Shown here one piece after another: positions 1 to 64,000 of a stretch of DNA of 64,000 nt. This stretch comes from a virus. Within the stretch, counting starts at the first letter, position 1. Every line of letters starts with the position of its first letter. Location: IMG/VR virus record IMGVR_UViG_3300033145_001320, positions 1 through 64,000 of that record, one strand, 5' to 3'. Both the position numbers and the translations under genes were made by a program. Below the pieces are notes generated by a model. It had not been told where the DNA came from, did not search any database, and was given only the letters and a program-made list of their open reading frames with translations.

Positions 1-2105
1 TTACCACCAGCTCCAGTAGCAAATCTAGCAAGTCCTCTGGCACCACCACCTTGTAATGCACCTCTTGCACCACCTAGCGCTTTTCCAAGTTTTCCAGAAC
101 CACCTATTATTGTTTTACCTGCTCCTTTTCCAAACAATCTACCTACACCAGATATACCTTTTCCCATAAGTTTAAACATTTTCATGAATGGTCCGAGAAA
201 GAATACTGAAATAGTTTTGATAAGACGTCCTATTCTTCCCATTCTACCTAACAGGTTTGAAAAGAATCCGACTATCATTGGAATCCAACCTTTTACATCT
301 TTCCTATTTCTCTTAGCTGTCTGTGCCATCTTTCTGGTATTTTTTCTTATTTCAGCTAATTTTCTCTGTTTATCTCTTTCACTATTATAATTATCTTTAA
401 ATGCTTTCTTTGCAAGTTTTGCAGTTTTAAATATACTATTCTTTATTTTCGAAACTTGTTTTGTAAGAGTACGAGAAAGTTTATTTCCTTTGATAGCTGA
501 AATTGTTGATGATGCAATATTCTGTGCCATACTTGGTGAATGTGGACCTTCTCGATCTTCTCGATCTTCTTCAGATTTTCTGATTCGACTTAATTCATCG
601 ACCATTCTACCTTTCCAAGTTTTAGCAGTACCCCATGCTTCTTCACCTTTACCTTTTGCCCATGCACCTGCCCCACCAACAGCACCTGCTCCTGTTTCGT
701 ATATGGATGATGCTTTGCCCATAGCTCTATCTTTCATCTCTTTAGCTTTTCTAACTTGTTCATCTGTTATTGGTGCTGCTGGTCCTTCTCTCATTTTACC
801 AAAAATGTTTGCTTTAGTAAACCCCATATTTCTAAGGATTGCACCAGGTGATAATAAATCAGAAAAACTTGTAATACCAGCTTCTTGTAAAGCACTCTTA
901 TCAAGTCCCAATTTTTCTGAAAACATATCGAAAGCATTTCGTTTGCTGAACTTTCTTGTGGTCATAAATTCTTTTATTTTACCAAACAATGTATATGTTT
1001 TTGAAGATACTGGAGATACCTCTTCTCCCACTAATGCTTCAGCTGTGACTTTTGTATATTTATCAATATTTCGTAGGAAGACCATCCCTTTTGTATAGAT
1101 TAATGCTAGTAAGTTGACTTGTTGTTGATATATATTACTTGTTCGTGTTGCTTTTCTTACATCGCCTAAATAACCCCCACGAGCACTAAACAGTACTTTA
1201 AACGGAGTTGTGATAGATGATTTCATCAATTGACTAAACATTAGCATAGATTTGAGTGCTGGATTTTCTAATAGAGTTCTTTGCCAAGCAATCTGCATAC
1301 GATCCGCTGTACCAATTTGAGCTGCTTTTAATTCATTCATTGATTTTAATAGCTTTTGTTGAGTTTCTGTGGAGATCTTAGACGATGATCGTAGACCTTT
1401 ATTGATTTGTGACAATTCCTCTAAAACTTTATTGCTGCTGGTCGGATCAATTTTATCAAGGAGTTTATCGACTGGGGTTACAACTTCAGCAGCGTGAACT
1501 TCAATCATACCACCTTTTTTAATGAAACCACCTTCTTGTAGTTTTGGAGGATTTGCGGCACTAATATTATCTGATTGTTTTTTCTTGAATACGTTTCCTA
1601 GTGATTCTCCTGCTTTTGATAATGTACCACTAACTTGTTCTTTTATTTTTTTAGCAGATTGTTGGAAAACATCTGTTTCCATAAACTTGGCAGCAAAATA
1701 CCCAAACAGAGGAGTTGCTCTTGACATAGCCATAACCATTGTATTTTGTTTGTTAACACTTATATCTTCACCAATTGCTTTTCCGTATTGACCAATTGCT
1801 CCAGCAGTTGCTTTCGCTGTATCGCTTGTAATACTTGCTACTCCAACGGATAAGCTTTGGATTGTCTTCCCAAGACTTTTTACAACTCCATTATATGCAT
1901 TTGCAGTTTCATTTGTAAATTCGCTTTTTTCTATATCTAGTTGTTGCATTAACCTTTGTTGTTCTTTTGTTAATGAACTAACTTCTGATGAGATTTGCAT
2001 AGCCTTTTTATCTTGTTCTTGAACCATCCCATTTACTTTGTTATGAAGGCTATTAATTCGGCGTGCTCTATCGTTTCCTCCACTTGGTGGTTTTGGATCA
2101 GCCAT
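1..2105 (-). CDS. Large tape-measure-like / virion structural protein, 5' part (runs off the window)
   Basis: Read manually on the minus strand from ATG at 2105 (MADPKPPSGGNDRARRINSLHNKV...), after a GGAG RBS, and open to position 1. Helical Ala/Lys/Gly-rich composition, with Gly-rich amphipathic stretches (GKGISGVGRLFGKGAGKTIIGGSGKLGKALGG) typical of tape measure proteins. Follows the terminase. Missing from the ORF track because it has no stop in the window. Confidence 0.55.
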   Translation of the reverse strand, partial: MADPKPPSGGNDRARRINSLHNKVNGMVQEQDKKAMQISSEVSSLTKEQQRLMQQLDIEKSEFTNETANAYNGVVKSLGKTIQSLSVGVASITSDTAKATAGAIGQYGKAIGEDISVNKQNTMVMAMSRATPLFGYFAAKFMETDVFQQSAKKIKEQVSGTLSKAGESLGNVFKKKQSDNISAANPPKLQEGGFIKKGGMIEVHAAEVVTPVDKLLDKIDPTSSNKVLEELSQINKGLRSSSKISTETQQKLLKSMNELKAAQIGTADRMQIAWQRTLLENPALKSMLMFSQLMKSSITTPFKVLFSARGGYLGDVRKATRTSNIYQQQVNLLALIYTKGMVFLRNIDKYTKVTAEALVGEEVSPVSSKTYTLFGKIKEFMTTRKFSKRNAFDMFSEKLGLDKSALQEAGITSFSDLLSPGAILRNMGFTKANIFGKMREGPAAPITDEQVRKAKEMKDRAMGKASSIYETGAGAVGGAGAWAKGKGEEAWGTAKTWKGRMVDELSRIRKSEEDREDREGPHSPSMAQNIASSTISAIKGNKLSRTLTKQVSKIKNSIFKTAKLAKKAFKDNYNSERDKQRKLAEIRKNTRKMAQTAKRNRKDVKGWIPMIVGFFSNLLGRMGRIGRLIKTISVFFLGPFMKMFKLMGKGISGVGRLFGKGAGKTIIGGSGKLGKALGGARGALQGGGARGLARFATGAGG

Positions 2106-2131
2106 TTAGTTATCTCCTTACAGGTAGTGCT

Positions 2132-3793
2132 CTATTTATTTTGATACATTCCAAGGATGTCAACAAACCCCTGCATCTCTCCAATGTTATCTTTAACATG
2201 TTTCATTATACCTTCATTAGTAAAGGACTCAGATGATCCCTCTGTGTTACTTCTAATAATGCTAGCCATTTCTGATGAAATTTGTGTAAACTCTTGTGTT
2301 CCAATTAACATCGGTGGATCATATTTTCTAACATACATAACAACAGATGTTGCGAGCACAAGGTCATCGTGACATCCTGAATCTGCTTCAACACGCCCGC
2401 TTGTTTTTGTTACTAATCCTGCAATTTCTAATGCCAATCTTTCTGATTTAACACATTCAGGATATTGAGTAATATATGAATAAAGTGCATCTATCATTAA
2501 TGGTCTAGTTTTTGAGTTTGTTGAAAGTCCTGGCAATACAGTTTGCTTCCCACGTTTCTCTTTATAAATCATATGACCAAACTCACTATTATTTAATTGT
2601 TCAACAACTTGATTTCCATATGAGTTTGATTCTACAACAATCAGACCAGGATATTGCGCTGCTAATACTTTTACAATTTTTACATAATCAAGGACTTTAC
2701 ATTTACCTTGATATTCTGCAACCTGTTCAAGAGTTTCATAATCCCAAACAGTAACAGCAGATTTATCTTCACCATGTTCAGGAGCTGTATCGACGCCCAT
2801 TATATAATATCTTCCGGGTATTGCATGGTCCCATTTCCACAATTCCCCATTGAAAAGTTTTGTAGTTTCAATAGGTTTATGAGCTGCATCTTGAACTTTT
2901 TCAACAGTCTCTGGTTCAAAGAATGAACCTTCTGCTGGTAAGAATTTTAGTTCCAATTCCTGAGCAATTTTTCTTTTATCATTATCAAATAATAAACATT
3001 GTGTTTTATACCAATCTTCATCATCAGCTAACTCAGGAATACTTTTCCAGTGAATAACAAATGGTTCAAATATATCGGTTCTTGATACAGCGTTCATGTA
3101 TCGTTTGAAGTACCACTCGCCTATTCCTACAGTTTTATTTGGTGTTGAGAGAACAACTGTACCGTATGGCACATTTGCTTTTTTAGCTTGCATTTGATTT
3201 GTTGATAATGCCGGAACCAGAGAAGTCCAAGCAGTATCAATATGATGAACAAATGCTGCCTCATCAATTACTAAGAATGTCAATGCCTTACCACGAAGGG
3301 TTTTATCTGGAGCATTAGGATTAACTGGCGATGCAAATACTTTAGAACCATTTGTTAAAATAAATGATTGCTCTGTTCTTTTTGCAAATCCTCTTCCGAG
3401 CATTCCACCTGGAGGTTTCATCCAATCGGGTAATTTCTCAACCATTCCACGAACAGCTCTAGCAAAGTCAGTAGCTTCTTTTCCATCTTTTGAAATAATT
3501 CCGATAACAGCATTATCAAAAAAGATTGTTAACCATGCAGAATATGCTTGGATGATAGTTGATATTCCGATCTGTCGACTCTTTAATACAAGTACATAAT
3601 GTTTTTCTTCAACCAAATTAATAAGTTCGACCTGTTTTTGATAAGGTACTAATTTAACATCTTTTCCCGGTATTTCAATTAGAATATATCTAGAACAAAA
3701 ATATTGGAAGTCAGCTTTACATCTTAAAAATTCACTTACATACTCATCGGCAAGACCCTGAATATCTCTGGGTTTTACGTTTTTAGATGCCAT
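2132..3793 (-). CDS. terL: Terminase large subunit (T4 gp17-like)
   Basis: Walker A KSRQIGIS, Walker B LVIDEAAF, motif III STPN, RNase H-like nuclease motifs GVDTA...EDKS and HDDLVLA. Confidence 0.93.
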   Translation of the reverse strand: MASKNVKPRDIQGLADEYVSEFLRCKADFQYFCSRYILIEIPGKDVKLVPYQKQVELINLVEEKHYVLVLKSRQIGISTIIQAYSAWLTIFFDNAVIGIISKDGKEATDFARAVRGMVEKLPDWMKPPGGMLGRGFAKRTEQSFILTNGSKVFASPVNPNAPDKTLRGKALTFLVIDEAAFVHHIDTAWTSLVPALSTNQMQAKKANVPYGTVVLSTPNKTVGIGEWYFKRYMNAVSRTDIFEPFVIHWKSIPELADDEDWYKTQCLLFDNDKRKIAQELELKFLPAEGSFFEPETVEKVQDAAHKPIETTKLFNGELWKWDHAIPGRYYIMGVDTAPEHGEDKSAVTVWDYETLEQVAEYQGKCKVLDYVKIVKVLAAQYPGLIVVESNSYGNQVVEQLNNSEFGHMIYKEKRGKQTVLPGLSTNSKTRPLMIDALYSYITQYPECVKSERLALEIAGLVTKTSGRVEADSGCHDDLVLATSVVMYVRKYDPPMLIGTQEFTQISSEMASIIRSNTEGSSESFTNEGIMKHVKDNIGEMQGFVDILGMYQNK

Positions 3794-3807
3794 ACTATTC
3801 TCCTTTA

Positions 3808-3817
3808 TTTTTTGTTC
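3808..3817 (-). promoter_or_regulatory. GAACAAAAAA motif upstream of terminase (candidate late promoter)
   Basis: Identical 10-mer at 5144-5153 and 59410-59419, each intergenic and just upstream of a gene start. Confidence 0.5.
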
Positions 3818-3834
3818 TAAAAATTAGTTTACTT

Positions 3835-5121
3835 CTAATTCTTTTTATTTGTTCTGTTGAGGTTTATTTGGGCGGTACTTTGCCATCCAGGTCCTTGTCT
3901 TTTAAAATTAAGAATTGAACTCCATAATATATACTTCCCTTCAAAATCTTGATATTCGATTGAAGCTGGTTTAAACTTAACACACTCTCCAACATCCATA
4001 AGTTTTAAGACTGGTAAGTTTCTTTCTAAATTTAATGAAATACTGGCAAGATCGGATACACTTCGTCCGTATCGAGAATCAAATTGAGTAAGCTTTGTAT
4101 TATACCCTGTATCCTCATTATAATATTTAATACTTTTGGCTGCCTCATCAATATATAAATTTTTATTTCTTTGACTGTAAAATAATGATTCTTCTTTAGC
4201 GATTGTATCAAGATCAAAAACTAATATTGATGATAATGTATCTTTTGGTCTTACAAGCTGATGAATATATGATCCAGTATCAGCAAATCTCACATTTCCA
4301 GAATATGAACTTTCAACAGAATCATATGTATAAAAAACAGTACCTAGATTATCAGAATCATCAAATACTTTTTGATCGAGTTTACTGGGGTGATCTGATG
4401 ATGCTAATTGATAGACTGTAAATGCTTGATCCATACTTATTTTGGCTGTTAAATTCTTAATATATACTTTATTATCATATTGACAAAAGACACCTGGGGT
4501 TCCTGAAAATAATCCAAATCTTTGATCTAAAAACCCATCAAATATATTAGAAGAACCTCTATTGTATTCTTTAATAACTTTATAAAATGATGTTGGAGGG
4601 ACACAAATTTGATCAATTGTTGTTGTATTCTGCCCATTTGTATCATATTCTACAGTTGTTCCAACTTCAGTTGCTAAAGATGCAATAACAGATTTCAAAT
4701 CTGTGCCAATAAAAACATCATTAACTAAAGTTGACATAGTTTTATATGATTGCCTTACAATGGTTGTAATTCTTATTGGAGTCCTGACTGGTTGTGTTGT
4801 GGTTGACATTTGACTTCTACTATCTAGTTTAAATCTGGATGTAAGATACATAAGTTCCACTTCTATGCTTGGCCCGGGTATCGCTTGTTCTCTAGTAAGA
4901 GTTATTGTAAGTTTGATTGGTTCACCACCAAATATATCTTCCACAATAGCATCGGCAGGATCTAACAAAAAATGTAGATCAATTACTTGGTATGCAGTAC
5001 TCAAAGAAGACGTAAGGGTTACACCTGTTACATCATTAGTGTAATCTAAATCTTTTATCATTACTTTAATGACATATAATTGATTGTCTACATATCCGAC
5101 ATCTGCTGGTTTTTCTGGCAT
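3835..5121 (-). CDS. Hypothetical protein, probably virion structural (baseplate hub/tail-like)
   Basis: 428 aa, beta-rich, precedes terL. The C-terminal ...VGECVKF...FEGKYIL pattern resembles hub proteins. Function is inferred. Confidence 0.4.
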   Translation of the reverse strand: MPEKPADVGYVDNQLYVIKVMIKDLDYTNDVTGVTLTSSLSTAYQVIDLHFLLDPADAIVEDIFGGEPIKLTITLTREQAIPGPSIEVELMYLTSRFKLDSRSQMSTTTQPVRTPIRITTIVRQSYKTMSTLVNDVFIGTDLKSVIASLATEVGTTVEYDTNGQNTTTIDQICVPPTSFYKVIKEYNRGSSNIFDGFLDQRFGLFSGTPGVFCQYDNKVYIKNLTAKISMDQAFTVYQLASSDHPSKLDQKVFDDSDNLGTVFYTYDSVESSYSGNVRFADTGSYIHQLVRPKDTLSSILVFDLDTIAKEESLFYSQRNKNLYIDEAAKSIKYYNEDTGYNTKLTQFDSRYGRSVSDLASISLNLERNLPVLKLMDVGECVKFKPASIEYQDFEGKYILWSSILNFKRQGPGWQSTAQINLNRTNKKN

Positions 5122-5143
5122 GACTCTATTATCCCTTATTTTC

Positions 5144-5153
5144 TTTTTTGTTC
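5144..5153 (-). promoter_or_regulatory. GAACAAAAAA motif (candidate late promoter)
   Basis: Lies immediately downstream of a terminator and upstream of the 428-aa gene; repeated at 3808 and 59410. Confidence 0.5.
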
Positions 5154-5154
5154 C

Positions 5155-5186
5155 AAAAAAAATGAGGGGTTACAACAACCCCTCAT
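5155..5186 (-). terminator. Rho-independent terminator
   Basis: ATGAGGGGTT/AACCCCTCAT 10-bp stem followed by a T-tract on the minus strand. Confidence 0.85.
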
Positions 5187-5200
5187 AAATATAACTCACG

Positions 5201-6133
5201 CTACGAAGTTTGTAGTCTTTCTAAAACATCAAACATTCGTGGTGGTATAATCAGAACACTTTCTGCTGCATTTTCCATTAACCTTTTAATGTTAAGGTTC
5301 GGTTCGAAACTACTATATCTCACAATCGCAAGAAACATTTGCCATGCTGTTGGCAATCTATTTCCTGACGCTGTTTGCATTTCATCCAATAATGTTGAAA
5401 CAGCTTCCCTTCTCTTTTTTCCAAATCCTTCTACTACATCAAGAACCCCAAGCATTTCTTGTTCACTAAGTTCACTTGAAAAACTTTGAGTAATCATATC
5501 TGCAATGTTTTCTGTAAACACTCCCATATAGGAATTAATTGCAGATGCCATTTCTGTATTAGAATTAACAATATGAATCTGCCTCATTTCTCCGAGACTA
5601 AAACCGAATGTTACTCGCTCTCTATTCACATATGTTGCAATTCCAAAAGATAAGGATGCTGCTTTTGTTCCATTATAACTATTTTGAACAATCATAACTG
5701 GAAGTACATCTCCTGCATTTGGAACATTTTGTGAACTTTGAATAATCAATTCAGTTCTCATTCGTGTGAGATCATAACTGAGAATACAATTTTCAGTTAC
5801 TATTGGCATACCTACTGCCTGAACTGCTGATCTGATTCTTTCATTCAATACATCGTTACCCATGAATTGATAAAAGTCAGATACTGTACCACAATATTTA
5901 TATTCATCATCATCTGGAGCTTTTGTAAATATTGCCATCATCGGCATTTCAAACCCATCAGTTGGATGAGTTGCCTCCATCCCTCGATCTATATATGGAG
6001 AAGGCATTGTTGTTGCTTGTCTATATACGATTTCAGAATATCTATCGGAATAACTATAAAGTCCTCTAAATGAGCGACCTTGCAATCCCATTGATTCTGC
6101 TCTTTCGCTAAAGGGTGTCCTCATCGGGATCAC
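5201..6133 (-). CDS. DUF932-like phage protein
   Basis: G.VSDFYQ...N and VQNSYNGT.A.S motifs resemble the DUF932 NS(H/Y)DG motif. Confidence 0.5.
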   Translation of the reverse strand: MIPMRTPFSERAESMGLQGRSFRGLYSYSDRYSEIVYRQATTMPSPYIDRGMEATHPTDGFEMPMMAIFTKAPDDDEYKYCGTVSDFYQFMGNDVLNERIRSAVQAVGMPIVTENCILSYDLTRMRTELIIQSSQNVPNAGDVLPVMIVQNSYNGTKAASLSFGIATYVNRERVTFGFSLGEMRQIHIVNSNTEMASAINSYMGVFTENIADMITQSFSSELSEQEMLGVLDVVEGFGKKRREAVSTLLDEMQTASGNRLPTAWQMFLAIVRYSSFEPNLNIKRLMENAAESVLIIPPRMFDVLERLQTS

Positions 6134-6443
6134 CTCCTTCCTCTTTTAATACTTTGTTTATTGTTTTACATAATTTTATTTTCAGAGCTTCTTGAAACAT
6201 ATCCATTCTTCCCCGAAATATCATTCTACAAAGCATATCCATCATTACTTCAACTGATTCATCAACAGACATATTATCTATTTTGTGTTGATGTCTATGC
6301 TTTACAATATTTATGGTATTCTTGTAATCTAATGATATAGCGATAGTTGCCTCATGAAGAGTAAATGGTGGCAATGTACTTATTGATTGATTCTGTCTAA
6401 ATGATTGTGCTGATTTATTATGGTTAAATGAGTTTTTAGACAT
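6108..6443 (-). CDS. Hypothetical protein
   Basis: 111-aa ORF tightly packed in the operon. Confidence 0.55.
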   Translation of the reverse strand: MSKNSFNHNKSAQSFRQNQSISTLPPFTLHEATIAISLDYKNTINIVKHRHQHKIDNMSVDESVEVMMDMLCRMIFRGRMDMFQEALKIKLCKTINKVLKEEGGDPDEDTL

Positions 6444-7072
6444 TATACTCTCCAGGCAAAGAATCTCATATAAATATTACGCCCATCAAAATTGCATCGT
6501 TCTTCAATTTGTTTTGGATCTACTGTGAATCTTTTTTCACGCTCCCAAAATTTCTTTGCTCTGAATGGTGTCCATATTGAAGCATGAGGGCATGATGGTT
6601 CATTTAACAATTCAGTTGTTAATTCAGTATTCCATCCCGTAAAATCATCATACTGTTCGAAGTCTTTTATCTTACAACGTTGTTCTTCATTGATAATTCG
6701 CTGTGCTAATACTTGATAGTTTGGAACTATAACATCAATCATAGCGCCTTTACGTGCGACTGTTGATATTAAATATATAAAATAATCCAACTGTGTAAAT
6801 GATACATGTTCAAGGAATCTATATATCACAACACGATCAAATTGAAGTATGGTTCTCTCCATAAATTCAAATATATCTGTATTACAAAATCTCTGTTTGG
6901 AAACTGCATCGGGATCTTTTGCCCATTCTACTGCTTCTCTTTCAATACTTTGTGGGGTCGTGTCTGTATAATATGACGTATCAATGTTTAATGTGTACGA
7001 TGGAATCATTTCATCGTCCAATACAGTTGGTATTGGAGAAAGTTTTCCGCCTGCAATATTTAATATTATCAT
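6443..7072 (-). CDS. Class I SAM-dependent methyltransferase-like protein
   Basis: LNIAGG motif I-like segment, FDRVVIYRFLEHV and KGAMIDVIVPN, typical of small Methyltransf_11-like phage proteins. Confidence 0.6.
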   Translation of the reverse strand: MIILNIAGGKLSPIPTVLDDEMIPSYTLNIDTSYYTDTTPQSIEREAVEWAKDPDAVSKQRFCNTDIFEFMERTILQFDRVVIYRFLEHVSFTQLDYFIYLISTVARKGAMIDVIVPNYQVLAQRIINEEQRCKIKDFEQYDDFTGWNTELTTELLNEPSCPHASIWTPFRAKKFWEREKRFTVDPKQIEERCNFDGRNIYMRFFAWRV

Positions 7073-7081
7073 TATATCTCC

Positions 7082-7816
7082 TTATCTGACAAAATCTACT
7101 ACAATACTTTTTGTAAAGGGCGCTATGTAAAAATTGAAATAAGTGTCTCTATCAATATCATCTGGATCCATTATTTTTAATGTTGACTTCGTGACTTCGA
7201 CTTGACCATAACCCTTTAAAAAAATATTGTATTTATCATTCGCTTGAGGGATACCAAACAATTTAATGTTGGTTGTGGTCATCATATGATCTTTAATTCG
7301 TTGCAGGTTTCTGAATAATGTTTCCTTGTTGGTAAAATTTATTTTACATATTTTCTCATATATTGTATTTAATTCTTTATATTTATATGGGACACCTTTA
7401 ATAGATGTTTTGTTTTCACTATCCAGAGCGATGTATTTTTTTCTATCAATTGATGAAATAAAAATTATGAGATGCTTACGGATGTTCAATGGAATACCTT
7501 TTAAATCAGTTATCCTGAGAAGTTTCTTATGTAGCAATACACCATCATATTGACGGATCAATATATCATCATCTGTAATTTCATTCACCCGCATGTATTC
7601 ATCTATTATTGAGTTTGTTGTATTCCGTAGAAGAGATGTCAACTTTGGATTTTTTCTCATCATTTTACCAATTTGAATATTTCTTTCGGTTTTGTTATCC
7701 CGTTCAATTCCGGTCATATCCAAACCTAAGTTTTGCATGATGGAATAATGACAGGACTCAATATCATAAAGATACACATCGCTTAATATAAGCTTTTTAT
7801 TTTTGTTTATTTGCAT
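7082..7816 (-). CDS. Small family-B DNA polymerase-like protein (palm/thumb only)
   Basis: Motif A-like YDIESCHYSIM, motif C-like QYDG, then KKY and IKG motifs. No exonuclease domain; 244 aa. Confidence 0.6.
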   Translation of the reverse strand: MQINKNKKLILSDVYLYDIESCHYSIMQNLGLDMTGIERDNKTERNIQIGKMMRKNPKLTSLLRNTTNSIIDEYMRVNEITDDDILIRQYDGVLLHKKLLRITDLKGIPLNIRKHLIIFISSIDRKKYIALDSENKTSIKGVPYKYKELNTIYEKICKINFTNKETLFRNLQRIKDHMMTTTNIKLFGIPQANDKYNIFLKGYGQVEVTKSTLKIMDPDDIDRDTYFNFYIAPFTKSIVVDFVR

Positions 7817-7825
7817 GATGAATGA

Positions 7826-7860
7826 TGGATGGGGATAATATTTTCATTACCCCCCATCCA
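7826..7860 (-). terminator. Intergenic hairpin (possible terminator or processing site)
   Basis: TGGATGGGG...CCCCATCCA inverted repeat with no clear U-tract. Confidence 0.45.
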
Positions 7861-7866
7861 ATTCTC

Positions 7867-8619
7867 CTACTTTAAAATATCAATCAATACATTATCAATT
7901 TGTAAATGATGGTTGATATCTGTAACATCTCTTTGTCTATCAACTAACCAATTAACAACAGACTGATTCGTTGATAGGCCATCAATAGATTTTGCTGATT
8001 GTTTATATAATAATTGCAATGATTCTAAATCAGCAGGTTCAGCCAATTTTTCATATGTGATAATTGGCTGTGTTGCTGGAAGTTCTAATTCAGTATCTTT
8101 TTTCTTTACACGGATAATAGAATAAGGAATTATATAAGCACCAACTGAAGCACATAATGCACAAATCAAACCTGTACGAACACCGTATGTTTTGATAAAT
8201 ACATCTCCATGTTGGTATACAATTTTAAAACCATTATTATATATGTCCATTGATAAAGGTGGAAGATCTAAAACTGGAATTGAATCTGCATTGTCAAATA
8301 CTCTTAAAGCTCTTTCATCATTGCCATCATCATCAACACTACCTTCGTTGTTTTTGACAGCCATAATAAGAGTACTCTCAGAATTAATTCCACGAATTAC
8401 AACCTTTACCTGATTGATGTTGTCAATCCCTTCACTGTTAGCTTCAAACCATGATGATAACATGGCAATGGGAATAACATTAGCTTGAGGTTCTTCAATA
8501 ATATCTGTAGCCACATCTTCCGATGATTCTTCTTCCGGAAGATCCAAATCCGTTTCCGAAAATACTACGCCTTCTGTAGTGTCTGCAGCTTGGACTAGTT
8601 GTGATAAGTTTTCATTCAT
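7867..8619 (-). CDS. Hypothetical protein with acidic N-terminus
   Basis: 250-aa ORF with an AAGGAG RBS. Confidence 0.65.
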   Translation of the reverse strand: MNENLSQLVQAADTTEGVVFSETDLDLPEEESSEDVATDIIEEPQANVIPIAMLSSWFEANSEGIDNINQVKVVIRGINSESTLIMAVKNNEGSVDDDGNDERALRVFDNADSIPVLDLPPLSMDIYNNGFKIVYQHGDVFIKTYGVRTGLICALCASVGAYIIPYSIIRVKKKDTELELPATQPIITYEKLAEPADLESLQLLYKQSAKSIDGLSTNQSVVNWLVDRQRDVTDINHHLQIDNVLIDILK

Positions 8620-8646
8620 TTGAATATTTTCTCCTTTGTCGTTTTT

Positions 8647-9000
8647 TTATTCTTTCCATTTTAATGCATCGCTTTCTGCGTTCTCTCTCCATTTTGTTGG
8701 ATCGACTATTGCATATGTTTCTAATGCAGCACCAGCCAGAGCCATAACTTTAATGATTTCGGCATATGCTTTCACGGGAGCGAATCCTCCATTATGATGT
8801 TCAACACAATCCTCTAACCATGGAGGTAAATCTTTATCCCATTTTCCTACATATGCTGCTTTTGCTTCTTGAACATATCTTTCAAGAAATAACAGAAAAC
8901 TTGGAAAACTCAATGATGGATCATCTTTATATTCTCCAAATACACTTCGTTCATAATTTCGTTCTTTTTTATATAAGTCTCTCATTTTTGTTTCGTTCAT
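8647..9000 (-). CDS. MazG-like all-alpha nucleotide pyrophosphohydrolase-like protein
   Basis: EIIKVMALAGAALE resembles the E-L-x-Q-V-A-A-V-A helix of phage MazG-like proteins. Confidence 0.4.
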   Translation of the reverse strand: MNETKMRDLYKKERNYERSVFGEYKDDPSLSFPSFLLFLERYVQEAKAAYVGKWDKDLPPWLEDCVEHHNGGFAPVKAYAEIIKVMALAGAALETYAIVDPTKWRENAESDALKWKE

Positions 9001-9554
9001 GTATTTTCCTCACTTAGTCTATCTTGAAATTCTGATACAAATAATGTTCTTGCTTCTGATGTATTTCCATATTTTCTATAGAGTTCATTTAATATTCCGT
9101 CCATTCCGAAATTATCAATAATATTTTTAACATAATCAGAAATAGTATTATAAGGAAATGAACCAACATGTTCGAATGGATTTCCTACATAGAATCGTCT
9201 CATGTGTCCTATTTTTGGACCTGTTATCATCATAATATGACTTCCATAATCTCTGAAAATATCACCATGTTTTCTTTTTACGACTCTATATCTTGTCATT
9301 AATATAGCATATTGATTGAAAGCATATATTGGGACTCTTTTGTCTCTTTTCAACCTTTGTGCTTTATCTTCACTATCTAAAAACCAATCTTTATAATCAT
9401 AAGAAGCAAAATAACCAGATCCAAATTTGATTATATCACCACGCTTCCATCCGGTCCTTTCATCTTCAATTGGTTCTCTGACACAGTTAGCTATACCGTT
9501 CCATCGAGTTGAATGGCTGTATCTTTCTGGTTCTTCTTCCCATGGTCGAATCAT
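8997..9554 (-). CDS. Hypothetical protein
   Basis: 185-aa ORF with ATGA overlaps on both sides. Confidence 0.6.
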   Translation of the reverse strand: MIRPWEEEPERYSHSTRWNGIANCVREPIEDERTGWKRGDIIKFGSGYFASYDYKDWFLDSEDKAQRLKRDKRVPIYAFNQYAILMTRYRVVKRKHGDIFRDYGSHIMMITGPKIGHMRRFYVGNPFEHVGSFPYNTISDYVKNIIDNFGMDGILNELYRKYGNTSEARTLFVSEFQDRLSEENT

Positions 9555-10405
9555 AAGTATCTCCTACCGTTAAATCCCCCTACCCTTCCTTTCCAGTTTA
9601 TAGCAACCGCTTCAGATGTATGAATTGATTCTTCATGGCTGCATTTAACAATCCAATCTGCAACTCCTTTCATCTCATTTAATGATTGCGAAATTAATCT
9701 TATCGCATCTTCAACAAACATAGGATTTTCTGCTGCAACTCTTGCAATTTCCTGTTCGTCTACTCTTTTTATTATTGGGTATGGAAGAGTAAGAATTTTT
9801 GATTCAACTGCTTCAATTATATCTTCTAACCAAATATAATGTGGTTTGGTTTCACCTTCAATTAATATATCAGCAAATGATCTTTGATTGTGAGGAAAAC
9901 CTTTACTATTATGTTCAGTCAAATGCCCACATAATTCTGCTGAGCATGGACAGTATGAAGCATATTGAATTTTAACACCTTGATAGAATCTGAAGTTTTT
10001 CTCACCCCATAACTGGCCTTCAAATCTACATTTATAATAAATTGGAAATTCATTATCTGAAAGAATTGATTTACGAATAACTGGCATCCGAAATTCAAAT
10101 TTCATATAGCTTGCTGTACTTCCAACATTTTCTTTTACGTCTTTTAAAATTTGTTCAATTAATGTGCGTTTCAATGGTAAATCCAAATATGGTTTTAATG
10201 TCAGGAGGAGTCGAGACATTGAAATTCCTTTTGTCTTTTCATCTAAATCTGTTCTCATTGAGACATTTGCTGTCATCTGATGAAAACCTCCGTATTTAGA
10301 CTCTAATTTAAATGGAACCTCAACATTCTCGACACCTACCTGTTGTATGGGGATAAATATATTTGGAGGTTCGCATTGAATGTCAGGAAGACATTTGCCA
10401 ACCAT
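9551..10405 (-). CDS. folE2: GTP cyclohydrolase IB (FolE2)
   Basis: QVGV, KGISMSR, SYCPCS, PHNQRS, KRVDE, ENPMFVED and ESIH motifs. Confidence 0.93.
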   Translation of the reverse strand: MVGKCLPDIQCEPPNIFIPIQQVGVENVEVPFKLESKYGGFHQMTANVSMRTDLDEKTKGISMSRLLLTLKPYLDLPLKRTLIEQILKDVKENVGSTASYMKFEFRMPVIRKSILSDNEFPIYYKCRFEGQLWGEKNFRFYQGVKIQYASYCPCSAELCGHLTEHNSKGFPHNQRSFADILIEGETKPHYIWLEDIIEAVESKILTLPYPIIKRVDEQEIARVAAENPMFVEDAIRLISQSLNEMKGVADWIVKCSHEESIHTSEAVAINWKGRVGGFNGRRYL

Positions 10406-10418
10406 TAGTGTTCCTCCT

Positions 10419-10595
10419 TTATATATCTAGATCTTTTGGATCAAATAAAATTATTTGTTCTTTGGGTACTTCTTTTTCTTCGGCTACTTTACTTAATGTA
10501 AGTTTCGATAGTTTATATTTCCCTGTTGCCGGGAGAGCATACCAGACATATGACGATGATGATGTGTCTGATGATGTTGAATTATACCAGGTCAT
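10419..10595 (-). CDS. Small hypothetical protein (58 aa), not in the ORF track
   Basis: ATGA overlap with the RNAP beta stop; MTWYNSTSSDTSSSSYVWYALP...FDPKDLDI*. Confidence 0.55.
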   Translation of the reverse strand: MTWYNSTSSDTSSSSYVWYALPATGKYKLSKLTLSKVAEEKEVPKEQIILFDPKDLDI

Positions 10596-13594
10596 TTGTG
10601 ATCTACTCCGATAACAGTAAGATATGAATTTAATAACTTAACTGATTCGGGGACTGTATCTATTTCTCTTGTTTCATCTAATAATTGAGATTCAATAAAT
10701 CCACGAATGTAATTATTTTTCAAATCAATACAATCTGATTTGGTTGTTAAAAATTCAAATAAGTTATGTGGAGCATCATGTCCAATTAAACATGCTGTTT
10801 CCATTTCACCACATCGTTGACCGCCTTTATTTTTTCTTCCTCCCAATGGTTGTAGTGTTCTCCTTGCATATGCGCCGATACCACGTGCAGCTAATTTTTC
10901 TTCTGCAATATGAACCATTCTGAAAAAGTAAATATATCCCACAGCAATTTCATGCATAATCTCAGTAGCCGATACTGGGTCATGTAACTTTTCTTTAAAG
11001 TTTGTATTTGTGTATTTAAGAGCTTCCTGTAAGTCTTCCAAGCATGATGATTCAAATGGAGCTTGAATTATTGAAAGGTCTTTTATAAATGTAACATCAA
11101 TTTCCTTTGGCATCAATTCTACAAATTGATTATGATACCAAGACTCATTTGTTTTATCAATTATTTGTATATAGTCAAGAAGATATTTTTTAATCTTATC
11201 CTGTTCAACATCTTCATTTAACATTCTTAACATATTTATTTTTAAGTCTTGAACTGACATTGCAAGATGCAGTTCATACAGCTGACCAATATTCATACGA
11301 GAAATGATACCCAATGGATTTATACATATATCCAAATGACGACCATCTTTAAGTTGTGGCATTTTTTCATGAGGAACTATTCGTGAAATAACACCTTTGT
11401 TTCCATGCCTGTTTGCCATCTTATCCCCAACTTTTACTTTTCGGAAATAGACACCAAATATTTCAACTTTTATACCTGAAACTTTCTCACGTTTGAATTT
11501 GTATTTGCCGACAAATGAAGATTTATCAAGACTCTTCTCTCTAATAATTTTCATTGCCTCATCTTTATCAAATGTATCCTTAATTATTTTTTGTAAGTAT
11601 TTTTCTTTTTCTTGCTGTTGTTCTAAACGTTCTTCAATCCATTTTTTAAACTCAGGCAATTCTTCATTCCATTCATTTGCATAAAGATTTACTTCTGAAA
11701 TTATTAAATTCTTTTTAGCTTCTAACGTAATTGGTTCTGTAAAAACAGAATAGTAATCATCAGTATTTAACTTTTTAAGTTTTGCATAAGCATCTCCCAT
11801 ATTTAATCTTTCCAGATCATCTGGGAGTGGTTTGTATATATTATCTTGTAGAGACAACAATACTTTATCTGGCGTTAATGTGAATGATAAATCTTCAAAA
11901 TGGACTGATGTTAAAGTATCTTCTTCTTGTAATCTTTCAGATATAACAATTCCATCCTCATAATTATTACCATAATAAACCATAACACCTGTAAGTAGAT
12001 TTTTTCCAATATTAATATTTCCGTTATGACAGAAATTACTTTCTGCAAGAATATCACCTGCTTTGAATTTATCTCCTGGTTTCACATACAAGTTCATGAA
12101 GTCCATGTGCTCAACATATATTTTTCTGTAAGATATGTTAAAGATATCTGCTTCACCATTATTATACATGACGATTACATAATCTTTATCAATATGGACA
12201 ACCACTCCAGCATGTTTTGCTCTTTTAACAAATTGTGTTTGATCACTGTACAACCCCTCACAACCTGAAGCAATTAATGGAGAATCAAATTGTTTTAACA
12301 TGATAGATTGACGCATTTGTGATGCTGCCATTTGGAGTCTTGTTTGGTCATCATGTTTTAAAAATGGAGTCATTGAAACAGGTATAGATAGTGGTTGTTT
12401 TTCGCATATATCCCTTGTAAAGCGAAGATCCTCATCTAGGTTGACATTGGGGATTAAGTTCTGTAGAACACCGCAATTATCACGGTCTGGGGTATCGACA
12501 GGGCAAATACGACCAAACATTGTGGGACAAATATCACGTAAATGCTTTGGAATATTCTCCCTTTTGAATCCGCCTGGACCAAGCAAACTGATCCTGGAAA
12601 GCTTTGTCAATTCTTCAACTGGATTAATTGAAAAATCGAATTGTACAATATCTGATACATTACATTCTGATAAAATCTGTGTTGAATTTATATTAAACTT
12701 TGGTTGCCTTGCAGTTCGATTTGAAAAACAAAGATCGAATATGATCTTTGAAATTTTCGATGTTACAATATACTCAAAGCATCTTACACGTTTATTTGTG
12801 AAAAGCATATCATCAACAAATTCAATCTTTAAGATATATAGAATTTCATCTAACAAAGTATCTGTATAAAAGAATTTTCTGCTTATCGGATCTATCTTTG
12901 GAATCAGATCCATTGCATAAAGAACATCCTCGCCTTTTGATTTTGCATTATATTTTGAGTAGTATCTCCCAATTTCTAATATGAAATCATCTTGCGAATA
13001 CCCTCTTGATTCGTCAACAATATCAAACAAATCTCCACGCAAGACTTCAAATAAGTTATCGTCCTGTCTATCAATATCTTCCGACAGTTTGAAAATTCTT
13101 TGAACTTCTTCTAATCCATGATATGCACACAAGAATGTAGCCAAAGGAATTTTCTTTCCAAGGAAACTTATTTTAATAAAAGGCATTTCTTTATCTTTAA
13201 AAACCATGATTGTTGCAACATTGGTCCTTATTTTGATATTTGCTCCCCTTGTTACAATCGGAATATCGTATAGTTGAAACAAAGGAATCTTCTTCCTGCC
13301 ATTGACAATTATGTAGTTATCATCTATCAGCTTTGGCAGAAAAATACTTAAATCAATATTTGCAGGACCCTTTTGTAATTTGATTACTAAAGTTTGTTTA
13401 ATTGTTTTGGATAACTCTCCAGATGAGAACCTTGAATCTTTTAAATCCAATTCAGTTATTGTGAAACCAATTTCTTCAACTGGGGTAACTATTTCTCGGA
13501 CTAAAGGTAAAATCTGCTCATAATCGTTTCTTCTTAATGTGAAGATATTCTTGTCTTCGTTCTGAAGCTTGAAAGTAGGGTTGATAATGTCCAA
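10592..13594 (-). CDS. rpoB: DNA-directed RNA polymerase beta subunit, set 1 (probably non-virion RNAP)
   Basis: GRICPVDTPD, R.QMAASQMRQ, NYEDGIVISE, VGDKMANRHGNKGVIS, NPLGIISRMNIGQ and GGQRCGEME motifs; 1000 aa. Confidence 0.95.
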   Translation of the reverse strand: MDIINPTFKLQNEDKNIFTLRRNDYEQILPLVREIVTPVEEIGFTITELDLKDSRFSSGELSKTIKQTLVIKLQKGPANIDLSIFLPKLIDDNYIIVNGRKKIPLFQLYDIPIVTRGANIKIRTNVATIMVFKDKEMPFIKISFLGKKIPLATFLCAYHGLEEVQRIFKLSEDIDRQDDNLFEVLRGDLFDIVDESRGYSQDDFILEIGRYYSKYNAKSKGEDVLYAMDLIPKIDPISRKFFYTDTLLDEILYILKIEFVDDMLFTNKRVRCFEYIVTSKISKIIFDLCFSNRTARQPKFNINSTQILSECNVSDIVQFDFSINPVEELTKLSRISLLGPGGFKRENIPKHLRDICPTMFGRICPVDTPDRDNCGVLQNLIPNVNLDEDLRFTRDICEKQPLSIPVSMTPFLKHDDQTRLQMAASQMRQSIMLKQFDSPLIASGCEGLYSDQTQFVKRAKHAGVVVHIDKDYVIVMYNNGEADIFNISYRKIYVEHMDFMNLYVKPGDKFKAGDILAESNFCHNGNINIGKNLLTGVMVYYGNNYEDGIVISERLQEEDTLTSVHFEDLSFTLTPDKVLLSLQDNIYKPLPDDLERLNMGDAYAKLKKLNTDDYYSVFTEPITLEAKKNLIISEVNLYANEWNEELPEFKKWIEERLEQQQEKEKYLQKIIKDTFDKDEAMKIIREKSLDKSSFVGKYKFKREKVSGIKVEIFGVYFRKVKVGDKMANRHGNKGVISRIVPHEKMPQLKDGRHLDICINPLGIISRMNIGQLYELHLAMSVQDLKINMLRMLNEDVEQDKIKKYLLDYIQIIDKTNESWYHNQFVELMPKEIDVTFIKDLSIIQAPFESSCLEDLQEALKYTNTNFKEKLHDPVSATEIMHEIAVGYIYFFRMVHIAEEKLAARGIGAYARRTLQPLGGRKNKGGQRCGEMETACLIGHDAPHNLFEFLTTKSDCIDLKNNYIRGFIESQLLDETREIDTVPESVKLLNSYLTVIGVDHK

Positions 13595-13606
13595 GATTAG
13601 AACCTC

Positions 13607-13792
13607 CTAATTTGTATATGTCGATTTATACTCGATAAGCTTTTTCTCTAGTCTATCATCTTCGATATAATAGGGATCAACATTTAATGCGAGTGCGTTC
13701 ATTATAAGTTGTGTGAGTCGGAGATCTGGATTTGCTTTCCAGATCTCCTCGACTCTTTTTAATATTCTATCAATTCGTTCTGGATCTCTCAT
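13607..13792 (-). CDS. DUF1040/YihD-like small protein
   Basis: MRDPERI...W...PDLRLTQLI...YYIEDD pattern. Confidence 0.6.
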   Translation of the reverse strand: MRDPERIDRILKRVEEIWKANPDLRLTQLIMNALALNVDPYYIEDDRLEKKLIEYKSTYTN

Positions 13793-16497
13793 GTTATTTT
13801 TTCACCTTTAAGGATTTTATCCATAACTCCTGAATATCTTCCTTCATACAAGATACCTTGTAAGATTGATCTCTTTGGATTTGAAAATGCCATGGCAAGA
13901 ATCCAACTTTCTTGATTTGGCACAGATTGAATGCTATAATAGTCTGGTTTTATTTTATCTCTATTTGGAATCAATCTCCATTTTTGATAATTTTTCCACA
14001 TTAATTGAGCAACAACACATTCAAAATGTACGTGGTATATATCTTTGTCATACACATCAAATAGTTCTTCAACTATGCTGGTGTACGTTTTTCCTCTAAA
14101 TTTGTGAAGTAACTGTGCAACTGAAGCAAGATCCCCAATAATATCTTTTTGTTTCAATGATGGATCATCCGGATTTTGCTCACCTTTAATAACAGCAGAA
14201 CCTGAAGTATGAAAAGTTCGCAAAACTAATTGAGTTCCTCTTTCACCAAGAGTTTGTGCTGCAATAATACCAATGAATCTACTATTCAAATTCCTATATA
14301 AATCTCCATAACACTTTTTACATATCTTTGGATTTTTACAAAGAATCGGACTTCGCAATTCAATTACTTTTCCAATAATGCTTTCGTAATTGTCAGGAGT
14401 TATTTTTTCAAGAGTATCTCCATTTTTATAATATCTGTTAACTAACATTCTTGCTTTTCTTTTACTTTTAACATCAACGCTTAAGAAGTCTGTTGTACCA
14501 CAGTCATCTACATCTTCATCTATTTGTAAATTTGCACATGTGAATATTAGTTTTCTTGAAAGATAACCACTTGTTCCTGTATTAAGAGCTACATCAAGAA
14601 GACCTTTTCTACAACCATATGTTGAATAGAAAAATTCTTCTGGAGTCAAACCTTCAATTAAGGAATTTTTAATTGGCATTTGTAAAATTTCTCCATCGAA
14701 ATTTGAAATGAAGCCACGACTGAATATTAACTGTTTGACTTGATCCCAACTTCCCCTTGCTCCTGATTCAATCATATATGAATATTTAAATCCATCTCTC
14801 ATTCTTTCTGACAATGCATCATCGGAAAGAGCAATCAATTGATCTCTAGTCTCTGGTAGTGAGTAGATATCTTTTTTAATTTCAGCTAAACCATCAAGAG
14901 GAAAATCATCCAATGAAAGAGTACAACCGAATAATGTGGCATACTTAAATCCAACTCTTTTCACATTATCCAATACTTTAATTACTTCTTCGCTTGGGTA
15001 TTTATCTTTTATATCATTCAGAATATCCAAGAGTTTTCCTTTTGCAATTGTTCCTCTTACTAAAGGATAATCATTTGGTAATTGTTTATTAAATTCTGCT
15101 TCACCCCAAGTTATTTTGTTACCTTCGACTTCAATATCGTCTTTACCATTACTAAATTCCGGTAATGTTAAATAATAAATTCCTAAAATTACATCCTGAC
15201 TTGGAGTTGTTGTAAGACTTTCATTCGCTGGACTGTATAAATTCTTTGCAATTGAAATCTTTTCAATTACTTCTTCTTTTGCTTCAGGTGTAATTGGTAT
15301 ATAAACTGCCATCTGATCCCCATCAAAATCTGCATTGAATGGAGGGCATGCTAATGGATGTATTTTGATAACATGATCTAATGTTAATTTAATTTTGAAT
15401 CCTAGCATGCTTAACCTGTGTAATGATGGTTGTCTGTTCAATATGCAATATTCTCCATCCGTTACAGTTTCACACACCCTAAATAATACAGGATTGTTTT
15501 TATCAATACATTCATCAACAAAATCAATAGCTTGATTCAACAGTTTAAATTTTCCAAGTTCTAAAATACGCTTGGCAATGGGTAATTTAAATATTTCTAA
15601 AACCATTAGATAAGGAAGTTTACATTGTTCCAATTCTAATGTTGGGTCAGGAATGATTACAGCTCGACCAGAAAAATCTATTCTCTTACCAAGAATATTT
15701 CCACGAATCAATCCTTCTTTCTTTGCCATCTTTTCAAGAATACGAGTATATAATTCGTTTACATCTTTTTGTAATTGTTTAAAATAAGTATAATAGAGAG
15801 CTTTATCACGATGAATGTCAATGATTGTGCCCGACATTATTTCTTTCTTTGTCAGGATCTGAACATAATATCTGTTGATTTTATCCATCAACTGTTTGCT
15901 CTCTCCTGAGCTTTTTGATGTTGGCCGAAGTTCCGGAGGTAATACAATTATTTGATTAGTCAAAAGATTATCAATATTGTCAAGAACTAGTTTCCATTCA
16001 TCTACTCCATCACCAACATTATCCTCAGCAACTGCCTTTACTAATTCATATATAGCTTCAGTTCTTTCCCATTTTCGGGCACCTTGCGGTATTGTATCTT
16101 CGGATAATGTTACAACAAATTCTTCATCTGTCATATACAAAATACTTTTATCATTTCGCATTAAATCATCTAATGCTTTTTTGAATGTTTTCCCTGCTAG
16201 GGCAACTAATAAATCATAAAAGAGAGGGTTAACAACTTCAATTGGAATTATGATTTTTGCGAATCTTTTTCTTCGTAAATCGCTGTTAACTATATCGACT
16301 TTGCACTCACTGCATTGTCCCCCTTCTTTTGATACTCCATGATACTTGCCACATTGACAGGTATAATTTCTTACTGGACCAAAAATCTGTTCAGAGAATA
16401 ATCCATCCGGATGAAACTTTCTTTTTCCAAATGTTTTTAGAGACGTCACTTCGTCTAAATTTTCACAAAATGTATCGTAATTTAATATTTTTGGCAT
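13789..16497 (-). CDS. rpoC: DNA-directed RNA polymerase beta' subunit, set 1
   Basis: GLFSEQIFGP, Zn site CQCG...CSEC, GKRIDFSGRAVI, LNRQPSLHR, catalytic NADFDGD, SGARG, T.TSGYL.RKL and TQLVLRTFH; 902 aa. Confidence 0.96.
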   Translation of the reverse strand: MPKILNYDTFCENLDEVTSLKTFGKRKFHPDGLFSEQIFGPVRNYTCQCGKYHGVSKEGGQCSECKVDIVNSDLRRKRFAKIIIPIEVVNPLFYDLLVALAGKTFKKALDDLMRNDKSILYMTDEEFVVTLSEDTIPQGARKWERTEAIYELVKAVAEDNVGDGVDEWKLVLDNIDNLLTNQIIVLPPELRPTSKSSGESKQLMDKINRYYVQILTKKEIMSGTIIDIHRDKALYYTYFKQLQKDVNELYTRILEKMAKKEGLIRGNILGKRIDFSGRAVIIPDPTLELEQCKLPYLMVLEIFKLPIAKRILELGKFKLLNQAIDFVDECIDKNNPVLFRVCETVTDGEYCILNRQPSLHRLSMLGFKIKLTLDHVIKIHPLACPPFNADFDGDQMAVYIPITPEAKEEVIEKISIAKNLYSPANESLTTTPSQDVILGIYYLTLPEFSNGKDDIEVEGNKITWGEAEFNKQLPNDYPLVRGTIAKGKLLDILNDIKDKYPSEEVIKVLDNVKRVGFKYATLFGCTLSLDDFPLDGLAEIKKDIYSLPETRDQLIALSDDALSERMRDGFKYSYMIESGARGSWDQVKQLIFSRGFISNFDGEILQMPIKNSLIEGLTPEEFFYSTYGCRKGLLDVALNTGTSGYLSRKLIFTCANLQIDEDVDDCGTTDFLSVDVKSKRKARMLVNRYYKNGDTLEKITPDNYESIIGKVIELRSPILCKNPKICKKCYGDLYRNLNSRFIGIIAAQTLGERGTQLVLRTFHTSGSAVIKGEQNPDDPSLKQKDIIGDLASVAQLLHKFRGKTYTSIVEELFDVYDKDIYHVHFECVVAQLMWKNYQKWRLIPNRDKIKPDYYSIQSVPNQESWILAMAFSNPKRSILQGILYEGRYSGVMDKILKGEKIT

Positions 16498-16500
16498 GTA

Positions 16501-16755
16501 TTATTCTCCTTCTTCTATATCACCAAATTTCTGCATCAAGAATGAGCCAATTTCATAGAAATGTGTTTTAACCCTACTTGCAATCATTCTATCAAGATCA
16601 GGCATTAATTCATGTGCTATGATTTTAACATCATCAATTGCTAAATCAATAAGTCTTTCTCTTAGAGCTTTATCAATAAGTTTTATAATTTCGATTTCTA
16701 ATAAAGACTCATCTTCAACATTCTCAATTTCCTCCGTAAATATGTCTTTAGTCAT
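16501..16755 (-). CDS. Hypothetical acidic protein
   Basis: 84 aa, immediately upstream of beta' set 1. Confidence 0.6.
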   Translation of the reverse strand: MTKDIFTEEIENVEDESLLEIEIIKLIDKALRERLIDLAIDDVKIIAHELMPDLDRMIASRVKTHFYEIGSFLMQKFGDIEEGE

Positions 16756-16960
16756 CGGTTTCCCCTTTTTTATTTATTTTCTCTTTTGTTTTGTTCAAAC
16801 AATTATCAAATACTTCAGAGAAAACTTCAGCTGTTCGTTCAACACATGAGTCAAAAAACTTTCTAGATGATTGTTTTATATTAATTGCCAATTCGTCAAT
16901 AGCATTTAAAGTTGATTCCTTTATTTTTTCTTCGTTAGTGTTTGTTTTGTCTTCCGTCAT
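16748..16960 (-). CDS. Hypothetical protein
   Basis: 70-aa ORF overlapping the next gene. Confidence 0.55.
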   Translation of the reverse strand: MTEDKTNTNEEKIKESTLNAIDELAINIKQSSRKFFDSCVERTAEVFSEVFDNCLNKTKEKINKKGETDD

Positions 16961-16966
16961 TATCAG

Positions 16967-17302
16967 TTACCTCATATTTTTATATTCTATTTCGTCCCAT
17001 GGTGTAAAATAACAATCATCCAAATTAAAAGAGCATAACATTACCCTGATAAAATTAAGAGATTTCTCATTCACTTCCAATTCTCTTATTTTATGTGGAA
17101 TACAAAACTCTCCTGTTTGTGGATCTGCATTTGGATGTGGATTGTTTAAGGTAACTGTGTCAATTTTATCATCAACAGTTTTAATTTTATAATCTCTGAT
17201 TACAAACTTTTTACTGATGTTTGTTATTTCATGGTATTGTTTTTTAAATATAAGTTTGGTTGGGACAATAATCTCCCTAATTCTTTTTGTTTGAATTTTC
17301 AT
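16967..17302 (-). CDS. Mini E2/UBC-like protein
   Basis: HPNADPQTGEFC matches the UBC signature HPN-x7/8-C. Translationally coupled to a ThiF/E1 gene. Confidence 0.55.
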   Translation of the reverse strand: MKIQTKRIREIIVPTKLIFKKQYHEITNISKKFVIRDYKIKTVDDKIDTVTLNNPHPNADPQTGEFCIPHKIRELEVNEKSLNFIRVMLCSFNLDDCYFTPWDEIEYKNMR

Positions 17303-18159
17303 TATGCAGCGCCTGTTTCAGGTATAAGTTCGACCAAATACTTTCCTTTATTTTGTATCAATGAAATAACAAAATTATTAAATTCTTGTTTTGCTACTGC
17401 ATTAGTTAACTGCAATATAAGATCTGTACTTGATTGTAAACTATTCTTTGGCATTGAATATTCAGATAGTGGAAATAAAGATCCTCCGACACAAATATCT
17501 ACATCACTAGTCTTATTTGCTTCCATTATTGGAAGTATTGTATCAGGTAGATTTACAAACTTATCTTCTATAGCTGGACGTTCATATACAATATCACATG
17601 TCTTATTGTCAATATGTTTAACATAATCCAACTCATAATTCTGTATTAATTTATCTTTAACCAAGGTTTCGATTGTATTGTTTGATATTAACATAGCTAC
17701 TAAACTTCCAGCATGTCTAAGATCTTGCTTGTTCAATTGAACAATATATTTACCTTCTGTTTTTATTTTATACTTAACATTCTTTTTACAATCAACCATT
17801 AAATACCTTGATGAAATATATAATCTTACATCTATTTCTCTCCTTCGATCATATGTATAATCTCGACAATCCAAAACTAACTCACATGGAGGGATTTTTG
17901 TTTTCCCTTCAATAAACTTTTCATTTAAAGTTATAATTGTTAAGTCTGGATTTTTATGAGATAATATATCTGTTAATGCTTCTACCTTTGTCATACCAAC
18001 ATCAATTTGTCGATAGATGGAGTTTTTGAGATTCTTTGCTTCAACTTTATCGTGGTCTATAACTATAAGAGTCTCAAGAGTTTCAATATTAGAAAGTGCA
18101 TTGGCAACAAATCCTCCAAGGGTTCCAATGCCAATAACTGCGATTGTTTTATATACCAC
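17302..18159 (-). CDS. ThiF/E1-like adenylation protein (second E1)
   Basis: IAVIGIGTLGG, IDHDKVEAKNL, GMTKVEAL and LDCRD. The C-terminal half is divergent. Confidence 0.85.
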   Translation of the reverse strand: MVYKTIAVIGIGTLGGFVANALSNIETLETLIVIDHDKVEAKNLKNSIYRQIDVGMTKVEALTDILSHKNPDLTIITLNEKFIEGKTKIPPCELVLDCRDYTYDRRREIDVRLYISSRYLMVDCKKNVKYKIKTEGKYIVQLNKQDLRHAGSLVAMLISNNTIETLVKDKLIQNYELDYVKHIDNKTCDIVYERPAIEDKFVNLPDTILPIMEANKTSDVDICVGGSLFPLSEYSMPKNSLQSSTDLILQLTNAVAKQEFNNFVISLIQNKGKYLVELIPETGAA

Positions 18160-18184
18160 GGTCTCATTGTTCTCCTGTTATATT

Positions 18185-18213
18185 AAAATAGGGGGGTCTG
18201 AATCGACCCCCCT
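18185..18213 (-). terminator. Rho-independent terminator after the Ubl gene
   Basis: AGGGGGGTC/GACCCCCCT stem followed by ATTTT on the minus strand. Confidence 0.7.
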
Positions 18214-18237
18214 CTAACACGTTAAGCGTTAATATAG

Positions 18238-18702
18238 TTAGCAGCCTTTCTTTCCTGCGGGTTTCAGGAACTCAAGGTTATCGCTTTGTTTTAGAACATA
18301 GTCTCCGTCAACTTCTTTACCATTGATAAGTCCGGTAGAGAGTTGATCAACATTAAGAACCTCACGTAGAAATTCTCCAACCTGTTTTACGGTACGTCCA
18401 ACAACAGGGAAGTTTCCAGAAGAGGCACCACAAGAAACATGAATAGTAGTGGTAGCACGAGCACCGAATGCTCCGTCAGGTTTGGTTATAACGCTACGAC
18501 CTGTAAATTCAATACCTGTTACAGGTCCACTCTTAGAGATGCTTGCGCTGGCTGGTGCGCCATATTCTGCCATAATGGCAGCGATGACCACATCCTTGGT
18601 TTTCTTTGTCATACCAGGAATATTCAGCTCATATACACACATTCTCTTTAGTTCTCTTGAAGTTTTGTCTTCTAGTTGATCTTTAGTAAAAGTTGTTCCC
18701 AT
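18238..18702 (-). CDS. Ubiquitin-like (beta-grasp) protein with an N-terminal Rho-N/HeH-like helical domain
   Basis: The C-terminal ~70 aa show a ThiS/Ubl pattern (GRTVKQV...LINGKEVDGDYVLKQSDNLEF) ending AGKKG-C. The N-terminus LEDKTSRELKRMC..LNIPGMTKKTKDVVIAAI matches the Rho-N pattern. Lies next to E1/JAB/E2 genes. Confidence 0.8.
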   Translation of the reverse strand: MGTTFTKDQLEDKTSRELKRMCVYELNIPGMTKKTKDVVIAAIMAEYGAPASASISKSGPVTGIEFTGRSVITKPDGAFGARATTTIHVSCGASSGNFPVVGRTVKQVGEFLREVLNVDQLSTGLINGKEVDGDYVLKQSDNLEFLKPAGKKGC

Positions 18703-18721
18703 TTTTAAATCTCCTTCGATT

Positions 18722-19423
18722 TTAGTTTATTGATCTAATTTTAGAGTTTGTATTCATAGTCAGAATATCAAAATAAACTTCTGACCGTTCATAGGACTCT
18801 TTGACAACGGCATTGTAAAAAGTCCAACACATGATAGTTGCAACTCCCAAATTCGCAAAGTAGAGTTGCGGTTCTGACACAGATAGTTCCTCACAGGACA
18901 TTTCGGTAGGTAACTTATCATCGGGATTTGCGATTTCTGGATGGTATTTGCACAAGTCAGGCGTGAGATCTTTGCTTTCTCTTCGCACATACAGTTGTAC
19001 ATTTCCATCTGTAAAATCATTCCCACCGGATATTAAAATAACATTTTTCATTTCTTTACAGTAATTTGATATGACCATCCGGGTTTTGTGATTATCTACA
19101 CACATAAATATAATATCGCCTTCATGAATAACCTCACCAACATTTTCTGGTGTGATATATTCTTCAAAGACGTCAAACCGCAGTCTATCGAATTTAGCCT
19201 CCAATTCAGTCGCTTTTATGTCTGCCTTATTTCCAAGTCTTGTGAACTCTTGTCTTTCATAGTTCTTCGGTTCATAATCATCGCCGTCCACAAGCAAGAT
19301 ATCTGCGGCCATATCTTGTGAAAAGTTCATAAATCGGCATAAGCGTTCAATAAGAATAGACCCAATACCACCAAGCCCAATAACAACAATATTATGGTCG
19401 ACCATCTTTACCTCCAAACACAC
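18722..19423 (-). CDS. E1/ThiF-family activating enzyme (PRTRC-ThiF/Bub-type); true start probably MVDHN near 19402
   Basis: VVIGLGGIGS, DGDDYEPKNYERQ, GNKA, CVDNHKTR, ISGGN, putative catalytic Cys in MSCEE, and QLYFAN. Confidence 0.9.
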   Translation of the reverse strand: MCLEVKMVDHNIVVIGLGGIGSILIERLCRFMNFSQDMAADILLVDGDDYEPKNYERQEFTRLGNKADIKATELEAKFDRLRFDVFEEYITPENVGEVIHEGDIIFMCVDNHKTRMVISNYCKEMKNVILISGGNDFTDGNVQLYVRRESKDLTPDLCKYHPEIANPDDKLPTEMSCEELSVSEPQLYFANLGVATIMCWTFYNAVVKESYERSEVYFDILTMNTNSKIRSIN

Positions 19424-21014
19424 GTCTGAATTTTGACATTAATGATCCATCGTGTCGTGGATCAACAGGAATTTCTGTGATTGGAATTTGTGGTTCACTT
19501 GGATCTGGGATTTTTATTATAGTTTCTTCAATAGCTAGAGCATTTGCTTCTTCTGATTCAGTATCTAAAAATGCTCCTGTATCCATCTCTGATTGAGAGA
19601 TTCTTTCTTCCTCTGTATCAACTCCTTTGATATCTTCTTCCTCAATCAATGAATAGCAAAATGGACATATTGTTTCACCTGCAAAAGCATGGAAAGAATT
19701 TCCACATGTGTTGCATGTGAGATACTCTGTATCCTCTTTAAGACCAGGTTCCTTTTGTAGATGTGACTGGTCAAGTTCGCTAATATAATTCTCAGGCAAG
19801 TCTTCCTCATCTAAAGGAATGAGATAGTCATCCGTTTTGCATATCGGACATAGTGGCATATCAATAGATTCAGTATCCTCAATAACAACAGTTTCACATT
19901 GTTTACAGATATAAATTTCAGGTTCGTAATCTTCACCTGCTTCCTCAGCTAAGAATTTATGACCTCTGAATACACATGTTTGACATGGAATGAACTCATC
20001 ATCTTCGCTATCTGTAACTTCAACCTTATGCATAGGAAACTTAATTACATTTCCAGACTTTGTATCAGGTAACGCTGAAGGTTTTGTAACACCTGGTTTG
20101 GATTGCGGAGGAACAAATCCTGCTTGTTTCCATAAATCAGCATCATAATGACCACCGTAACCACCGTAACCACCATACCCATACCCAGGATAACCAGGAT
20201 ATGTTACTCCACCTGATCTTCCAGCATACTTGTAAGTATAAGTTCCCTTTTCAACCATTTCCATCCATTGAGGAATTACTCTATGATATTTATCAGATAC
20301 ATTAACTGTAAAACGTTTGTCTAGTTTTCGATAGGAATATGAGGATTGTTTGCCTGCTACAATATCTTCAACCATTTTCCCATGTTCCCATTTGAATACT
20401 CGCCTTATCGGTCTGTTTTCCATCTTATCAATATCCACGGTTTTAACTAACCGCTCAACATAGTCTTCTGGATTAATAACAAATCTATGCCCATTTGCAA
20501 CAATCGAAGCTGTGATACTCACATCCTCATCTTTCATGTTTCCAATGGTAATATGAAGACCATCGAAATGTTTTTCATCTGAATCATCAGTTCCAGAATG
20601 AAATGCAGACATATTAGCATGACTGTGAATTGTACCAATCATCTGCATACCATCTATAGTTATTCCTTTATTGTAATCACACGCAGCACCTGTAACCTTT
20701 TGATGAGGCGGGACAATTTTATATACTCTTTTTACTTCATCATAGAAAAGCAATACAATTGCTTCCCCATAATACTCGGCATATACTGCACGAAAGAAAG
20801 CAATAACCCTGGCAAATTGACCACCAGGGATTTTCTTAATGTTCATTCGTGCCATTGAATCGACGCTTTCTAATATAGAAATGTTATCAACTGGGGCAAT
20901 GCTTTCCATTATCCCAACTTTCTTTTTGAGAAATACACCTTCCTTTGCCACAATGTAACATATATCATCGTTTGGAATATCTGTCGTCCCATCATTAACA
21001 TGTACTGGAAACAT
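19392..21014 (-). CDS. JAB/MPN metallopeptidase (Ubl processing/deconjugating) with Gly/Tyr-rich linker and C-terminal Zn-ribbons
   Basis: YGEAIV...GTIHSHANMSAFHSGTDDSDE (E...HSH-x7-S-x2-D JAMM motif), YPGYPGYGYGGYGGYGG, and five CxxC pairs. Confidence 0.9.
   Translation of the reverse strand: MFPVHVNDGTTDIPNDDICYIVAKEGVFLKKKVGIMESIAPVDNISILESVDSMARMNIKKIPGGQFARVIAFFRAVYAEYYGEAIVLLFYDEVKRVYKIVPPHQKVTGAACDYNKGITIDGMQMIGTIHSHANMSAFHSGTDDSDEKHFDGLHITIGNMKDEDVSITASIVANGHRFVINPEDYVERLVKTVDIDKMENRPIRRVFKWEHGKMVEDIVAGKQSSYSYRKLDKRFTVNVSDKYHRVIPQWMEMVEKGTYTYKYAGRSGGVTYPGYPGYGYGGYGGYGGHYDADLWKQAGFVPPQSKPGVTKPSALPDTKSGNVIKFPMHKVEVTDSEDDEFIPCQTCVFRGHKFLAEEAGEDYEPEIYICKQCETVVIEDTESIDMPLCPICKTDDYLIPLDEEDLPENYISELDQSHLQKEPGLKEDTEYLTCNTCGNSFHAFAGETICPFCYSLIEEEDIKGVDTEEERISQSEMDTGAFLDTESEEANALAIEETIIKIPDPSEPQIPITEIPVDPRHDGSLMSKFRRVFGGKDGRP
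20150..20200 (-). repeat. Short coding tandem repeat (YPG/YGG units) inside the JAB gene
   Basis: accaccgta units repeated; encodes YPGYPGYGYGGYGGYGGHY. Confidence 0.7.
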
Positions 21015-23592
21015 TTATTAAACTCCTTTCATCTTTTAACAAGATGTATGGCGATATCTTACTTTCCATAAATAAACCATGAAAGTTTGGCCATGCTTTA
21101 ACTGATTCTAGTTTAGCTTGCTCGCTTTGCCCAATCCGTGGATTAGGAATACAATCAAATACAGTATGATTCTTTACATAATTATCTACCTTATAATCAC
21201 TTGCGTGGGAGGCATATGCCCCAAGGGACACTATACGTGGATTCTTATATTGTTGTACTCTGCTTACCATCCACCCAGTGCTGCTTCTAAAATCAGATAA
21301 ACCCAATAACAAATCTCCACATTGTAATTTGATTTTTGTAATATCAATAGGAGCATGTGCTAATTCTGGCCATTTTTTAGATTTCATAGTTACTCGTTTA
21401 AAGTTTTCCATCATTTCACTATACCATAATGTACAGCAATTAGAGCATAAGACTAATGGGTCCTCTCCACCTGTATCTGTAATAAAACCAATAATTATAT
21501 TCACATCCTTCTTTGGAAAGTGTGGAATATATCCTTTTTCTGCTACAATTTTTGTTCCTGCTGAAACCCTCCCATATTTATTTGTGATTTTTCTTATTTT
21601 TCCAACATGAATATATGCTGCAGTTCCGCCAGATCCAGTACCATTAATATATACAACTTCTGTCAATCTACCTTCCTTATCAGAAAGTACAAAGCTCAAG
21701 CTGTGACTGTCACCATCTGTTTTAAAACCTTCAATAGTTCTAGGTATTAGCATGTTGATAGGATTATCCCAATCTGCATAAACAACTTTATCACCAACAT
21801 TGAATGTTATATCAAGATCAAAACTTTCAATGTGAAGAGTTGTTCCAGAATTGATCAACAGATGTTTTATAACATCTGTTATGGTTGGTGTTGATACAGA
21901 ATAATTATTGTTAAATGCTATCCCTTCTGGTGTTCCCCATGCATACCCGCTTTTAGGATGTCCATCAAATTTATAAGCTAGGAGTCTACGCCCACATCTA
22001 AATACTGGAGACATTAACTTTGTATGTTCTTTATTATATAGTGGTTTTTGTTCTCCAGATTGAGCATCAATAACTATAGGTCGATCTACTTTACCTACTC
22101 CTACTGTTTGAAATTCTAATAATAGATTATTATTTCCTTCATTAACAGTCAGACCAGAAAATTTGACTTCTTGCCCCGAGTTCATAATCCCTCCACTATT
22201 TGTGGAAGTAAAGATAATATATCTATCCTTTTTATTCAGTTCTACTCCATAGTAAGTTGGGTTGTCTACATCAAGTACTTTACCTACTGTATTCTCCAAA
22301 ATGTAGAATGAATTACCAAGGCGTGCTTCAGTTATACCATCTCTTGATTTTCTGATAAAGTAAACTCTTTTATAGACATCCCTACCTAGATGATTTTTAA
22401 TTACAACAATATCATCTTCTTTAATAACTATTCCATTTTTCAATGTACCTTGTTCTTCAAACCTGAGTTTCTTAATAGCGTCATGAATAAAGGTTTTTAC
22501 CTTTGGAGTTAACCTTACATTAATAAGACGTTTGTTTTCAAGCTCAAGTTGAATATAACGGATTTTATCAGAATCATAAAATCCAATGAATGAATTGATA
22601 AATGCGGTTTGTTTCCCCCAAGCAATCGGGTCGCCAACATGAATATAAAAAGTCCTTGTAAGATATATTCCTTGTGCAATATCATAATATAATGACTGTG
22701 TCTTACGTGCTTTTGGTGTTGGTTTTTCCTTCTTACCAGTGTCAACACTTTGTGTAAATATTCTAGATAGCTCTCTATATTGTATATTTCCAGTTGCGGT
22801 ATTATTATAATTAGTTTTGATAGAGGAGATTGTTTCATAGAGAGTTGGTTTTATTCTGATCCAATCAACATTATAAATAAACATTGGATCTATTTTAGAC
22901 ATTGCTTCCCAACCAATATATGTATTTACTCCGGGAATGGAATCATACGCAGTATAGTTATATGTGTAATCTCCATTAAATTCCGCAGACCAAAATACCA
23001 TAATTGCATTTTCGATTCCAGCATTTAAACTCTGTTGTCTTGTGTGTGCTTTGTCTCCAAAACAAATTGATTGTTCTCCGCTTATATTCATCATTGGCAT
23101 TTTTAGCAAGTAATCGCTATACCCTGCCAATCTTGCATTTCGTAGATATACGTGCCCCACCATTAATGATGAATGTTTATCAAACATAAGAATGAAAATT
23201 GTATAAGGAAATGCTAATGTAAAGCTGAATGGTGCGTTATGTCCATCTTTATAATATGCAGCATTGATCCCATACTCTTCAATCTTTCCTTCACCTTCAA
23301 GAGTTTTAAGCTCTCTATCCATACCATAGTTAACTTTTATGGTTCTGTATGCAGGAGGTTCTTCAATAACCACAATATGACCATTTTGTAATTTTTCAAG
23401 GTATCTGCAATTCGGAGGAAGAATCCCTTGTTGTGTAATCCCCGAAGTTATCTTTTGCAAATAACCATCTGTTCTTGTAACATGATGCCTGATCTTCGGT
23501 GTTGCAATGTCTTTCGATGTTTGGGCAAATTCCGAAGTTACATGCTGTACATAATTTGAATTAATTCTTATTTCATCCAACATTTCTGTCAT
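20995..23592 (-). CDS. Prokaryotic E2-like (Prok-E2 D / PRTRC protein B-like) domain fused to a ~600-aa unknown beta-rich extension
   Basis: N-terminal EEPPAYRTI, FPYTIF, LLKMPMMNISGEQSICFG (PxxN...IC.G) and FWSAEFN. Overlaps the JAB gene. Confidence 0.7.
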   Translation of the reverse strand: MTEMLDEIRINSNYVQHVTSEFAQTSKDIATPKIRHHVTRTDGYLQKITSGITQQGILPPNCRYLEKLQNGHIVVIEEPPAYRTIKVNYGMDRELKTLEGEGKIEEYGINAAYYKDGHNAPFSFTLAFPYTIFILMFDKHSSLMVGHVYLRNARLAGYSDYLLKMPMMNISGEQSICFGDKAHTRQQSLNAGIENAIMVFWSAEFNGDYTYNYTAYDSIPGVNTYIGWEAMSKIDPMFIYNVDWIRIKPTLYETISSIKTNYNNTATGNIQYRELSRIFTQSVDTGKKEKPTPKARKTQSLYYDIAQGIYLTRTFYIHVGDPIAWGKQTAFINSFIGFYDSDKIRYIQLELENKRLINVRLTPKVKTFIHDAIKKLRFEEQGTLKNGIVIKEDDIVVIKNHLGRDVYKRVYFIRKSRDGITEARLGNSFYILENTVGKVLDVDNPTYYGVELNKKDRYIIFTSTNSGGIMNSGQEVKFSGLTVNEGNNNLLLEFQTVGVGKVDRPIVIDAQSGEQKPLYNKEHTKLMSPVFRCGRRLLAYKFDGHPKSGYAWGTPEGIAFNNNYSVSTPTITDVIKHLLINSGTTLHIESFDLDITFNVGDKVVYADWDNPINMLIPRTIEGFKTDGDSHSLSFVLSDKEGRLTEVVYINGTGSGGTAAYIHVGKIRKITNKYGRVSAGTKIVAEKGYIPHFPKKDVNIIIGFITDTGGEDPLVLCSNCCTLWYSEMMENFKRVTMKSKKWPELAHAPIDITKIKLQCGDLLLGLSDFRSSTGWMVSRVQQYKNPRIVSLGAYASHASDYKVDNYVKNHTVFDCIPNPRIGQSEQAKLESVKAWPNFHGLFMESKISPYILLKDERSLINVSSTC

Positions 23593-23975
23593 TATTCACC
23601 TCTTAAGTATTTGTACTGTTTCGCATAACCGGTTAATATTTTTTCAGGACGTTGTTCATCAATAACCCAAACCTTTTGCCGCTTCAATCCTGAATCTGGA
23701 TTAGACAATTGTGAGATTGAAATTGTATAGAGAGCTACCATATAAGTATTTTCAGTTTCTCTTTCTAATGTTAAATACGCAACTTCTTTATCATTTCTTC
23801 CAGGAACTTCTAATGCAAGAAAGATATTAGGTCCTACTGGAACATGTGAATCATGTTCAATAGTTTTGATTTCTTCTTCAAGAATTATATCACAGAGTTC
23901 TCTGATCTGTTGAAGTTCATCTTTTCCTTCTACTTTCATTTGTTTAATTAGTTTTGTTAGAATCGTCACTATCAT
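23592..23975 (-). CDS. Hypothetical protein
   Basis: 127 aa, stop/start coupled to the E2-like gene. Confidence 0.6.
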   Translation of the reverse strand: MIVTILTKLIKQMKVEGKDELQQIRELCDIILEEEIKTIEHDSHVPVGPNIFLALEVPGRNDKEVAYLTLERETENTYMVALYTISISQLSNPDSGLKRQKVWVIDEQRPEKILTGYAKQYKYLRGE

Positions 23976-23980
23976 TTACC

Positions 23981-24316
23981 TCACTTCTTTGGTTTGACAT
24001 AATACCTTTCTTCGGCAGTATCCATATATTCAACTCTTTCAAATGGTACAGACCTCCAAGCTTTTTTATCAAGATCATACACATGCATGATTTTGTTTTT
24101 CTGAATAAGTCCTATAATTTTTTGTATATTGACTCCTTTTGGCTTGTCTATATCAGGCACCTTTTTAAAATCAAGTGTGCATCTCATGAGTCTAGTCGAG
24201 CCATCTTTTTTTGTGAATTTGATGCTTACTTCTTTTTCATCATAAACTTTTTTCCAAAATTGTAATGCGCTTACGATTACATTAGCATCAATTTCATTAT
24301 TATCGTTTTCTGCCAT
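23981..24316 (-). CDS. SH3-fold WYL-like phage protein (DUF2693-type)
   Basis: FTKKDGSTRLMRCTL...VYDLDKKAWRSV signature. Confidence 0.75.
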   Translation of the reverse strand: MAENDNNEIDANVIVSALQFWKKVYDEKEVSIKFTKKDGSTRLMRCTLDFKKVPDIDKPKGVNIQKIIGLIQKNKIMHVYDLDKKAWRSVPFERVEYMDTAEERYYVKPKK

Positions 24317-25375
24317 TTATACTTTCTCCCTTTTGTCGGCATGAATTAAATCATCTTCTCCATCGCCCGACTCATCAATATATCGACTCATTAACAAACA
24401 TGAGTGATTGCATAACCTACAAAACTTCTTTTTATCATATGTTATTGTCTCTTGAAAAACATCATTTAATGTTCCTGGATTACTTTTGTCGAAGAGATTT
24501 GTTATAGAAAATACTTTTGGTGTGGTTGTTCCTCTAATCCTTAAACATAATCTGATTGTTCCATCGGCATCAACTGTTATATTATGTATGCCTTTCTCAA
24601 GACCGCAATCCATATTTGAAGGTAACGTGTCAAACATTGCTGGTAATAGCATATCTTTCATATGTATTAATAATGACTTATCATTATACATATCCATTAA
24701 TGTAGATGCTAACTCCCAAGTTGGTTTAACTAATTGTGAATAGTCTCTAATGTTTGAAAAATCATAATATGGATTTTTTGCAATATCAACAAATGTAATA
24801 TCACTGTATATGCCTTCTGAGCTTAGATTTTTAACCAGATTATATAAAAGATGTTGATTTTCGTTCATGACAGTTATCTCTGCAACAACATCTTTTACTT
24901 TACCACTTGTTTGAAGTTCTTTTAATTTTTTAAACCCCCAAATACTTTTCCATATTCGATCTTCTGCAAACCTATCATCAGTATCAAATTGTACTGGATC
25001 CACAGAGCTTGTAAAACCTTCTATATAATCAACTTCCTCAAATAACCGTTTTATTAATGGTTGTATTTCATCAGTATTATTGCTAATAATAGTATAATGA
25101 ATATTATTATCATTACAATAGTTAATTATATCTGCAAGATCTTTCCTTAGTGTTGGCTCGCCTCCATACCAGATATGAAATGCTTCTGGATTATGTTTTT
25201 TGAAATTTGCTAAAGCTTTAATAATAACTTCTAAAGACATTTCATTTTTTATATAATGCTCCATCTTTGGATAGACTGATGGCATATCAGGATAATTTTT
25301 AACGATAGAACAATAATCGCAATTAATATTACATTTACGTGTTATTAACCAATTGACAATTCTAATTTGACTCAT
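24317..25375 (-). CDS. Radical SAM enzyme with C-terminal twitch/SPASM-like cysteines
   Basis: CNINCDYC (CX3CX2C), GGEPTL, C...ITVDADGTIRLC and CRLCNHSC. Confidence 0.88.
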   Translation of the reverse strand: MSQIRIVNWLITRKCNINCDYCSIVKNYPDMPSVYPKMEHYIKNEMSLEVIIKALANFKKHNPEAFHIWYGGEPTLRKDLADIINYCNDNNIHYTIISNNTDEIQPLIKRLFEEVDYIEGFTSSVDPVQFDTDDRFAEDRIWKSIWGFKKLKELQTSGKVKDVVAEITVMNENQHLLYNLVKNLSSEGIYSDITFVDIAKNPYYDFSNIRDYSQLVKPTWELASTLMDMYNDKSLLIHMKDMLLPAMFDTLPSNMDCGLEKGIHNITVDADGTIRLCLRIRGTTTPKVFSITNLFDKSNPGTLNDVFQETITYDKKKFCRLCNHSCLLMSRYIDESGDGEDDLIHADKREKV

Positions 25376-25986
25376 TTGTTTTCCTTTCTATATATATCCC
25401 ATCCAGAATCTACTATATAAAATCCTGTTTTATCATTAGATAAATGAAGATTGTTTTCTCTACAAAATTTACTTAAATTTTTTATTTTAAGTAATTCGCC
25501 ATTTGGATTTGTAATGAGCCAATTCTTAGATGTATAAATTGATGGGTCAAAATCTGAATTATCCTTAATCCAGTTTTTAACTCCTATGCTGATTTTATCA
25601 CGTTTTTCTGATGAGCACTCAACACCATAACTTGCATTATTCTTACCTGCTAAAGTACCCGCTTTTCTTAAATCTCTCATATTATCAAGATGAGTTCCTG
25701 TATATAGATGTTCTGGATTAACACATAATTTATTATTACACCCATGACATACCATCATATCAGGCAAAACATCTTTAATGAATAGAATATATGAAGCTCT
25801 ATGTGCTGGATATGGTTTTCCTTTCATGTAAAAATCGCCATACCCCTGTTTGGGTTTTCCAGTCCAGTTCCAACATCCTGTTTTTAAATCAATTTTATAC
25901 TTCTTCCTAAACCTTTTAATAATAGTTTCTCTCAAGTTGGCATTTTTCTTTACATATGTTGAACCGAACTTTCTACCCTTTGGCAT
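25372..25986 (-). CDS. HNH homing endonuclease
   Basis: GCWNWTG...GYG...AHRASY...CHGCNNKLCVNPEHL..GT..DNM motif and a C-terminal NL.KFCRE DNA-binding module. Confidence 0.9.
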   Translation of the reverse strand: MPKGRKFGSTYVKKNANLRETIIKRFRKKYKIDLKTGCWNWTGKPKQGYGDFYMKGKPYPAHRASYILFIKDVLPDMMVCHGCNNKLCVNPEHLYTGTHLDNMRDLRKAGTLAGKNNASYGVECSSEKRDKISIGVKNWIKDNSDFDPSIYTSKNWLITNPNGELLKIKNLSKFCRENNLHLSNDKTGFYIVDSGWDIYRKENK

Positions 25987-25998
25987 TCAATATACTCC

Positions 25999-26379
25999 TT
26001 ACAACATTTCGGCCAGCATATCAGAATAATATTTTGATCCTTCAAATTTCTCACATATATTATAATCAACTGCCACCAATATAACTTTATGACCATCATT
26101 TATAGCTTTTAAAGATTTATCAAAAGCTTCTTGCTCCATATTTATAAGTCTTGCAGCCATTGCTTTTGAAGCCCAATCATATGGCCGTTCTGTTGCATAT
26201 TCATATAATTCTTTCTTTGTATCTAACCGTTTCCAGATCTGAACGCCTTCATTTGTAGCTTCAGGATCGCCATCCAGCTTATTGATATATTTTTCAAAAC
26301 CAGGAATATCATCTTCATTAAGAGACATAATATATGCTGCTGATGAACTGTTCGCTATAAAATCTAACTTTACTTTCAT
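25999..26379 (-). CDS. NSSS-motif family protein, paralog 1
   Basis: N-terminus MKVKLDFIANSSSAAYI shared with four nearby ORFs. Confidence 0.75.
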   Translation of the reverse strand: MKVKLDFIANSSSAAYIMSLNEDDIPGFEKYINKLDGDPEATNEGVQIWKRLDTKKELYEYATERPYDWASKAMAARLINMEQEAFDKSLKAINDGHKVILVAVDYNICEKFEGSKYYSDMLAEML

Positions 26380-26392
26380 TCAGAAAAACCTC

Positions 26393-28582
26393 CTATGTGA
26401 ATGCTAAAATTTCATCTGCTTCTAAATGATTTTGATGCTGATGTGAAATGATATAAACTGAGTTACCAAATTTAATTTTCGATAATACTCTGGAAACATA
26501 CTGGATGTTTTGTTCATCAAGCGCATCGAATATTTCATCAAACAGTAGAATGTTAAATGAAACATTTTGAATCCTTGATAATAAATCTCCTAGAGTTAAA
26601 ATAATTGCTATATCAATAATACGTGTTTGTCCACCAGATAATTGAACTCTGGAATCTGCTCTAGTTTGTGTATCCAGAACATGTACAGAAATTTTATCTC
26701 TGAACTCTTTAGATTTTATTTCAGACAAAGTATCGAATGATACAACATATCGAGAATTGGTTAACATATCTAAATAGTAATCAACTCGTTCATTCATATA
26801 TGGAATCGCTTCATCAATAAGCATTGAAGGAATCCCAGCTGATGAAAAACCTGTTTTCCAAAATTTTAACATTTCTATTGTCTTATCAATTGATATCATT
26901 GACGTTTTCAAGTCTGATATTTCTTTTGATAAGTCTATATCTTTTTTATAATAAGAGTTGAGCTGTGTTTCGTCATATTCAAGAGATTCTTGGTGACGAA
27001 TTTGATCACCACATGATATAATAGCTCCTTCAAAATTACTAACATTAAGTTCAATTTTATGTAGCTCTTTTCTCAACTCTTCTTTTCTGCTTATTTCAAG
27101 ATTTAATTGAAATTGTCTTTCCTGTAGTTCCTGTGTTTGGTCATTTGATTTTGATATGATTTTCTTTTCTTCAACTTTAACTAACTCAGAAACTTTTTCT
27201 TCTGCAACTTTAAATCTATAATCAATCTTTTCGTATTCTTCTTGCTCTTCCCGTTTGCATCTTCTTATTTCTCGATCAACCATTGCAATCATTGTATTGT
27301 ATTTTTCAGCTTCTTTCTTATATGCACCGCCGATTTTCTTTAATTCAATACCACATTCAGACTCTTCCTTCATAAGTTTTTTGAGATTTAATTTATATAA
27401 TGCAACTTTCTGAAGCAATTTTTCTCTTGCAACATCTGTTACTTCTTGTTCACATGTTGGACATATTGAATTTTCTGTGTCCGATACATTTGATTCAAGC
27501 TCATATAAATTCTCTGTCATTAAATCAATGTCATGTATAGCATTTGATTGTTTCGTCTCAACCGTATGAATTTGTTTCTGAAATCGTGTAGATGATTCAT
27601 TAGCTTCTGTTACAAGACTATTTTTATTTTCATTCATTGATTCAAGATCTGCAGCTGTTATATTAGCAACTTCAACCTTACTTGCTGATGCAATCGCTTG
27701 AAGGTCTGATAACTTTGTTTTCTTCTGTTGATCTAATTGATCAATCATCTCTTTGAATTTTCTTGCTGAGTTTTTTAGACTATTATCAATGCCTAATAAT
27801 TCTTTTTGTGGAGTTTCAATATCTATATCTTTATCGTCAAAAAGATCAAGTTCTTTTTTCCACTTGTCTAACATTCGTTCATTATCTTCTTTTTCTTTAT
27901 TTTGGCGGAGAAGATCTTTTTCTTTTTTATCATGAAATTGTCTTTTAGAATTTTTAAGAATTTCAATTTGTGACAATGCATCATCAAGAATACCTTGTTG
28001 AATTTTTACATCATTATTCAAAACTCCATGATCAGTTTCAGAAAGTTTTAATTTATAATCTGATTCTTTGTAATATAAAAGATAATGTCCAAGACCTATG
28101 ATTTTTCTAAAGATTTCTTTTTTATCAGAATCGACTAAGTCTGTAAAGAAGTCTTTAACTTTTTGTCCAAACATTAAAGCATTCATAAACGCTTGCTTCG
28201 GGCAAATGAGTCTTTCAATATATGGCAATACTTCTCGATGACCTTTAAGTATATCAACTTTATTTTGACTTACTATAACTGTATTTCCAAGTTTGGTATA
28301 TTTATGGTATCGTGTTACTACATATTGCTCATCGTTAACTTTAAATTTTACCCAAGTTTTACAATTCTTTCCAACTTTATTATTAACCATATCATCGCCT
28401 TTTACACCTTTACTTGTCACTCCATAAAGAGTAAAAGGTATTGCCTCAATAGACAATGTTTTTCCGATACCATTCGGACCTGTGATTAATGTTAGTTTGT
28501 CATTAACGAATGTCAACACCATCGGATCAATATAAGGTCCATAATTTTCCATCCCTACTTCTTGAAAGATTATGTTTTTCAT
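26393..28582 (-). CDS. sbcC: Rad50/SbcC (gp46-like) SMC ATPase
   Basis: Walker A GPNGIGKT, Q-loop FGQ, coiled coils with CPTC hook, LSGGQ, Walker B LFDEIFDALD and ISH. Confidence 0.93.
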   Translation of the reverse strand: MKNIIFQEVGMENYGPYIDPMVLTFVNDKLTLITGPNGIGKTLSIEAIPFTLYGVTSKGVKGDDMVNNKVGKNCKTWVKFKVNDEQYVVTRYHKYTKLGNTVIVSQNKVDILKGHREVLPYIERLICPKQAFMNALMFGQKVKDFFTDLVDSDKKEIFRKIIGLGHYLLYYKESDYKLKLSETDHGVLNNDVKIQQGILDDALSQIEILKNSKRQFHDKKEKDLLRQNKEKEDNERMLDKWKKELDLFDDKDIDIETPQKELLGIDNSLKNSARKFKEMIDQLDQQKKTKLSDLQAIASASKVEVANITAADLESMNENKNSLVTEANESSTRFQKQIHTVETKQSNAIHDIDLMTENLYELESNVSDTENSICPTCEQEVTDVAREKLLQKVALYKLNLKKLMKEESECGIELKKIGGAYKKEAEKYNTMIAMVDREIRRCKREEQEEYEKIDYRFKVAEEKVSELVKVEEKKIISKSNDQTQELQERQFQLNLEISRKEELRKELHKIELNVSNFEGAIISCGDQIRHQESLEYDETQLNSYYKKDIDLSKEISDLKTSMISIDKTIEMLKFWKTGFSSAGIPSMLIDEAIPYMNERVDYYLDMLTNSRYVVSFDTLSEIKSKEFRDKISVHVLDTQTRADSRVQLSGGQTRIIDIAIILTLGDLLSRIQNVSFNILLFDEIFDALDEQNIQYVSRVLSKIKFGNSVYIISHQHQNHLEADEILAFT

Positions 28583-29607
28583 AGTTCATCTCCCTTCCTT
28601 ATAATTTCCATAGCAACATTCATATATAACTCATGTTGATCTTCAGGAATTTCTTTTATCTCCAAATATTTTTTCAACTTATCTTCAGTTGACATATTAC
28701 TTGTTATTCCACGATCAGTAATATCTCTATCCCTCTTATCAATAATATTAAATTCACCTTTTAGTTCAGATACGTCAACTGTTTCTGTCATGAGTACTTT
28801 TACATGATCGCCAGCTGCTCTAGCATCAAATGCTGCCTTGATAGCTTCATCTCTATTATCTGGAGCAATTTCAATTTGAATATGTTTTTTATAACTTGAA
28901 ATTGGGATACTATCAACTTTTAATGTATCAGTGTCAACAACCAAGAAACGTTTAAATTCATTTTTTTCACCCCAGTCCAATTGAATCAAAGACCCAACAT
29001 AATATAAGGTAATTCCGTCACCTCTAAGCTCCTGTGGTTTATGATAATGTCCCAATAATACCAACTCGTACTTTCCTATCAAATCTCTCATTGATACATC
29101 TGAAACAATACTCATACCTGAATTTAATACGCCTTCACTTAAACCAAAATGTGATATAAGGATTCTTGCCTTATTATCTTTAATTATTTGTGGAAGGTCT
29201 TTAGAATAAGGAACAAACAGAATGTCTTCATTATCCATTCTATATGTTTCTGAAAATTTAACCCATTTAACATTTGGAATGTTCTTTAAAGATTTTAAAG
29301 CTGATACGACTTCAACTCCCTTTCCAGATACATCGTGATTCCCATCTAATACGATGAAATGTATATCGGTGAAATCTTCGAAGAAGTCAATCATAATATC
29401 TTGAGCGATTGCATAAATAATGGATTTTCCATGAAGTGTATCGCCACCGACTATCGCTGTGGTTATTTCATGTGCTCTACAATATTCTCCTACTTCATAC
29501 AATGCATTTTTTATACTATGTAATCGCTCAGGTAAATGACTTGTGTCTTCAATTTTATCTTGACCGTATTTTGATAAATGAATATCAGCAAAATAGGCAA
29601 ATTTCAT
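28579..29607 (-). CDS. sbcD: Mre11/SbcD (gp47-like) nuclease
   Basis: DIH, GGD, GNHD, SH and GHYH metallophosphoesterase motifs; coupled to sbcC. Confidence 0.92.
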   Translation of the reverse strand: MKFAYFADIHLSKYGQDKIEDTSHLPERLHSIKNALYEVGEYCRAHEITTAIVGGDTLHGKSIIYAIAQDIMIDFFEDFTDIHFIVLDGNHDVSGKGVEVVSALKSLKNIPNVKWVKFSETYRMDNEDILFVPYSKDLPQIIKDNKARILISHFGLSEGVLNSGMSIVSDVSMRDLIGKYELVLLGHYHKPQELRGDGITLYYVGSLIQLDWGEKNEFKRFLVVDTDTLKVDSIPISSYKKHIQIEIAPDNRDEAIKAAFDARAAGDHVKVLMTETVDVSELKGEFNIIDKRDRDITDRGITSNMSTEDKLKKYLEIKEIPEDQHELYMNVAMEIIRKGDEL

Positions 29608-29828
29608 AGTCTGTTTTCCTCTTTATCAATCTCAGTTTTTGTTTCGATGGGAGTCGGGTTCTGTTCTTGTTCTTGTGTGATAAGTTCAACCTGTTTGTTT
29701 AATTCTCGCCGATTTAAAAAATTTTGTATTTGCGGAATGGCAATAGCACATATAATTCCCATTATTGCAATCACGATCATAAGTTCTATAAGAGTAAATG
29801 CCTTACTATTTTTTATTCTCTTTATCAT
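29604..29828 (-). CDS. Short type IV prepilin-like protein
   Basis: Class III signal: basic leader MIKRIKNSKA|FTLIELMIVIAIMGIICAIAIPQ, with Glu at +5 and Pro at +22. Confidence 0.85.
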   Translation of the reverse strand: MIKRIKNSKAFTLIELMIVIAIMGIICAIAIPQIQNFLNRRELNKQVELITQEQEQNPTPIETKTEIDKEENRL

Positions 29829-30249
29829 TTTCCACCTTTATCAAATCTGTTAAGATAGTGTTATTAATAAGTATTTCAGAAACCTTTTCCTCTTTTATTC
29901 CGAGAATAATATCCTCTCCATCACCTGGCATATCTGCGGAATTAAGAAACAATCCAGCTCCATCTAAAGCAGTTTGTATAACTGCCCATACTTTTCTATC
30001 AACTCCATCTCCGTATGAGTTACTGTAAATGCTATCTCCTGCTTTCAATGATTCAATAGAGTCATCAATTTCTTTTCTCATATCTTTAACTGTTGGAAAT
30101 TCTTCTTCTTCATCGTCCGGTTCCCACCAAGTCATTTCAGCATCTATTCCTTCTTGTATCATTTCATCTGTAATGATAAATGAACTTGGAATAAAGACAA
30201 TATAACATACTGATGAACTGTTTGTTACAAAATCAAATTTAAATTTCAT
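29806..30249 (-). CDS. NSSS-motif family protein, paralog 2
   Basis: MKFKFDFVTNSSSVCYIV; start adjusted to the motif Met. Confidence 0.75.
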   Translation of the reverse strand: MKFKFDFVTNSSSVCYIVFIPSSFIITDEMIQEGIDAEMTWWEPDDEEEEFPTVKDMRKEIDDSIESLKAGDSIYSNSYGDGVDRKVWAVIQTALDGAGLFLNSADMPGDGEDIILGIKEEKVSEILINNTILTDLIKVENDKENKK

Positions 30250-30254
30250 CACTA

Positions 30255-30521
30255 TCACCCATCATCTTTTATATGATCATCTTCAACACCGATCATTTCT
30301 AAAAACCAGTACATATCAAAATTATCCATTGTTGTACTACCACTGATTTCTGTTTCTGTTTCTGATATTCTCCACGGTTGCTCATAGATACTTGCACCAA
30401 ACATTTTAGATGCCTGAATATGATTCCGAATAAGATTTATTTGAAGTTCTGTTAAATTTTCCTTTAAGATTATAAAACTAGAACTTGAGCTATTAGTTAC
30501 AAAGTCAATTTTTGCTTTCAT
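30255..30521 (-). CDS. NSSS-motif family protein, paralog 3
   Basis: MKAKIDFVTNSSSSSFII. Confidence 0.75.
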   Translation of the reverse strand: MKAKIDFVTNSSSSSFIILKENLTELQINLIRNHIQASKMFGASIYEQPWRISETETEISGSTTMDNFDMYWFLEMIGVEDDHIKDDG

Positions 30522-30526
30522 AATAT

Positions 30527-30877
30527 TTACCTCAGGTATTCACAAAACCTCCAATTGAAATTTTTTGATGAACCCCCGTCCCTTAATATATAATCAAATA
30601 CATTCCCAACAATAGTTCCATCCTCATCACCAAACACACAATACGTTGCTTTGCCTGCTTCGAAAACTTCATCCCTATATTTTTCCGCTGACTCAATTAG
30701 TTTTTCTTGTGTGTAGTTTGAATTATCTTTATACCAATCGTATGTTCTTAAAAATTCATCAATCAACTGAGGATTTTCTTTTACGAAATCAGCTATAGTC
30801 AATTCATGGTCACTTAAGTTTGTGATAATGAATGCTGTTGATGAACTGTTTGTTACGAAATCCCCTTTAAATTTCAT
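30527..30877 (-). CDS. NSSS-motif family protein, paralog 4
   Basis: MKFKGDFVTNSSSTAFII. Confidence 0.75.
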   Translation of the reverse strand: MKFKGDFVTNSSSTAFIITNLSDHELTIADFVKENPQLIDEFLRTYDWYKDNSNYTQEKLIESAEKYRDEVFEAGKATYCVFGDEDGTIVGNVFDYILRDGGSSKNFNWRFCEYLR

Positions 30878-30885
30878 ATTATCTC

Positions 30886-31263
30886 CTATGGTCCGTCATA
30901 AAATTTATATTCAATATCTGATCCTGAAAAGAATTGGCTTATTGGTTCAGCAGTATCTTCCCAATAAAAGTGTACAGATTCCCCTCTAAGTAAGCCACTA
31001 ACTATTGCTTTATATTCTTCTTCTGATAAATCTTTTAATTTCCCCTCTTTGTCCACATATTCTCTCCACGGAGAGTCTGAATTTTCTATTTTTTCATATC
31101 TTTCTATAAATGTGTTAATATCCTCAAATGTAATGCTAACATTATCCATAAAATCAATAGTAGTTGTAACCTCCATAACTTTTCTATCAGGGACATCTCT
31201 TGAATCGAATACAATATAATTTGCTGAACTACTGTTAGTTATAAAATCAAGCTTGACTTTCAT
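30886..31263 (-). CDS. NSSS-motif family protein, paralog 5
   Basis: MKVKLDFITNSSSANYIV. Confidence 0.75.
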   Translation of the reverse strand: MKVKLDFITNSSSANYIVFDSRDVPDRKVMEVTTTIDFMDNVSITFEDINTFIERYEKIENSDSPWREYVDKEGKLKDLSEEEYKAIVSGLLRGESVHFYWEDTAEPISQFFSGSDIEYKFYDGP

Positions 31264-31264
31264 C

Positions 31265-32665
31265 TTATCTTCCTTCTAAAATATCCAATGCAATTTGTTT
31301 ATCTATTTTTTTCATTTGATTGTTTGTAAATAATATGTATTGGACATTCCATTGTTTGCTTTCATAAAAGTTTAATCGAGTATGTAAAGTCTTAGCTATT
31401 TCAGGACACCCATAATCAACCATATCAATTATTGCAGGAGTTAGTTTGTTTGGATATGTTCTCACAACACGACCGCTTAACTGCTCAATGTTAGAGATTG
31501 GAGACGTCATTATAATTGCATCCTTCCACGGAGCATCAATCCCATCTCTACATTTTCCAGGTGTTGCAAATGTAAACCGTTTATTTAATTCAGCTAATGA
31601 TGCTGATTTATAAAATTTTGATTTACTGTCAAATGGTAACCAATCATAAAGTTCATCAATCTGTTTTGTTCTTTCAAGTATCATAATTGTATTACGATCT
31701 GTTTTGAGTTTATTCATTAAACTCTTTGCCACTGTATCAAACGGTTTTGATTTCTTTATCATATTTAAATATCTTGCTCTTTGAAATTGACCGCCCCATC
31801 GAATGTATTTACTTCTTCCGGCCGAATCAATTAAATAATCAAGCATAACTACTGTAACATTTGCTGGCATTGTTCCCTCTGTATCATCGTCTTCGAATAT
31901 ATCACCAAGATGAAATTCAATAATATCTCCATTTCCATCATACCTATATGGAGTTGCACTTAATCCATATACATATCTTGATGGCATGTGTATTGAACAT
32001 TCCGAAAATGTTGGAGCTCCGACTGATGTATGAACTTCATCAGCGACAAATACTCCAATGTTTGCTTCATTCAATGCTATTAAAAATTCTTCTCGTTTTC
32101 TTTTTAATAATGACATGAACGTCTGTGTGGTCGCAATAATTATAGGATTTTCTAAATCCTTTTGAAACGATGCAGATTTTAATCTAGAGATATCATCATA
32201 TGATATATTTGTAAAGTCCATGAATCTTTGTCGCCATTGTTCTGCAAGACTATCCCGATGAACAAGGATTAAACTTTTCTTTTTTCTTGTACCGATCATA
32301 TAAATTGTTATAACAGTTTTTCCTACACCAGGTGATAATTGTAAAATACCTGATTCGTTTTCTAACATGTATTGGATTGCTGCTTTTTGAGTTTGACTTC
32401 TCGGAGTAATGATATGTTCAATATCTATATCCTCTCCATCGTGTGTATAATCATCAACCTCATAATTAAAAGTATATTGTTGAAGTGGAAAGTTTCTTGG
32501 TATTAAAAGATACTTTTCCGATTCAATATAAAATGTATTAATAATGAATGATGATCTATTATACTCTTGAACCCTGCGCTGTAGGAACTCCCTGATTTTT
32601 ATATAAAAATCTTCATACTGATATTTCTTTGGGATTAGCAATCCGGAGCGCTTTATAATTTTCAT
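31265..32665 (-). CDS. Superfamily 2 helicase (UvsW/XPB-like)
   Basis: SPGVGKT, DEVH, GLSATPYRYDG and QLSGRVVR motifs. Confidence 0.9.
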   Translation of the reverse strand: MKIIKRSGLLIPKKYQYEDFYIKIREFLQRRVQEYNRSSFIINTFYIESEKYLLIPRNFPLQQYTFNYEVDDYTHDGEDIDIEHIITPRSQTQKAAIQYMLENESGILQLSPGVGKTVITIYMIGTRKKKSLILVHRDSLAEQWRQRFMDFTNISYDDISRLKSASFQKDLENPIIIATTQTFMSLLKRKREEFLIALNEANIGVFVADEVHTSVGAPTFSECSIHMPSRYVYGLSATPYRYDGNGDIIEFHLGDIFEDDDTEGTMPANVTVVMLDYLIDSAGRSKYIRWGGQFQRARYLNMIKKSKPFDTVAKSLMNKLKTDRNTIMILERTKQIDELYDWLPFDSKSKFYKSASLAELNKRFTFATPGKCRDGIDAPWKDAIIMTSPISNIEQLSGRVVRTYPNKLTPAIIDMVDYGCPEIAKTLHTRLNFYESKQWNVQYILFTNNQMKKIDKQIALDILEGR

Positions 32666-33082
32666 TTATTCTGTATAGGTTGCCTGTGAAGTATCTGTTT
32701 CATAAACTGTTATGTAATCCATCTGAACGGGTGATTTTAATTTTCTTTCAACGTGTACATAGATATCTTTTGCCATATTTTCTGCTGTTGGATCATAAGG
32801 TGAAGATACTATTTTTAAATCTGGCAACACATCAATTAACTTTTCAATCATTGGTTTATCAAGAGCATTAATCATAAGAGCATGGTCAAACTTAATTATC
32901 ATTTCATTTACAATATACTTCAGTTCTCCAAAATCCATAATCATGCCCGCATCATTTAGATGTTCGCTCTTTATTCCAACAATTACTTTATAATTATGAC
33001 CATGGAAATTTTTACATAATCCTTTATGCCAACGAAGTCTGTGCCCCATTGCGAAGCTAAACTCTTTTGATATTTTATACAT
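32666..33082 (-). CDS. queD: 6-carboxytetrahydropterin synthase (QueD/PTPS)
   Basis: GHRL, CKNFHGHNY, MDFGELK, FDH, PTAENMA and ET motifs. Confidence 0.92.
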   Translation of the reverse strand: MYKISKEFSFAMGHRLRWHKGLCKNFHGHNYKVIVGIKSEHLNDAGMIMDFGELKYIVNEMIIKFDHALMINALDKPMIEKLIDVLPDLKIVSSPYDPTAENMAKDIYVHVERKLKSPVQMDYITVYETDTSQATYTE

Positions 33083-33092
33083 ATAGTCCTCC

Positions 33093-33440
33093 TTAAAATT
33101 TTGTATTTATAGTGTATCTCCACCGATCATCTATGGGTTCTTGTTGAATACTAACAGTAATTATTTGATCTAATTTCATTCCTTCCTCTCTGATCAAATG
33201 CATTAGTCTGTGAATATTTTCATGAGAAATATGATATTGTAATGATCTCTTCTCATCTGCACGTTTCCCCATAGCATGATCAATCCAATCTTGACCGCCA
33301 TTTCCATTACATTTTGGGCATATTTCCATAATCGTTCCTGGATGTTCCTTAGATGGAACAATTCTTCTTCCTCTACATTCTTTACATTCAATAATTCCTT
33401 TATCATTAAAATGCATTGTATTGCTCCAAAACATATTCAT
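33093..33440 (-). CDS. Hypothetical protein with DnaJ-like CxxCxG zinc finger
   Basis: CKECRG...CPKCNGNG. Confidence 0.6.
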   Translation of the reverse strand: MNMFWSNTMHFNDKGIIECKECRGRRIVPSKEHPGTIMEICPKCNGNGGQDWIDHAMGKRADEKRSLQYHISHENIHRLMHLIREEGMKLDQIITVSIQQEPIDDRWRYTINTKF

Positions 33441-34704
33441 TTAAATTAGCAAGATGATGTTGTAATTCTTTCTTTGATTTATTTAATTCAGATGTATCTG
33501 TATCAAGAGTTAAAAGTTTTCTAATTTTATATTTATTCATCAATCCTTTTGATACCTCTTGTAGCACGCCTGTCTTGGTTTCTATTTCAGCAAGGGTTTC
33601 ATCTGTGCTCATCTTCTTTCCAATACACCTTGAAAGTACTGGTCTTATTTTTGCAAGGGTTTGATATTCTATAATCATGTTATTAACATTTTCGATTTCA
33701 TGAGTAAGCATACTTTCATTTGCTTGTTTGAATGATTCGAATGTATCTAATAACATTTGGTCAACTGATTTGGTTAAGACAATACTGTCTCTATCAACAA
33801 CAATTAATTCAAATGAAATAAACCCTTTATTGACTTCATATAACTTTTCAAGAAATTGTTCAAATATTCTATCTCGATTTCTTTCACGGATAACTTGAAA
33901 AACTATATTTGTTTCTTCAACTGATAAATCTGTAAATCCAATCATTCCATCGTTTAGTTCTTTATCGAACTTATTTAGAAATGTTTGGAATCTTTTACCT
34001 GGAGGCCATGCTTTAATAGAAGCTGTGTTATTTCTTTTGTTTATTTCTACAACCCCTTCAACTTCTATTCTTGCTTTGCCTGTTGTCAATAATTTTTCTA
34101 ATTGTTTTTTATCATCAATAATATTACAATCTGATATTGGAACAATTGTTGGTTTTCTTTTTCGTATTCCAAGTAACCATAACAATCTCTGATATAAATC
34201 CTTTACATGATAACATGGTATATATGTTTTAAACCCAAAACCAATACCTTGTGTATAGTCTGTACCCATTAAACATATTGGAAACATTGTTGGCAAATAT
34301 ATTGGCTCTGTATCGCCTAATTCACTTTCAATCCAAGGAACATGCTTGACATATTTAAATGCCATATCAAGAGTTTTCGGATGCATTTTACATTCTGTAT
34401 ATCTTGGAGCCGCCGGTCCTACAGGTTCGACTCCAACATTTGTTCCGAAGTTTCCTTGACCGATTAAAAATCCTTGACGAACCAATTGCACTACGGTCCC
34501 ATAACATTCTCCATGAGGATGATAATGACCAATAGTATAAGCATCAATCTGTCTTGATTTTACAAGTTTCTCTCTTCCAATTTTATATGCTGAAAGTAAT
34601 ACTCTTCTCTCAACCGGTTTTAATCCATCAATATCTAATGGAAAATTCCTATAGTTGGAGTATTTTCCATAATCCTTGTAAAGAAGAGGTAAAAGTTTAT
34701 CCAT
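33406..34704 (-). CDS. Type IIA topoisomerase subunit A (GyrA/ParC/gp52-like, no C-terminal pinwheel domain)
   Basis: DGLKPVERR, YHPHG, GQGNFG and catalytic AAPRYT; 432 aa. Confidence 0.92.
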   Translation of the reverse strand: MDKLLPLLYKDYGKYSNYRNFPLDIDGLKPVERRVLLSAYKIGREKLVKSRQIDAYTIGHYHPHGECYGTVVQLVRQGFLIGQGNFGTNVGVEPVGPAAPRYTECKMHPKTLDMAFKYVKHVPWIESELGDTEPIYLPTMFPICLMGTDYTQGIGFGFKTYIPCYHVKDLYQRLLWLLGIRKRKPTIVPISDCNIIDDKKQLEKLLTTGKARIEVEGVVEINKRNNTASIKAWPPGKRFQTFLNKFDKELNDGMIGFTDLSVEETNIVFQVIRERNRDRIFEQFLEKLYEVNKGFISFELIVVDRDSIVLTKSVDQMLLDTFESFKQANESMLTHEIENVNNMIIEYQTLAKIRPVLSRCIGKKMSTDETLAEIETKTGVLQEVSKGLMNKYKIRKLLTLDTDTSELNKSKKELQHHLANLNEYVLEQYNAF

Positions 34705-35605
34705 TTTGGTTATCCTTTTTACAAATTATTTGAGATAAATTCCATGCATCACATTCTGTTCCTGTTTTATGTCCAATTTCATAATGACATTTTTCACATA
34801 AAACTATTCCATTAGTTGGGTCTAAAGCTAACATTGGTTCTACTTTAACTGGTTGAATATGATGGCAATGTAAATTTTCTTTTGATGCACATTTTTGACA
34901 AGTATAATTATCTTGTTCTAAAACTACTTGTCTCCAAATTTGATATTCTTGTTCTGTAAATGGAGATTTAAATTCTTCTTTAAATGGATCATCTCTTAAT
35001 TTATATAAAATACATGAATCTTTGCATTTATTAGAACAATAGAAATATGAACCATCATTACCATATTCTTTTTCTAATTGTCTTATTCGTTCATAAAACT
35101 GTGTTTTTGTAGGTGTAAACCATCCACCTTTTTCTTTTGAATTTGGACAATCATGATTTTTACAATGTACTTGTATTTCTTTTTCTTCCTGTTTATCAGG
35201 ATTATATCTCATTTCTTCTTCTTTAGCAAATATTAAATATTGTTTTTTTAATTTTTTTATAGTTAAAAAGCTATGATTATTTTTTCCCAATTTAGCTTTT
35301 CGTCTAATTTCTTTTAGTAATATAGCTTTGTCTTCTCCATAAATTTCTTCATATGTTTTATTATTTCTAATTAACCTCATTTTATTTTTTGTTTCTTTAG
35401 TAATAATCTGCCCAAGATGTGAATTTCTCATTTTTTCTTTGGTTTTATCAGAATGCTTTTTATCCAAATGCCCTTTTCTATCTTTTTCTTTATTTATAGG
35501 GCATTGACTTGTATATTTACTACAACAAAATTTGCCATTTTTAAATTGGTATTTGGCTTGTTGCCCACACCCATAATCACATAGGTTCATTACTTGTATA
35601 ACCAT
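34697..35605 (-). CDS. HNH endonuclease with NUMOD3-like repeats
   Basis: KHSDKTKEKMR/ITKETKNKMR repeats and C-terminal CQKC...LHCHHI...NGIVLCEKCH. Confidence 0.85.
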   Translation of the reverse strand: MVIQVMNLCDYGCGQQAKYQFKNGKFCCSKYTSQCPINKEKDRKGHLDKKHSDKTKEKMRNSHLGQIITKETKNKMRLIRNNKTYEEIYGEDKAILLKEIRRKAKLGKNNHSFLTIKKLKKQYLIFAKEEEMRYNPDKQEEKEIQVHCKNHDCPNSKEKGGWFTPTKTQFYERIRQLEKEYGNDGSYFYCSNKCKDSCILYKLRDDPFKEEFKSPFTEQEYQIWRQVVLEQDNYTCQKCASKENLHCHHIQPVKVEPMLALDPTNGIVLCEKCHYEIGHKTGTECDAWNLSQIICKKDNQNG

Positions 35606-36023
35606 ACTCCCGCAATAACTCCTCTGTTTTCATTAGTTGATCGGGTAGCATAGTTGGAAAATTTGGAGTTCCGTATAATTCTATACTTTCCATTATACTA
35701 TATCCTTGTAAAATTTTGAGTGGGTCGGTTACATAGTCTACACCTGATTGATACATTACAACTTTTTCTCTTGCAGTATCAAACATATATGTATAGTCTG
35801 TTATGCGACTGTCTGCCCAAGGATGATCCCATTTATCTCCTCGGTCTGCAATAACACTATCACTTTTTTTCAAGAAATCCAGAGTCAATTCTTCAAACAT
35901 AGTTTGATTGACTTGGATTAGAATATTTAGTGGTATGTGACAAACATCTCCATCCTTAAAAATGCTTCCCAACCATTCCATATCATTTCCAGTTCCTACA
36001 TAAAAATCTGCTTTAGTTCCCAT
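35577..36023 (-). CDS. Hypothetical phage protein
   Basis: MGTKADFYVG...EWLGSI..DG start; GGAG RBS. Confidence 0.6.
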   Translation of the reverse strand: MGTKADFYVGTGNDMEWLGSIFKDGDVCHIPLNILIQVNQTMFEELTLDFLKKSDSVIADRGDKWDHPWADSRITDYTYMFDTAREKVVMYQSGVDYVTDPLKILQGYSIMESIELYGTPNFPTMLPDQLMKTEELLREYGYTSNEPM

Positions 36024-36036
36024 AACAGCTCCTTAA

Positions 36037-36285
36037 TTAAACATCTCCGTTTTCTGTTATCTTTTTATTTTCGTATGGAGCCAACAATCTGCGCCTTATT
36101 TCTTCGCCTGCTTCGTTAAGTTCTCCGAGAAAGTTTTTGTAATTCCCATATCCGGGTTCAACATGATATTTAGCAAACTTATAGAGTATATAATTCAAAT
36201 CTCCATTCGCTTCAACACCAGCATCGAACATGGCCCGTACTACTTGGTCCATTGCTAAACGTTTACCTTCTTTAATGTATGGCAT
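36037..36285 (-). CDS. Conserved-type phage hypothetical protein
   Basis: MPYIK...GDLNY...E..RR...PYE..KI.ENGDV pattern. Confidence 0.65.
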   Translation of the reverse strand: MPYIKEGKRLAMDQVVRAMFDAGVEANGDLNYILYKFAKYHVEPGYGNYKNFLGELNEAGEEIRRRLLAPYENKKITENGDV

Positions 36286-36289
36286 ATTA

Positions 36290-36442
36290 TCACCTTTTCA
36301 ATTTGCATCGTAATGCTTTTTTACCTTTTGCAGCATACATAATTTTTGGGGTTTGTCCCCAGTTACATACAAAATTTGTATTGTTATCTACTTTGCATAG
36401 TTTACAATTAACACAATCAATCGTAAGGGCTTTGTTTCTCAT
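36290..36442 (-). CDS. Small Cys-rich protein (50 aa), not in the ORF track
   Basis: MRNKALTIDCVNCKLC...CNWG...RCKLKR*; fills the gap, with an AAGGA RBS. Confidence 0.5.
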   Translation of the reverse strand: MRNKALTIDCVNCKLCKVDNNTNFVCNWGQTPKIMYAAKGKKALRCKLKR

Positions 36443-36806
36443 AACGTGGTCCTTTTTTAAAATTATTTGATTTCCAATTGATATACCTTTTCATTCTATC
36501 TTCACATGTTTCATTGAACTTGTGCTCATCAAAATTATCAGCAATGAATTGTGATGCTTCTTTCTGCTTGGTTCCTGTAAATTTAATCTCTAACCTTTTT
36601 TCAATATCCTTTATGAGTCTATATTGTTTTCCGGTGATATTGTTAAATTTGAGATTATTTTTGATTTTAAATTGTTTGTTTTCTTCGGCATACTTCTGAA
36701 GAAATAAATCAGCACCTTTTCTGGTATTATAACCTGTAAATTTAACATTCAAATTTCTTTCGATATCTTCAACATATTTTCTTTGAACCTTGGTCATAAC
36801 AGCCAT
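36417..36806 (-). CDS. Hypothetical protein with internal duplication
   Basis: Two similar halves: (M/I)T.(V/K)Q...(V/I).DIE..L..KFTG....A..F. Confidence 0.65.
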   Translation of the reverse strand: MAVMTKVQRKYVEDIERNLNVKFTGYNTRKGADLFLQKYAEENKQFKIKNNLKFNNITGKQYRLIKDIEKRLEIKFTGTKQKEASQFIADNFDEHKFNETCEDRMKRYINWKSNNFKKGPRYEKQSPYD

Positions 36807-37012
36807 TGTAGCTTTCTCCTATTATCATAAATCCAACTTGCTGCGTTTCTTGCTTCATATGATGATAAATCAGATTTGATATGATATAAGATCTTATATT
36901 TTCCTCGTTCCACAGTTTCCAAAATACCCAATCTTGATAAAATTCCTCTATAGTTATCATCTGTTGTACGATATGCTGATGTACGGGAATATAGTGTTTT
37001 ATTTTTTGCCAT
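36794..37012 (-). CDS. Hypothetical protein
   Basis: 72-aa ORF fitting between neighbours. Confidence 0.5.
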   Translation of the reverse strand: MAKNKTLYSRTSAYRTTDDNYRGILSRLGILETVERGKYKILYHIKSDLSSYEARNAASWIYDNRRKLQWLL

Positions 37013-37031
37013 TTGTTCATTGTCAGCTTCC

Positions 37032-37283
37032 TTATTTTATCTTATATAAGAGTCTGCCTTTTTTATCATATATCCTTGACCCATATTTATTAGTACGAAT
37101 CTTTCCTACATATTTTCCTTTTTTATCATATATCCTTGACTCATGTTTATTAACATGAATCTTCCCTGCATAACTCCCATCCTTATTATAAATTCTATGT
37201 CTTTCAGGAAAGTCATACAAGGTCCCAGTAGTTATGCACCCACATATGAAAATGGTGCATAACATACTCATAAATAGTTTCAT
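37032..37283 (-). CDS. Putative lipoprotein with three beta-hairpin repeats
   Basis: Signal peptide with lipobox-like ICGC; three RIY(N/D)K(D/K)G....KI repeats. DNA repeat ttttatcatatatccttgac at 37061 and 37121. Confidence 0.65.
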   Translation of the reverse strand: MKLFMSMLCTIFICGCITTGTLYDFPERHRIYNKDGSYAGKIHVNKHESRIYDKKGKYVGKIRTNKYGSRIYDKKGRLLYKIK

Positions 37284-37406
37284 TTTATTGGTCTCCTTAT
37301 TTTAGGAATCCAAATTTATATACTCTTTGGTATAACCGTGTTTTTATCAATCAACCCAACTTCAGGGATTAATCTTGTGTTCATATCAAGATTCATAACC
37401 ATTTCT

Positions 37407-37682
37407 TTATTTTCTGGAATTATATATTTCCAACCGATAGCGGTTAATACCTTTAAAATTCTTGATACATCCTCGAATGGTTCCAGTTGGATTTTCTTTC
37501 ATGACTTTAAAGTTTACATCAGTCATTGTGGCTGTTTTTGTTTTTTTATTTATTTTTAATGAGTAATGTGATGTTATCCATATAAATCCATCTGTTTGGT
37601 CATTTAAAAAATTTTCAGTCCATTCAAGATCAGATTTGTTTGGGGTCCATTTACTAAAATTTAACATTTTGTTCGTGTCCAT
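37407..37682 (-). CDS. Hypothetical protein
   Basis: 91 aa, AAGGAG RBS. Confidence 0.55.
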   Translation of the reverse strand: MDTNKMLNFSKWTPNKSDLEWTENFLNDQTDGFIWITSHYSLKINKKTKTATMTDVNFKVMKENPTGTIRGCIKNFKGINRYRLEIYNSRK

Positions 37683-37691
37683 TATTCTCCT

Positions 37692-38471
37692 TTATTTTAA
37701 AAAACCAAATTTATAAACTCCTTCCCTCATTCGATCTTCGAATGTTTTGTAGAGAATAGCAAACTTGTCTAAATCATTTTTGAAGTATTTTTCCAATACA
37801 AAGTTTTTTATTTGCCACCATCCAGCATCCCATCTATCTAAATTCCAATGAGGGGTTTTTTGATGTACAATTTTTCTTGCCTCAATGGACATCTTTATCA
37901 AGGATGCAGCTGTTGTCAAAACTTCTTCAGCATCTGAAGACAATCTTAAATTATGAATATTATGATGGTTCAGTAAAAATCTTTCGTTATTATCTTGATA
38001 TGAATTTTGAACTAACTCTGTAAAATTTATAGATGAGGAAAGATCAACCATTTCTTCTTTTTTTATAAAGAACCATTGATTCAGTATATTAAATTTTTCA
38101 TTCTTGAATGAAAATTGATAGCTTTTTGTATTAAATAAACAATATATGATCGAATCTATATACCATTGAAAATAATCTTCTTGTGAATCGTCTGGCCATA
38201 CATATTCTTGTATTCTCTCATAAAAATGAGTCCATTTATCTGTCAATAAATTAGCGGTAGCAGCAGGCACAACTTTATGAAAATTAGATCTATCCACATA
38301 AATTCCACCGGTTACTGTCAAATTTGTTGATGATATTGCAATATTCGCTTCCTCTCTATTATATGCTAATGTAACATATCCTAAATATGGAAGTTCTTTC
38401 TTTGATTCGATTTCATACCCAGTTCCATTTGAAAATAATTTTTTTGGGGATGTAATTATCATTGTTGTCAT
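37692..38471 (-). CDS. C-terminal/specificity-like partner of the upstream methyltransferase-like protein
   Basis: ATGA-coupled to 38468..40294. WDAGWWQIK...REGVYKFGFLK resembles C-termini of type IIG-like RM polypeptides. Confidence 0.5.
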   Translation of the reverse strand: MTTMIITSPKKLFSNGTGYEIESKKELPYLGYVTLAYNREEANIAISSTNLTVTGGIYVDRSNFHKVVPAATANLLTDKWTHFYERIQEYVWPDDSQEDYFQWYIDSIIYCLFNTKSYQFSFKNEKFNILNQWFFIKKEEMVDLSSSINFTELVQNSYQDNNERFLLNHHNIHNLRLSSDAEEVLTTAASLIKMSIEARKIVHQKTPHWNLDRWDAGWWQIKNFVLEKYFKNDLDKFAILYKTFEDRMREGVYKFGFLK

Positions 38472-40294
38472 AGAGTTACCTCACTAACTACACGTTCCTT
38501 TAAACAATTTTGCATTTCATCACAATTATATAGTTTTATTTTTCCATTAGATTCTAAATTTTTATCATATAAATCAAATTCAAATTCATATTTAGATGTT
38601 TCTTCTTTAGGGGAAAAGATGCAAAAACACATTACAAAGTCATCAGTTAAAGATGGAAAAACTGTTGCTGGAAACATAACTCCTTTTTCCATCTTATAAT
38701 AGTTAAACCATAAATTTCTAAAATCTCTATTATTAAATCCTGTAAAGAAAGTACCTAATAGAAATGTTGAAACATATTGATTATCATTTTTATAGTATCT
38801 TCTATTAAATAAAATTCTATATAGAAAATTGATGTATAGTTCTGAGTTAACACGGGCCAATTCTGGATCCTCTTTCATATAAAGTTTGGTAATATCATTT
38901 TCATCAGGAAAAAGACGTTCTTTTTCATTATATCCGCCTGGCGTACTCATTGGAGGATTTTGTAATATGTGAATATTTTTATTTTGTAACATTGCCAATA
39001 TTAAGTCAACCGGAATTTTTGAATTTTCATGAAAAATCAAGGAAGATGAGTTCTGCATATTTTTAAAAACTTTTTTGATTTCACTTTTATCAACTGTTAT
39101 TTTGCCTTTTTTATTTATTTTTTTAACAACTGATAAATCATCATTTAAGAAATCTAATTGAAATTTAATAGCATTAATATTATTTTCTTTTGAAATTGTA
39201 AAATCGTCCTTAAATAAATTTGAACAATATAATCTCTCAATTGCATATCCGTATTTATGGTTAGTTAGATTTTGTGTTGCACAACATGTATCCCACCACC
39301 ACAATTCATTGAATGGATTAATGTCAATTCCTTCAAAATAAGGAAGAATATATTTCTCATATAGAAATTCCGCCAAAGGTATAGGTGTGTAATATTCGCC
39401 TGTTGCTCTTCTATATTTATCTTCGCTAAGATCATCAAATTCACTTGAAATATTATCTAACGTTTCTTTATTTGAAATTGGAAAATCATATTTTGATATA
39501 AACATTGATAATGCTAAAGGAATTATTTCTAGATCATAAATGATATTATCAACTGTAGTTATCATTATTTTTTCATCTACATGATACTTGCCTAAAATAA
39601 TAGCATGATAAAAAATTACTTTTAATTGATTAAAGTTATATTTTTCTTGATCTGATAGAACTGTATTTTTAAATTCTCTATATATAAGACTCAGATTTTT
39701 CATACTCACAACCTTTTTATTAATCTTTAGTTTTCCACTTTTAAAACAATATTCAATATAATTATAAATATCATCGACACTAGTTTCTTTATTTTCAAAA
39801 TATGTGATTTTATTAAAGTCCAGTATCTCTTTTTTTATATCATATCTTAACCATTTATAATTATTCTCTGTATCATCATATAATTTTCTGGCTGAACTTG
39901 TTGGGATTCTTTCATCGTGAAAATATTTTTCTATATTTTTTGTTTCTAAAATAAAACAAAAATCTTTTAAAACCCCAACTAACAATGATGGATTCTCTTG
40001 TGGAAGATTATTTATAGCTTTTGCATACACAATTAACTGTGATATAACTCGACTACACTCATCTTCAGACAAATTGATGTTTTTCCCCTCAACTAAAAAT
40101 GAGAAATCAAGAACATAGTGATATCCATCACTATTCACTAAAGATATATTTGTAGTTCCTCGCTTTTTTAATCCACTATTAATAATTTCTAATATATCAG
40201 TCTCAACTAAGTTTGTAGGTATTTTTAATTCTTCTTTTTCTTTTATTAAATATGTAATTGTTTCTTTTTGCATGATAAACTCCATTTTATACAC
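38468..40294 (-). CDS. N6-adenine DNA methyltransferase-like protein with degenerate motifs
   Basis: TGEYYTP (motif X), WDTCCATQNL (degenerate motif I), FQLDFLND and QNPPM (motif IV, NPPY variant). The region looks more AT-rich than its flanks. Confidence 0.65.
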   Translation of the reverse strand: MYKMEFIMQKETITYLIKEKEELKIPTNLVETDILEIINSGLKKRGTTNISLVNSDGYHYVLDFSFLVEGKNINLSEDECSRVISQLIVYAKAINNLPQENPSLLVGVLKDFCFILETKNIEKYFHDERIPTSSARKLYDDTENNYKWLRYDIKKEILDFNKITYFENKETSVDDIYNYIEYCFKSGKLKINKKVVSMKNLSLIYREFKNTVLSDQEKYNFNQLKVIFYHAIILGKYHVDEKIMITTVDNIIYDLEIIPLALSMFISKYDFPISNKETLDNISSEFDDLSEDKYRRATGEYYTPIPLAEFLYEKYILPYFEGIDINPFNELWWWDTCCATQNLTNHKYGYAIERLYCSNLFKDDFTISKENNINAIKFQLDFLNDDLSVVKKINKKGKITVDKSEIKKVFKNMQNSSSLIFHENSKIPVDLILAMLQNKNIHILQNPPMSTPGGYNEKERLFPDENDITKLYMKEDPELARVNSELYINFLYRILFNRRYYKNDNQYVSTFLLGTFFTGFNNRDFRNLWFNYYKMEKGVMFPATVFPSLTDDFVMCFCIFSPKEETSKYEFEFDLYDKNLESNGKIKLYNCDEMQNCLKERVVSEVTL

Positions 40295-42079
40295 TCATGA
40301 TATCAGTTTCCTTTTTTCTTCTGCACTTGAAAACAATATTGATAACTTGTCGATATCTTTACTATATTCAATCGGTATTAGATTTCTTGTTGCTTCATCA
40401 AGTAAACATATTCTTAATTGTGCAGGATTCATTTCCCCAAGTCCTTTGTACCTTTGAATCTTTCGACCCTTTGCTCTAGCTTTTTCCAATTCTTTTTCTG
40501 ACCATAAAGGGATAAATGTTTTTCCTTCATGAATTGCAAACAAAGGAGTTTGAGCGATAAAATAGTTTCCTGCTTGAACAATTTCTGGAACTAAGATTCC
40601 CATAACCATTGATACAAGACATGCAATATGATTTCCATCATGATCAGCATCAGTCGAACATACGATTTTGTCATACCTTAATTTACTAATATCAAAGTCT
40701 GGACCAACTCCAGTTCCCAACGCTTTAATTAATTCTCCTACTTCTTTATTTTCGAGAATGTTTTTCTTTGTTGTGACATTCGGAATTGATTTTCCTCTTA
40801 GTGGAAGGATTGCATGAATGGTTGGATTCCTTGATTGTATAATTGAACCACCTGCTGAATCTCCCTCAACTATAAATAATTCACCATTTCGACTTGTACA
40901 GTCTCTTAGTTTTGTGAATTGTGTAGATGCTCTTCTTCCTCCTGATCCGTTTGTTTTCAACTTCTTTGCATCTAAACGTTTTCTATATTCAGAAAATCGT
41001 TCAAGCCATTCAATCATTAATGGTTCTTGAACCTGTGCAAATTCTTCCAGTTGTGATCTGAAATCTTTTGCGAATTTATCAAAATCTGTTTTTCGATTTG
41101 TTAGTTTATCTTTTGTCTGCCCTGAAAACTTTGGTTCAATTAAATTCAACATCAGATATGCTCGTAAACCATACAAACAATCATTTGGTTGAAATGATAA
41201 ACCATGTTTCTTTGCTTTTGATGTGAAGAACTCTTTCAAAATATCTTGAAATAATAAAACATGTGTACCGCCTGCATTAACAGGTAGTAGATTCACAGAT
41301 GAAATCATTTTTGGAGATACTGATCCATCTGTTTCATAAGCAAATAATACATGAAATTTTTCAGGTGCTTTGTCTGAATTTAAAAATGTTGCTATAGTTT
41401 TGCCTTTACCTGTCAAGCAATTACGAGCAAAATGTTCTTCAATGCTTAATTGAAATACTTCCTTTTCGCCATCGACAATCAACACGAAGCTAATATCATT
41501 TGACATTTCTGCTGATGCTGTTGTTAAGCGTCTTCTAATTCTATCAAGATCAGGTGTTAGTGTTTCGAAGAATTTAGCATCAGGAGTAAACTCAATTTTT
41601 GTTGAGAATGGTCTTTCGTCTTTATAAGGTTCAATTTTCGAACGTTTTAATTTAGCATTGTTAAACTCGAATATACCATATTGCTTATCTCGATATACTT
41701 CAACTGTATAATCTGTGCTTAGAGCATTAACAACAATCAATCCAACACCGTGTAATCCTGAACTTATTTCATATGCTGTTTTTCTATCTTGAAACTTTCC
41801 CCCTGAGAATAGTTTTGATGAAATTATGATCGGAGTGTTATCATCAAGTGGGATTCCTCTCCCATCATCAAGTACTGAAAATTTATTTAATTTTGTGTCT
41901 ATTATAACAGCAATAATTTTTGCATGACCGGATAAAGCCTCATCAAGAGAATTATCTAAAATTTCTTCAAGCAGATGTGTTGGAGTCTCACTAGATCCAA
42001 TGTACATACCAGAATTTAACTGTATATGTTCTATTTCTTCAAGAACTTGAATATCTTTTGCCGTGTATCTTTTTGCCAT
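40295..42079 (-). CDS. Type IIA topoisomerase subunit B (GyrB/ParE-like)
   Basis: EILDNSLDE, DDGRGIP, GGKF, GLHGVG, VEGDSAGG, PLRGK, DADHDG and RYKGLGEM. Confidence 0.95.
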   Translation of the reverse strand: MAKRYTAKDIQVLEEIEHIQLNSGMYIGSSETPTHLLEEILDNSLDEALSGHAKIIAVIIDTKLNKFSVLDDGRGIPLDDNTPIIISSKLFSGGKFQDRKTAYEISSGLHGVGLIVVNALSTDYTVEVYRDKQYGIFEFNNAKLKRSKIEPYKDERPFSTKIEFTPDAKFFETLTPDLDRIRRRLTTASAEMSNDISFVLIVDGEKEVFQLSIEEHFARNCLTGKGKTIATFLNSDKAPEKFHVLFAYETDGSVSPKMISSVNLLPVNAGGTHVLLFQDILKEFFTSKAKKHGLSFQPNDCLYGLRAYLMLNLIEPKFSGQTKDKLTNRKTDFDKFAKDFRSQLEEFAQVQEPLMIEWLERFSEYRKRLDAKKLKTNGSGGRRASTQFTKLRDCTSRNGELFIVEGDSAGGSIIQSRNPTIHAILPLRGKSIPNVTTKKNILENKEVGELIKALGTGVGPDFDISKLRYDKIVCSTDADHDGNHIACLVSMVMGILVPEIVQAGNYFIAQTPLFAIHEGKTFIPLWSEKELEKARAKGRKIQRYKGLGEMNPAQLRICLLDEATRNLIPIEYSKDIDKLSILFSSAEEKRKLIS

Positions 42080-42153
42080 TCAGAGTCCTCCTTTAATACT
42101 CTAATACAAGTCCATCCATTTTTATGGCTACTTATTTTATTATTAGCAACTAA

Positions 42154-42816
42154 TTACATACACCCATAATTTAATTTATTCTCGTTACAAAACATTTTTA
42201 AATTATAAACTTCATATATAAGTTCATTTGGAGAAGTACATACATACTTAAATTTAGTTCTTCCAGTTAAAGAATCACTGAGTTTTTCTCTAGCTCCCGG
42301 TTTATGCATAGATGGTTTTTGTTTCATAAACATAGAATGATCTGGTCTTTTTCTTCCCTTTAAAGTATTTGCATGCTTTATACATTCATCGGGGTTATTC
42401 ATCCTACCACGTCCTTTATTTATCATATCCTGAGCATTATCTTTAGAAGTTCCAACAAACAAATGATCTGGGTTTACACAATAAGTTATATCACACTTAT
42501 GACAAATATACATATCATTAGGAATAGATCCCACATATAATTCATAAAAAATTCTATGAGCTTGATTATCATTATAACAACCATAATTATTATTTTTCTT
42601 TCCTTGTATCCATTCCCAGCAATTAGTTTTATCATTTATAATATATCTATCTGCTAATTCTATCTTTAAATATTCTTTTAACAGACTTGAATGCTCATTC
42701 CAATAAATCTCTTTATTTGGATGATCTAGCATACGAGTTAAATGTTGGTTTAAATATCTAAGAGACCTGAATGTTTTTCCGCAAATTTTACAGTTAAAAA
42801 TGTTTTCCTCTGTCAT
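42154..42816 (-). CDS. HNH homing endonuclease with N-terminal C2H2 finger; C-terminus apparently cut by a premature TAA
   Basis: CKICGK...H...H, CWEW, AHRIFY and CHKCD...CVNPDHL..GT.KDN. The frame continues past the stop as LVANNKISSHKNGWTC. Confidence 0.85.
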   Translation of the reverse strand: MTEENIFNCKICGKTFRSLRYLNQHLTRMLDHPNKEIYWNEHSSLLKEYLKIELADRYIINDKTNCWEWIQGKKNNNYGCYNDNQAHRIFYELYVGSIPNDMYICHKCDITYCVNPDHLFVGTSKDNAQDMINKGRGRMNNPDECIKHANTLKGRKRPDHSMFMKQKPSMHKPGAREKLSDSLTGRTKFKYVCTSPNELIYEVYNLKMFCNENKLNYGCM

Positions 42817-42846
42817 TTCCCATCGTTTGCCTCCTTTAAAATTATA

Positions 42847-42883
42847 GTAACCAGACTTAAAACTAATTTTTAAGTCTGGTTAC
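42847..42883. terminator. 16-bp inverted repeat (terminator-like hairpin)
   Basis: GTAACCAGACTTAAAA-CTAAT-TTTTAAGTCTGGTTAC. Confidence 0.6.
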
Positions 42884-42891
42884 CATTTTGA

Positions 42892-43062
42892 TCAGTCCTG
42901 TGTGTTTTGATCATATGGAAATACTGGGTACCATTTAACACACATAAAATAAACATATAATATATCAACGGCTAATAGAACCGTATTTCCTGTAATACCT
43001 GCAACCATAGCTAATCTCCATGCAGCCATCCATAGTAACATAACCCAAATTATATGTAACAT
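42892..43062 (-). CDS. Small membrane protein (56 aa), not in the ORF track
   Basis: MLHIIWVMLLWMAAWRLAMVAGITGNTVLLAVDILYVYFMCVKWYP...; two hydrophobic segments. Confidence 0.5.
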   Translation of the reverse strand: MLHIIWVMLLWMAAWRLAMVAGITGNTVLLAVDILYVYFMCVKWYPVFPYDQNTQD

Positions 43063-43065
43063 AGT

Positions 43066-44499
43066 CTATATCCTTACCACATATCCAGTCTTGTTCACAG
43101 CATCAGCAGTACCATTAGGAGTTATAACCCAAATTAATTTATTCGGGAGAAGCTTCCGTGGTATTTCATTAATGTTTTCAGTGTAACCATCTGTAAAAGC
43201 AAGGCACACATCACAACATAATTCTTTTGCTCTTTTAAGACCAGGATATAATGTTGTTCCACCTCGACCTTTAATGTCGAATTGGATGTCTCGAAGTTTC
43301 TTTACAGCATATTCTTTCTCAACTACGGCATCAACTTCAAGAACTGTTGTATAACAATGTCTATCTTTTTCGATTATATTCTTAACGCCTGACAATCCTT
43401 CTAAAATATCATCAGACGACATACTACCAGACGTATCAATCAAAACACAAATATCAAATGTCATGTCTCGAGTCTTACCCGGAAATGGAGATATTTGAGG
43501 AACATTCTTGTTGTCCTTCAATAGAAAAGTATATGTTCTCTTTCGATTTATTTTTGTAGGGGAACGTCTGAATTTACTGAATCGTGTACCCCTTACAAGT
43601 TTTCTGATTATCTGATAGTAAGGTGCCTTTGGTGGTGCTAAAGCACTTTGTATTAATTGTGAAATGTGTGATGGAATCGACCCTCGATCTTTATTAAAAC
43701 TTTTCACAGATTCTTTAACAATGTTCGAAATGTGTTGATCAATTTTTCTGGATAATGCACTTAAATCGGGAACACCTTTTGTTCCATTAATCCAATCCCT
43801 ATGAGTATCAAGTCCACCATGTGCAGGACACCCTTCGGCACCAAAACCAGGGCATGAGTTATCTTCTGATTGATCAGATTTTCCTTCGCCCTGACCTTTA
43901 CCCTGACCTTCTTCTTTTCCTTCGCCTTTTCCATCACCATCACATTTATCACCATCCTGATTGTTATTTTTTGGACAGCTTTTACACATTTGTTGTATTA
44001 ACTGTTGTATAGTTTCATCATGATTTTGAAGTAAGTGTAGATAATATTCTTCTGTTACCTTTCCTTCCTCCATATCATATGTTGCAGGCAATTGGGGTGG
44101 CCACGCTTTCCCTGCAACAATTATAGGTTCTCTTATATTGGCTTGAACATTAACTGAACAATCAGCAGCAATATTCCAAGCCTGGATTTTTAAAGCTTTT
44201 CTATCGTTGATAGTCTCATTTGCTAATATTCTTAACAAACGTGTGATATGCTTATTTAATAAATGCATACCCTCATGTTCAATGATTTTATATATTTCTT
44301 TATCATCTGTTGCCATAAAGAGATCAGGTTCATATAATAATGTTATTGTTCCGTCAGGTTGAGGAGCAACACCCATAATAGAACCAAAGTTCTTTGCAGG
44401 TTTTCTTCTGACTCTTGAAAACAGATATCCCCAGTAATTATACTTCAATACGAATCTTGCAATTAATTGTTTTAATCTATCTCCGGCATTCTGTTCCAT
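43066..44499 (-). CDS. DUF2201-type metallopeptidase-like + vWA protein (MoxR partner)
   Basis: HEGMH (HExxH), WNIAADC..N, G/E/K-rich linker, DTSGSM, GRGGT and FTDGY. Confidence 0.88.
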   Translation of the reverse strand: MEQNAGDRLKQLIARFVLKYNYWGYLFSRVRRKPAKNFGSIMGVAPQPDGTITLLYEPDLFMATDDKEIYKIIEHEGMHLLNKHITRLLRILANETINDRKALKIQAWNIAADCSVNVQANIREPIIVAGKAWPPQLPATYDMEEGKVTEEYYLHLLQNHDETIQQLIQQMCKSCPKNNNQDGDKCDGDGKGEGKEEGQGKGQGEGKSDQSEDNSCPGFGAEGCPAHGGLDTHRDWINGTKGVPDLSALSRKIDQHISNIVKESVKSFNKDRGSIPSHISQLIQSALAPPKAPYYQIIRKLVRGTRFSKFRRSPTKINRKRTYTFLLKDNKNVPQISPFPGKTRDMTFDICVLIDTSGSMSSDDILEGLSGVKNIIEKDRHCYTTVLEVDAVVEKEYAVKKLRDIQFDIKGRGGTTLYPGLKRAKELCCDVCLAFTDGYTENINEIPRKLLPNKLIWVITPNGTADAVNKTGYVVRI

Positions 44500-44508
44500 A
44501 GCAACTCC

Positions 44509-45774
44509 TTATAAAGAACCTTCGCCAGCCTGCACAACTGGATCATAGAAATTTTTCTTATATGACTTTGAACTCTTCAACAATACCATGTGAATTTTTG
44601 TCATATACATAAATGCTGGCGATGACCTATCAAAAGAATCAATCTGCGAAATAAATAACGCCGCAGTATCAATTGGCATAATCAATAGAAAATCAAGCAC
44701 GTTTTTCAATTTCTTATCATCATATTTAGGCATTGTTGTTGTCATATATGTGCAAAACCCAACCATCAATTCACTCAATTTTGAGTTATCATTGTCTTTC
44801 AACAATTTATTAATTTCAGGTTTAACAGCGCGGAAATTATGAAATACATCTTTTGGGTTAATGTCTTTCTTATCCCTTGCAAATTCAATGAATAATCGAG
44901 TCATGTGGGTATTTAAAAGACCTGATGCCTTGACTTCGATTTCAGCAAAGTCAATTGTTTTTCTTCGCATTTCCATTTTCCACAGAATATCTGAAAGTTT
45001 TTCATAACTTGCAGGGTTGGCATAAACTGATCCCAACTTTTGAGATTGAAAATCATATAGATATTCAGGATGAGTTTGAATAAACTCAACAATGTATGGA
45101 TGAAAATCATGTTCAATTGCATAGTTCAAAAAGTCTACTGCACTAACTTCTGTATAAACATGAAGCTGCCGTCTAAGTCCTGCGGCATCCTCAAGGTTAT
45201 CCATAGAATACTCAGAATCATCAGGGTTGTCAATTGATATAACAAACCATCCTTTTGGAAAGGGATACCGATGAACTGAGTATTCATCTTGGATTTGCCA
45301 CAATAACTGTTGTAATTGATGGTCTCCACGTGAAAATTCATCAATAACAAATATTCCATATGTATCTTCATATTTCGGAACGAAGTCCGAATATAACATT
45401 TTGAATGAAAATTGTTCATCCCCTTCAACTTCAACTGGGAATGGAATAATAAAATCGTCCCTTGAAAGAACAGGGGACTTAACCATAATACAACCGAAAT
45501 CTTTTATATTGTCCGGATTCTTTTTGTTATGGCTACCAAACATTTCTTCCTGTAATTCATTTGCGATTTGGTAGCAGATTTGAGTTTTACCAACTCCCGC
45601 TGGTCCGATGATGTGGTAACATTGTCTGACAACATCTCGCCCCAAATTCCATGTGGCGACTGTGTCCATGATATCATTTTTGATTAAGCTTTTAATTTTA
45701 TCAATTGATAAAACAGAGATATTTAAACGTTCGTGATATTTTAATTCAGCATCTTTTGTATTTTCATCAGCCAT
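44509..45774 (-). CDS. MoxR-like AAA+ ATPase
   Basis: GPAGVGKT, IDEFSR, NP..SEYS...EDAA..RR; adjacent vWA partner. Confidence 0.87.
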   Translation of the reverse strand: MADENTKDAELKYHERLNISVLSIDKIKSLIKNDIMDTVATWNLGRDVVRQCYHIIGPAGVGKTQICYQIANELQEEMFGSHNKKNPDNIKDFGCIMVKSPVLSRDDFIIPFPVEVEGDEQFSFKMLYSDFVPKYEDTYGIFVIDEFSRGDHQLQQLLWQIQDEYSVHRYPFPKGWFVISIDNPDDSEYSMDNLEDAAGLRRQLHVYTEVSAVDFLNYAIEHDFHPYIVEFIQTHPEYLYDFQSQKLGSVYANPASYEKLSDILWKMEMRRKTIDFAEIEVKASGLLNTHMTRLFIEFARDKKDINPKDVFHNFRAVKPEINKLLKDNDNSKLSELMVGFCTYMTTTMPKYDDKKLKNVLDFLLIMPIDTAALFISQIDSFDRSSPAFMYMTKIHMVLLKSSKSYKKNFYDPVVQAGEGSL

Positions 45775-45810
45775 TATTTGTAACTCCTTATCGGAATAAA
45801 TTATTTATGG

Positions 45811-46785
45811 TTAAAATTCGATATCATCAAAGCTGAATGTTTTCTTTTCTTCAGCTGCTGGTGTTGCTGCTTGGGTTTCTGTTTGACCTGCATCTCCTGA
45901 TGAAACTTGTGGTTCAGCTTCAGATGAAACAGGTTCTCCAATTTCCATAATCCCTTCTGGTCTGCTTCCATAACCGGTAGACGCTGCTTGCTTACTGTTT
46001 GCCCAGTTGAACTTACTTACGAATTGCTCGAGAGTATCCTTAGACAGCTTCAATATTTTCATGACAGCTTCTTTTGGAATTTCTGTTCCCTTGGTCAATT
46101 CGAATACATTAACATCATTTCCAAATGATGATCGTGCTGTTGATTTTGTCAACCTGGTAACAAAGCGTTTGTTGTTTACAATAGATTTTTCAAATTGTTT
46201 ACTTTGATCAGTAACCGGTTCAAATATTGGATCTAAATCCTCATTGTAACGATCATTCAGATATTCAGAAACATTTGAATACTTCATTCCTTTACCACGG
46301 ATAAATACAAAGATTGGTTTCTTTGCATCTGTTAATATAGGACTTCCATATGCATCACAGTAAATGCCTGCAACTAAAATTTGAGCACGACATTCACTAC
46401 AGAAATCATTTGCTGCTCTTTCTGCTGATGTTAATGGGCAAGCACGATTACTTCCATCTGGTAAAGTTGATGTTCCGTACCACGGTGCAGAACCATCTTT
46501 ATAAGAAAAACATTTAATGTTATCACGACCTTGTTCATTTTTGATTTTTGCTAAAATGTCCTTGGTATGGGTAATCACTAAATTCACTTCATCCAAATTG
46601 TATTCAACACCACGAACCTGAAACTTGTCTTCAGCTTCTTCGATATTGATATGGTTCTTTCGAGTCTTTCCAGAAATATAAACACTATGGAAAAACTCAT
46701 CTTCCGGAGCAGTAGCTTCTCCGCCTCCACCTTGAAACCCTGTTCCTGATAAATCTTGATAATCTTCAAAAGACTGTTGCGACAT
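45811..46785 (-). CDS. Putative single-stranded DNA-binding / recombination protein
   Basis: Beta-rich core with Cys cluster, flexible linker and acidic-aromatic tail FSFDDIEF. Confidence 0.5.
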   Translation of the reverse strand: MSQQSFEDYQDLSGTGFQGGGGEATAPEDEFFHSVYISGKTRKNHINIEEAEDKFQVRGVEYNLDEVNLVITHTKDILAKIKNEQGRDNIKCFSYKDGSAPWYGTSTLPDGSNRACPLTSAERAANDFCSECRAQILVAGIYCDAYGSPILTDAKKPIFVFIRGKGMKYSNVSEYLNDRYNEDLDPIFEPVTDQSKQFEKSIVNNKRFVTRLTKSTARSSFGNDVNVFELTKGTEIPKEAVMKILKLSKDTLEQFVSKFNWANSKQAASTGYGSRPEGIMEIGEPVSSEAEPQVSSGDAGQTETQAATPAAEEKKTFSFDDIEF

Positions 46786-46813
46786 AAATTGTCCCTCCTT
46801 CTTATTTTTCTGG

Positions 46814-47395
46814 TTACTTATTTGAGATTAAGCACCAGTTTTGACCATTTCGATCTTCGGGTATTGTTATAAGCGAAAACTCATTGCTAAACCAACACCT
46901 CAAATTCTTATCTAATAAATCTGACGAAATAAATTCGTGCACCTTGTCATAAGGCGGTAAACTTGTTAACTCTGGATCTTCAATTGTTATCGGATTGATC
47001 TTTCTTGTTTTTGAATCAGTAATCTCTCCGGTAATCAATTTTGGATGTGGACAATATACGATAACCAATCTCTTGCCAACCATTCTGTATATCTCATTTC
47101 GGTATAGATAAACATTGGTATCTAAATCATATGCCACATTGTTTGCATTAAGGACTCGATCAATTGATGTATGCTGTCTGCATAAGACTCCATCAGATTT
47201 CTTTTCTTCACAAATCTTGCAGTCTGAATGATCTACTGTATATTTAACTCGAAGTTCAAATGATTCATCTGCAGCTTTCGAGAAGTATGACAGAATCCTT
47301 CTTTTGTTCAATAGGAATTTTACTATTGTAATTGGGTAAACTGATGCCCCCAATTTCTCAATAAATTTTTCCACCGAAACTTGTTTCATTAACAT
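46814..47395 (-). CDS. Hypothetical protein with CxxC...CxxH zinc motif
   Basis: CKIC...CRQH. Confidence 0.6.
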   Translation of the reverse strand: MLMKQVSVEKFIEKLGASVYPITIVKFLLNKRRILSYFSKAADESFELRVKYTVDHSDCKICEEKKSDGVLCRQHTSIDRVLNANNVAYDLDTNVYLYRNEIYRMVGKRLVIVYCPHPKLITGEITDSKTRKINPITIEDPELTSLPPYDKVHEFISSDLLDKNLRCWFSNEFSLITIPEDRNGQNWCLISNK

Positions 47396-47444
47396 AACTC
47401 CTTCACATTTGGTTTTAGAACAAAAAACCTTTTAATTTTATAGG

Positions 47445-47514
47445 CACATGTGGCTGTCGACTAATAATATTATTCAATAATTCGAATAACAGTATTGCCA
47501 ACAGCCACTATGTG
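47445..47514 (-). other. Long intergenic RNA hairpin
   Basis: CACATAGTGGCTGTTGGC...GTCGACAGCCACATGTG. G-U pairs form only on the minus strand. Confidence 0.6.
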
Positions 47515-47525
47515 ACAGGACGGTA

Positions 47526-47696
47526 CTATTCATTCATATCATATTCTCCATACTTATACCTTAAAGCTTTTGGAACACTTATACCACAAATAACTGCAAT
47601 CTTAATTAATACAGCTGGAGTAGTATGTCGTAAAAAATCTTCGATCCTACGCCTCAGCTTTCTGGTTTGTTTTTCAAGAAGATCAGATTCAGTCAC
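47526..47696 (-). CDS. Small basic protein (56 aa, GTG start), not in the ORF track
   Basis: AAGGAG RBS; MTESDLLEKQTRKLRRRIEDFLRHTTP...YDMNE*. Confidence 0.55.
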   Translation of the reverse strand: MTESDLLEKQTRKLRRRIEDFLRHTTPAVLIKIAVICGISVPKALRYKYGEYDMNE

Positions 47697-47706
47697 ATTA
47701 TACTCC

Positions 47707-48675
47707 TTATAATACTAATGATAAATAAACTGGAGTATTGTTTTGCTGAATCAAATCTCCGCCACCGCCAGATGTTGTTTCTAACATAGTTGTCCTGAGT
47801 GAGTCATCAGTACTCATTATTCCTTGAGCTTTAATATCAATTGACTCCAATATTGGAAGAATCTCTGATCTTAAATGCTGACCAAAATCTTCTAACGTTT
47901 TCTTGACAACCTCTGCTGACGCACCTTTAGGAATCTCAGGTAATATCAATGCAGTTTCCTGAAGTTTTCCAAGCATTTTTAATCGGAGCATTTCAGCTCC
48001 ATAACAACCACGAAGCAGAAGCTTCCAATAAGCTTCCCAATGTTCACTTGAGGGCATTATTTCAATACCGACAGGAACTCCAGAAAACATAATGATGGCA
48101 CCTATTTGCCCGTCAACAGGTTCAAATTCTGCTGCAAACTGTTCAAGAGCATCTTTGATTTCTGGTGTATCATAGAAATACCTAAGATGAGCAGCGTTTC
48201 TTTTTACTGAAAGAGGCAATCCACTCAACCATGTTTTGATTGATCCCCAAAGTTTGCTGTAACTATTCGCTTGTCGTAACGATGGATTTACTAATGCTTT
48301 TCGCAGGGCAATTGGTAGAATATCTTCTTCGTTTTTATCACCACGAAGATATCCTCCTTGCTCTTGTTCAATACAACATGCAGTATCAAAACTACCACTT
48401 GCATTTGCCTGAATAACTCCAGAACCTGCCATTGCATGATCCTGACCTGCTTTTCCTCGTACCATCATATTGGATGGAACAATTGCTGGCATTCCTATAT
48501 CATCATTATCAAATACCATTGTTCCATAATCCGAGGTAGTTCTGAACTTCAAATGTTCAGGTCCTGCTATTTCCCCTCTGCTATCTCCAAGTATCGGAAC
48601 GACGGTCATCTCATTGACTGATTGTACGTTGCCAATTTCTATGCCAGTGAACTTCAACTTATTAAAAATGTTCAT
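47707..48675 (-). CDS. ARPP-family (DUF6569-like) protein
   Basis: Q...M.VVPI, GQDHAM, CCIEQ.QGG and F.AEFEPV.GQIGAII...G..VGIE..PS pattern; adjacent to the vWA gene. Confidence 0.55.
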   Translation of the reverse strand: MNIFNKLKFTGIEIGNVQSVNEMTVVPILGDSRGEIAGPEHLKFRTTSDYGTMVFDNDDIGMPAIVPSNMMVRGKAGQDHAMAGSGVIQANASGSFDTACCIEQEQGGYLRGDKNEEDILPIALRKALVNPSLRQANSYSKLWGSIKTWLSGLPLSVKRNAAHLRYFYDTPEIKDALEQFAAEFEPVDGQIGAIIMFSGVPVGIEIMPSSEHWEAYWKLLLRGCYGAEMLRLKMLGKLQETALILPEIPKGASAEVVKKTLEDFGQHLRSEILPILESIDIKAQGIMSTDDSLRTTMLETTSGGGGDLIQQNNTPVYLSLVL

Positions 48676-48689
48676 AATTTAATGACCTC

Positions 48690-50210
48690 CTATCCGAGTA
48701 ATGTTTGATATTTTTGAACTAACAATGACTTGACCATATCACGATTTTGTAACATTCGATTAAAAATAATCTCAGTTTCCAAAAATCTATAATCGGTCAA
48801 TGGCATTGCATCAACCCCTTCTACCAAACTACGAGTTGTACCGCTTTTTGCATCTGCTGAAAATACTGGATTTAAATGAAGAAGGTTAAATTTCGCACCT
48901 TCACTTTTAAAGTGTTTATAGGTATGTTCAAACATACCTTTTATTTCATTTTCATATCCGTCAGACACGACCACGATATTTTCAACCCCTGTTTGAATAG
49001 CATCAACAAGTCCGCTCCACAAATTAGTTGCACCATTTGGAACCAACACATTGACTTTGCTTTTGGTTGGAGTTTCTACAACTTTACCGCCTATGTAAAA
49101 GACATCCTTGATATTGTCCAATGCCGATACTAAACATAGTGATGTGATAAATGGATGCAATGGACGCTGTTCACTTCCTATCATTGATTTTGATGCATCA
49201 ATGATAACAACACATTCTCCTATGGTGAGACGTTTCTGTCTACCGCTTACTACAACGATAGCTTCTTCTATCTCATCCATATTATCAGATTCATCGTTTA
49301 GAAGTTTATAGTAGAAAGATTTCCATAGATCATACAAGTCCTGTTTCTGATAATCGACTTTGAATGATGTTGCTCCACTTTTCTTGGCTGCGCTTTCCAG
49401 CTGAATCTTTTCACGATCAGTCATCTTTGCAGTTGAATATATTTCTGAAATATCAATATCAACTCCATAAGTATTACGAAATCCCATAACTGTTCGCTGA
49501 GGCATACCCTTCATATATTTTCTAAATGAAGTAGTAAGACCTGATTGCGCTGCTTGTCTTAAAGACCAATAGTTATCAATCTTTGGAAAATATGTTGAGA
49601 GTCCTTCACGACGAGGTTCTTTATCAAAGATGTGACAAAATACAGGATATGATTCCATATTGTATCTTCCAATCCACTTTGAGAAAAGTTTCATGTCACC
49701 ATTCAATATTTTGAATAAGTCCTGTTTACCTAATGCATGTCGTACAAGGGTTTTCAATTTTCCTTTATAGTTTACTGCCAGTCCATCAAGATCTCTGGAA
49801 TCACGGTCGAAGATAAAACTCAATATAAGTTTTCTTGTTCTTGCATTATTAACTCTATTAAATCCTTCTGCACCTGTTAGCATTAAAAGATTTTTTAATG
49901 CTCTTGGGATACGCTCTTTTGACAGATTGTAAAGAATGACTTTCGATTCATAATCAAAGGAAAGACCATCAACAGCAGGAAGATTACTTGAAGGTACAGG
50001 ATTACCAAGTAACATATGTGTCATTGCACCTTTCGAAAAACCTGTTCCTTTAAGAAGAGTTATTAAACAGAATAGCGTTCTATCATAATTGAATAAATCG
50101 CTCCACATTTGAACTACACGGCTAAATTGTTCGTCTGCATCCTCATAATATGCGCCTTTTGGTACGTATTGAAGAATCCCTGAGTCAATTTTGGTTTTGC
50201 TTAAATCCAT
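48690..50210 (-). CDS. Ro60/TROVE-like protein: helical N-terminal region plus C-terminal vWA domain
   Basis: 506 aa; MIDAS motif DASKSM...GATNL...VSDGYEN after a basic alpha-helical region. Directly downstream of the structured RNA array. The vWA call is solid; Ro-likeness is inferred from architecture and context. Confidence 0.6.
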   Translation of the reverse strand: MDLSKTKIDSGILQYVPKGAYYEDADEQFSRVVQMWSDLFNYDRTLFCLITLLKGTGFSKGAMTHMLLGNPVPSSNLPAVDGLSFDYESKVILYNLSKERIPRALKNLLMLTGAEGFNRVNNARTRKLILSFIFDRDSRDLDGLAVNYKGKLKTLVRHALGKQDLFKILNGDMKLFSKWIGRYNMESYPVFCHIFDKEPRREGLSTYFPKIDNYWSLRQAAQSGLTTSFRKYMKGMPQRTVMGFRNTYGVDIDISEIYSTAKMTDREKIQLESAAKKSGATSFKVDYQKQDLYDLWKSFYYKLLNDESDNMDEIEEAIVVVSGRQKRLTIGECVVIIDASKSMIGSEQRPLHPFITSLCLVSALDNIKDVFYIGGKVVETPTKSKVNVLVPNGATNLWSGLVDAIQTGVENIVVVSDGYENEIKGMFEHTYKHFKSEGAKFNLLHLNPVFSADAKSGTTRSLVEGVDAMPLTDYRFLETEIIFNRMLQNRDMVKSLLVQKYQTLLG

Positions 50211-50310
50211 TATTCGTTAGTCCTCCCTTATTAAATTTCATTCCAACGTAAGTAAAACATATCCAATTTTTTAGTGTGAAAAATAAAAATCAATAATGCA
50301 CCTCAAATAA

Positions 50311-50381
50311 TTGGGTGGACTAGTTATTAGTATAATTACAATAGTTATCTATTATAGTTACCTAACACTAATCCACCCCAA
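50311..50381 (-). other. Long hairpin between the ncRNA array and the vWA gene
   Basis: TTGGGGTGGATTAGTGTTAG...CTAATAACTAGTCCACCCAA. Confidence 0.6.
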
Positions 50382-50393
50382 GCTAAGGAGGTT

Positions 50394-50518
50394 TCTTGAA
50401 AGTGTAAATGTATTATGTTTGGGTGAAAAACAGGTATCGAAACCTGCTACCTATTGCTTTAAATGCAATTGCTCTACCAAATGAGCTATTTTCAGAAAAT
50501 ACAAAAAGTCTTTCAAGA
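50394..50518 (-). ncRNA. Array unit 4: scaffold stem enclosing a near-complete tRNA-like body (50420-50494; anticodon-position TTA)
   Basis: TCTTGAAAG-ACTTTT-TGTATT-TTC-[TGAAAA TA GCTC ATTTGGTA GAGC A ATTGC ATTTAAA GCAAT AGGTA GCAGG TTTCGATA CCTGT TTTTCA CCCA]-AACAT-AATACA-TTTACA-CTTTCAAGA. Confidence 0.8.
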
Positions 50519-50527
50519 GAAAAATAG

Positions 50528-50587
50528 ATGGAGGAATATATGCAGTTGTTGATTTTAAAGTAATCTGAATCTGCATAAAGTCTCCAT
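50528..50587 (-). ncRNA. Array unit 3: scaffold stem with anticodon-like stem-loop (loop ACTTTAA)
   Basis: ATGGAG-ACTTT-ATGCAG-ATTCA-GATT ACTTTAA AATC-AACAA-CTGCAT-ATATTC-CTCCAT. Confidence 0.7.
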
Positions 50588-50603
50588 GAAATAAACATAG
50601 TGA

Positions 50604-50675
50604 AATAGAAGCTGTAAATGTAATTGTAGTTATTTTCTCCAAATGAAAAACAGAAATTACATTAAGTCTTCTATT
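50604..50675 (-). ncRNA. Array unit 2: scaffold stem with anticodon-like stem-loop (loop ATTTGGA, TTG)
   Basis: AATAGAAG-ACTT-AATGTAATT-TCTGT-TTTTC ATTTGGA GAAAA-TAACTAC-AATTACATT-TACAG-CTTCTATT. Confidence 0.7.
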
Positions 50676-50687
50676 AGAAATTTTGAA

Positions 50688-50796
50688 GCCCGAAGTGGAA
50701 ATTGTATTATGTTGAGGGACTTGAACCCTATACGCTTGTTTATCATACAAGTGCTGAACCAATCAGCTATCAGAAAATACAAAAAGTCTTCTGGGC
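50688..50796 (-). ncRNA. Array unit 1: scaffold stem enclosing a tRNA-like body (D arm, anticodon arm GAT, T arm, truncated acceptor stem)
   Basis: GCCC(A)GAAG-ACTTT-TTGTATT-TTC-[TGA TA GCTGA TTGGT TCAGC A CTTGT ATGATAA ACAAG CGTAT AGGG TTCAAGT CCCT CA]-ACAT-AATACAA-TTTCCA-CTTCGGGC. Confidence 0.8.
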
Positions 50797-50859
50797 ATAA
50801 ATGATAATAAAAAATGATATTGGAGTTGAATCCAAAATAGTTTTTGCCGATAATCATTC

Positions 50860-50881
50860 ATTCAGTTATTAATATATATAG
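50860..50881 (-). promoter_or_regulatory. Candidate early phage promoter CTATATATATTAATAACTGAAT
   Basis: 20/22 identical to 61064-61085. Both copies are intergenic and head a structured leader plus operon. Confidence 0.6.
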
Positions 50882-50902
50882 ACAATAATTTTTAAAATGA
50901 AT

Positions 50903-51163
50903 TTATGTGGCGTCTACGAGGACAGGTTTTTTTGCATCACCCAAATCAAATATTAACTTTCTGCCTGGGTAATTGTCAGCAGTAGATGACATAATTTGTT
51001 TTACAGAATGAGGCATAGAATTATTTGTGTAATATAATTGGACCCCGCCTTTAAAATTAAATACAATTCCATCATGAGTCTCTGAAACATCTACTAACTC
51101 ACTTCTATCGACACTTAAATTTAAAGATTTATGTTTGATTATTATTTGTGTGTTGTCTGCCAT
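50903..51163 (-). CDS. Hypothetical protein
   Basis: 86 aa, last gene of the RNAP set 2 operon. Confidence 0.6.
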   Translation of the reverse strand: MADNTQIIIKHKSLNLSVDRSELVDVSETHDGIVFNFKGGVQLYYTNNSMPHSVKQIMSSTADNYPGRKLIFDLGDAKKPVLVDAT

Positions 51164-51169
51164 TCTTTT

Positions 51170-51787
51170 TTACTCCTTTCGTATTAATGTTATTAAAATA
51201 GAACTTCTCAAATTCTTTGATTTTTTACAAAACCATTTGATAATGTTGTCTTTATTATATGTTCTTAAAAAATCAGCAATCATCTCAGAGTAATAATGCA
51301 GATCTAATTGTTCCTCAATCTCTCGAATTATTTTGATATCATTATGTTCGCAGAACTTTTCAACTTGGAACGAGTTAGTATCTGGATTTAAAAGACTCCA
51401 TATATCAACTATAAATTTTTCATGATCATATTCGACAAATTCTATAAATTTATACAATTCATTTATATCATCTTGATTATAGAATGGATCAAGATTTATT
51501 GAAAATTCAAAATCATATTTTTCAGGCATTTTCTGAACAATTGAAAATGCAAGTACCCTTTGATATGCAAGAGGAAACTTTTTGATCTTTCCAATAACAG
51601 ATTGATAGTTTGTCATAAATTCTGGATGACCCATGTAATCCGTAACATTCACATAATAGAATTGCATAAGTCCTGAGTCGATTACAGAATTTCCATAATA
51701 TTCATCTATCTCTGTATCGTCAATTTCCATTTCTGGTTCTTCAATTGTGTTTCCACATAATACTTTTAATTCTTCTGAGTCATACAT
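51170..51787 (-). CDS. Hypothetical acidic protein
   Basis: 205 aa, directly after beta set 2. Confidence 0.65.
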   Translation of the reverse strand: MYDSEELKVLCGNTIEEPEMEIDDTEIDEYYGNSVIDSGLMQFYYVNVTDYMGHPEFMTNYQSVIGKIKKFPLAYQRVLAFSIVQKMPEKYDFEFSINLDPFYNQDDINELYKFIEFVEYDHEKFIVDIWSLLNPDTNSFQVEKFCEHNDIKIIREIEEQLDLHYYSEMIADFLRTYNKDNIIKWFCKKSKNLRSSILITLIRKE

Positions 51788-51790
51788 TCT

Positions 51791-54700
51791 TTAATCCCTC
51801 GTCAACATTAATGATATAAAATATGAGTTTAATAAATCTCTTGCAGGTGATGTTTTTGGTTCACGATATTCGGCACCACCAGTTTTAATAATTTCTGCTA
51901 ACATTTCTTCTTTTGTTATATAATCATCTGATAGTGGACCCATGAACTCTGCAAGCACGCTAGGACAGTTATAAGAAATGAATGAATAGGTATCAAGCTC
52001 TCCTAACCTCTGTCCTCCTTCACGCCTTTTACCAGCAGTAGGTTGTGCTGTTTTTCCTGTCATTGGTCCTGTTGAACGTCCGTATATTTTTGCATCGCCC
52101 ATATGCTCCAACTTTGCTATATACATATAACCTACTGGAACAGCATGAGTAGTAGATGTATTATATTCAGGTAGTTTTAATTTATATGTTGATTTCAATC
52201 CAATAGATTTTAATGCATTTTCAATATCTTTATGACTTGGTGCTTTAAAAGGTGGAATAATAATTGGATAGAATCCACTTTTCTTAATTTCAGCTATGAA
52301 TTTAGTATATGCTGTTGCACTCAAACTTGATATATTCTTACCGAGTCTTTCTGTTGTTTCTTTATTTTTTGACTTATCTAAATGACCATATACTTTTTTA
52401 ATTAAAGCAACAACTTGTGTTTTTGTTTTCAGAGTTGGAATGATTTTTCCAAGTTCTTTTGCTATTAGTCCACAATACATTTCATACAATTGCCCGATAT
52501 TCATTCGACCTAATAACCCAAGAGGATTCAAAAGAATTTCAACACGGTCACCATTTGGCATTCTTGGCATCAATTCATCTTTTTCAATTATTGAAATGAT
52601 ACCCTTGTTTCCATAACGGTTGCAGAGTTTATCACTTACTTTAATATCTAACTCTTGTTCAATTTTAAATCGAATATAAACTCCCTTTATTGTTTCACCT
52701 TTATATGTAAATTTATCTTTTGGAAGTTTTGGATTTCGTTTGTTTGTCCTTGCAATGAGATCTTTTAACATTGGAAATTTAGAATCACCAACATTAGAAA
52801 ATATATCAATATCAACAATTCGACCACCCTGACTCTTTTTAATAAATTGACCTGAATGCATATCAGTAGTTTCATCTTCTTCAAAGCCAATAATATCTTC
52901 AACGTCTCCAAATGTCTTTCTTAATATTGGTTTTCCTTTTGCAATTGAATCGCCGACCTCTGCAATATAAAGAAGTCTGTCATTTTCAGCAACTATAACT
53001 TCTTCTTCAATTCCATGAAGGGATGTTAGTTTTCCTTCTTTAGCAACACTCTCACTTATAACAGCACCATCCTCAAAGTTATATCCTTTGTATGGCATTA
53101 AGGCAGCTAGTAATGGTCTACCTAATGCAATTGCACCATTAGACATACAAGCACCTTCTGCAATAACTTGGTTTTCTTTGACTCTTTCATTCTTTTCAAC
53201 AACAGGATTGAATACACTCAAGGTATTCTTTCCTGAACCAGAACGAAGATGTACAGGTGATATATCGACCGTCTTAGACCCCTTAGAACCGCATTGAATC
53301 TTAATTGCATCCTTGGATATACTTAGTATCTTACCGTTGCATGGGGACCGCTTTACGAAGTTGTCAGACAGAACGTCCGTAAGGATTGACTCGTATCCTG
53401 ACTGTACAATAGGCGCTTGAGGATCCTTTAATGGAACCATCTGCTTTGCTTGATTTGCAAGCATTATTATTCTAGCACCATCTACATTTTCAAGGAATGG
53501 CACCATTGATGTAGTCGTTGACAACATTCCTGATTTTTCGGTATTGGTTATATTTTTACTTGAGAACATGCCACGTGAAGATGAGATTAAAGCATCAATT
53601 GTTAGCTGTTGAGCAATACCAATATTATCACTTTCAGGAGTATCTAATGGATCAATATTTCCAAAATAGCTTGGGTGAATATTACGAGCTATTGTTTGAA
53701 TTGCTCTCTTATCAGGTATGCCGCCTACCTTTTGGCCAACAGGAGAAACTCGAGTCATAGTTGACATCTCTTCAATTGGATTTGCGTATTCCATATCAAC
53801 AACTAATTCTGTCATTAAGAAATCGCTTAATACTTTTGTTGATGGAATTTCAAATTGTGCTTGTTCATTTCCTGATAATACTTGTTCTTTATACACTGTA
53901 TATGCAGCAAGAATTTGTTTCTGTGTTAAATGAACCAATACTTCTGAATTTCTAATACGTTGATTTGATAAATCATTACGTTCAATGACATATCCTTGTA
54001 CAACTTTATCAGCCATATAGTTCATAATCAAATCAAGACTAGTTGGAAACTGTTGACTTTTCAATACTTGCTTTGCAACAGGATCAACAATATTTTGTAA
54101 GTTTGAACTGATTAAGAATGTTGAGTTCATTCTTCCAGTTAGACTAATAATTAAATCTTCAAAGTATTCTTTTGATGGAAATTCTTTTTCAATTGTATAT
54201 TGTTCTGGTTTCCCATGTATAAAACCTACAACCATTTGCTCTTGAAGTTCAGTGTTTATATTTTTAAATACACAATACTGCCCTTCTTTGATTTTAGCAA
54301 AATACTTTTCACCTGTTGGTTTTGTATCAACAATTTCATATTTTATTTTGTATTGGTTACATGTTTTTTCAAAACCAAAACTAAATGATAATAAGAAAAA
54401 CAAAGGCATTTTATATGACATAAATGCTTCTAGATATTTAACACGTCTTAAACTTTTAACATAGATTCTAAATACAGAATATGAACTTTCGAATCGTGAA
54501 TGTCCTGGTTTCGGAAACGTTATCGGATTCTGTACAATTTGATTAACAAGACATTTTTGTTTTCCATTTAATCTAAAGACTCCTGTACTTGGATTAATAC
54601 GTGGAAGTTCTAGTTTGATATTATGTACATTGCCAAATTGATCTTTCAATGTAACGGTTGCAATGTTAATATCTGATTTTAATATTTCTCCAGCTCGTCC

Positions 54701-55879
54701 TGGTTTATGAGAAATAGAAAATTTTTCAAACTTCAATGGAAGATCTTTTGATTCCAATACCTTAAATGAACTAATCAAATCTTTTCTTAGATTTGTTTCA
54801 AAGTCTAACTGTCTTTTCTTAAATATATGTTTTGGAGCTTTTCCGTCAACCATCTTTACAGGATCGTATGTTTTGATGGTTTCGTTTATTGCTAAACTTT
54901 CTGCTTTTGTAGGAGGAATTATATCCCCCGCTAATGTTGAACTGATTGCAGTTAAAGCTTTTGTTTTCCCTTTAGCTGGAATTTTCTTTGCAATAGCTGT
55001 AGCTCTGTTTATATCTCCACTAGTTCCATATAAAATAGAAGATGTTGCAATGGTTTTAATTTCATCTGCATTTGCATCACCAGAGACAATTTTTGTAACC
55101 TCATCAGGATCTTTTTGTAAGTATGTTTGGATTGCTCCTTTTATGCTAGCTACATTTTTTGAGTCAATATTTTTATCGAGTACTTTCATTATAATTTTTG
55201 TAGCTTTATTTGTTTCTGTTTCTTGTTCTGTATCAGTCAGGACACCTTTTAAATTTCTTACATAATGAAGTACTCTTTGAAATGTAAATTCTCCATCCTT
55301 TACAAGAAGTCTATAATTTGATTTTCCATTAGTTACTGTATTCAATATCATATCATCAAATAGAAAACTTCCATCTTTCATATCACGAACAATTGGAAAT
55401 ATCTTTCTATTGACAAATGTATTAACTTCTCTATTTAAATCTATAGAATATAAAAGAATTTTTTGATAGTTGTCTGGGAACTGTGCAGTTGCTGTCTTTA
55501 AAATATTTTTTAATAGAAACCCAGCTCTTTGTCTGTAGTTGGTTGGTTTATGCATTACATCAATAGCATTTGTGTATTGTGATAAATCAAGGATAACGTT
55601 TTTTCCTGGTGGGACTTTTTGGTTGGCTGCATATGGTATTAATTTTAAAGCACGATATGCTCTCACAAGATCAGGAGTCATTCTTGTTCTTGGAACTGTT
55701 GTCAATGGAACTGATACATTCTTAAAATCAATCTTCCTCAAATTCATTTTCGCATAATCTTCAATAAAATTTGAGTTCTCAGGAAAATATATTAAAAGAA
55801 ACGGTTCTTTTATATCCTGTGGAAATCTAACTCCATCAACAATATGTGTATATTGTCTCCAATTTTTAAATTGAATCAT
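51791..55879 (-). CDS. rpoB: DNA-directed RNA polymerase beta subunit, set 2 (probably virion RNAP), with ~400-aa N-terminal extension
   Basis: GVFRLNG, HPSYFGNIDPLDTPE, GYNFEDG, SDKLCNRYGNKGIIS, NPLGLLGRMNIGQ and GGQRLGELD; 1362 aa. Confidence 0.95.
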   Translation of the reverse strand: MIQFKNWRQYTHIVDGVRFPQDIKEPFLLIYFPENSNFIEDYAKMNLRKIDFKNVSVPLTTVPRTRMTPDLVRAYRALKLIPYAANQKVPPGKNVILDLSQYTNAIDVMHKPTNYRQRAGFLLKNILKTATAQFPDNYQKILLYSIDLNREVNTFVNRKIFPIVRDMKDGSFLFDDMILNTVTNGKSNYRLLVKDGEFTFQRVLHYVRNLKGVLTDTEQETETNKATKIIMKVLDKNIDSKNVASIKGAIQTYLQKDPDEVTKIVSGDANADEIKTIATSSILYGTSGDINRATAIAKKIPAKGKTKALTAISSTLAGDIIPPTKAESLAINETIKTYDPVKMVDGKAPKHIFKKRQLDFETNLRKDLISSFKVLESKDLPLKFEKFSISHKPGRAGEILKSDINIATVTLKDQFGNVHNIKLELPRINPSTGVFRLNGKQKCLVNQIVQNPITFPKPGHSRFESSYSVFRIYVKSLRRVKYLEAFMSYKMPLFFLLSFSFGFEKTCNQYKIKYEIVDTKPTGEKYFAKIKEGQYCVFKNINTELQEQMVVGFIHGKPEQYTIEKEFPSKEYFEDLIISLTGRMNSTFLISSNLQNIVDPVAKQVLKSQQFPTSLDLIMNYMADKVVQGYVIERNDLSNQRIRNSEVLVHLTQKQILAAYTVYKEQVLSGNEQAQFEIPSTKVLSDFLMTELVVDMEYANPIEEMSTMTRVSPVGQKVGGIPDKRAIQTIARNIHPSYFGNIDPLDTPESDNIGIAQQLTIDALISSSRGMFSSKNITNTEKSGMLSTTTSMVPFLENVDGARIIMLANQAKQMVPLKDPQAPIVQSGYESILTDVLSDNFVKRSPCNGKILSISKDAIKIQCGSKGSKTVDISPVHLRSGSGKNTLSVFNPVVEKNERVKENQVIAEGACMSNGAIALGRPLLAALMPYKGYNFEDGAVISESVAKEGKLTSLHGIEEEVIVAENDRLLYIAEVGDSIAKGKPILRKTFGDVEDIIGFEEDETTDMHSGQFIKKSQGGRIVDIDIFSNVGDSKFPMLKDLIARTNKRNPKLPKDKFTYKGETIKGVYIRFKIEQELDIKVSDKLCNRYGNKGIISIIEKDELMPRMPNGDRVEILLNPLGLLGRMNIGQLYEMYCGLIAKELGKIIPTLKTKTQVVALIKKVYGHLDKSKNKETTERLGKNISSLSATAYTKFIAEIKKSGFYPIIIPPFKAPSHKDIENALKSIGLKSTYKLKLPEYNTSTTHAVPVGYMYIAKLEHMGDAKIYGRSTGPMTGKTAQPTAGKRREGGQRLGELDTYSFISYNCPSVLAEFMGPLSDDYITKEEMLAEIIKTGGAEYREPKTSPARDLLNSYFISLMLTRD

Positions 55880-55881
55880 TC

Positions 55882-58800
55882 TTATCTCCTACGTTTTTTA
55901 GTTTCAACCAATGTTCCTGTAAGGACTTTTTCAAGAATACTTGGGTCACCACCATCATCTGTAATGAGTCCAGTTTTTATAGCTTCGTTTACATTTTCGA
56001 ATGCCAGTCCCTGGATAAAACTTGTTTTGAATACAATTTGTTTTATGTTAATCATTGTGGGATCCCATTTCTGTCCAAGTCTTGCTGGAATGCTTTGATT
56101 CTTTTTATCTCTCAATGCTTGTGATAATAAGACTTCAAGGTGTACAGAATCCATATTTCTCAATGTTCCATAAACAGCAAACAGTTTTAAGAATAAATGA
56201 TTTGCATCTTTATAGATTTCTCGACCACCTAATAAACGTCTTACATATTGAATTTGTGCTTTTGTATCGTCAGTCTGTATTGGTATTTCTAATACAGTAC
56301 TATTTGCTTCATATGATATCTTTGTAAATTCTTTTCCTACTTTTTCATCATTATATGTTTTTAGAATGGCTGGATAATCTAATATAATATTAAAAATAGA
56401 ATCATCATATTCAACCTTACATACTAATGCTTTAACAATAATTTCATTATCAATTTCATTATAAACTAAATCATCAGGTAAAGGATAATCTTCTTTATTT
56501 AAAGTCAGTACCATAGGACGTTTTGTAAATAATTCAGTATTATTCTGACCCAAATTTTTCATGATATTTTCTTTTGTGGTTAATGGATCGTTTTGAATAA
56601 TGTCATATCTGATATCTCTATCTTTAATCTTTACTGCTCCACCTGTATGGAATGATTTCATGATTGTTTGTGTACCTGCTTCTCCAACAAGCTGTGCTGC
56701 TAAAACTCCAACGTAAGGACTTTTGTGTCGTTTTAATAAATCACCATAACAAGTATGACATAATTTAGTAGACTCACATAATATAGGACTTCTTAAATTA
56801 ACAACATCTCCAACTTTTGTTTTACCTGGATCAAATCTTTCAACAGAATTTCCATTTAGGATATATCTACCTGTGAATATTCCTTTCATTTCTTTTGTCA
56901 TTCTGAAACTCAAATGACGTTTTGTTTTGCAATCTTTTAAACTCCTATCAATTTCAACAGTATTTAAAACATATGCAAGCTGGCGTGACATATAACCTGT
57001 ATCAGCAGTATTTAAAACACGATCAATTATACCTTTTCTTGAACCAGATGCTGCTGTAAAATATTCTTTATTTGTTAGACCATCTGCAAACGAACCTTTA
57101 ATTGCAGGAAGCACTTTTCCAGTTGGATCAGCAATCAATCCTTTTGCAACTAAAATTTGCATTGGTTGAGTCCATCCTTTTCCAGATCCAGATTGGACCA
57201 GATCATATAGTCCTGTACCCTTTAAATGTTCAACTAATAATTTTTCCATCTCTTCTAACAATACGGCAGCTTCTTCTGTTGTTGCACCATCTAACTTTTT
57301 CTTTAATTGTAGAATTGATGTTGGTAATTGAATATCATCTAATGTTATACTTGGTGAAGAAATTGTTGCAAATTTAAAACCTATTGTTTTCAATGCTGAG
57401 AATGTATTGATTGCTTGTTCACGCCCATACATTTCAAGAATTACAGGAATAAGACCATTTACAATTTTGCTATTAACTTCTTGATCAATAAAAGGATACG
57501 ATAGTGGGAATGTACTATTGAATATTGCTTTTCCCATAGTTGTAGTTTTCCCACGATATTTAACAGGGATATATGGATCAGATGCATTTTGTAAATCTGT
57601 ATTAGTAACAGAAATGGGTGGTGCTGTTCTTTTGACATTTTTTGTGATTGTATATAAACCAACACACATTTCTTTTGACAACTCAAATGTTACGGCAGTG
57701 GCAGAGTCTCCACTTTCTCCATTCATCATTTTACTTATAACTTCAGCTTGTGCTTCAGTTGTTATAGGATGATAAATTGCCATTGTGTCTCCATCAAAAT
57801 CAGCATTGAATCCGCCTACTTGGAGAGTACATAATCGTACTGTATTTCCATCAACTAAAATTGGTTTGAATCCACGAACAGATTCAGGTCGAAGTGCAGG
57901 ATCACGTTTTGCTAATACACTACGATTCATCATTGCTACTTCTGCCGCATCCCATATAATTTTATATAACTCTGGTGGAAGAACATCTCCACTTCCTACA
58001 GCTTTAAATACAGATTTAATACTATCAATTGATAATTCTAATTCTGTATGCTTTGTTACAGCTGCTGCTAATTTTGCTTGATCTACTTGACCAGAATAAA
58101 ACAACCGATGAATAATAAAAGGTTCAAACAAACTTATTGCTAACCTTAACGGGATACCAATCTCATTTACTTTTAAGTCTGGACCAGGCGTAATAACAGC
58201 GCGACCAGAAAAGTCTGTACGTTTGGCTAATAGACTTGAACGAATCAACCCATTCTTCTTTTGAATTAATTTACGAATGAATCCATCATGGGCAATTACT
58301 GCCTTTTGAAGTTCATAATTTAAAAGATCGAATAAAGGTCCTGATTTAGATGCACTCTTAATTTGATATGCTCGTCTAATTAAAGAAATGTAATGATCAT
58401 TTATTGGATCGTATATCCACATTCCTTTCTCATCCTGATATGCATCACGTTGTTCGGGTGGAATGACAGGAACTGTATCAATAAATAGATTGTTTTCTTT
58501 TATAGATTGTTTTATCTTTTTAATGAATTTATCTCTAGTTTCTGTCCCGCCTCTAAATTTTATCTTTGGTAGAATCTTAATAAACTCTGAAATGCCTGTT
58601 ACTCCATCAGGGTCAGTAATCAATAATCCTTGTGAATTAACTTTATATGTTTCCTCAGTTGATAGGAATTTTTCAATCTTTCTATCTAGCTGAAGTAATA
58701 ACATATATGCTGATGGATGAATAACTAATGCATTTAGTTTAATATATGAAAATGTCTTTTTACGATCTGTAGACTCTTCTGGACCAAAAATAATTTCTGA

Positions 58801-58905
58801 AAACAACCCCTCAGGATGCCATTCGCCTGGCTTTGAGAAAAACTCTGTTGTAGTAACAGGAGTAAGTCCTTGTTTGAACTTTTTGATATCCAAAAATTGT
58901 ATCAT
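55882..58905 (-). CDS. rpoC: DNA-directed RNA polymerase beta' subunit, set 2
   Basis: GLFSEIIFGP, KRTDFSGRAVI, KRDPAL, catalytic NADFDGD, TADTGYMSRQL and GTQTIMKSFHTGG; 1007 aa. Lacks the N-terminal 4-Cys Zn domain. Confidence 0.96.
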   Translation of the reverse strand: MIQFLDIKKFKQGLTPVTTTEFFSKPGEWHPEGLFSEIIFGPEESTDRKKTFSYIKLNALVIHPSAYMLLLQLDRKIEKFLSTEETYKVNSQGLLITDPDGVTGISEFIKILPKIKFRGGTETRDKFIKKIKQSIKENNLFIDTVPVIPPEQRDAYQDEKGMWIYDPINDHYISLIRRAYQIKSASKSGPLFDLLNYELQKAVIAHDGFIRKLIQKKNGLIRSSLLAKRTDFSGRAVITPGPDLKVNEIGIPLRLAISLFEPFIIHRLFYSGQVDQAKLAAAVTKHTELELSIDSIKSVFKAVGSGDVLPPELYKIIWDAAEVAMMNRSVLAKRDPALRPESVRGFKPILVDGNTVRLCTLQVGGFNADFDGDTMAIYHPITTEAQAEVISKMMNGESGDSATAVTFELSKEMCVGLYTITKNVKRTAPPISVTNTDLQNASDPYIPVKYRGKTTTMGKAIFNSTFPLSYPFIDQEVNSKIVNGLIPVILEMYGREQAINTFSALKTIGFKFATISSPSITLDDIQLPTSILQLKKKLDGATTEEAAVLLEEMEKLLVEHLKGTGLYDLVQSGSGKGWTQPMQILVAKGLIADPTGKVLPAIKGSFADGLTNKEYFTAASGSRKGIIDRVLNTADTGYMSRQLAYVLNTVEIDRSLKDCKTKRHLSFRMTKEMKGIFTGRYILNGNSVERFDPGKTKVGDVVNLRSPILCESTKLCHTCYGDLLKRHKSPYVGVLAAQLVGEAGTQTIMKSFHTGGAVKIKDRDIRYDIIQNDPLTTKENIMKNLGQNNTELFTKRPMVLTLNKEDYPLPDDLVYNEIDNEIIVKALVCKVEYDDSIFNIILDYPAILKTYNDEKVGKEFTKISYEANSTVLEIPIQTDDTKAQIQYVRRLLGGREIYKDANHLFLKLFAVYGTLRNMDSVHLEVLLSQALRDKKNQSIPARLGQKWDPTMINIKQIVFKTSFIQGLAFENVNEAIKTGLITDDGGDPSILEKVLTGTLVETKKRRR

Positions 58906-58908
58906 TCT

Positions 58909-59370
58909 TTAGTCACCCATTGCTTTCGTTTTATTCATGTCCAAATGTTGTTTAATATTTTTGAACATTCTTGTTACTTTAGCTTTCTTAGCTCCCATAC
59001 TCATGGGTTTCGGTACAGTTTTTGATAAAATGCTATTTCTATGATTCAATTGATTCAATACTTTTTGAATATCATTTATATCGAACATATCGCTTTTCTC
59101 AGCCATAAGTTTCTGAACCATTTTAAGTGCAATTGCAATAACTTTCGGATCTTCAAAACCTGCTCTATTACATAACGGTAGTAGATACGGTGAAGTATCA
59201 CGACCAATAGGTAACAGTTTTAAGAAACATTTTGGCTTCTCGCCATACAAACGATCTCTTATATCTTTCTTCTGAAGATATGCTACAGAATCTTCTGGAT
59301 TAATTAATTCATTCGCTTTTCTAATTAATTCAGATAAATGCTGAATATCTTGTTTTATATCATCTCTCAT
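58909..59370 (-). CDS. Hypothetical protein, first gene of the RNAP set 2 operon
   Basis: 153 aa, GGAGG RBS. Confidence 0.65.
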   Translation of the reverse strand: MRDDIKQDIQHLSELIRKANELINPEDSVAYLQKKDIRDRLYGEKPKCFLKLLPIGRDTSPYLLPLCNRAGFEDPKVIAIALKMVQKLMAEKSDMFDINDIQKVLNQLNHRNSILSKTVPKPMSMGAKKAKVTRMFKNIKQHLDMNKTKAMGD

Positions 59371-59409
59371 CTAACAAATCCTCCATTGTGGGTGGATGTA
59401 TCCTATTTG

Positions 59410-59419
59410 TTTTTTGTTC
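59410..59419 (-). promoter_or_regulatory. GAACAAAAAA motif (candidate late promoter) upstream of the RNAP set 2 operon
   Basis: Same 10-mer as at 3808 and 5144, just after a terminator. Confidence 0.5.
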
Positions 59420-59434
59420 TGAATTTATAGATAC

Positions 59435-59466
59435 AAAAAAATAAAATGGGGGACTTACATCCCCCA
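59435..59466 (-). terminator. Rho-independent terminator
   Basis: TGGGGGA/TCCCCCA stem followed by TTTTATTTTTTT on the minus strand. Confidence 0.8.
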
Positions 59467-59472
59467 AATCAT

Positions 59473-60921
59473 TTAAAAATCAGCATTCATTAACTTTGTC
59501 ATAACTGCAATTTCATCTTCCATCTTATTTGCGAAATATAATGTGAAGAATTGTATCATACTATGTTCAATCTTTGATAATGGAATACCACCAAGTTTCC
59601 TTCCTGAAAGTAAATCACGAAAGTCAACTCTAGATACTCTACCAACATAGTGACAAAGTAATGTATGTGGAAGAATCTTTACATTAAACCCATAGAAGTC
59701 TTGATGTTTATCTGCTGCAGCAATAAATTCATGAACAGACTTAATCTTATATGTAGTTGTTAACGATGGACTTCTTGTTGGATAATAATTCAATAATGCA
59801 AATAAATCCTTATAATCAGTTGAAAATGCAAGTCTAAATAGATTTTGCATATAAACTGAAATGACAGCTGAATGTTCAGGTGATAATGTCTTAAAGTGAT
59901 GATATGGTATTTGCGTCATCTTTGACAATATTGGGTATATCAATGTTTCAGATAATGGTGAAATAAATTCGATTTCACTTGCTCTTTCATGAAAGGTTAT
60001 AATATCTTTATCGCTTTCATCCGGTTTATTATCAACAGTCAATGTTACCTGTTTCTGAAGCAATTCATATATCTTCTCATATGCAATGCCTTTCAACCGA
60101 CCCAATGTATCATTGAAACTATATGTCTTTAAGTTATCTGTATTAATTCCCTGAATATCCTCAGTTGAAATACTATCATCATAAACAATTGACCCTTTAT
60201 AAACTGATCGAAGAAACCATTTTACCGATTCATCAATTACCCCAACAAAATATGTAATCGGATTTTTGTCTTCTTCACACAGGATTAGAATATGATTCAT
60301 GATAAAGTTAAATATTTCAACAACATGTATTCCGATATCTTTACCTTGAACATTTTTAATATATTCCCACATAAATCTATCTGTGAGATTGTATCTAAAT
60401 GTTTTAGTTTTGATAACATCATAAATTTTTCTTACAACATCTGATTCAACAATTTCAGAAGCTAACTTATTGTAAACTTCACGATGCAAGGTTTGCCCTA
60501 ACTTTAACTTTTCGTTATTCGATATAGCTGAATATATTTTTAAATAGCACGATAAACGAATAATTGTTTCAATTTCATCGGGCATAAATAGAATTGAATT
60601 TTTCTTAGCTTTAGTTATATCAACAAACTGTGAAAAATCAATTTGTCTATAGTCTAAATATTTATTAACATATTCTTTAAGTTTTGGAATATTATCAATA
60701 ATAGCTTTCGGTCTTAATTCTTCGTCCTCGCAATCAGTCAATAATTTCATAAACCAGTCACTGAACTCTTCTCCACATAATTCAGCAACGCCCTCTATAA
60801 ATTTAGTTACAATAAAATATTTATTTGTAACAGAAGAAGATAAGAGCATGAGTTTTATTGGTTCATGTTTTTCATCAATTACTGTCCATTGTTTCGGACC
60901 ACCCTGTTCGATTCGTAGCAA
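59473..60921 (-). CDS. Hypothetical all-alpha protein (candidate sigma-like RNAP specificity subunit)
   Basis: 482 aa, TTG start after GGAGG, monocistronic between the candidate early promoter and a terminator. Function is inferred only. Confidence 0.5.
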   Translation of the reverse strand: MLRIEQGGPKQWTVIDEKHEPIKLMLLSSSVTNKYFIVTKFIEGVAELCGEEFSDWFMKLLTDCEDEELRPKAIIDNIPKLKEYVNKYLDYRQIDFSQFVDITKAKKNSILFMPDEIETIIRLSCYLKIYSAISNNEKLKLGQTLHREVYNKLASEIVESDVVRKIYDVIKTKTFRYNLTDRFMWEYIKNVQGKDIGIHVVEIFNFIMNHILILCEEDKNPITYFVGVIDESVKWFLRSVYKGSIVYDDSISTEDIQGINTDNLKTYSFNDTLGRLKGIAYEKIYELLQKQVTLTVDNKPDESDKDIITFHERASEIEFISPLSETLIYPILSKMTQIPYHHFKTLSPEHSAVISVYMQNLFRLAFSTDYKDLFALLNYYPTRSPSLTTTYKIKSVHEFIAAADKHQDFYGFNVKILPHTLLCHYVGRVSRVDFRDLLSGRKLGGIPLSKIEHSMIQFFTLYFANKMEDEIAVMTKLMNADF

Positions 60922-60947
60922 AAAATACCTCCTATGGCATGTAGTGA

Positions 60948-61036
60948 AATAACCCCGACATATAATTAAATATGCCGAGGTTATTCTAATGGTCTTCCAT
61001 TGTTGTCAGGGTTGGGGTGATTTCAACAGAAGACCA
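60948..61036 (-). other. Two tandem hairpins in the 5' leader of the 482-aa gene
   Basis: TGGTCTTC...GAAGACCA and AATAACCTCGGCATAT...ATATGTCGGGGTTATT (G-U pairs on the minus strand). Confidence 0.55.
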
Positions 61037-61063
61037 AAATTATACAGCGAACAATTCCCATCT

Positions 61064-61085
61064 ATTCAATAATTAATATATATAG
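61064..61085 (-). promoter_or_regulatory. Candidate early phage promoter CTATATATATTAATTATTGAAT
   Basis: 20/22 identical to 50860-50881. Confidence 0.6.
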
Positions 61086-61104
61086 TTGAGTATTGTATAA
61101 TTGA

Positions 61105-62016
61105 TTATTTTTCAATGATATGTTTAAAGGGTTTCATAAAAAGTCTCTTTGATACAACAGTTGTCCCTGGTTGAGTAACAACATCCTGAGCACATCTATT
61201 TGCATGTCTTGCCGCATCCAATTCTTTTACTCCCATTGCAATACATACTGACATAACAGCAACAACTGTATCCCCTGCACCAGAAACATTATAAATTTCA
61301 ACTGGTTCCGCAGGGATGCGCCAATAATAATCACCTCCAGATTTAATCAATGTCATTCCATCTTTTCCCTTTGTTACAAGAAAGAATTGAACATCAGTTA
61401 GTATATATGAAGAAGAAACTTGCATAGTATCCCATTCTTTTTCATTTGGGGTCATCATATAAACACCATTATACATATAAGCATTAATGGGTTTTGGATC
61501 AACAATTATTTTTACATTTTTTGATTTTAAATAAACCATCAAGTCTTCTGTGATCATACCTTTTGCATAATCCGAAATGACAATCATATCATAATCATTA
61601 ATGTTTATACTTTCAAGTCTTTTGATAGCTGATTCAGCTTTAACAGGTCTAATTGTTTCCCGATCTATTCTCAACATTTGAACTTGTCTTTGATCTGAAA
61701 TGATTCTTTCTTTGGCTATTGTTTGATAAGAACCCATTAATATTAGATTGGTATTTACTCCAATGTGATTAAGTTCATCCAAAACTTTTTTACCATCACG
61801 GTCACCTCCAATTGAAGCTAGGCAATCAACCGTTGCGCCTAGTTCTCTTATGTTTCTTGCAACATTACCACACCCTCCAAGAGTATGATATTCCTCAGAA
61901 ACATTAACAATAGGAACTGGTGCTTCAGGTGAAATTCTTGATACATCTCCAACAACATATTTGTCAAGCATGATATCGCCAACAACTAAAATTCTAACAT
62001 CCTCTGGGGTTTTCAT
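61105..62016 (-). CDS. hldA: D-glycero-beta-D-manno-heptose-7-phosphate kinase (HldA / RfaE domain I, PfkB family)
   Basis: VGDIMLD.Y..G.VSRISPEAPVP, LGG.GNVA.N, SDYAKG, VDPK, TPN..E and NVSGAGDTV. Confidence 0.9.
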   Translation of the reverse strand: MKTPEDVRILVVGDIMLDKYVVGDVSRISPEAPVPIVNVSEEYHTLGGCGNVARNIRELGATVDCLASIGGDRDGKKVLDELNHIGVNTNLILMGSYQTIAKERIISDQRQVQMLRIDRETIRPVKAESAIKRLESININDYDMIVISDYAKGMITEDLMVYLKSKNVKIIVDPKPINAYMYNGVYMMTPNEKEWDTMQVSSSYILTDVQFFLVTKGKDGMTLIKSGGDYYWRIPAEPVEIYNVSGAGDTVVAVMSVCIAMGVKELDAARHANRCAQDVVTQPGTTVVSKRLFMKPFKHIIEK

Positions 62017-62041
62017 ATATCTTAATGCTCCTTTATATTAC

Positions 62042-62078
62042 AAAAAAAGAGTGAGGATAACTATCATCCCCACTCTTT
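62042..62078 (-). terminator. Rho-independent terminator
   Basis: Minus strand AAAGAGTGGGGAT-loop-ATCCTCACTCTTTTTTT. Confidence 0.8.
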
Positions 62079-62111
62079 ATTATGTTCTAACTACTGGTAA
62101 AATCGACCGGT

Positions 62112-62826
62112 CTATCTGGTCATTTTCTTCTTTACGGGTTGTTCAAGGTCGTAATCAACCAGAGCAAAACCTTGCAACCAGGGTAGATCTCTTGTTCCAG
62201 CTTGGGCACTTGAATATCCCATGCCGCTGGAACTTACATTTGTGTGACCTGCACCATTGACCTGAGCTTGAGTCGTATTAAGACCAACGCCCCAACCAGA
62301 TGAGAACACATCACGTACAGCACCCTGAGCTGTGAAATGAATCACGTTGGCGCCTGCTTCTAATGCTTCCTTAGCAGCTGCGGCCATAACTTCAACCATA
62401 GTTGCATTTCGGCCATCGGACTTGGCAGTAACATAACCCGATTTTGATATACCGAGTGTCGCCGTTTTCTCTGCGGGTCGGTGCATCGTTGTAAGTAAGA
62501 TCAGCTATTTCAAGTTCGGCCTCAGCATCATCAAAACCCTTGAGTATACTGTCCAAAGCACCATCGCTAAACCAACATACATACATCAGTATGGTTTCAA
62601 CGGGCTGGAATCCTTCACTCGGTAATGGTTTGCCGAAGTAGTTAATGGCCGGACCGTATGCAGCACCACCGGGAATCGGGGCGGCAATACTTGTATTGTA
62701 AGAGTTAATGGGACCCTGAGTTATATCAGCATCAGACACAGCATCAGCGTCACTATCAGCCATGGCCGGGATTGCAAACAGAATGAACATTGCTGCAATT
62801 ACACTTACGAAAATATTTTTCATCAT
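62112..62826 (-). pseudogene. Secreted protein gene split by a frameshift (ORFs 62392..62826 and 62112..62486)
   Basis: The signal-peptide ORF becomes Cys-rich nonsense after ...TRYIKI, while a second frame resumes protein-like sequence at SGYVTAKS... The two ORFs overlap by 95 nt. Confidence 0.55.
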
Positions 62827-62866
62827 TATTTTTTGAACTCCTGTATTTAGGTGTTTATATTTTAAA

Positions 62867-62900
62867 GAATGTGACAGATAAATATTTATCTGTCACATTC
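62867..62900. repeat. Perfect 34-bp palindrome
   Basis: GAATGTGACAGATAAAT|ATTTATCTGTCACATTC. Confidence 0.9.
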
Positions 62901-62924
62901 AACATAAGTCAATCAAATCTGATA

Positions 62925-63842
62925 TTACCTGGGGTCACCTATTGACCCGTTAACTGTTGCTTGTGAAGAACCATGAACAGATATTACAGTCATGTTACCG
63001 GTCGTAGATATATTCCCATTTAGAGAAGCATTACCAGAACCTGAAACTCCACCGTTATAAGAGAAAGTGGTGGTACCGCCGGCAAAGCTATTTCCATTAG
63101 TAATTATACCACTGACCATACCAGAACCGGACACATTTGAAGCTACCAGATTCTTAGCATTTGTAGTAACACTATTTTGAGCATAACCGGAGATGCTTAC
63201 ACCCGGATTGATTGTAACAATGCTACTACCTTGGGTAGAAATTCCACCACTCAAACAATCAGCGCCGATTGCAAGACCGCGTCCAGAAGCATAGTCACTA
63301 CTTTCGTTCATGAAATAACCATTACTCATTTGCTGGGCACCGATACCACTTCCATTAGGGTATCCAATTTCGTTGACCCAGGTTTCCTGAGCAACGTTCC
63401 CACTAACACTGAGGTTAGTAACTACGGTTTCACGATCTCCACACAATCCAAGAGCAAGGCCGCCACCAATAATATGGCCATTGGTTGCTGCACTCGCTTC
63501 CGCTGCTGATGTATAACCGGAATCATTTACATCTGTCTTGGCACTGGACTCATCCATTCCTGTGAGACCGCCTGTCTCATATGCATATCCGGGAATCGTA
63601 AAACACCAAATTTTAATCGGCGCTGCTGAGGCCGATGTGGCAACTGTTCCATATGCAATACCGTTCGACGAGGCGATGGCACCATCATTACCTGGGGTTT
63701 TACTGGAATAATCGTCAGATGCTGCTCCACCTTCATAAAAACCGGTAACGGTTGCATTACCAGATCCACCACCTGCGATTGCCAAACTACCAAAACTGAA
63801 CATCAGTCCTGCTGCGATTAACGCAATAATTCTTTTCTTCAT
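62925..63842 (-). CDS. Secreted Gly/Ser/Ala-rich protein
   Basis: Signal peptide MKKRIIALIAAGLMFSFGSLAIA; low-complexity beta-repeat-like body; AAGGAG RBS. Confidence 0.75.
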   Translation of the reverse strand: MKKRIIALIAAGLMFSFGSLAIAGGGSGNATVTGFYEGGAASDDYSSKTPGNDGAIASSNGIAYGTVATSASAAPIKIWCFTIPGYAYETGGLTGMDESSAKTDVNDSGYTSAAEASAATNGHIIGGGLALGLCGDRETVVTNLSVSGNVAQETWVNEIGYPNGSGIGAQQMSNGYFMNESSDYASGRGLAIGADCLSGGISTQGSSIVTINPGVSISGYAQNSVTTNAKNLVASNVSGSGMVSGIITNGNSFAGGTTTFSYNGGVSGSGNASLNGNISTTGNMTVISVHGSSQATVNGSIGDPR

Positions 63843-63939
63843 TTTAAAACTCCTTGCTATTTAAGGTTTATGTTTCAATTTGTTATAAGCTTATACTAAA
63901 TTCCTACTTCCATGCAGACCTCATGATTAGTCTGCGGCA

Positions 63940-64000
63940 TCAGTTCTTTTGACGATCTGATACTTCTTTGATACGATCCTCTGTTGCCGGAGTAATCGCA
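63940..64000 (-). CDS. 3' end of a gene entering from the right
   Basis: ...AITPATEDRIKEVSDRQKN*, followed by a GCAGAC/GTCTGC hairpin. Confidence 0.4.
   Translation of the reverse strand, partial: AITPATEDRIKEVSDRQKN

Follow-up and report, generated by a model that had tools for sequence, protein, structure and literature searches.

The ParB-Related, ThiF-Related Cassette (PRTRC; NCBIfam TIGR03734-03742) is carried by plasmids and integrative elements. Sets of ThiS, ThiF and JAB proteins can act as sulfur carriers, for which a Gly-Gly terminus is usual in ThiS/MoaD, and the CysO-cysteine adduct also looks like a terminal Gly-Cys. In type II CBASS, whose JAB is Cap3, the E2-E1 fusion Cap2 activates the C-terminus of the CD-NTase, and UBE2O is an E2/E3 hybrid that works without a separate E3. 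Bil, a bacterial system aimed at phages, is composed of BilA (Ubl), BilB (E2), BilC (JAB) and BilD (E1), and its chemistry passes through adenylation and thioesters to transfer to the target (PMC11601596); host Ubl systems (Bil, CBASS) are described there as turning on proteins of the phage or priming immune signals. The plasmid PRTRC gene set, so far apparently no more than predicted, probably corresponds to type 6d among the operons of Iyer, Burroughs and Aravind (2006; PMC1779556), a link drawn from Bacteroides thetaiotaomicron as a species common to both; E2s of type 6d are said to bear an invariant His downstream of their catalytic Cys.

Here we describe a locus of six genes within a window of 64,000 nucleotides (the whole stretch analysed, positions 1 to 64,000 of IMG/VR record IMGVR_UViG_3300033145_001320; Table 1). 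It is a much elaborated relative of the PRTRC set, with a core of PRTRC type that has diverged very far, and probably gives the phage a pathway of its own for conjugating a ubiquitin-like protein. Both have an E2-like protein without the classical His, a JAB, a ThiF E1 and a small Gly-ended beta-grasp protein, and both sets travel on mobile elements. In contrast to PRTRC, the phage cassette resides in a jumbo-phage core genome, and the jumbo-phage clade has elaborated the core by barrels on the E2, zinc ribbons on the JAB, a Rho_N/HeH domain on the Ubl and an added unit of a ThiF protein and a mini-E2. ParB and PRTRC_C found no match in the 81.8-kb record, and in the phage E2-like family (alignment, n=49) the catalytic Cys is not followed by an invariant His, unlike in type 6d as described (PMC1779556).

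Table 1. Features of the cassette and its surroundings (nucleotide positions in the window; aa, residues of the protein)
Feature	Nucleotides	Residues	Strand	Remark
Neighbour gene, no assigned function	23592-23975		minus	127 aa; next gene upstream of cassette
E2-like fusion gene	20995-23592		minus	865 aa
E2/UBC-like N-terminal domain	about 22897-23430	aa ~55-232	minus
SH3/Tudor/KOW/BAH-like beta-barrel array	about 21013-22746	aa ~283-860	minus	about 580 residues
JAMM peptidase gene	19392-21014		minus	540 aa
JAB domain		aa ~20-176
C-terminal zinc ribbons		aa 344-453		five CxxC pairs
ThiF E1 gene	18722-19423		minus	233 aa
Ubl gene	18238-18702		minus	154 aa
Rho_N/HeH-like domain of Ubl		aa ~9-44		followed by variable linker
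ThiS-like beta-grasp of Ubl		aa ~84-153		ends ...PAGKKG, then single Cys, stop
Hairpin after Ubl gene	18190-18213		minus	terminator-like site, as read from sequence
Second ThiF gene	17302-18159		minus	285 aa
Rossmann nucleotide-binding domain of second ThiF		aa ~5-110
Mini-E2 gene	16967-17302		minus	111 aa
Two small ORFs between cassette and beta' gene	16501-16755 and 16748-16960
RNA polymerase beta' gene	13789-16497

Gene order and genomic setting

The six genes, described in the sequence-only reading as co-oriented and partly overlapping, all lie on the minus strand with three overlapping junctions (865/540, 540/233 and 285/111), the mini-E2 start overlapping the second ThiF stop by 1 base, and the two small ORFs noted between cassette and RNA polymerase beta' gene are likewise in place. 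On the other side the E2 fusion gene overlaps by 1 base with a neighbour gene, which was found in 41 of 68 loci fetched through E1 and not in the minimal cassettes of distant relatives; its protein had no match in PHROG. The co-orientation thus holds, but the cassette is not the single block first supposed, since it is split into two units by a conserved GC-rich hairpin directly 3' of the Ubl gene, with a 9-bp stem (7 G-C pairs) and an A/T-rich tail. A strong hairpin, defined as a 70-nt fold of -12 kcal/mol or lower, follows the Ubl gene in 50 of the 56 distinct relatives, the stem sequence differing among them; the median there is -22.9, as compared with medians of -5.2 to -11.0 for folds after seven other genes.

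The source record of 81,767 bases covers about 26% of the genome, and partner genes absent from it may sit elsewhere. It holds a terminase large subunit and two RNA polymerase beta/beta' gene sets, which confirms that the contig is viral. A synteny survey of related phages, suggested along with the first reading, was performed with loci fetched through RNA polymerase beta', independently of the cassette, and counted loci that offered 9000 bases or more upstream; all six genes were found upstream of beta' in 31/31 such viral contigs, and the set was whole in 47 of the 68 E1-fetched loci. This arrangement is far beyond chance. The cassette is a fixed core-genome block of an uncultured jumbo-phage clade (sediment phage), next to RNA polymerase genes and in a setting of replication and transcription genes, not virion genes. 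That such a set is unusual in a phage was overstated, for PRTRC-type E2/JAB/E1/Ubl sets recur in dozens of viral contigs, and a cultured Bacillus jumbo phage has an annotated JAB-ThiF pair. Among relatives in metagenome-assembled genomes, 28 of 34 loci contain the four parts together, arranged as E2-JAB-E1-Ubl or Ubl-E2-JAB-E1.

The fixed position bears on the idea that the phage enzymes act on host Ubl immunity such as Bil or type II CBASS, either by the JAB stripping host conjugates or by a decoy Ubl that, loaded on host machinery or phage proteins, blocks host tagging. Counter-defence genes are typically patchy, whereas this cassette is invariably present and syntenic, and stripping needs a lone peptidase, yet the whole E1/E2/Ubl set is kept. 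Such genes are common in phages, host Ubl systems do target phages or prime immunity in the accounts given in PMC11601596, and by PADLOC the second ThiF is similar to the E1 portion of E1-E2 fusions of the Cap2 type. The JAB, however, had no match among PADLOC models at E <= 0.1 and is PRTRC_A-like, not Cap3- or BilC-like, and the 233-aa E1 matched BilD at just 0.006; together with the fixed core block, this leaves the earlier proposal that the JAB counters host Ubl defence unsupported, and we consider a counter-defence role of the cassette unlikely. The sequence link to Bil is weak altogether, as PADLOC gave none for JAB, E2 or Ubl, although both systems have four separate parts and the phage-carried cassette, by analogy, would be expected to share the Bil chemistry as outlined in PMC11601596.

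The Ubl and the enzymes of the first unit

The motifs that had been named in the E2-like, JAMM, E1, Ubl and mini-E2 proteins are all present and conserved across relatives, and the catalytic residues of the core activities are kept even in relatives diverged to less than 25% identity (14-26% by alignment in the most diverged rows). In the Ubl family (n=51) Rho_N was matched by 36 members (best 3.8e-13), TGS by 29 (1.2e-8), ThiS by 26 (8.1e-10) and Ub-Mut7C by 6, the window's own Ubl giving weak family matches alone, and G92, G102, G128, K152 and G153 are invariant in 51/51. After the last ...KG there is no further residue in 37 of 66 relatives, one Cys in 18 and another 1-16 residues in 8, with the motif absent in 3; the tails include C, R, F, DG, LA, IDVGL and others, and the JAB gene is always near the Ubl gene. 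Judged from these sequences, a fixed ...KG end with a variable tail and a JAB gene nearby represents the classic signature of a precursor.

The JAMM protein, in which a Gly/Tyr-rich linker joins the JAB domain to the zinc-ribbon region, matches Prok-JAB (Pfam, 1.2e-5; 51/52 relatives) and PRTRC_A (NCBIfam, 2.7e-10, profile positions 29-187 of 192), and E84, H130, H132, S140 and D143 are invariant in 52/52. Its C-terminal matches are generic zinc ribbons, HypA-like in 12/52, with RING-type families in just 1-2/52; across 66 relatives, anywhere from 0 to 7 CxxC pairs are present. The 233-aa E1 matches Pfam ThiF (2.8e-18) and PRTRC_ThiF (8.4e-11, positions 12-235 of 245). Both PRTRC matches span nearly the full profile, with scores far under the curated cut-offs (40.1 vs 101.8 bits and, for PRTRC_ThiF, 41.7 vs 144.75). 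In an alignment of 68 E1 sequences, at least 90% retain each of the GxGGxG glycines (G16, G18, G19, G21), D46, R57, Q58, C108-V109-D110-N111 and C177, and the conserved C177, previously noted within 'MSC', is the candidate catalytic cysteine.

The 865-aa protein falls below threshold for Prok-E2_D (Pfam; 0.0015-0.0068, 16.6-18.7 bits vs a cut-off of 25), which 37 of its 49 relatives match (best 3.7e-8); PRTRC_B is matched by 10/49, and P80, P129, N169 and C177 are invariant in alignments of 49 and 48 sequences. Distant relatives consist of the N-terminal part alone (~240-340 aa). In an AlphaFold2 model (pLDDT 90.6, pTM 0.70) residues 55-232 align with UBE2D2/UbcH5B (VIA-align, Z 4.7/4.5, 116/118 residues), a modest match (Z 4.5-4.7) inside an 865-residue model. 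The C-terminal barrels resemble BAH, Tudor, CdnL/CarD/Mfd and KOW domains (VIA-align, Z 4.6-6.6), and Foldseek found Pol II-DSIF chains (4e-6), SETDB1 Tudor (probability 0.94-0.98) and UBE2O (7un3_A, 9.4e-4). As in UBE2O, the E2-like domain is linked to SH3-like barrels within one chain, a likeness that may be convergent; the protein departs from eukaryotic E2s in that its E2 domain is N-terminal, has insertions and bears Pro-x-x-Asn instead of His-Pro-Asn.

From conserved residues and family relationships the following course may be proposed for unit 1. The JAMM peptidase would trim the short variable tail of the Ubl (one Cys here) to expose Gly153, which the E1 would adenylate before holding the Ubl on its Cys177 as a thioester. 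The Ubl would then pass to Cys177 of the E2 domain in the 865-aa protein, with Asn169 acting as the classical 'HPN' asparagine, and the fused barrel array would select the substrate, be it a host or a phage protein, so that a separate E3 would not be needed. The JAB may remove the tag as well, and through its Rho_N/HeH domain the Ubl may bring itself, or the protein it is attached to, to nucleic acid. The claim that the phage runs its own conjugation is therefore retained as the best-supported, and probable, reading; the kit, earlier called 'complete', is putatively so.

The same parts could serve a sulfur carrier, a ThiS-like protein that is adenylated by ThiF, thiocarboxylated and gives its sulfur to nucleic-acid or small-molecule modification; the JAB would then either trim the precursor or free a Cys-type adduct, like Mec+ on CysO. 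The phage set shares with ThiS/ThiF, MoaD/MoeB and CysO/Mec+ a ThiS-like beta-grasp protein with C-terminal Gly, an adenylating enzyme of the ThiF family and a JAMM peptidase for trimming the carrier; the ThiS matches in about half of the Ubl family, the encoded Gly-Cys ends and the best scores of both E1-like proteins against ThiF/MoeB equivalogs (NCBIfam, far under cut-offs) point the same way, as does a radical SAM gene three genes upstream in the cassette's gene string. However, that gene was not found in the minimal cassettes of distant relatives, the Ubl ends with a single Gly after Lys, not Gly-Gly, and is fused to a domain of nucleic-acid-binding type, and its freely varying tails are better explained by precursor trimming than by a Cys adduct. 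Moreover, the fixed parts of the cassette include two E2-like proteins with invariant cysteines, useless to a sulfur relay. A search of the 81.8-kb record for rhodanese, cysteine desulfurase and PP-loop ATPase found none of them, with controls matching in 13-14 of 14 genomes, and neither E1-like protein has a C-terminal rhodanese domain, which Iyer et al. (2006; PMC1779556) likewise noted to be lacking in E1s of JAB/E2-linked operons. A sulfur carrier is thus an improbable account of the cassette.

It is more doubtful still that the JAB cleaves a Ubl-bearing precursor during assembly of the virion or a replication complex, without conjugation, as lambda gpK (JAB and NlpC/P60) and gpI (Ubl domain) would exemplify, and that the ThiF-like and E2-like proteins are structural or regulatory relics. 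Phage-encoded JAB/Ubl pairs do act in lambdoid tail assembly according to PMC1779556 and the conference report PMC12908700, and the Ubl here has an extra N-terminal domain. Yet the lambda pair belongs to a tail module without E1 or E2, where a structural protein bears the Ubl as its N-terminal domain, whereas the Ubl described here is a protein by itself, C-terminal in its beta-grasp and with a short tail at most, and is encoded in a replication/transcription block. The E1 and both E2-like proteins also retain their catalytic residues over deep divergence.

The second ThiF protein and the mini-E2

The six-part anatomy first outlined is upheld by family searches, conservation and two confident structure models, except for the label 'second E1'. 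The protein does belong to the ThiF family (Pfam ThiF 7.1e-16; PADLOC E1-E2 models of Cap2 type down to 1e-11), and D35, K58 and C98 are kept in 52/52 members, D97 in 51 and R99 and R105 in 50. It is probably not a standard E1, because neither the Arg-Gln (positions 46-47, N 34/S 38; 50-51, R 30/Q 21; n=52) nor any Cys beyond C98, which adjoins the Mg-binding Asp, is conserved (C124 in 34/52). Its C-terminal 110 residues gave no match to Ubl families, to solved chains or to the cassette's Ubl profile. The end, ...ELIPETGAA, is near-invariant (G283 and A285 in at least 90% of 52), follows a ...TG(A/G)A pattern common to the family, and all proteins stop there.

The mini-E2 gene accompanies the second ThiF gene in 50/51 loci. 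Its product (n=43) has P14, H56 and C67 in every member and P57, N58 and P101 in at least 90% of them, giving the HPN-x8-Cys motif of eukaryotic E2s. Its AlphaFold2 model (pLDDT 96.7, pTM 0.86) consists of a beta-meander, the HPN loop, Cys67 and one long helix, and it aligns to UBC core residues ~30-140 of many E2s; as modelled, the protein is a truncated UBC core that lacks both the N-terminal helix and the final two helices of classical E2s. All 50 matches listed in a structure search were E2 entries (Z 4.1-5.2, 84-91 residues, rmsd 3.2-4.5), the Z-scores, up to 5.2, lying under the level that the search tool calls safe. In a Foldseek-independent search 25 of the best 26 matches were E2/UBC entries (Z 3.3-4.9), and Foldseek itself gave weak E-values (best 0.16). 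Sequence searches were not significant, as 1/43 members touched Pfam UQ_con (0.0059) and the mini-E2 profile did not match the E2-like profile (hhalign probability 0.17).

In unit 2 the ThiF protein, with neither Cys nor Arg-Gln, would most likely be a scaffold or non-catalytic partner, at a guess comparable to the domain of eukaryotic E1s that recruits the E2 or to their inactive adenylation domain. By loading the HPN-Cys mini-E2 it would provide a second outlet for the same Ubl towards other targets. Among PADLOC models this ThiF is closest to the E1 part of Cap2-type ones, and its translational coupling to an E2-like protein is also Cap2-like. The phage has, in contrast to type II CBASS, no CD-NTase or effector, its E1 and E2 are encoded separately with the E1 gene first, and its second ThiF has no conserved catalytic Cys. 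Cap2 chain 7to3_A is among the structural matches of the mini-E2 (Z 3.1), and the invariant short C-terminal tail of the second ThiF may recall, by analogy, the C-terminus of a CD-NTase.

Genomic setting and linkage of the cassette

Six co-oriented genes occupy positions 16967-23592 on the minus strand of the window, closely packed and in part overlapping; the ORF listing agrees with the arrangement and coordinates proposed in the sequence-only reading. They are transcribed in the order E2-like protein (865 aa), JAB peptidase (540 aa), E1 (233 aa) and Ubl (154 aa), followed after a 78-base gap by ThiF2, a second ThiF protein (285 aa), and mini-E2 (111 aa); downstream of the mini-E2 gene there are two small ORFs and then the genes for RNA polymerase beta' and beta. 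The window is AT-rich (G+C about 30-38%) and also encodes the terminase large subunit, SbcCD, a helicase, topoisomerase II and two RNA polymerase beta/beta'-like sets, both of them large and with subunits unsplit in this phage. Two sets are likewise found in jumbo phages that have virion and non-virion polymerases. The window is the first 64 kb of an IMG/VR virus record, and the completeness estimate of CheckV puts this 81,767-base record at about 26% of the genome, which implies a jumbo phage with a genome of roughly 300 kb. A tRNA with anticodon tta, called by ARAGORN, would decode the stop codon TAA, and the ORFs of the region look normal under table 11. Two DNA runs labelled as sediment metagenomes contain 0.43 and 0.29 of the sampled words of the window, and no RNA data containing the window are listed among the runs.

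Coordinates of features in the window and in related loci (L labels denote loci of relatives)
Feature	Sequence	Coordinates	Strand	Details
E2-like gene	window	20995-23592	-	865 aa
JAB gene	window	19392-21014	-	540 aa
E1 gene	window	18722-19423	-	233 aa
Ubl gene	window	18238-18702	-	154 aa
Hairpin	window	18190-18213	-	9 bp, G+C-rich, A/T-rich tail; directly 3' of Ubl gene
ThiF2 gene	window	17302-18159	-	285 aa
mini-E2 gene	window	16967-17302	-	111 aa
RNA polymerase set 1	window	10592-16497	-	beta-like + beta'-like, 1000 + 902 aa
RNA polymerase set 2	window	51791-58905	-	beta-like + beta'-like, 1362 + 1007 aa
tRNA, anticodon tta	window	50421-50495	-	ARAGORN
Radical SAM gene and two small genes	window	23592-25375	-	352 aa; 111 and 127 aa; adjoin cassette
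Inserted gene, 188-215 aa	L002	14155-14721		
Inserted gene, 188-215 aa	L003	7189-7788		
Inserted gene, 188-215 aa	L005	15336-15983		
Inserted gene, 188-215 aa	L006	15341-15907		
Inserted gene, 188-215 aa	L007	15331-15918		
Three tandem Ubl genes	L055	983-2353		157, 126, 129 aa
Tandem E2-like genes	L076	2052-6850		785 + 814 aa
Tandem E2-like genes	L062	4623-7014		451 + 322 aa

The 865-aa protein used as a query retrieved 7 viral loci at 42-48% identity, in all of which the six genes, their order and their flanks are kept. An E1 alignment reached further, to 68 viral loci with identity from 81% down to 27%, and gene presence, scored by iterated profile searches of their ORFs, was 63 for the E2-like protein, 65 for JAB, 67 for E1, 63 for Ubl, 51 for ThiF2 and 50 for mini-E2, so that 47 loci carry all six genes and 58 carry the first four. 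Among the 10 loci without some core part, the cassette lies near the locus end in L021, L055, L056, L058, L070 and L075, and the profile searches detected no Ubl in L071-L074, the most distant of the 68. Since these loci had been collected via the cassette itself, an independent set of 49 was fetched by RNA polymerase beta' (59-82% identity). Mini-E2 was present in 43/43 of those with at least 1200 bases of room upstream and mini-E2 with ThiF2 in 43/43 with at least 2300 bases; these two together with Ubl and E1 were found in 38/38 with at least 4200 bases. The survey of synteny proposed in the sequence-only reading finds all six genes upstream of beta' in 31/31 loci with room of at least 9000 bases. 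As the genes are present at every beta' locus that has room for them, the cassette is a fixed core block of the phage clade and not an accessory island. Among deposited phages megablast found no close DNA relatives, E1 matched only 4 records (27-29% identity) and beta' gave nothing above 29.5% identity in 180 records, and therefore the clade has no cultured relative in the deposited-phage collection.

The core genes are separated from ThiF2 and mini-E2 by a hairpin. At the same spot in relatives, a folding energy of -12 kcal/mol or lower is reached by 50 of the 56 distinct 70-nt segments that follow the Ubl gene (median -22.9), compared with medians of -5.2 to -11.0 for seven other genes of the region, where 2-21 of 40-57 segments reach that level. 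The hairpin is kept in structure, not in sequence (positions in L009-L076), a clear T-run is missing from many copies, and it may be a terminator for a phage polymerase or an RNA-stabilising element. The E2-JAB-E1-Ubl unit thus closes with a hairpin of terminator-like or stabilising type, and ThiF2 and mini-E2 form a separate, stop/start-coupled pair.

Several variations surround this layout. An additional gene stands between the Ubl hairpin and the ThiF2 gene in 5 of 6 close relatives; it is missing in the window and in L004, and its product has no conserved C-terminal Gly. Tandem copies of the Ubl gene (one locus) and of the E2-like gene (two loci) also occur. On the other side of the cassette, the radical SAM gene and the two small genes have gapless junctions or one-base overlaps and are co-conserved in 41-44 of the 68 loci; all three are missing from the minimal cassettes of distant relatives.

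The four core proteins

JAB carries a complete JAMM/MPN+ signature, the catalytic Glu and the H-x-H-x7-S-x2-D zinc site (E84, H130, H132, S140 and D143, invariant in 52 sequences). Prok-JAB (PF14464) matches the window protein at 25.5 bits, against a cut-off of 25 (E 1.2e-5), and 51 of 52 relatives, and PRTRC_A of the PRTRC system (ParB-Related, ThiF-Related Cassette) matches at E 2.7e-10 and 40.1 bits over profile positions 29-187 of 192. CxxC pairs number 0-7 across relatives, with five in the window protein; they score as generic zinc ribbons and are an addition of this clade to the JAB. A RING-type E3 in the C-terminus of JAB was considered and rejected, as RING-type families touch 1-2 of 52 relatives and generic zinc ribbons dominate.

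E1 is a plain ThiF domain (PF00899, 66.4 bits against a cut-off of 28.1, E 2.8e-18), in which at least 90% of 68 sequences keep each of G16, G18, G19, G21, R57, Q58, D110 and C177. The protein has the motifs of the E1/ThiF/MoeB family, that is a Gly-rich nucleotide loop, Arg-Gln and a Mg-binding Asp, plus the Cys expected of a conjugating E1; from its spacing after D110, C177 is predicted to lie in the crossover loop. PRTRC_ThiF matches at 41.7 bits (E 8.4e-11, profile positions 12-235 of 245), and on this score E1 is read as a distant relative of PRTRC_ThiF and not as an equivalog.

The Ubl relatives (n=51) give 26 matches to ThiS, 29 to TGS, 6 to Ub-Mut7C and 36 to Rho_N, and the window's own Ubl has no family match above cut-off; in a profile search of solved structures it matched the Rho N-terminal domain alone (0.0061). 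Ubls of distant relatives are only 71-137 aa long, and the Rho_N/HeH-type N-terminal domain is a gain on the Ubl of the clade. K152-G153 is invariant in the 51 relatives. After this ...KG motif (n=66) there is a stop in 37, a single Cys in 18, including the window, and another tail in eight (R, F, DG, LA, GR, IDVGL, one of 8 and one of 16 residues), the motif being missing in 3. Family matches and alignment together thus indicate a beta-grasp modifier with a conserved C-terminal Gly, exposed or exposable, and the C-terminus looks like that of a precursor trimmed by the adjoining peptidase.

In the E2-like protein, only P80, P129, N169 and C177 are invariant in 49 sequences with identity down to 16%. 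The local consensus, Pro-Leu-x-Asn-Ile-x3-Gln-x-Ile-Cys-x-Gly, mirrors the His-Pro-Asn...Cys loop of E2 enzymes minus the His. Prok-E2_D (PF14460) matches the window protein at 16.6-18.7 bits (E 0.0068), under the gathering cut-off of 25 bits, and 37 of 49 relatives at E <= 0.01 (best 3.7e-8); for PRTRC_B the window protein gives no match and 10 of 49 relatives do (best 3.4e-5). Distant relatives have only a 243-342-aa protein that matches the N-terminal ~300 residues, and these residues are accordingly the ancient part of the protein. Of 30 ESM Atlas feature hits, 26 were clusters of 240-300-aa proteins, mostly viral, in which 19-30% of members carry Prok-E2_D. For the E2 domain, the profile search of solved structures stayed below significance (best E 0.75).

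A confident AlphaFold2 model of the full-length protein, built from 48 sequences (pLDDT 90.6, pTM 0.70), aligns at residues 55-232 with UBE2D2/UbcH5B (116/118 residues, rmsd 4.8/5.2) at Z 4.7/4.5, modest values that come from a search with the whole 865-residue model, where the domain searched singly would score higher. Residues ~283-860 consist nearly throughout of beta structure and repeatedly match small SH3-like barrels, namely BAH (Z 6.6, 6.0 and 5.7), Tudor, the RNA-polymerase-binding domains of CdnL (5.4), Mfd (5.3) and CarD (5.0), and the KOW domains of NusG and DSIF (Z 4.6-4.8). The top Foldseek matches are chains of the Pol II-DSIF complex (4e-6), which we take to be Spt5 with its KOW array, and next come the triple Tudor of SETDB1 (probability 0.94-0.98) and UBE2O (9.4e-4). 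Since the SH3-like barrel is a common fold, these matches mean an array of reader-type barrels, not RNA polymerase binding.

ThiF2 and mini-E2

The second unit is confined to the RNA-polymerase-linked clade, where mini-E2 lies beside the ThiF2 gene in 50 of 51 loci. ThiF2 is clearly ThiF-like (PF00899, 58.5 bits, 7.1e-16), and the E1 part of the PADLOC E1-E2 (Cap2-type) models matches it at 1e-11, versus 4.9e-8 for E1. Residues D35, K58, D97, C98, R99 and R105 are kept in 50-52 of 52 sequences, but Arg-Gln is not conserved (R in 30 and Q in 21 of 52, or N/S at the aligned positions), and the 52 sequences share no conserved Cys beyond C98. The description of ThiF2 as a second E1 therefore does not hold at the level of catalytic motifs, as both Arg-Gln and the catalytic Cys are lost; ThiF2 is probably a family member by sequence and not a standard E1 by function.

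The end of ThiF2 is near-fixed (...E-L-I-P-E-T-G-A-A), at least 90% of 52 sequences having G283 and A285, and every protein stops there. Because of this invariant ...TG(A/G)A end a fused second Ubl was looked for, and it found no support: 0 of 44 C-terminal segments match any Pfam Ubl family, the best PDB profile match has E 0.49, and hhalign to a Ubl profile gives a probability of 0.10. The ESM Atlas held no usable match for this C-terminus. A search for short stand-alone ThiF2 tails returned 3 proteins of 120-135 aa on 1-2 kb contigs, which are probably cut fragments.

Mini-E2 belongs to a sizeable family, with 362 representatives at E <= 0.001 and 222 at <= 1e-10 among 1.84 billion, mostly of 105-160 aa. 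Among 43 sequences, H56 and C67 never vary and at least 90% have P57 and N58; Pfam UQ_con matches 1 of the 43 (0.0059). In the very confident model (pLDDT 96.7, pTM 0.86) a beta-meander is followed by a loop that contains His56-Pro-Asn, by Cys67, and by two helices, one short and one long. Most Foldseek matches are E2 enzymes, at weak E values (best 0.16). In a Foldseek-independent search, E2/UBC entries take 25 of the top 26 rows at Z 3.3-4.9 (77-93 residues aligned in most, 74 and 80 in two), including bacterial BubB (Z 3.9), with Cap2 further down (Z 3.1), and on re-alignment of the Foldseek candidates all 50 listed rows are E2 entries at Z 4.1-5.2, all of these being values under 8, which by the warning of the structure-search tool can reflect a common arrangement. 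The aligned range, about residues 30-140 of E2s, implies that mini-E2 corresponds to a UBC core lacking helix one and the final two helices. The mini-E2 profile reached no solved structure significantly: E2 chains scored E 0.31 and 0.77, the best match was a designed repeat protein with the same short motif, and in BFVD the model had no match at E <= 0.001, the best being giant-virus E2s (E 0.2 and 0.64). A UBC fold is moderately supported for mini-E2, mainly since the invariant HPN-x8-C sits at the expected place of the model.

Homology between the E2-like protein and mini-E2 was considered as well and rejected (hhalign probability 0.17, alignment limited to the Asn...Cys motif). Three proteins (P0009, P0072 and P0099) contain tandem mini-E2 copies, one with HPN...Cys and the other without the Cys, which recalls the pairs of active E2 and inactive UEV.

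Predicted mechanism and relation to known systems

Judged by residue conservation, by the families involved and by the linkage of the genes, the most likely mechanism would begin with JAB trimming the C-terminus of the Ubl. E1 would adenylate the Ubl and then hold it as a thioester on its Cys177, from which it would be handed to Cys177 of the E2-like protein, the barrel array picking the substrate. For ThiF2, which lacks both Arg-Gln and the catalytic Cys, the best reading is that of a partner with no catalysis of its own or of an E2 recruiter, which would make mini-E2 available as a second outlet. A role in processing only, like that of lambda gpK/gpI, would leave the conserved catalytic residues of both E1 and E2 unexplained. 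A sulfur-carrier system, in which the Ubl would not be conjugated, is weakened by the two E2-like proteins fixed in the cassette and by the lack of any rhodanese, cysteine desulfurase or PP-loop ATPase in the 81.8-kb record, even if that record is only a fragment and host enzymes could serve.

Protein conjugation remains the preferred reading, and it can be extended to two-branch, eukaryote-style tagging of nucleic-acid-bound machinery, an extension that we consider improbable. In its first branch, the Rho_N/HeH-bearing Ubl would be attached with no E3 by an E2 that carries a KOW/Tudor/CarD-like array. In the second, the ...TG(A/G)A tail of ThiF2 would be activated and passed to the HPN-Cys mini-E2, ThiF2 doubling as modifier. 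For the latter there is an analogy in type II CBASS, where the CD-NTase plays a modifier-like role. In this extension, the transcription apparatus encoded next to the cassette could be the target of such tagging.

The sequence-only reading had also suggested that the phage counters host Ubl-based immunity. No positive evidence speaks for this: JAB has no PADLOC match, Cap3 of type II CBASS included, the one match to Bil is BilD on E1 at only 0.006, and the cassette is core, not patchy. Bil membership is not indicated either, given that the E2-like, JAB, Ubl and mini-E2 proteins have no PADLOC match and that E1 is here a single domain. The E1 part of the type II CBASS E1-E2 models is matched by E1 and by ThiF2; neither is fused to an E2.

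All four core proteins point to the PRTRC families (NCBIfam TIGR03734-03742), weakly yet consistently, and none reaches a curated cut-off (144.75 bits for PRTRC_ThiF and 101.8 for PRTRC_A, against 41.7 and 40.1). There is no ParB-related protein of the PRTRC system in or near the cassette: neither TIGR03734 nor Pfam ParB_N matches at E <= 0.01 in the 81,767-base record, about 26% of the genome, under searches that found them in 8 and 11 of 14 control genomes. PRTRC_C likewise has no match at E <= 0.01 in this record. Mobile-element operons of Ubl, JAB, E1-like and E2-like genes have been predicted before, and the best fit is type 6d, with an E2-like protein without the classical His and a JAB with an extra N-terminal domain (Iyer et al., 2006; PMC1779556). 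Type 6d is also said to keep one His downstream of the Cys in all members, and the E2-like family of the phage has no such residue.

A PRTRC-like theme is already visible in phages from public records, as in the Bacillus jumbo phage vB_BauM_KLEB27-3 a "PRTRC_A domain-containing protein" adjoins a ThiF gene; "KLEB27-3" as a literature term matched no paper. In the searchable literature, in part at the level of listed titles and abstracts, no E1/E2 cascade run by a phage surfaced for jumbo phages in combination with ubiquitin, JAB or ThiF. A comparative review of jumbo phages (PMC7824862) does not mention JAB, ThiF, Ubl, E1-like or E2-like, its two mentions of "ubiquitin" being unrelated, and passages of PMC11879866 and PMC12908700 hold nothing on such a cassette, being irrelevant or concerned with lambda gpK/gpI. 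PRTRC occurs in 45 papers of the searchable literature, mentioned only in annotations; among the 20 listed, two name it in the abstract, their subjects being rhizobia or a genomic island, and no title names it. What sets the phage cassette apart is its elaboration (the E2-barrel fusion, HeH-Ubl and zinc-ribbon JAB), the unit of ThiF and HPN-Cys mini-E2, and its core status by the RNA polymerase genes.

To our knowledge, bacterial Ubl conjugation has so far been shown only as anti-phage defence (type II CBASS, Bil) or in vitro (Bub). The same chemistry would here stand on the side of the virus, as an invariant core module across a giant-phage clade, and this core status implies a need for protein tagging in the cycle of the phage itself. 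The parts are compact and tractable: the small E1, a predicted UBC core of 111 aa that bears the HPN-Cys signature of eukaryotes, an E2-like protein with a built-in array for substrates, and a Ubl fused to a domain of nucleic-acid-binding type. The cassette could open a first way to learn what the PRTRC family, predicted in 2006, does. If its targets prove to be transcription or nucleoid proteins of host or phage, this would amount to a new kind of takeover by phages.

Relatives also appear in species-representative genomes, where the E1 alignment retrieved 34 loci, all metagenome-assembled and of scattered taxonomy. The four core genes are present in 28 of them, in the order E2-JAB-E1-Ubl or Ubl-E2-JAB-E1, and unit 2 in only 2, both with the flanks of the clade (from radical SAM to RNA polymerase). 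Bin labels include Thermoplasmatales, Saccharibacteria, Planctomycetota, Gammaproteobacteria and others. One of the unit-2 loci, L078 (DAOVGR010000079.1), is in a bin labelled as a Thermoplasmatales archaeon; as this contig and the viral IMGVR_UViG_3300033144_004982 are both 34,718 bases long, a phage contig was seemingly binned into an archaeal genome. Two loci may be truly chromosomal, as their contigs are very long (4.78 Mb, Planctomycetota; 957 kb, Paceibacterota).

What the first reader, a model, noticed from the sequence alone, without database searches (positions are those of the whole stretch)
18238..18702. Ubl fused to a Rho-N-like nucleic-acid-binding domain and capped by a single Cys after the terminal Gly
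SEEN: residues ~8-46 fit the Rho-N/HeH helical pattern. A linker follows, then a beta-grasp domain ending ...KPAGKKG-C-stop, with a terminator right after the gene. INFERENCE: the JAB must remove the Cys to expose the Gly, acting as a maturation switch. Conjugation would then attach a nucleic-acid-binding module to targets, tethering them to DNA or RNA instead of marking them for degradation.
Basis: partly seen in the sequence, partly recalled or inferred. Interest (0 to 1): 0.7.

Follow-up and report, generated by a model that had tools for sequence, protein, structure and literature searches.

The report
Phage ubiquitin-like tag with HeH head
An uncultured huge phage encodes a small ubiquitin-like protein with a Rho-type helical head, next to its own activating, conjugating and trimming enzymes, so this phage clade probably runs its own protein-tagging system whose targets are unknown.

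Summary
Window 18238-18702 (minus strand) encodes a 154-aa protein with three parts: a Rho_N/HeH-like helical head (residues ~5-48), a variable linker, and a beta-grasp domain ending KPAGKKG-C-stop. A terminator-like hairpin follows 25 nt after the stop.

The gene lies in a block that is syntenic in all 58 related IMG/VR contigs. The block holds a PRTRC_B/Prok-E2_D-like protein, a JAMM peptidase, two ThiF/E1 proteins and a 111-aa UBC-like protein with invariant HPN...C. The beta-grasp is the best-conserved segment of the block (median 79% identity, against 69-70% for the RNA polymerase subunits).

The conserved feature is the terminal K-G. The Cys cap is optional: 34 of 58 phage orthologues end at Gly. 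Relatives also occur with 0-2 HeH heads and as head-to-tail poly-Ubl.

A conjugated modifier is the best reading (about 0.65). JAB trimming is plausible and has a precedent in BilA/BilC, but an obligatory "maturation switch" is not supported. Tethering to nucleic acid is untested. A sulfur carrier is unlikely.

This is a new variant of a known kind. The scan had already noted this protein on other phage DNA.

The parts
18238..18702 (-). HeH-Ubl gene, 154 aa plus stop (TAA at 18238-18240)
   Evidence: ORF list and sequence; 417 homologues at E<=0.001.
18559..18690 (-). Rho_N/HeH-like head, residues 5-48. G30, K33 and K36 are invariant and K34 is >=90% conserved in the extended loop.
   Evidence: Pfam Rho_N E=0.012 here and 17 of 46 homologues at E<=0.01. 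Best structural match is the Rho N-terminal domain 1a62_A, Z 5.5, rmsd 2.1 A over 46 residues. Invariant columns.
18454..18558 (-). Linker, residues 49-83. It comprises a variable Ala/Ser/Pro-rich stretch (49-62) and a semi-conserved pre-grasp segment (63-83, with S70, T73, P75 and G80 invariant).
   Evidence: pLDDT <50 over 51-74 and 76-96. Median identity is 14% for 49-62 and 43% for 63-83 in 46 orthologues. Invariant columns.
18244..18453 (-). Beta-grasp Ubl domain, residues 84-153, ending K147-P-A-G-K-K-G153. The S90-C-G-A-S-S-G96 loop is conserved.
   Evidence: TGS and ThiS weak hits. Model secondary structure. VIA and Foldseek rows. Median 79% identity.
18241..18243 (-). Cys154 codon: an optional one-residue cap after the terminal Gly
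   Evidence: C-termini of 120 homologues: +C 81, none 34, +F 3, +N 1, +Y 1. C-termini of 58 loci: none 34, +C 18.
18190..18213 (-). Terminator-like hairpin followed by ATTTTAAT
   Evidence: By my crude criteria, 20 of 58 related loci have a hairpin of -15 kcal/mol or stronger with a T-rich tail within 90 nt after the stop.
18711..18716 (-). Shine-Dalgarno AAGGAG, 8 nt before the ATG. Only 19 nt separate the E1a stop from the Ubl start, so the Ubl is probably co-transcribed with E1a.
   Evidence: Read from the sequence.
18722..19423 (-). E1a, 233 aa, a ThiF-type adenylating enzyme. GxGGxG, R57-Q58, D110-N111, Cys177 and Cys199 are invariant.
   Evidence: ThiF 2.8e-18. PRTRC_ThiF 8.4e-11, below cut-off. 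Conservation in 47 sequences.
19392..21014 (-). JAB/JAMM peptidase, 540 aa, with C-terminal CxxC zinc ribbons. E84, H130, H132, S140 and D143 are invariant.
   Evidence: Prok-JAB 1.2e-5. PRTRC_A 2.7e-10, below cut-off. Conservation in 48 sequences. Predicted complex with the Ubl tail.
20995..23592 (-). 865-aa protein. Its N-terminal ~260 aa are Prok-E2_D/PRTRC_B-like with invariant Cys177. The remaining ~600 aa are unexplained.
   Evidence: Prok-E2_D in 37 of 43 orthologues, best 2.7e-6. PRTRC_B in 16 of 43, best 2.2e-4. Invariant columns. No PDB sequence match for residues 301-865.
17302..18159 (-). E1b, 285 aa, a second and more divergent ThiF-like protein, downstream of the terminator
   Evidence: ThiF 7.1e-16. 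Only 11 residues are invariant (28 conserved at >=90%) in 49 sequences, and the RQ motif is not conserved.
16967..17302 (-). 111-aa UBC-like protein. Its start overlaps the E1b stop. H55, N57 and C66 are invariant (HPN-x8-C).
   Evidence: A3 alignment. AF2 pLDDT 97.1. Best VIA match is the UBC enzyme 1yrv_A, Z 5.0, rmsd 3.9 A, 93 aligned, and most rows are E2 enzymes.

Best explanation
The gene encodes a phage-made ubiquitin-like modifier.

Shown by sequence and comparison:
- The protein has a Rho_N/HeH-type head, a flexible linker and a beta-grasp whose conserved end is K-G.
- The end is bare or carries a short, variable cap, which is Cys in this copy.
- The gene is a single-copy core gene of an uncultured huge-phage clade.
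- It always sits with a JAMM peptidase, two E1-like proteins and two proteins that each carry an invariant E2-type cysteine.

Inferred mechanism:
1. Where a cap or a poly-Ubl precursor exists, the JAB cuts after Gly153.
2. E1a adenylates Gly153 and takes the Ubl onto its invariant Cys177.
3. The Ubl passes to an E2-type cysteine. This is Cys66 of the 111-aa UBC-like protein and/or Cys177 of the 865-aa Prok-E2_D-like protein.
4. The Ubl is then joined to an amine on unknown phage or host targets.
5. The JAB also reverses the link.

The head is an accessory binding module that travels with the tag, either to nucleic acid or to a partner protein. Its copy number varies from 0 to 2 or more among relatives, which fits a module that works by valency.
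For: - Architecture.
- Terminal K-G: 127 of 138 cluster representatives with a complete C-terminal beta-grasp. G150, K152 and G153 are invariant in A1.
This is the pattern of processed modifiers.
- Synteny: rSAM-WYL-s127-big865-JAB-E1a-Ubl-E1b-mini111-...-RNAP is kept in all 58 IMG/VR loci as far as each contig reaches.
- Constraint: the beta-grasp has median 79% identity, against RNAP beta/beta' at 69/70%, E1a 62%, JAB 41% and big865 36%.
- Enzyme sites are intact and invariant: the JAMM E..HxH..S..D motif, the E1a nucleotide motifs and Cys177, mini111 HPN..C and big865 Cys177.
- E2 likeness: Prok-E2_D in 37 of 43 orthologues. The mini111 model has pLDDT 97.1, and its best VIA rows are UBC enzymes at Z up to 5.0.
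- JAB-Ubl predicted complex: score 0.62 against a best control of 0.07 out of 3 controls. The mark was reached by 58 of 80 solved complexes and 2 of 110 mismatched pairs. The runs agree in >=94% of contacts and the partner pLDDT is >=74. My own alignments were used, so these counts hold only roughly. The Ubl tail 146-154 touches the JAMM site residues. JAMM-ubiquitin complexes have been solved, so the pass may reflect likeness to them.
- Precedent: Ensifer aridi BilA has its conserved Gly one residue from the end, and BilC pre-processes it (passages).
- One copy per genome in 5 of 5 records searched.
Against: - Nothing here shows conjugation, and no target or E3 is known.
- The Ubl is below every curated family cut-off: Rho_N 16.1 bits against 24.9, TGS 14.7 against 22.2, and no NCBIfam, PHROG or PADLOC family.
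- Fold evidence is weak. Mean pLDDT is 62.7. There is no Foldseek match at E<=0.001. VIA Z is at most 5.5, a range the tool warns can be a common arrangement. The profile search against PDB sequences gave nothing meaningful; the best hit was an FHA domain at E=0.02.
- The terminal dipeptide is K-G, not the G-G of ubiquitin, ThiS or MoaD.
- mini111 matches Pfam UQ_con in only 1 of 44 sequences.
- My narrow profile did not find the head in 45 of the 150 representatives, so the head is not needed for the core function.
- The head is only mildly basic.
Confidence: 0.65

Rival explanations
1. Sulfur carrier. The beta-grasp is a ThiS/MoaD/CysO-like protein. An E1-like enzyme converts its terminal Gly to a thiocarboxylate, which serves a phage biosynthetic step such as a thio-modified base. 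The JAB only removes the Cys, as described (from my recall) for QbsD acting on QbsE and Mec+ acting on CysO-Cys.
For: - Weak ThiS and MoaD likeness: ThiS 6 of 46 and 9 of 14, moaD_arch 14 of 46 with best E 0.01, MoaD chains at Z about 5.
- ThiF-type partners are present. The closest solved relatives of E1a are TcdA, Uba4, UBA5 and ThiF.
- The encoded Gly-Cys end looks like a CysO-cysteine adduct (recalled).
- A radical SAM gene and 7-deazaguanine genes (FolE2) lie in the same window.
Against: - Two E2-type proteins with invariant cysteines always accompany the gene. Sulfur-carrier operons have none (statement in the Chambers et al. introduction).
- The end is K-G, not G-G.
- Poly-Ubl and multi-HeH forms have no sulfur-carrier parallel.
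- Rhodanese was found in 0 of 5 related phage records, which are 26-79% complete. PP-loop ATP_bind_3 gave only sub-threshold hits in 2 of 5.
- None of the 20 largest other ORFs of the window is a sulfurtransferase.
Confidence: 0.08
2. Non-covalent adaptor. The protein is never conjugated. The beta-grasp is a docking subunit of the E1/JAB/E2-like complex, or of the neighbouring RNA polymerase. The head places that complex on DNA or RNA. The terminal Gly is kept only for binding in the E1 or JAB pocket.
For: - Many beta-grasp domains (TGS, UBX, RA) act only as binding modules, and TGS is the commonest weak Pfam hit (20 of 46).
- The gene always lies beside the RNAP beta'/beta genes.
- PRTRC-type cassettes, the nearest named relatives of the enzymes, have no demonstrated conjugation that my literature search turned up (listing only).
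Against: - A bare, invariant C-terminal Gly with variable removable caps and poly-Ubl precursors is hard to explain without C-terminal chemistry.
- The catalytic residues of JAB, E1a and both E2-like proteins are invariant.
Confidence: 0.12
3. Same conjugation chemistry, but the head is a protein-docking module (for example for the 865-aa protein, a virion or a replication protein) and not a nucleic-acid binder. Conjugation would then recruit or cross-link proteins and would not tether them to DNA or RNA.
For: - The head is only mildly basic (+1 here; range -1 to +6).
- Helix-loop-helix modules of this size also serve protein-protein contacts (general knowledge, recalled).
- No other HeH copy exists in the window, nor in four larger related records.
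Against: - The best structural matches are nucleic-acid-associated modules: the Rho N-terminal domain (Z 5.5) and a stretch of FAN1, 8s5a_A 465-509, which I recall to be its SAP domain (Z 4.3).
- The invariant residues are the G-x-[TS]-K-K-x-K loop.
- Tandem duplication of the head in 14 of 150 relatives suits avidity on a polymer.
Confidence: 0.15

Closest known systems
Type II BilABCD (formerly CEHH/6C) Ubl BilA with DUB BilC, E1 BilD and E2 BilB (Chambers et al., PMC10557695; passages read)
   Same: - Single beta-grasp Ubl with a universally conserved Gly followed by 0-9 non-conserved residues. E. aridi BilA has exactly one capping residue (Ala98).
- A JAB peptidase of the operon pre-processes the Ubl and also deconjugates it.
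- Separate E1 and E2 proteins.
- Some BilA proteins carry extra N-terminal domains.
   Different: - This cassette is encoded by a phage as a syntenic core block, not by a bacterial defence island.
- The enzymes resemble PRTRC_A, PRTRC_B and PRTRC_ThiF and not Bil. PADLOC BilD gave only E=0.006 for E1a, and no Bil model hit the JAB, the Ubl or the E2-like proteins.
- The end is K-G.
- There are two E1-like and two E2-like genes.
- The head is HeH/Rho_N, which is not among the N-terminal domains listed in the sections I read.
Bub (formerly 6E/DUF6527) operon Ubls with diverse N-terminal domains (Gong et al., PMC11601603; outline and sections 3 and 5 read)
   Same: - A Ubl preceded by an accessory N-terminal module (N/G-rich tail, coiled coil or tandem DUF1508).
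[quoted passage not shown]
- A bacterial-type E1/E2/peptidase set.
   Different: - No DUF6527 protease or Ubl-E2 fusion is seen here.
- The tandem beta-grasp relatives here are head-to-tail units, each ending in the K-G tail, like polyubiquitin. They are not a three-domain Ubl3.
- The head is HeH.
PRTRC system (NCBIfam TIGR03735 protein A, TIGR03737 protein B, TIGR03736 ThiF). I recall this to be the 6d class of Iyer, Burroughs and Aravind 2006 (PMC1779556, passages), but I did not verify the equation.
   Same: - The three enzymes give their best named matches to PRTRC_A (JAB, 2.7e-10), PRTRC_ThiF (E1a, 8.4e-11) and PRTRC_B (big865 N-terminus, 16 of 43, best 2.2e-4).
- Cultured Bacillus and Vibrio jumbo phages also carry an adjacent PRTRC_A-like JAB plus ThiF pair.
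   Different: - All scores lie far below the curated cut-offs (40.1 against 101.8; 41.7 against 144.75).
- No NCBIfam Ubl-type model (PRTRC protein C) matches the Ubl in 0 of 46.
- No ParB was seen among the ORFs I scanned.
- The extra E1b plus UBC-like pair, the 600-aa extension of the E2 protein and the HeH head are not PRTRC features.
Eukaryotic polyubiquitin and Atg8-type precursors (recalled, from no call)
   Same: - Head-to-tail precursors, or a one-residue cap after the reactive Gly, removed by a dedicated peptidase before E1 activation.
   Different: - There is no detectable sequence relationship beyond the fold.
- The peptidase here is a JAMM metalloenzyme, and the end is K-G.
Sulfur carriers trimmed by JAMM peptidases (QbsE/QbsD, CysO/Mec+; recalled, from no call)
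   Same: - A beta-grasp with a Gly end extended by Cys-containing residues that a JAMM enzyme removes.
- A ThiF-type partner.
   Different: - E2-type proteins are present.
- The end is K-G, not G-G.
- No sulfurtransferase was found.

Membership tests
Conjugated bacterial/phage Ubl modifiers (Bil/Bub type) | Beta-grasp fold | tested here: inconclusive
   The model's secondary structure fits, and most VIA and Foldseek rows are Ub, SUMO, ISG15 or MoaD. However, Z is at most 5.3, no Foldseek match reaches E<=0.001, and domain pLDDT is about 70-77. TGS 20 of 46 and ThiS 6 of 46, all weak hits.
Conjugated bacterial/phage Ubl modifiers (Bil/Bub type) | Conserved C-terminal Gly, bare or followed by a short non-conserved extension | tested here: met
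   G153 is invariant in A1. K-G ends 127 of 138 representatives. The extension is 0 residues in 82, 1 in 27 and 2-75 in 29. Among 58 loci, 34 are bare and 18 carry +C.
Conjugated bacterial/phage Ubl modifiers (Bil/Bub type) | Operon with E1, E2 (catalytic Cys) and a JAB/DUB | tested here: met
   ThiF x2, Prok-JAB and Prok-E2_D (37 of 43), plus a UBC-like 111-aa protein with invariant HPN..C. The arrangement is syntenic in 58 of 58 loci as far as the contigs reach.
Conjugated bacterial/phage Ubl modifiers (Bil/Bub type) | Ubl is covalently attached to targets | not testable with these tools
   This needs biochemistry or proteomics.
PRTRC system (NCBIfam) | Proteins A, B, C and ThiF score above the curated cut-offs | tested here: not met
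   PRTRC_A 40.1 bits against a cut-off of 101.8. PRTRC_ThiF 41.7 against 144.75. PRTRC_B matched in 16 of 43 at best E 2.2e-4, and not in the window's copy. No PRTRC Ubl model matched in 0 of 46.
PRTRC system (NCBIfam) | Associated ParB-like protein | not tested
   No ParB family appeared among the 28 window ORFs scanned with Pfam. I ran no dedicated search.
ThiS/MoaD sulfur carriers | C-terminal Gly-Gly and family score above the Pfam cut-off | tested here: not met
   The end is K-G. ThiS hits are weak (best E 1.1e-3 in A1, 1.7e-4 in A2), and none was reported for the window's copy at E<=0.1.
ThiS/MoaD sulfur carriers | Sulfur donor or acceptor enzymes in the same genome, and no E2 | tested here: not met
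   Rhodanese 0 of 5 records. ATP_bind_3 gave only sub-threshold hits in 2 of 5. E2-like proteins are present. The records are 26-79% complete, so absence is not proven.
Rho_N / HeH (SAP, LEM) helical modules | About 40 aa forming helix, extended loop, helix; match to PF07498 | tested here: inconclusive
   The window's copy is below the cut-off (16.1 against 24.9 bits). 17 of 46 homologues match at E<=0.01, best 2.6e-6. The Atlas clusters carry Rho_N on 15% and 51% of members. Rho N-terminal domain 1a62_A: Z 5.5, rmsd 2.1 A, 46 aligned, which is under the tool's caution line for helical folds.
Rho_N / HeH (SAP, LEM) helical modules | Binds nucleic acid | not testable with these tools
   Only net charge could be computed: +1 here, mean +2.3.

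The most novel reading that the evidence does not exclude
The phage uses its E1/E2 set to polymerise or graft HeH-Ubl units onto DNA-associated proteins or onto one another. Possible acceptors on the Ubl itself are the conserved lysines next to the tail (K147 and K152 invariant, K151 >=90%). The product would be a covalent, multivalent DNA- or RNA-binding coat or tether, a kind of enzymatically assembled phage 'chromatin' or genome anchor, which the JAB can dissolve. Relatives with two or more heads and poly-Ubl precursors would be genetic shortcuts to the same multivalency. A bolder variant is attachment to a non-protein amine such as a lipid or a nucleic-acid end.
Probability: 0.12. Interest if true: 0.85.

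Novelty: new variant of a known kind. Interest (0 to 1): 0.58.

Why it matters
Bacterial ubiquitin-like conjugation has so far been characterised as host defence against phages (Bil, type II CBASS) or as a stress response (Bub), according to the papers read.

Here the machinery belongs to the phage. It is a single-copy core block beside the RNA polymerase genes of a widespread, uncultured huge-phage clade from sediments, and the tag is more conserved than the polymerase itself.

If the tag is conjugated, these phages run their own post-translational tagging system. The tag carries a second, probably nucleic-acid-directed, module. That would open questions on targets, on counter-defence and on how phage genomes are organised.

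The K-G end also gives a practical handle. Trypsin should leave a single-Gly remnant (+57.02 Da) on modified lysines.

Tried and rejected
- Known phage relatives. tblastn of the Ubl against 50,697 GenBank phage records found no match. E1a and the JAB domain found only distant (26-43% identity) adjacent JAB plus ThiF pairs in Bacillus, Vibrio and Salmonella jumbo phages. My beta-grasp and HeH profiles found nothing within +/-5 kb of those pairs in two of them. I therefore do not claim that these cultured phages carry this Ubl.
- Profile against PDB sequences. A1 gave nothing meaningful. A4 gave 0 hits. big865 residues 301-865 gave 1 hit at E=0.86.
- Context of distant relatives (poly-Ubl P0151, beta-grasp-only P0246). 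Both viral-contig scans found no relative. The metagenome scan returned L060, a 1.3-kb fragment, and L061. The L061 match lies inside a NusA-like gene of a bacterial contig, and I reject it as a false hit. The listing of cluster members gave no informative names (the only names were 'hypothetical protein').
- Complex prediction. Only the JAB-Ubl pair was sent. E1a, E1b, mini111 and big865 pairings were not tested.
- Expression. No RNA holder was listed for window 16900-21100, so I laid no reads.
- High-expression codon signal suggested by earlier notes. The gene's GC is 42.6% against a gene mean of 33.2% (rank 3 of 45). GC3 is only 29.7% against 22.8% (z 1.3, rank 5). Most of the rise comes from Gly/Ala-rich composition, so I do not use it as evidence of bulk expression.
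- Other HeH copies. There are none in the window's 489 stop-to-stop frames at E<=10. There is no second match in 5 records.
- Literature. Seven searches found no paper describing a phage-encoded HeH-Ubl. I saw listings and abstracts only, apart from the papers named elsewhere in this report. An Asgard-virus preprint reports three ThiF/E1-like genes in Nidhogg viruses (passages), but I could not test any relation. Supplementary tables of Gong et al. and Chambers et al. list Ubl architectures and may contain such a head. Supplements were closed.

Rows left out:
- A1 holds 46 of the 120 listed homologues, picked by eye to spread identity.
- A3 holds 43 distinct sequences out of 50 orthologues.
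- A4 holds 42 of 51 (at least 700 aa and distinct).
- A5 holds 31 of 45 distinct JAB N-termini. The 14 left out were mostly ORF calls with extended starts.
- One search counted domains with i-Evalue <=0.01 that span at least 25 profile positions. Seven HeH-only rows are fragments.
Full report
WHAT IS THERE

The finding's coordinates are exact, but the gene is on the minus strand. Window 18238-18702 encodes 154 aa, starts with ATG and ends ...LEFLKPAGKKGC followed by TAA. An AAGGAG Shine-Dalgarno sequence sits 8 nt before the ATG. Only 19 nt separate the gene from the stop of the upstream ThiF gene. Twenty-five nucleotides after the stop lies a 9-bp hairpin with 7 G-C pairs followed by ATTTTAAT (18213-18190, minus strand). 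The 7.6-kb region has 6 such sites against 2.8 +/- 1.9 in shuffles.

ANATOMY

(i) Head, residues ~5-48.
- Pfam Rho_N matches 9-44 below threshold in this copy (E=0.012, 16.1 bits against 24.9).
- 17 of 46 aligned homologues match at E<=0.01, the best at 2.6e-6.
- The AF2 model (mean pLDDT 62.7; head 72-84) has helices at 7-11, 15-24 and 36-47.
- Against 48,161 PDB chains its best match overall is the N-terminal domain of Rho (1a62_A: Z 5.5, rmsd 2.1 A, 46 aligned). A stretch of FAN1, which I recall to be its SAP domain, scores Z 4.3. The tool warns that such Z values can reflect a common helical arrangement.
- The invariant residues lie in the extended loop (G30, K33, K36; K34 at >=90%).
- Net charge is +1 here and averages +2.3 in 46 homologues.

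(ii) Linker, residues 49-83.
- The first part is variable (median identity 14%), and residues 63-83 are semi-conserved (43%).
- pLDDT is below 50 across the linker (51-74 and 76-96).

(iii) Beta-grasp, residues 84-153.
- The model shows strands, a helix and further strands at pLDDT about 70-77.
- Pfam hits are weak: TGS 20 of 46 and ThiS 6 of 46 in A1, and 9 of 14 each in a more diverse set.
- VIA rows are dominated by Fubi, ISG15, ubiquitin, SUMO and MoaD at Z 4.2-5.3.
- Foldseek gave no match at E<=0.001, although its weak top rows are ubiquitin-like, TGS, TtuB and ThiS.

(iv) End.
- K147, P148, A149, G150, K152 and G153 are invariant.

THE FAMILY

There are 417 homologues at E<=0.001 among proteins of similar length. 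An exhaustive profile search found 764 cluster representatives, 178 of them at E<=1e-10. None carries an informative name (at most 'hypothetical protein'). Atlas clusters are 98-100% viral.

C-termini:
- Among the 120 closest homologues: +Cys 81, none 34, +Phe 3, +Asn 1, +Tyr 1.
- Among 58 IMG/VR orthologues: none 34, +Cys 18, +Arg 1, +Phe 1, longer or odd 4.
- Among 138 representatives with a complete last beta-grasp: none 82, one residue 27 (Cys 17), 2-75 residues 29. The last two residues are K-G in 127.

Architectures in the best 150 representatives, as counted by my two profiles:

| HeH heads | Beta-grasp domains | Representatives |
|---|---|---|
| 1 | 1 | 84 |
| 2 | 1 | 14 |
| 0 | 1 | 37 |
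| 0 | 2-4 | 8 |
| 1 | 0 (fragments) | 7 |

By eye, one protein (P0158) has three heads. The eight multi-grasp proteins are head-to-tail units, each ending ..G.KG.

Variable caps plus polyubiquitin-like precursors are the signature of a C-terminus that a peptidase must free.

CONTEXT

The record is an 81.8-kb IMG/VR virus contig that CheckV estimates to be 26% complete. Related records reach 248 kb at 79%, so this is a huge-phage clade. No GenBank phage is close: RNAP beta' shares less than 30% identity with any. The best DNA holders are runs labelled marine sediment or sediment metagenomes, and one of them may be the source sample.

The window also holds the following:
- two sets of multisubunit RNAP genes;
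- topoisomerase II genes;
- SbcC;
- FolE2;
- a DUF2201/VWA gene next to an AAA-type ATPase gene;
- a PfkB kinase.

The block rSAM - WYL_2 - 127 aa - 865 aa - JAB - E1a - Ubl - E1b - 111 aa - ... - RNAP beta' - RNAP beta is colinear in all 58 related loci as far as each contig reaches.

Median identity to the window's proteins:

| Protein or segment | Median identity |
|---|---|
| Ubl beta-grasp | 79% |
| RNAP beta' | 70% |
| RNAP beta | 69% |
| E1a | 62% |
| Ubl, whole protein | 59% |
| Ubl head | 50% |
| JAB | 41% |
| E1b | 39% |
| 111-aa protein | 37% |
| 865-aa protein | 36% |

The gene is single-copy in 5 of 5 records searched.

THE ENZYMES

- JAB. Prok-JAB scores 1.2e-5 and PRTRC_A 2.7e-10, below cut-off. 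E84, H130, H132, S140 and D143 are invariant. A C-terminal CxxC pair is conserved in 47 of 48 sequences, and four further pairs occur in about 35 of 48.
- E1a. ThiF scores 2.8e-18 and PRTRC_ThiF 8.4e-11, below cut-off. GxGGxG, R57-Q58, D110-N111, Cys177 and Cys199 are invariant.
- 865-aa protein. The N-terminal ~260 aa match Prok-E2_D in 37 of 43 orthologues (best 2.7e-6) and PRTRC_B in 16 of 43 (best 2.2e-4), with invariant Cys177. The other ~600 aa remain unexplained.
- E1b. A ThiF fold with few invariant residues and no conserved RQ motif.
- 111-aa protein. Its start overlaps the E1b stop. H55, N57 and C66 are invariant (HPN-x8-C). The AF2 model has pLDDT 97.1. Foldseek gives no match at E<=0.001, but most of the 47 rows printed are entries of UBC-type E2 enzymes, judged by title. 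VIA's best match is the UBC enzyme 1yrv_A (Z 5.0, rmsd 3.9 A, 93 aligned). Many other E2s follow at lower Z, and bacterial E2-containing entries (a Citrobacter Bub complex, a CdnG-E2 complex, Cap2) appear further down the list. Pfam UQ_con matches only 1 of 44.

The cassette therefore has what a conjugation pathway needs, and its core trio is a distant relative of the PRTRC cassette.

JAB AND THE TAIL

I sent one complex job: JAB(1-200) with Ubl(58-154).
- The score was 0.62, and the best of 3 controls scored 0.07.
- This mark was reached by 58 of 80 solved complexes and by 2 of 110 mismatched pairs.
- The runs agree in >=94% of contacts, and the partner pLDDT is >=74.
- I used my own alignments, so the calibration counts hold only roughly.
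- The interface joins Ubl residues 146-154 and the S-C-G-A-S-S loop (90-95) to JAB residues that include E84, H130, H132, S140 and D143.
- JAMM-ubiquitin complexes have been solved, so the pass may reflect likeness to them. It supports binding but does not show it.

WHAT IT MOST LIKELY DOES

The protein is most likely a phage-made ubiquitin-like modifier (confidence about 0.65). The inferred steps are:
1. The JAB frees Gly153 where a cap or a poly-precursor exists.
2. E1a adenylates and thioesters the Ubl.
3. An E2-type cysteine takes it over.
4. The Ubl is joined to an amine on unknown targets.
5. The JAB reverses the link.

The head rides along as a second binding module. None of these steps is shown here.

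The Cys cap cannot be an obligatory switch, because most relatives lack it.

A one-residue cap removed by the operon's JAB is not new. Ensifer aridi BilA has Gly97-Ala98, BilC pre-processes it, and BilA proteins carry 0-9 residues after the conserved Gly (passages).

N-terminal accessory domains on bacterial Ubls are also described: N/G-rich tails, coiled coils and DUF1508 (section 5 of Gong et al.). An HeH/Rho_N head is not among those named in what I could read.

Tethering to DNA or RNA is a reasonable guess. The structural neighbours, the lysine-rich loop and the head duplications all point that way. It remains untested, and a protein-docking role is a live alternative.

RIVALS

- Sulfur carrier (0.08). 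The E2-type proteins, the K-G end, the poly-Ubl forms and the lack of rhodanese (0 of 5 records) argue against it. PP-loop hits are below threshold. The records are incomplete, so the absences are not proof.
- Non-covalent adaptor (0.12). This is hard to square with the bare invariant Gly, the removable caps and the invariant catalytic residues.

NOVELTY

Seven literature searches found no description of this protein or of a phage-core Ubl cassette of this kind. The nearest items are bacterial Bil, Bub and PRTRC systems and a report of E1-like genes in Asgard viruses. I rate the finding a new variant of a known kind.

Earlier notes of this scan had already flagged the same protein in five other phage genomes. 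One follow-up report reached a similar reading. I re-derived the points I use here. I found the suggested codon or GC signal of high expression weak in this copy.

Noticed in passing
window 16967-18159 (minus strand): A second ThiF-like gene (E1b, 285 aa, degenerate motifs) overlaps by its stop the start of a 111-aa UBC-like protein with invariant HPN-x8-C. E1a plus E1b could form a heterodimeric E1 with one active and one degenerate adenylation domain, as in BilD and eukaryotic E1s. I did not test this.
   Followed up: partly
window 20995-23592 (minus strand): Only the first ~260 aa of the 865-aa protein are Prok-E2_D/PRTRC_B-like. The remaining ~600 aa have no Pfam, PHROG or PDB-sequence match. 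They may be a built-in substrate-selecting part.
   Followed up: partly
L002 10535-11116, and about half of the related loci: In many related phages a gene is inserted between the Ubl and E1b. The gap is about 620-1170 nt instead of about 70-100 nt. In L002 the inserted gene is a 193-aa ORF of unknown family.
   Followed up: no
window 10592-16497 and 51791-58905 (minus strand): There are two separate sets of unsplit multisubunit RNA polymerase beta/beta'-like genes: 1000 + 902 aa and 1362 + 1007 aa. This recalls the virion and non-virion polymerases of jumbo phages. The Ubl cassette abuts the smaller set in every related locus.
   Followed up: partly
L062 (Bacillus phage vB_BauM_KLEB27-3) 3482-5732; L063 (Vibrio phage D69) 3791-5849: Cultured jumbo phages carry an adjacent PRTRC_A-like JAB plus ThiF pair, with a ~230-290-nt stretch between the two genes that is unannotated in L062 and holds only a 30-aa annotated CDS in L063. 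My Ubl and HeH profiles find nothing there, so any Ubl would have to be of another family.
   Followed up: partly
window 43066-45774 and 47707-48675 (minus strand): A DUF2201 metallopeptidase/VWA-like protein lies next to an AAA-type ATPase gene (weak AAA_22 hit). An ARPP-1 domain protein (1.7e-21) lies close by. These are conflict-system-type genes inside the phage.
   Followed up: no
This suggests 7-deazaguanine modification of the phage DNA.
   Followed up: no

What the first reader, a model, noticed from the sequence alone, without database searches (positions are those of the whole stretch)
50394..50796. Every array unit displays a different anticodon-like 7-nt loop: possible decoy repertoire against anticodon nucleases
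SEEN: each unit carries a 4-5 bp stem with a 7-nt loop that starts with A and ends in A: CTTGT-ATGATAA-ACAAG (GAT, Ile), TTTTC-ATTTGGA-GAAAA (TTG, Gln), GATT-ACTTTAA-AATC (TTT, Lys) and ATTGC-ATTTAAA-GCAAT (TTA). The two short units have lost the D and T arms but kept this element, so it looks like the functional payload. All four have A at position 32, where real tRNAs have a pyrimidine. KNOWN: host abortive-infection anticodon nucleases cut tRNA anticodon loops (PrrC cuts tRNA-Lys UUU; RloC cuts wobble-U tRNAs). INFERENCE: the RNAs may be decoys or inhibitors of such nucleases or of tRNA-modifying enzymes, or guides or substrates for the Ro-like RNP.
Basis: partly seen in the sequence, partly recalled or inferred. 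Interest (0 to 1): 0.75.

Follow-up and report, generated by a model that had tools for sequence, protein, structure and literature searches.

The report
Phage Y-RNA array beside Ro60-like gene
The flagged stretch is a row of small structured RNAs, two of them shaped like tRNA, that almost certainly partner a phage version of the RNA-binding Ro60 protein; nothing found here supports the idea that they are decoys for anticodon-cutting enzymes.

Summary
The four stem-loops are in the sequence exactly as written, on the minus strand.

They belong to four tandem RNA units that lie upstream of, and co-oriented with, a 506-aa gene. That protein has the Ro60 (TROVE + vWA) fold (Z 18.2) but no Pfam TROVE match.

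All four units share a covarying two-helix basal stem with a G|ACU internal loop.
- Units A and D carry tRNA mimics on top of this stem.
- Units B and C carry short hairpins at the D-arm position. Their 7-nt loops are not conserved: 12 of 101 homologous short units have a 7-nt loop.

In 58 of 58 related loci with enough upstream DNA, such arrays precede the gene.

In the tRNA-like units the anticodon-loop scaffold is kept: 7 nt in 95/102, U33 in 91/95, purine 37 in 95/95. The triplet is nearly free, with 26 kinds. Lys-UUU occurs in 2/95 and A32 in 33/95.

Best reading: a new variant of Ro60-associated Y RNA. The anticodon-nuclease decoy idea is unsupported but not excluded.

This scan noted bacterial Ro60 multi-Y-RNA arrays before, on other DNA, but not this phage family.

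The parts
50861..50878 (-). Conserved promoter-like box TATATATTAATAACTGAA, about 65 nt upstream of unit A
   Evidence: Exact match in the window. The box CTATATATATTAATA[TA]CTGA lies just upstream of the first RNA unit in 20 of 91 related loci by exact regex. Promoter function is inferred only.
50688..50796 (-). Unit A: Y-like RNA with a basal stem and an acceptor-less tRNA-like head (D, anticodon and T arms)
   Evidence: R2 102.9 bits (training row). R1 29.9 bits (not in training). Rfam tRNA 31.3 bits over model positions 8-63 only.
50735..50751 (-). Anticodon-arm homolog of unit A (CUUGU-AUGAUAA-ACAAG; triplet GAU)
   Evidence: Aligned to the tRNA anticodon arm by Rfam. All 5 stem pairs show compensatory changes in 14 homologs.
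50604..50676 (-). Unit B: short Y-like RNA with a basal stem and one hairpin
   Evidence: R1 55.5 bits (training row). R2 31.4 bits through the basal stem only.
50633..50649 (-). Apical hairpin of unit B (UUUUC-AUUUGGA-GAAAA), probably a D-arm homolog
   Evidence: It lies directly after the UUUCUG hinge, and its loop resembles unit D's D-loop AUUUGGUA. The ortholog in L199 has UUUCA-AUUGG-UGAAA.
50526..50590 (-). Unit C: short Y-like RNA with a basal stem and one hairpin
   Evidence: R1 60.2 bits at 50528-50587 (training row). R2 19.4 bits.
50551..50565 (-). Apical hairpin of unit C (GAUU-ACUUUAA-AAUC)
   Evidence: Read from the sequence. Similar units (same UCAGAUU...AAUC hairpin stem) in other loci carry AUUGGA or AUGGAA, and the positional counterpart in L199 carries UCGGAU; all are 6-nt loops.
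50394..50518 (-). Unit D: Y-like RNA with a basal stem and a full cloverleaf tRNA mimic (acceptor stem with 6 of 7 pairs, 8-nt T loop, no CCA)
   Evidence: ARAGORN calls tRNA-Stop(tta) at 50421-50495. Rfam tRNA 47.7 bits. R2 100.7 bits (training row). R1 25.2 bits with filters off.
50453..50469 (-). Anticodon-arm homolog of unit D (AUUGC-AUUUAAA-GCAAU; triplet UUA)
50313..50381 (-). Fifth, AT-rich long hairpin (GGGGUGGAUUAG...CUAGUCCACCC) between the array and the gene; possibly a degenerate unit
   Evidence: Inverted repeat I7. Not matched by R1 on the minus strand. A similar hairpin lies at the same place in L199.
48690..50210 (-). Ro60-like protein gene (506 aa; helical-repeat ring plus vWA domain with a DxSxS MIDAS motif)
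   Evidence: AF2 model pLDDT 94. The top 11 Foldseek PDB hits are all Ro60/TROVE. VIA Z 18.2, rmsd 4.0, 413 residues aligned to Ro60. D338 and S342 are invariant and S340 nearly so in 67 homologs. No Pfam, PHROG or NCBIfam hit.
47707..48675 (-). ARPP-1 domain gene, the constant downstream partner of the Ro60-like gene
   Evidence: Pfam PF20208 at E = 1.7e-21. Found directly downstream in 89 of 91 close and 63 of 65 distant loci.

Best explanation
The stretch is a tandem array of four Y-RNA-like non-coding RNAs. They belong to a phage-encoded, highly divergent Ro60-type protein, which always comes with an ARPP-1 partner gene.

Each unit has the same base:
- helix S1, 5-9 bp of free sequence;
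- a small internal loop whose 5' side is G|ACU(U);
- helix S2, about 9 bp, with an invariant UGU/ACA;
- a UUCWG hinge.
This base is the conserved, covarying part. By analogy with Y RNAs it is the platform that the Ro-like ring binds (inferred).

Different heads sit on the base.
- Units A and D carry tRNA mimics in natural arm order (D arm, anticodon arm, T arm). D also has an acceptor stem.
- Units B and C carry only a short hairpin at the D-arm position.

The anticodon-like loops of A and D are therefore part of whole-tRNA mimicry. Selection keeps the loop's shape (7 nt, U33, purine 37, mostly A38) but not the triplet.

Most likely mode of action (inferred from Deinococcus, Salmonella and Thermus-phage Ro60 systems): the base docks on the Ro-like protein, and the tRNA-shaped head recruits or occupies a tRNA-binding factor such as an exoribonuclease or a tRNA repair, modification or cleavage enzyme. 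The hairpin-only units would give alternative RNPs, as YrlB and Yrn2 do.
For: Protein
- The AF2 model has pLDDT 94.
- The top 11 Foldseek PDB hits are all Ro60/TROVE, including Thermus phage phiLo Ro60.
- VIA gives Z 18.2, rmsd 4.0 Å, 413 aligned residues spanning 6-481.
- The MIDAS motif is conserved (D338, S342 invariant; S340 >=90%).

RNA base
- In 28 short units aligned by MAFFT, 95.2% of cells are paired against 72.7% in shuffles (0/500 reach it) and 40-46% when partners are slid.
- 11 of 15 pairs show changes on both sides.
- G-U pairs are present, so the structure is specific to the transcribed strand.

Association with the gene
- R1 gives 245 hits in 523 kb, 244 of them in the gene's orientation.
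- R2 gives 187 hits, all in the gene's orientation.
- All 280 rows of the two stored alignments lie upstream of the gene on its strand.
- 58 of 58 loci with at least 700 nt upstream have a hit, with 2-6 units each.

tRNA mimicry
- Rfam tRNA matches and an ARAGORN call in the window.
- In 85 units the T loop is nearly invariant: U, U, C (84/85), R, A.
- The anticodon stem covaries in 5 of 5 pairs.

Loop
- 95/102 loops are 7 nt; U33 in 91/95; purine 37 in 95/95.
- Entropy is 0.31 bit at position 33 against 1.62-1.87 bits at positions 34-36.

Precedent (passages of PMC4201824)
- Bacterial Y RNAs lie upstream of Ro60 on the same strand.
- One per species is tRNA-like and another is a plain hairpin.
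- They can be processed from a single precursor.
- D. radiodurans Yrn1 has the natural arm order with an 'anticodon arm'.
- Phage Ro60 with upstream Y-like RNAs, binding host PNPase in vitro, is reported in PMC12135203 (passages).
Against: - The canonical Ro60-binding motifs are absent. GNCGAAN0-1G, CGAA and GGUCCGA are not in the array, and 0 of 130 R1 hits carry GNCGAAN0-1G in the first 30 nt.
- The protein matches no TROVE profile: 0 of 19 family members scanned.
- No Rfam Y-RNA family matches the region, even at E <= 10.
- Binding of these RNAs to the protein, their expression and their ends are not shown. No RNA-seq holder was listed.
- Homologs with an acceptor stem mostly encode N73-CCA (31 of 40), and ARAGORN of 40 of them tRNA genes. 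Release of a tRNA-like molecule by tRNA processing is therefore possible.
Confidence: 0.75

Rival explanations
1. One reading: the loops are a repertoire of anticodon-loop decoys or inhibitors that soak up host anticodon nucleases (PrrC, RloC, PARIS and the like) or tRNA-modifying enzymes. They might act while held on the Ro-like RNP.
For: - The anticodon-loop scaffold is under clear constraint while the triplet changes quickly. In 16 independent close pairs the triplet differs at 12 of 48 positions, against 201 of 1879 outside the loop; position 33 differs in 0 of 16 and position 37 in 1 of 16.
- A32 is frequent in units with an acceptor stem (25 of 39). I recall A32 being rare in tRNAs.
- Phage tRNAs carrying anticodon-loop changes that evade host tRNases are an established idea (PMC10264068, abstract and passages).
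- More distant members of the protein family sit inside phage tRNA/tmRNA clusters.
Against: - There is no enrichment of known nuclease targets. UUU occurs in 2 of 95 loops, both in L013. CAU, GUA, GUU, GUC and UUC occur 0 times, and GUG once.
- 24 of 95 triplets start with A34 and 9 are UUA, so about a third mimic no natural bacterial tRNA (recalled knowledge).
- Short units B and C are not anticodon mimics. Only 12 of 101 short-unit loops have 7 nt, and UUCG and GCGA-type tetraloops are common.
- Close relatives at 73-77% protein identity carry five different loops in the unit D position. A decoy for one conserved host tRNA should not vary like that.
Confidence: 0.12
2. Units with a cloverleaf (D here) are genuine phage tRNA genes. 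Their leader and trailer happen to pair, and the array is a specialised tRNA operon, for example providing an ochre suppressor.
For: - ARAGORN and Rfam call unit D a tRNA.
- 30 of 40 homologous acceptor-stem units are called tRNA.
- 31 of 40 encode CCA after the acceptor stem.
- One homolog scores 67.3 bits against Rfam tRNA (L006:2109-2179).
Against: - The same basal stem is shared with units that have no tRNA part at all, so the stem, not the tRNA, defines the family.
- Triplets are not kept among close relatives and include A34 types and UUA.
- The window uses TAA as its main stop: 24 of 39 long ORFs, all open under code 11. An ochre suppressor would be harmful.
- Unit D itself lacks CCA, has a C1·C72 mismatch and an 8-nt T loop.
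- Unit A has no acceptor stem.
Confidence: 0.07
3. The region is decaying tRNA genes, or merely a structured 5' leader (attenuator) of the Ro-like operon, with no trans-acting RNA product.
For: - The array lies in the 690-nt gap between an 86-codon ORF and the Ro-like gene, on the same strand.
- No terminator-like site was found.
- Unit A lacks an acceptor stem, and unit D has defects.
Against: - Array architecture, unit order and base pairing are kept through compensatory changes across relatives down to 49% protein identity, in 58 of 58 loci.
- The T loops are nearly invariant.
- Decay would not preserve this.
Confidence: 0.05

Closest known systems
Deinococcus radiodurans Yrn1 (Y RNA of Rsr/Ro60)
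   Same: - Encoded upstream of the Ro60 gene.
- The 5' and 3' ends pair into the protein-binding stem.
- The head resembles tRNA in natural arm order, with an 'anticodon arm' of 5 bp between D-like and T-like arms (PMC4201824 passages).
- Accompanied by a hairpin-type second Y RNA, Yrn2.
   Different: - Yrn1's loop has 6 nt and its D arm is doubtful. Here the D arm, a 7-nt loop with U33 and purine 37, and the T arm are all clear.
- Yrn1 keeps the metazoan-type Ro-binding helix. Here that motif is absent and replaced by a G|ACU loop plus UGU/ACA.
- Here there are 2-6 units per locus.
YrlA/YrlB of Salmonella, Mycobacterium and mycobacteriophages
   Same: - A tRNA-mimicking Y RNA plus a hairpin Y RNA next to Ro60 on the same strand.
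- Can be cut from one precursor.
- The M. smegmatis YrlA has a 7-bp acceptor stem, is cut by RNase P and carries CCA.
   Different: - YrlA is permuted (T arm, closed acceptor stem-loop, D arm), and the Ro stem takes the place of the anticodon arm, so it shows no anticodon loop.
- The window's units run D, anticodon, T, and the base extends the acceptor side.
- The GNCGAAN0-1G motif is absent.
- No Rfam family other than tRNA matches.
Thermus phage phiLo Ro60 with Yrl1/Yrl2
   Same: - A phage-encoded Ro60-fold protein with Y-like RNAs just upstream.
- Forms RNPs and binds host PNPase in vitro (PMC12135203 abstract and passages).
- The structure is among the fold matches: 9l5y Z 14.6, 9kop Z 14.8.
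   Different: - The phiLo RNAs were found through the CGAA motif and a stem-bulge-stem shape, which is absent here.
- I saw no tRNA-like head or ARPP partner described in the passages I read.
Phage tRNA genes with anticodon-loop changes that evade host tRNases
   Same: Phage-encoded cloverleaf RNAs with unusual anticodon-loop residues (PMC10264068, abstract and passages).
   Different: - Those are working tRNAs with natural anticodons in ordinary tRNA clusters.
- Here the cloverleaf sits on a conserved extra stem shared with non-tRNA units.
- The triplets here are not those of decoders.

Membership tests
Y RNA (Ro60-associated ncRNA, broad sense) | Encoded close to a Ro60-type gene and on the same strand | tested here: met
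   The array ends 184 nt before the gene's start codon. All 280 stored model matches lie upstream on the gene strand, and 58 of 58 loci have them.
Y RNA (Ro60-associated ncRNA, broad sense) | 5' and 3' ends pair into a stem interrupted by a conserved internal loop or bulge | tested here: met
   S1 and S2 helices are 95.2% paired, with 11 of 15 pairs changed on both sides and 0 of 500 shuffles as good.
Y RNA (Ro60-associated ncRNA, broad sense) | Conserved Ro60-binding sequence (GGUCCGA in animals, GNCGAAN0-1G in bacteria) | tested here: not met
   None in the array. 0 of 130 R1 hits carry it, while 129 of 130 carry GACU instead.
Y RNA (Ro60-associated ncRNA, broad sense) | Physically bound and stabilised by the Ro60 protein | not testable with these tools
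   Needs co-purification or EMSA.
YrlA (Rfam family; accession not checked here) | Permuted tRNA-like domain (T arm, closed acceptor stem-loop, D arm) without an anticodon arm | tested here: not met
   Units A and D align to Rfam tRNA in natural order with an anticodon arm. No match to any Y-RNA family at E <= 10 in 50150-50950 or at gathering score in 15 related loci.
tRNA | Cloverleaf with D, anticodon and T arms and a 7-nt anticodon loop with U33 and purine 37 | tested here: met
   Unit D 47.7 bits, unit A 31.3 bits.
tRNA | 7-bp acceptor stem with a free 5' end and a 3' N73-CCA | tested here: not met
   Unit A has no acceptor stem (model positions 8-63 only). Unit D has a C1·C72 mismatch, no CCA, and both ends run on into the basal stem. 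Many homologs do encode CCA (31 of 40).
tRNA | Anticodon that a decoder would use, kept among orthologs | tested here: not met
   Unit D has UUA while TAA is the main stop codon. There are 26 triplets among 95 loops and 24 begin with A34. Close pairs differ most in the triplet.
Ro60/TROVE protein family (for the neighbouring gene) | Ring of helical repeats followed by a vWA domain with MIDAS | tested here: met
   Z 18.2 over residues 6-481 to Ro60 structures. DxSxS motif conserved (D338, S342 invariant; S340 >=90%).
Ro60/TROVE protein family (for the neighbouring gene) | Match to the Pfam TROVE profile | tested here: not met
   0 of 19 family members scanned match at E <= 0.01. A profile search of PDB sequences found no Ro60.

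The most novel reading that the evidence does not exclude
The Ro60-like/ARPP-1 pair of huge phages uses an array of interchangeable RNA 'heads' on one common docking stem. The tRNA-shaped heads, with a fixed anticodon-loop scaffold but a fast-changing triplet, act as bait. They would capture host tRNA-directed defence enzymes (anticodon nucleases, tRNA-modifying or ADP-ribosylating toxins) or damaged tRNAs, and hand them to the Ro ring and ARPP for neutralisation or repair. This would be an RNA-mimicry counter-defence that evolves by changing the displayed triplet.
Probability: 0.12. Interest if true: 0.85.

Novelty: new variant of a known kind. Interest (0 to 1): 0.55.

Why it matters
Ro60-Y RNA particles are known from animals, bacteria and a few phages, but what the tRNA-like heads of bacterial Y RNAs bind is still open.

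This family differs in several ways.
- It shows a full anticodon arm in natural tRNA order.
- It has a new docking motif.
- It comes as 2-6 units per locus.
- Its Ro60-like protein is invisible to the TROVE profile.
- It has a strictly linked ARPP-1 partner, across many uncultured huge phages of sediments.

It gives a compact, expressible system (RNA array plus two genes) for asking what a tRNA-mimicking Y RNA recruits. It would also show whether phages use such particles against tRNA-targeting host defences.

It also warns annotators that 'tRNA-Stop(tta)' calls next to such genes are probably Y-like RNAs and not suppressor tRNAs.

Tried and rejected
- **Kissing loops.** Complementarity between the two anticodon-like loops of one array is no better than for loops paired at random across 32 loci. 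Observed mean longest run is 3.53, against 3.73 shuffled, and 922 of 1000 shuffles reach the observed value. Rejected.
- **Homology of the B and C hairpins by model.** R2 treated their heads as local ends, so it says nothing on D arm versus anticodon arm. The D-arm reading rests on position and loop similarity only.
- **DNA-pattern scan of viral contigs for the 5' motif.** Abandoned in favour of protein-anchored loci.
- **My regex-and-pairing unit finder.** It gave overlapping and spurious units. Replaced by covariance models.
- **Sigma-70 promoter and terminator scan.** 8 promoter-like sites against 6.3 expected, and 0 terminators. Uninformative.
- **Expression.** No RNA holder was listed. 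All 12 listed runs are kept as contigs, 11 marked DNA? and one of unknown kind, each holding under half of the sampled words.
- **Prokaryote genomes.** No relative was found with the A2 pattern. A1 was too divergent to use. This says nothing about the host.
- **ESM Atlas on the 324-aa and 193-aa operon genes.** Only unnamed viral clusters, some with Pam3_Gp34 or DUF5895, or no usable hit.
- **Literature not held.** Burroughs and Aravind 2016 (NAR) and the 2020 Annual Review on bacterial Ro60 could not be read. They may describe related TROVE systems.
- **Supplementary tables.** Those of PMC4201824, listing phage YrlA candidates, were not opened.
Full report
**1. What is there**

The window is part of an 81.8-kb IMG/VR virus record, estimated about 26% complete.
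- All 39 ORFs of at least 150 codons lie on the minus strand. G+C is 33%.
- Two large RNA-polymerase subunit genes lie at 51791-58905.
- This is a fragment of a huge phage.

The flagged stretch fills most of a 690-nt gap. The gap lies between an 86-codon ORF (50903-51163) and a 506-codon ORF (48690-50210), all on the minus strand.

- A: 50751-50735;
- B: 50649-50633;
- C: 50565-50551;
- D: 50469-50453.

**2. The units**

The stretch folds far better than shuffles: -95.3 kcal/mol, z = -4.39, 0 of 100 shuffles as good. It folds into four separate long-range stems.

ARAGORN calls one 'tRNA-Stop (tta)' at 50421-50495. Rfam tRNA matches twice:
- 47.7 bits, full length, in unit D;
- 31.3 bits, model positions 8-63 and so without an acceptor stem, in unit A.

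No other Rfam family is credible in 50150-50950, even at E <= 10.

All four units begin with ...RGACUUnnUGUrnUUUCWG and end with ...ACAuUUACAn plus the complement of the first bases. The base therefore consists of:
- helix S1;
- an internal loop, 5' ACU(U) opposite about 5 nt;
- helix S2;
- a UUCWG hinge.
A variable head sits on this base.

**3. The neighbouring protein**

The 506-aa product matches nothing in Pfam, PHROGs or NCBIfam. Eighteen of its relatives also carry no TROVE domain.
- It has 347 relatives at E <= 0.001 among 1.84 billion representatives.
- With a 67-row alignment, AlphaFold2 gives pLDDT 94 and pTM 0.90.
- The best 11 Foldseek matches in the PDB are all Ro60/TROVE proteins. 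They include frog and human Ro60, D. radiodurans Rsr and Thermus phage phiLo Ro60.
- VIA-align gives Z 18.2, rmsd 4.0 Å, 413 aligned residues over 6-481. Isolated vWA domains follow at Z 11 or below.
- The vWA MIDAS residues D338 and S342 are invariant and S340 nearly so.

By profile, this is an unrecognised branch.

**4. Relatives and statistics**

Protein-anchored scans gave 76 viral loci and 80 metagenome loci. Those at 49-77% identity all carry similar arrays.

Basal stem:
- A MAFFT alignment of 28 short units shows S1 and S2 with 11 of 15 pairs changed on both sides.
- 95.2% of cells are paired, against 72.7% in shuffles (0 of 500 reach it) and 40-46% for slid partners.

Model R1, built from that alignment:
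- In the whole 64-kb window it finds only the array units. With default filters it finds C, B (both training rows) and A. With filters off it also finds D at 25.2 bits.
- Over 523 kb of window plus 85 loci it gives 245 matches at E <= 0.001, 244 of them in the orientation of the Ro-like gene.

Model R2, built from 14 tRNA-like units, gives 187 matches, all in the gene's orientation.

Position of the matches:
- All 280 rows of the stored alignments lie upstream of the gene.
- 58 of 58 loci with at least 700 nt upstream have at least one match.
- Unit counts per locus are 2 (6 loci), 3 (16), 4 (24), 5 (9) and 6 (3). These are lower bounds, because only the best 150 and 130 matches were stored.

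**5. The anticodon-like loops in the tRNA-like units**

From the 150 best R2 matches, 107 have anticodon and T stems, and 102 of them are unique.
- 95 of 102 have a 7-nt loop.
- Of these 95, 91 have U33 and 95 have a purine at position 37.
- 80 have A38.
- Position 32 is C in 53, A in 33 and U in 9.

The triplet is nearly free, with 26 different triplets. The commonest are GAU 13, UGU 9, UUA 9, UGA 9, UUG 6, AUC 6 and AUG 5.

In 85 units (locus L013 left out; 7-nt T loops only) the entropy per position is:
- 0.31 bit at position 33;
- 0.93 at position 37;
- 1.62, 1.87 and 1.79 at positions 34-36;
- 0 at four of the seven T-loop positions.

In 16 independent pairs at least 80% identical outside the loop:
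- the triplet differs at 12 of 48 positions, against 201 of 1879 elsewhere;
- position 33 differs in 0 of 16 pairs and position 37 in 1 of 16.

What is kept is the shape of an anticodon loop, not a particular anticodon.

I split the units crudely by the distance from the hinge to the anticodon stem.
- 40 units have an acceptor stem. ARAGORN of them tRNA, 31 have CCA after the stem, and A32 occurs in 25 of 39 of their 7-nt loops.
- 62 units lack it. ARAGORN of these tRNA, which shows some misfiling.

**6. The short units**

Of the 130 best R1 matches, 118 are unique and 110 of those are at most 95 nt.
- Their first apical hairpin has a loop of 3-9 nt. Only 12 of 101 loops have 7 nt.
- 5 of those 12 have U at loop position 2 and a purine at position 6. 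4 have the form A...A.
- Common loops are AUUGGA, AUUGG and AUGGAA (UUGG in 23 units), GGCGAA and GCGA (12 units), and UUCG (11 units).
- The hairpin starts 6-8 nt into the stretch between the S2 strands in 50 of 101 units, which places it near the UUCWG hinge. By my reading of the alignment, the D arm of the tRNA-like units begins in the same place.
- Loops such as CAAUUGGUG resemble the D loops CAAUUGGUAG of the tRNA-like units.

Unit B's AUUUGGA nearly equals unit D's own D loop, AUUUGGUA.

In L199, the relative whose A and D loops are identical to the window's, B carries AUUGG and C carries UCGGAU.

So B and C most likely kept a D-arm-like hairpin and not the anticodon arm. Model R2 could not settle this, because it used local ends there.

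**7. Test of the decoy idea**

- Lys-UUU, the PrrC target as stated in PMC10264068, occurs in 2 of 95 loops. Both are in L013, the most divergent locus of the close set.
- CAU, GUA, GUU, GUC and UUC occur 0 times. GUG, ACG and UCU occur once each.
- 24 triplets start with A34 and 9 are UUA. As I recall, bacterial tRNA genes do not carry these, ACG apart.
- TAA is the main stop codon here, in 24 of 39 long ORFs.
- Relatives at 73-77% protein identity carry AUUUAAA, AUUUAGC, AUAUGAA, AUUGAGA or AAUUGGC in the unit D position.

The two loops of one array are not complementary beyond chance.

None of this supports mimicry of particular host tRNAs. It does not exclude bait for enzymes that read loop shape.

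**8. Context**

The ARPP-1 gene (Pfam PF20208, E = 1.7e-21) follows the Ro-like gene in 89 of 91 close and 63 of 65 distant loci.
- The paper that defined ARPP lists other partners. Its main text holds no 'TROVE' or 'Ro60' (PMC9503650, passages and term counts).

Two further small genes are kept only in the close set, 72 and 64 of 91 loci, limited by flank length.

The AAA+ and metallopeptidase-vWA genes further down fit a pair described for jumbo phages (PMC7824862, passage).

In distant loci the Ro-like gene sits in or beside real tRNA/tmRNA clusters. The nearest upstream tRNA-like gene there is again enclosed by a long stem, whose 5' strand reads (C)GAGA|ACU. This holds for L015, L018, L023 and L027, the four loci at under 30% protein identity among the seven tRNA-like genes I folded. 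Some of those have 6-nt loops (ARAGORN '(tc)').

A box CTATATATATTAATA[TA]CTGA lies just upstream of the first unit in 20 of 91 loci by exact regex. In the window it is at 50878-50861.

**9. Comparison with what is known**

Bacterial Y RNAs lie within about 2-4 kb of Ro60 on the same strand.
- Each studied species has one tRNA-like Y RNA and one hairpin-type Y RNA.
- The M. smegmatis pair is cut from one precursor, and its YrlA is cleaved by RNase P and carries CCA.
- YrlA is permuted (T arm, closed acceptor, D arm), whereas D. radiodurans Yrn1 has the natural order with an 'anticodon arm' of 5 bp and a 6-nt loop (PMC4201824, passages).
- Phage Ro60 genes with upstream Y-like RNAs are known, and the phiLo RNP binds host PNPase in vitro (PMC12135203, abstract and passages).

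The present family shares the overall logic but differs in five ways:
- the docking motif (GNCGAAN0-1G in 0 of 130 units, GACU in 129 of 130);
- the topology;
- a complete anticodon arm;
- the number of units;
- the protein partner set.

My literature searches found no description of it. Two relevant reviews were not held, and I did not open the supplements of PMC4201824.

Earlier notes of this scan describe bacterial Ro60 loci with five to seven Y-like RNAs (e1-5268164, e1-2467846). They do not describe this phage family.

**10. Verdict**

- The array is best read as Y-RNA-like partners of a divergent phage Ro60 (confidence 0.75).
- Docking on the protein and recruitment of a tRNA-binding factor are inferred by analogy, not shown.
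- The decoy hypothesis stays a minority possibility (about 0.12).
- Novelty: a new variant of a known kind.

Noticed in passing
window 47707-50210 (-); L004-L079 and L196-L275: The Ro60-like gene is followed directly by an ARPP-1 domain gene in 152 of 156 related loci (89/91 close, 63/65 distant). The main text of the paper that defined ARPP does not mention this pairing.
   Followed up: partly
window 50861-50878 (-): A conserved AT-rich box, CTATATATATTAATA[TA]CTGA, lies just upstream of the first RNA unit in 20 of 91 loci. It is probably the phage promoter of the array. A 2-mismatch copy lies at 61065-61082 (-).
   Followed up: partly
window 50313-50381 (-): A long AT-rich hairpin with G+C-rich ends lies between unit D and the ribosome-binding site. 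It is kept in L199 but is not matched by the unit model. It could be a degenerate unit, a processing site or a regulatory hairpin.
   Followed up: partly
L249:1620-1755, L225:1527-1665, L198:1896-2031, L008:2775-2911 and others: Many acceptor-less tRNA-like units in relatives carry an extra 6-7-bp hairpin after the T arm, whose loop starts with N-CCA. This looks like a closed acceptor-stem mimic, like YrlA's, placed 3' of the T arm. Unit A of the window lacks it.
   Followed up: no
L013, L015, L016, L018, L023, L027: Distant members of the Ro60-like family sit inside phage tRNA/tmRNA clusters. In L015, L018, L023 and L027 the nearest upstream tRNA-like gene is enclosed by a long stem with a (C)GAGA|ACU 5' strand, and some have 6-nt anticodon-like loops. 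This suggests a much wider family of natural-order tRNA-like Y RNAs.
   Followed up: partly
window 43066-45774 (-): An AAA+ (MoxR-like, PHROG 1297) gene and a DUF2201 metallopeptidase + vWA-like gene end the same gene string. The pair fits a chaperone pair described for jumbo phages (PMC7824862 passage). The AAA+ gene is present in 10 of 91 close loci (few loci have enough downstream flank to show it) and in none of the 65 distant loci; the DUF2201 gene was found in no related locus.
   Followed up: no
L003:5340-5520: The homologous array of a 62%-identity relative holds two further structured-looking elements (starting GGGGUGUACC and ACGGGUGUACC) that lack the GACU motif.
   Followed up: no
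window 50555-50561 (-) and L256:2246-2319: The loop ACUUUAA of unit C recurs on a different stem in a unit of a 53%-identity relative. This may be chance or a small loop subfamily.
   Followed up: no
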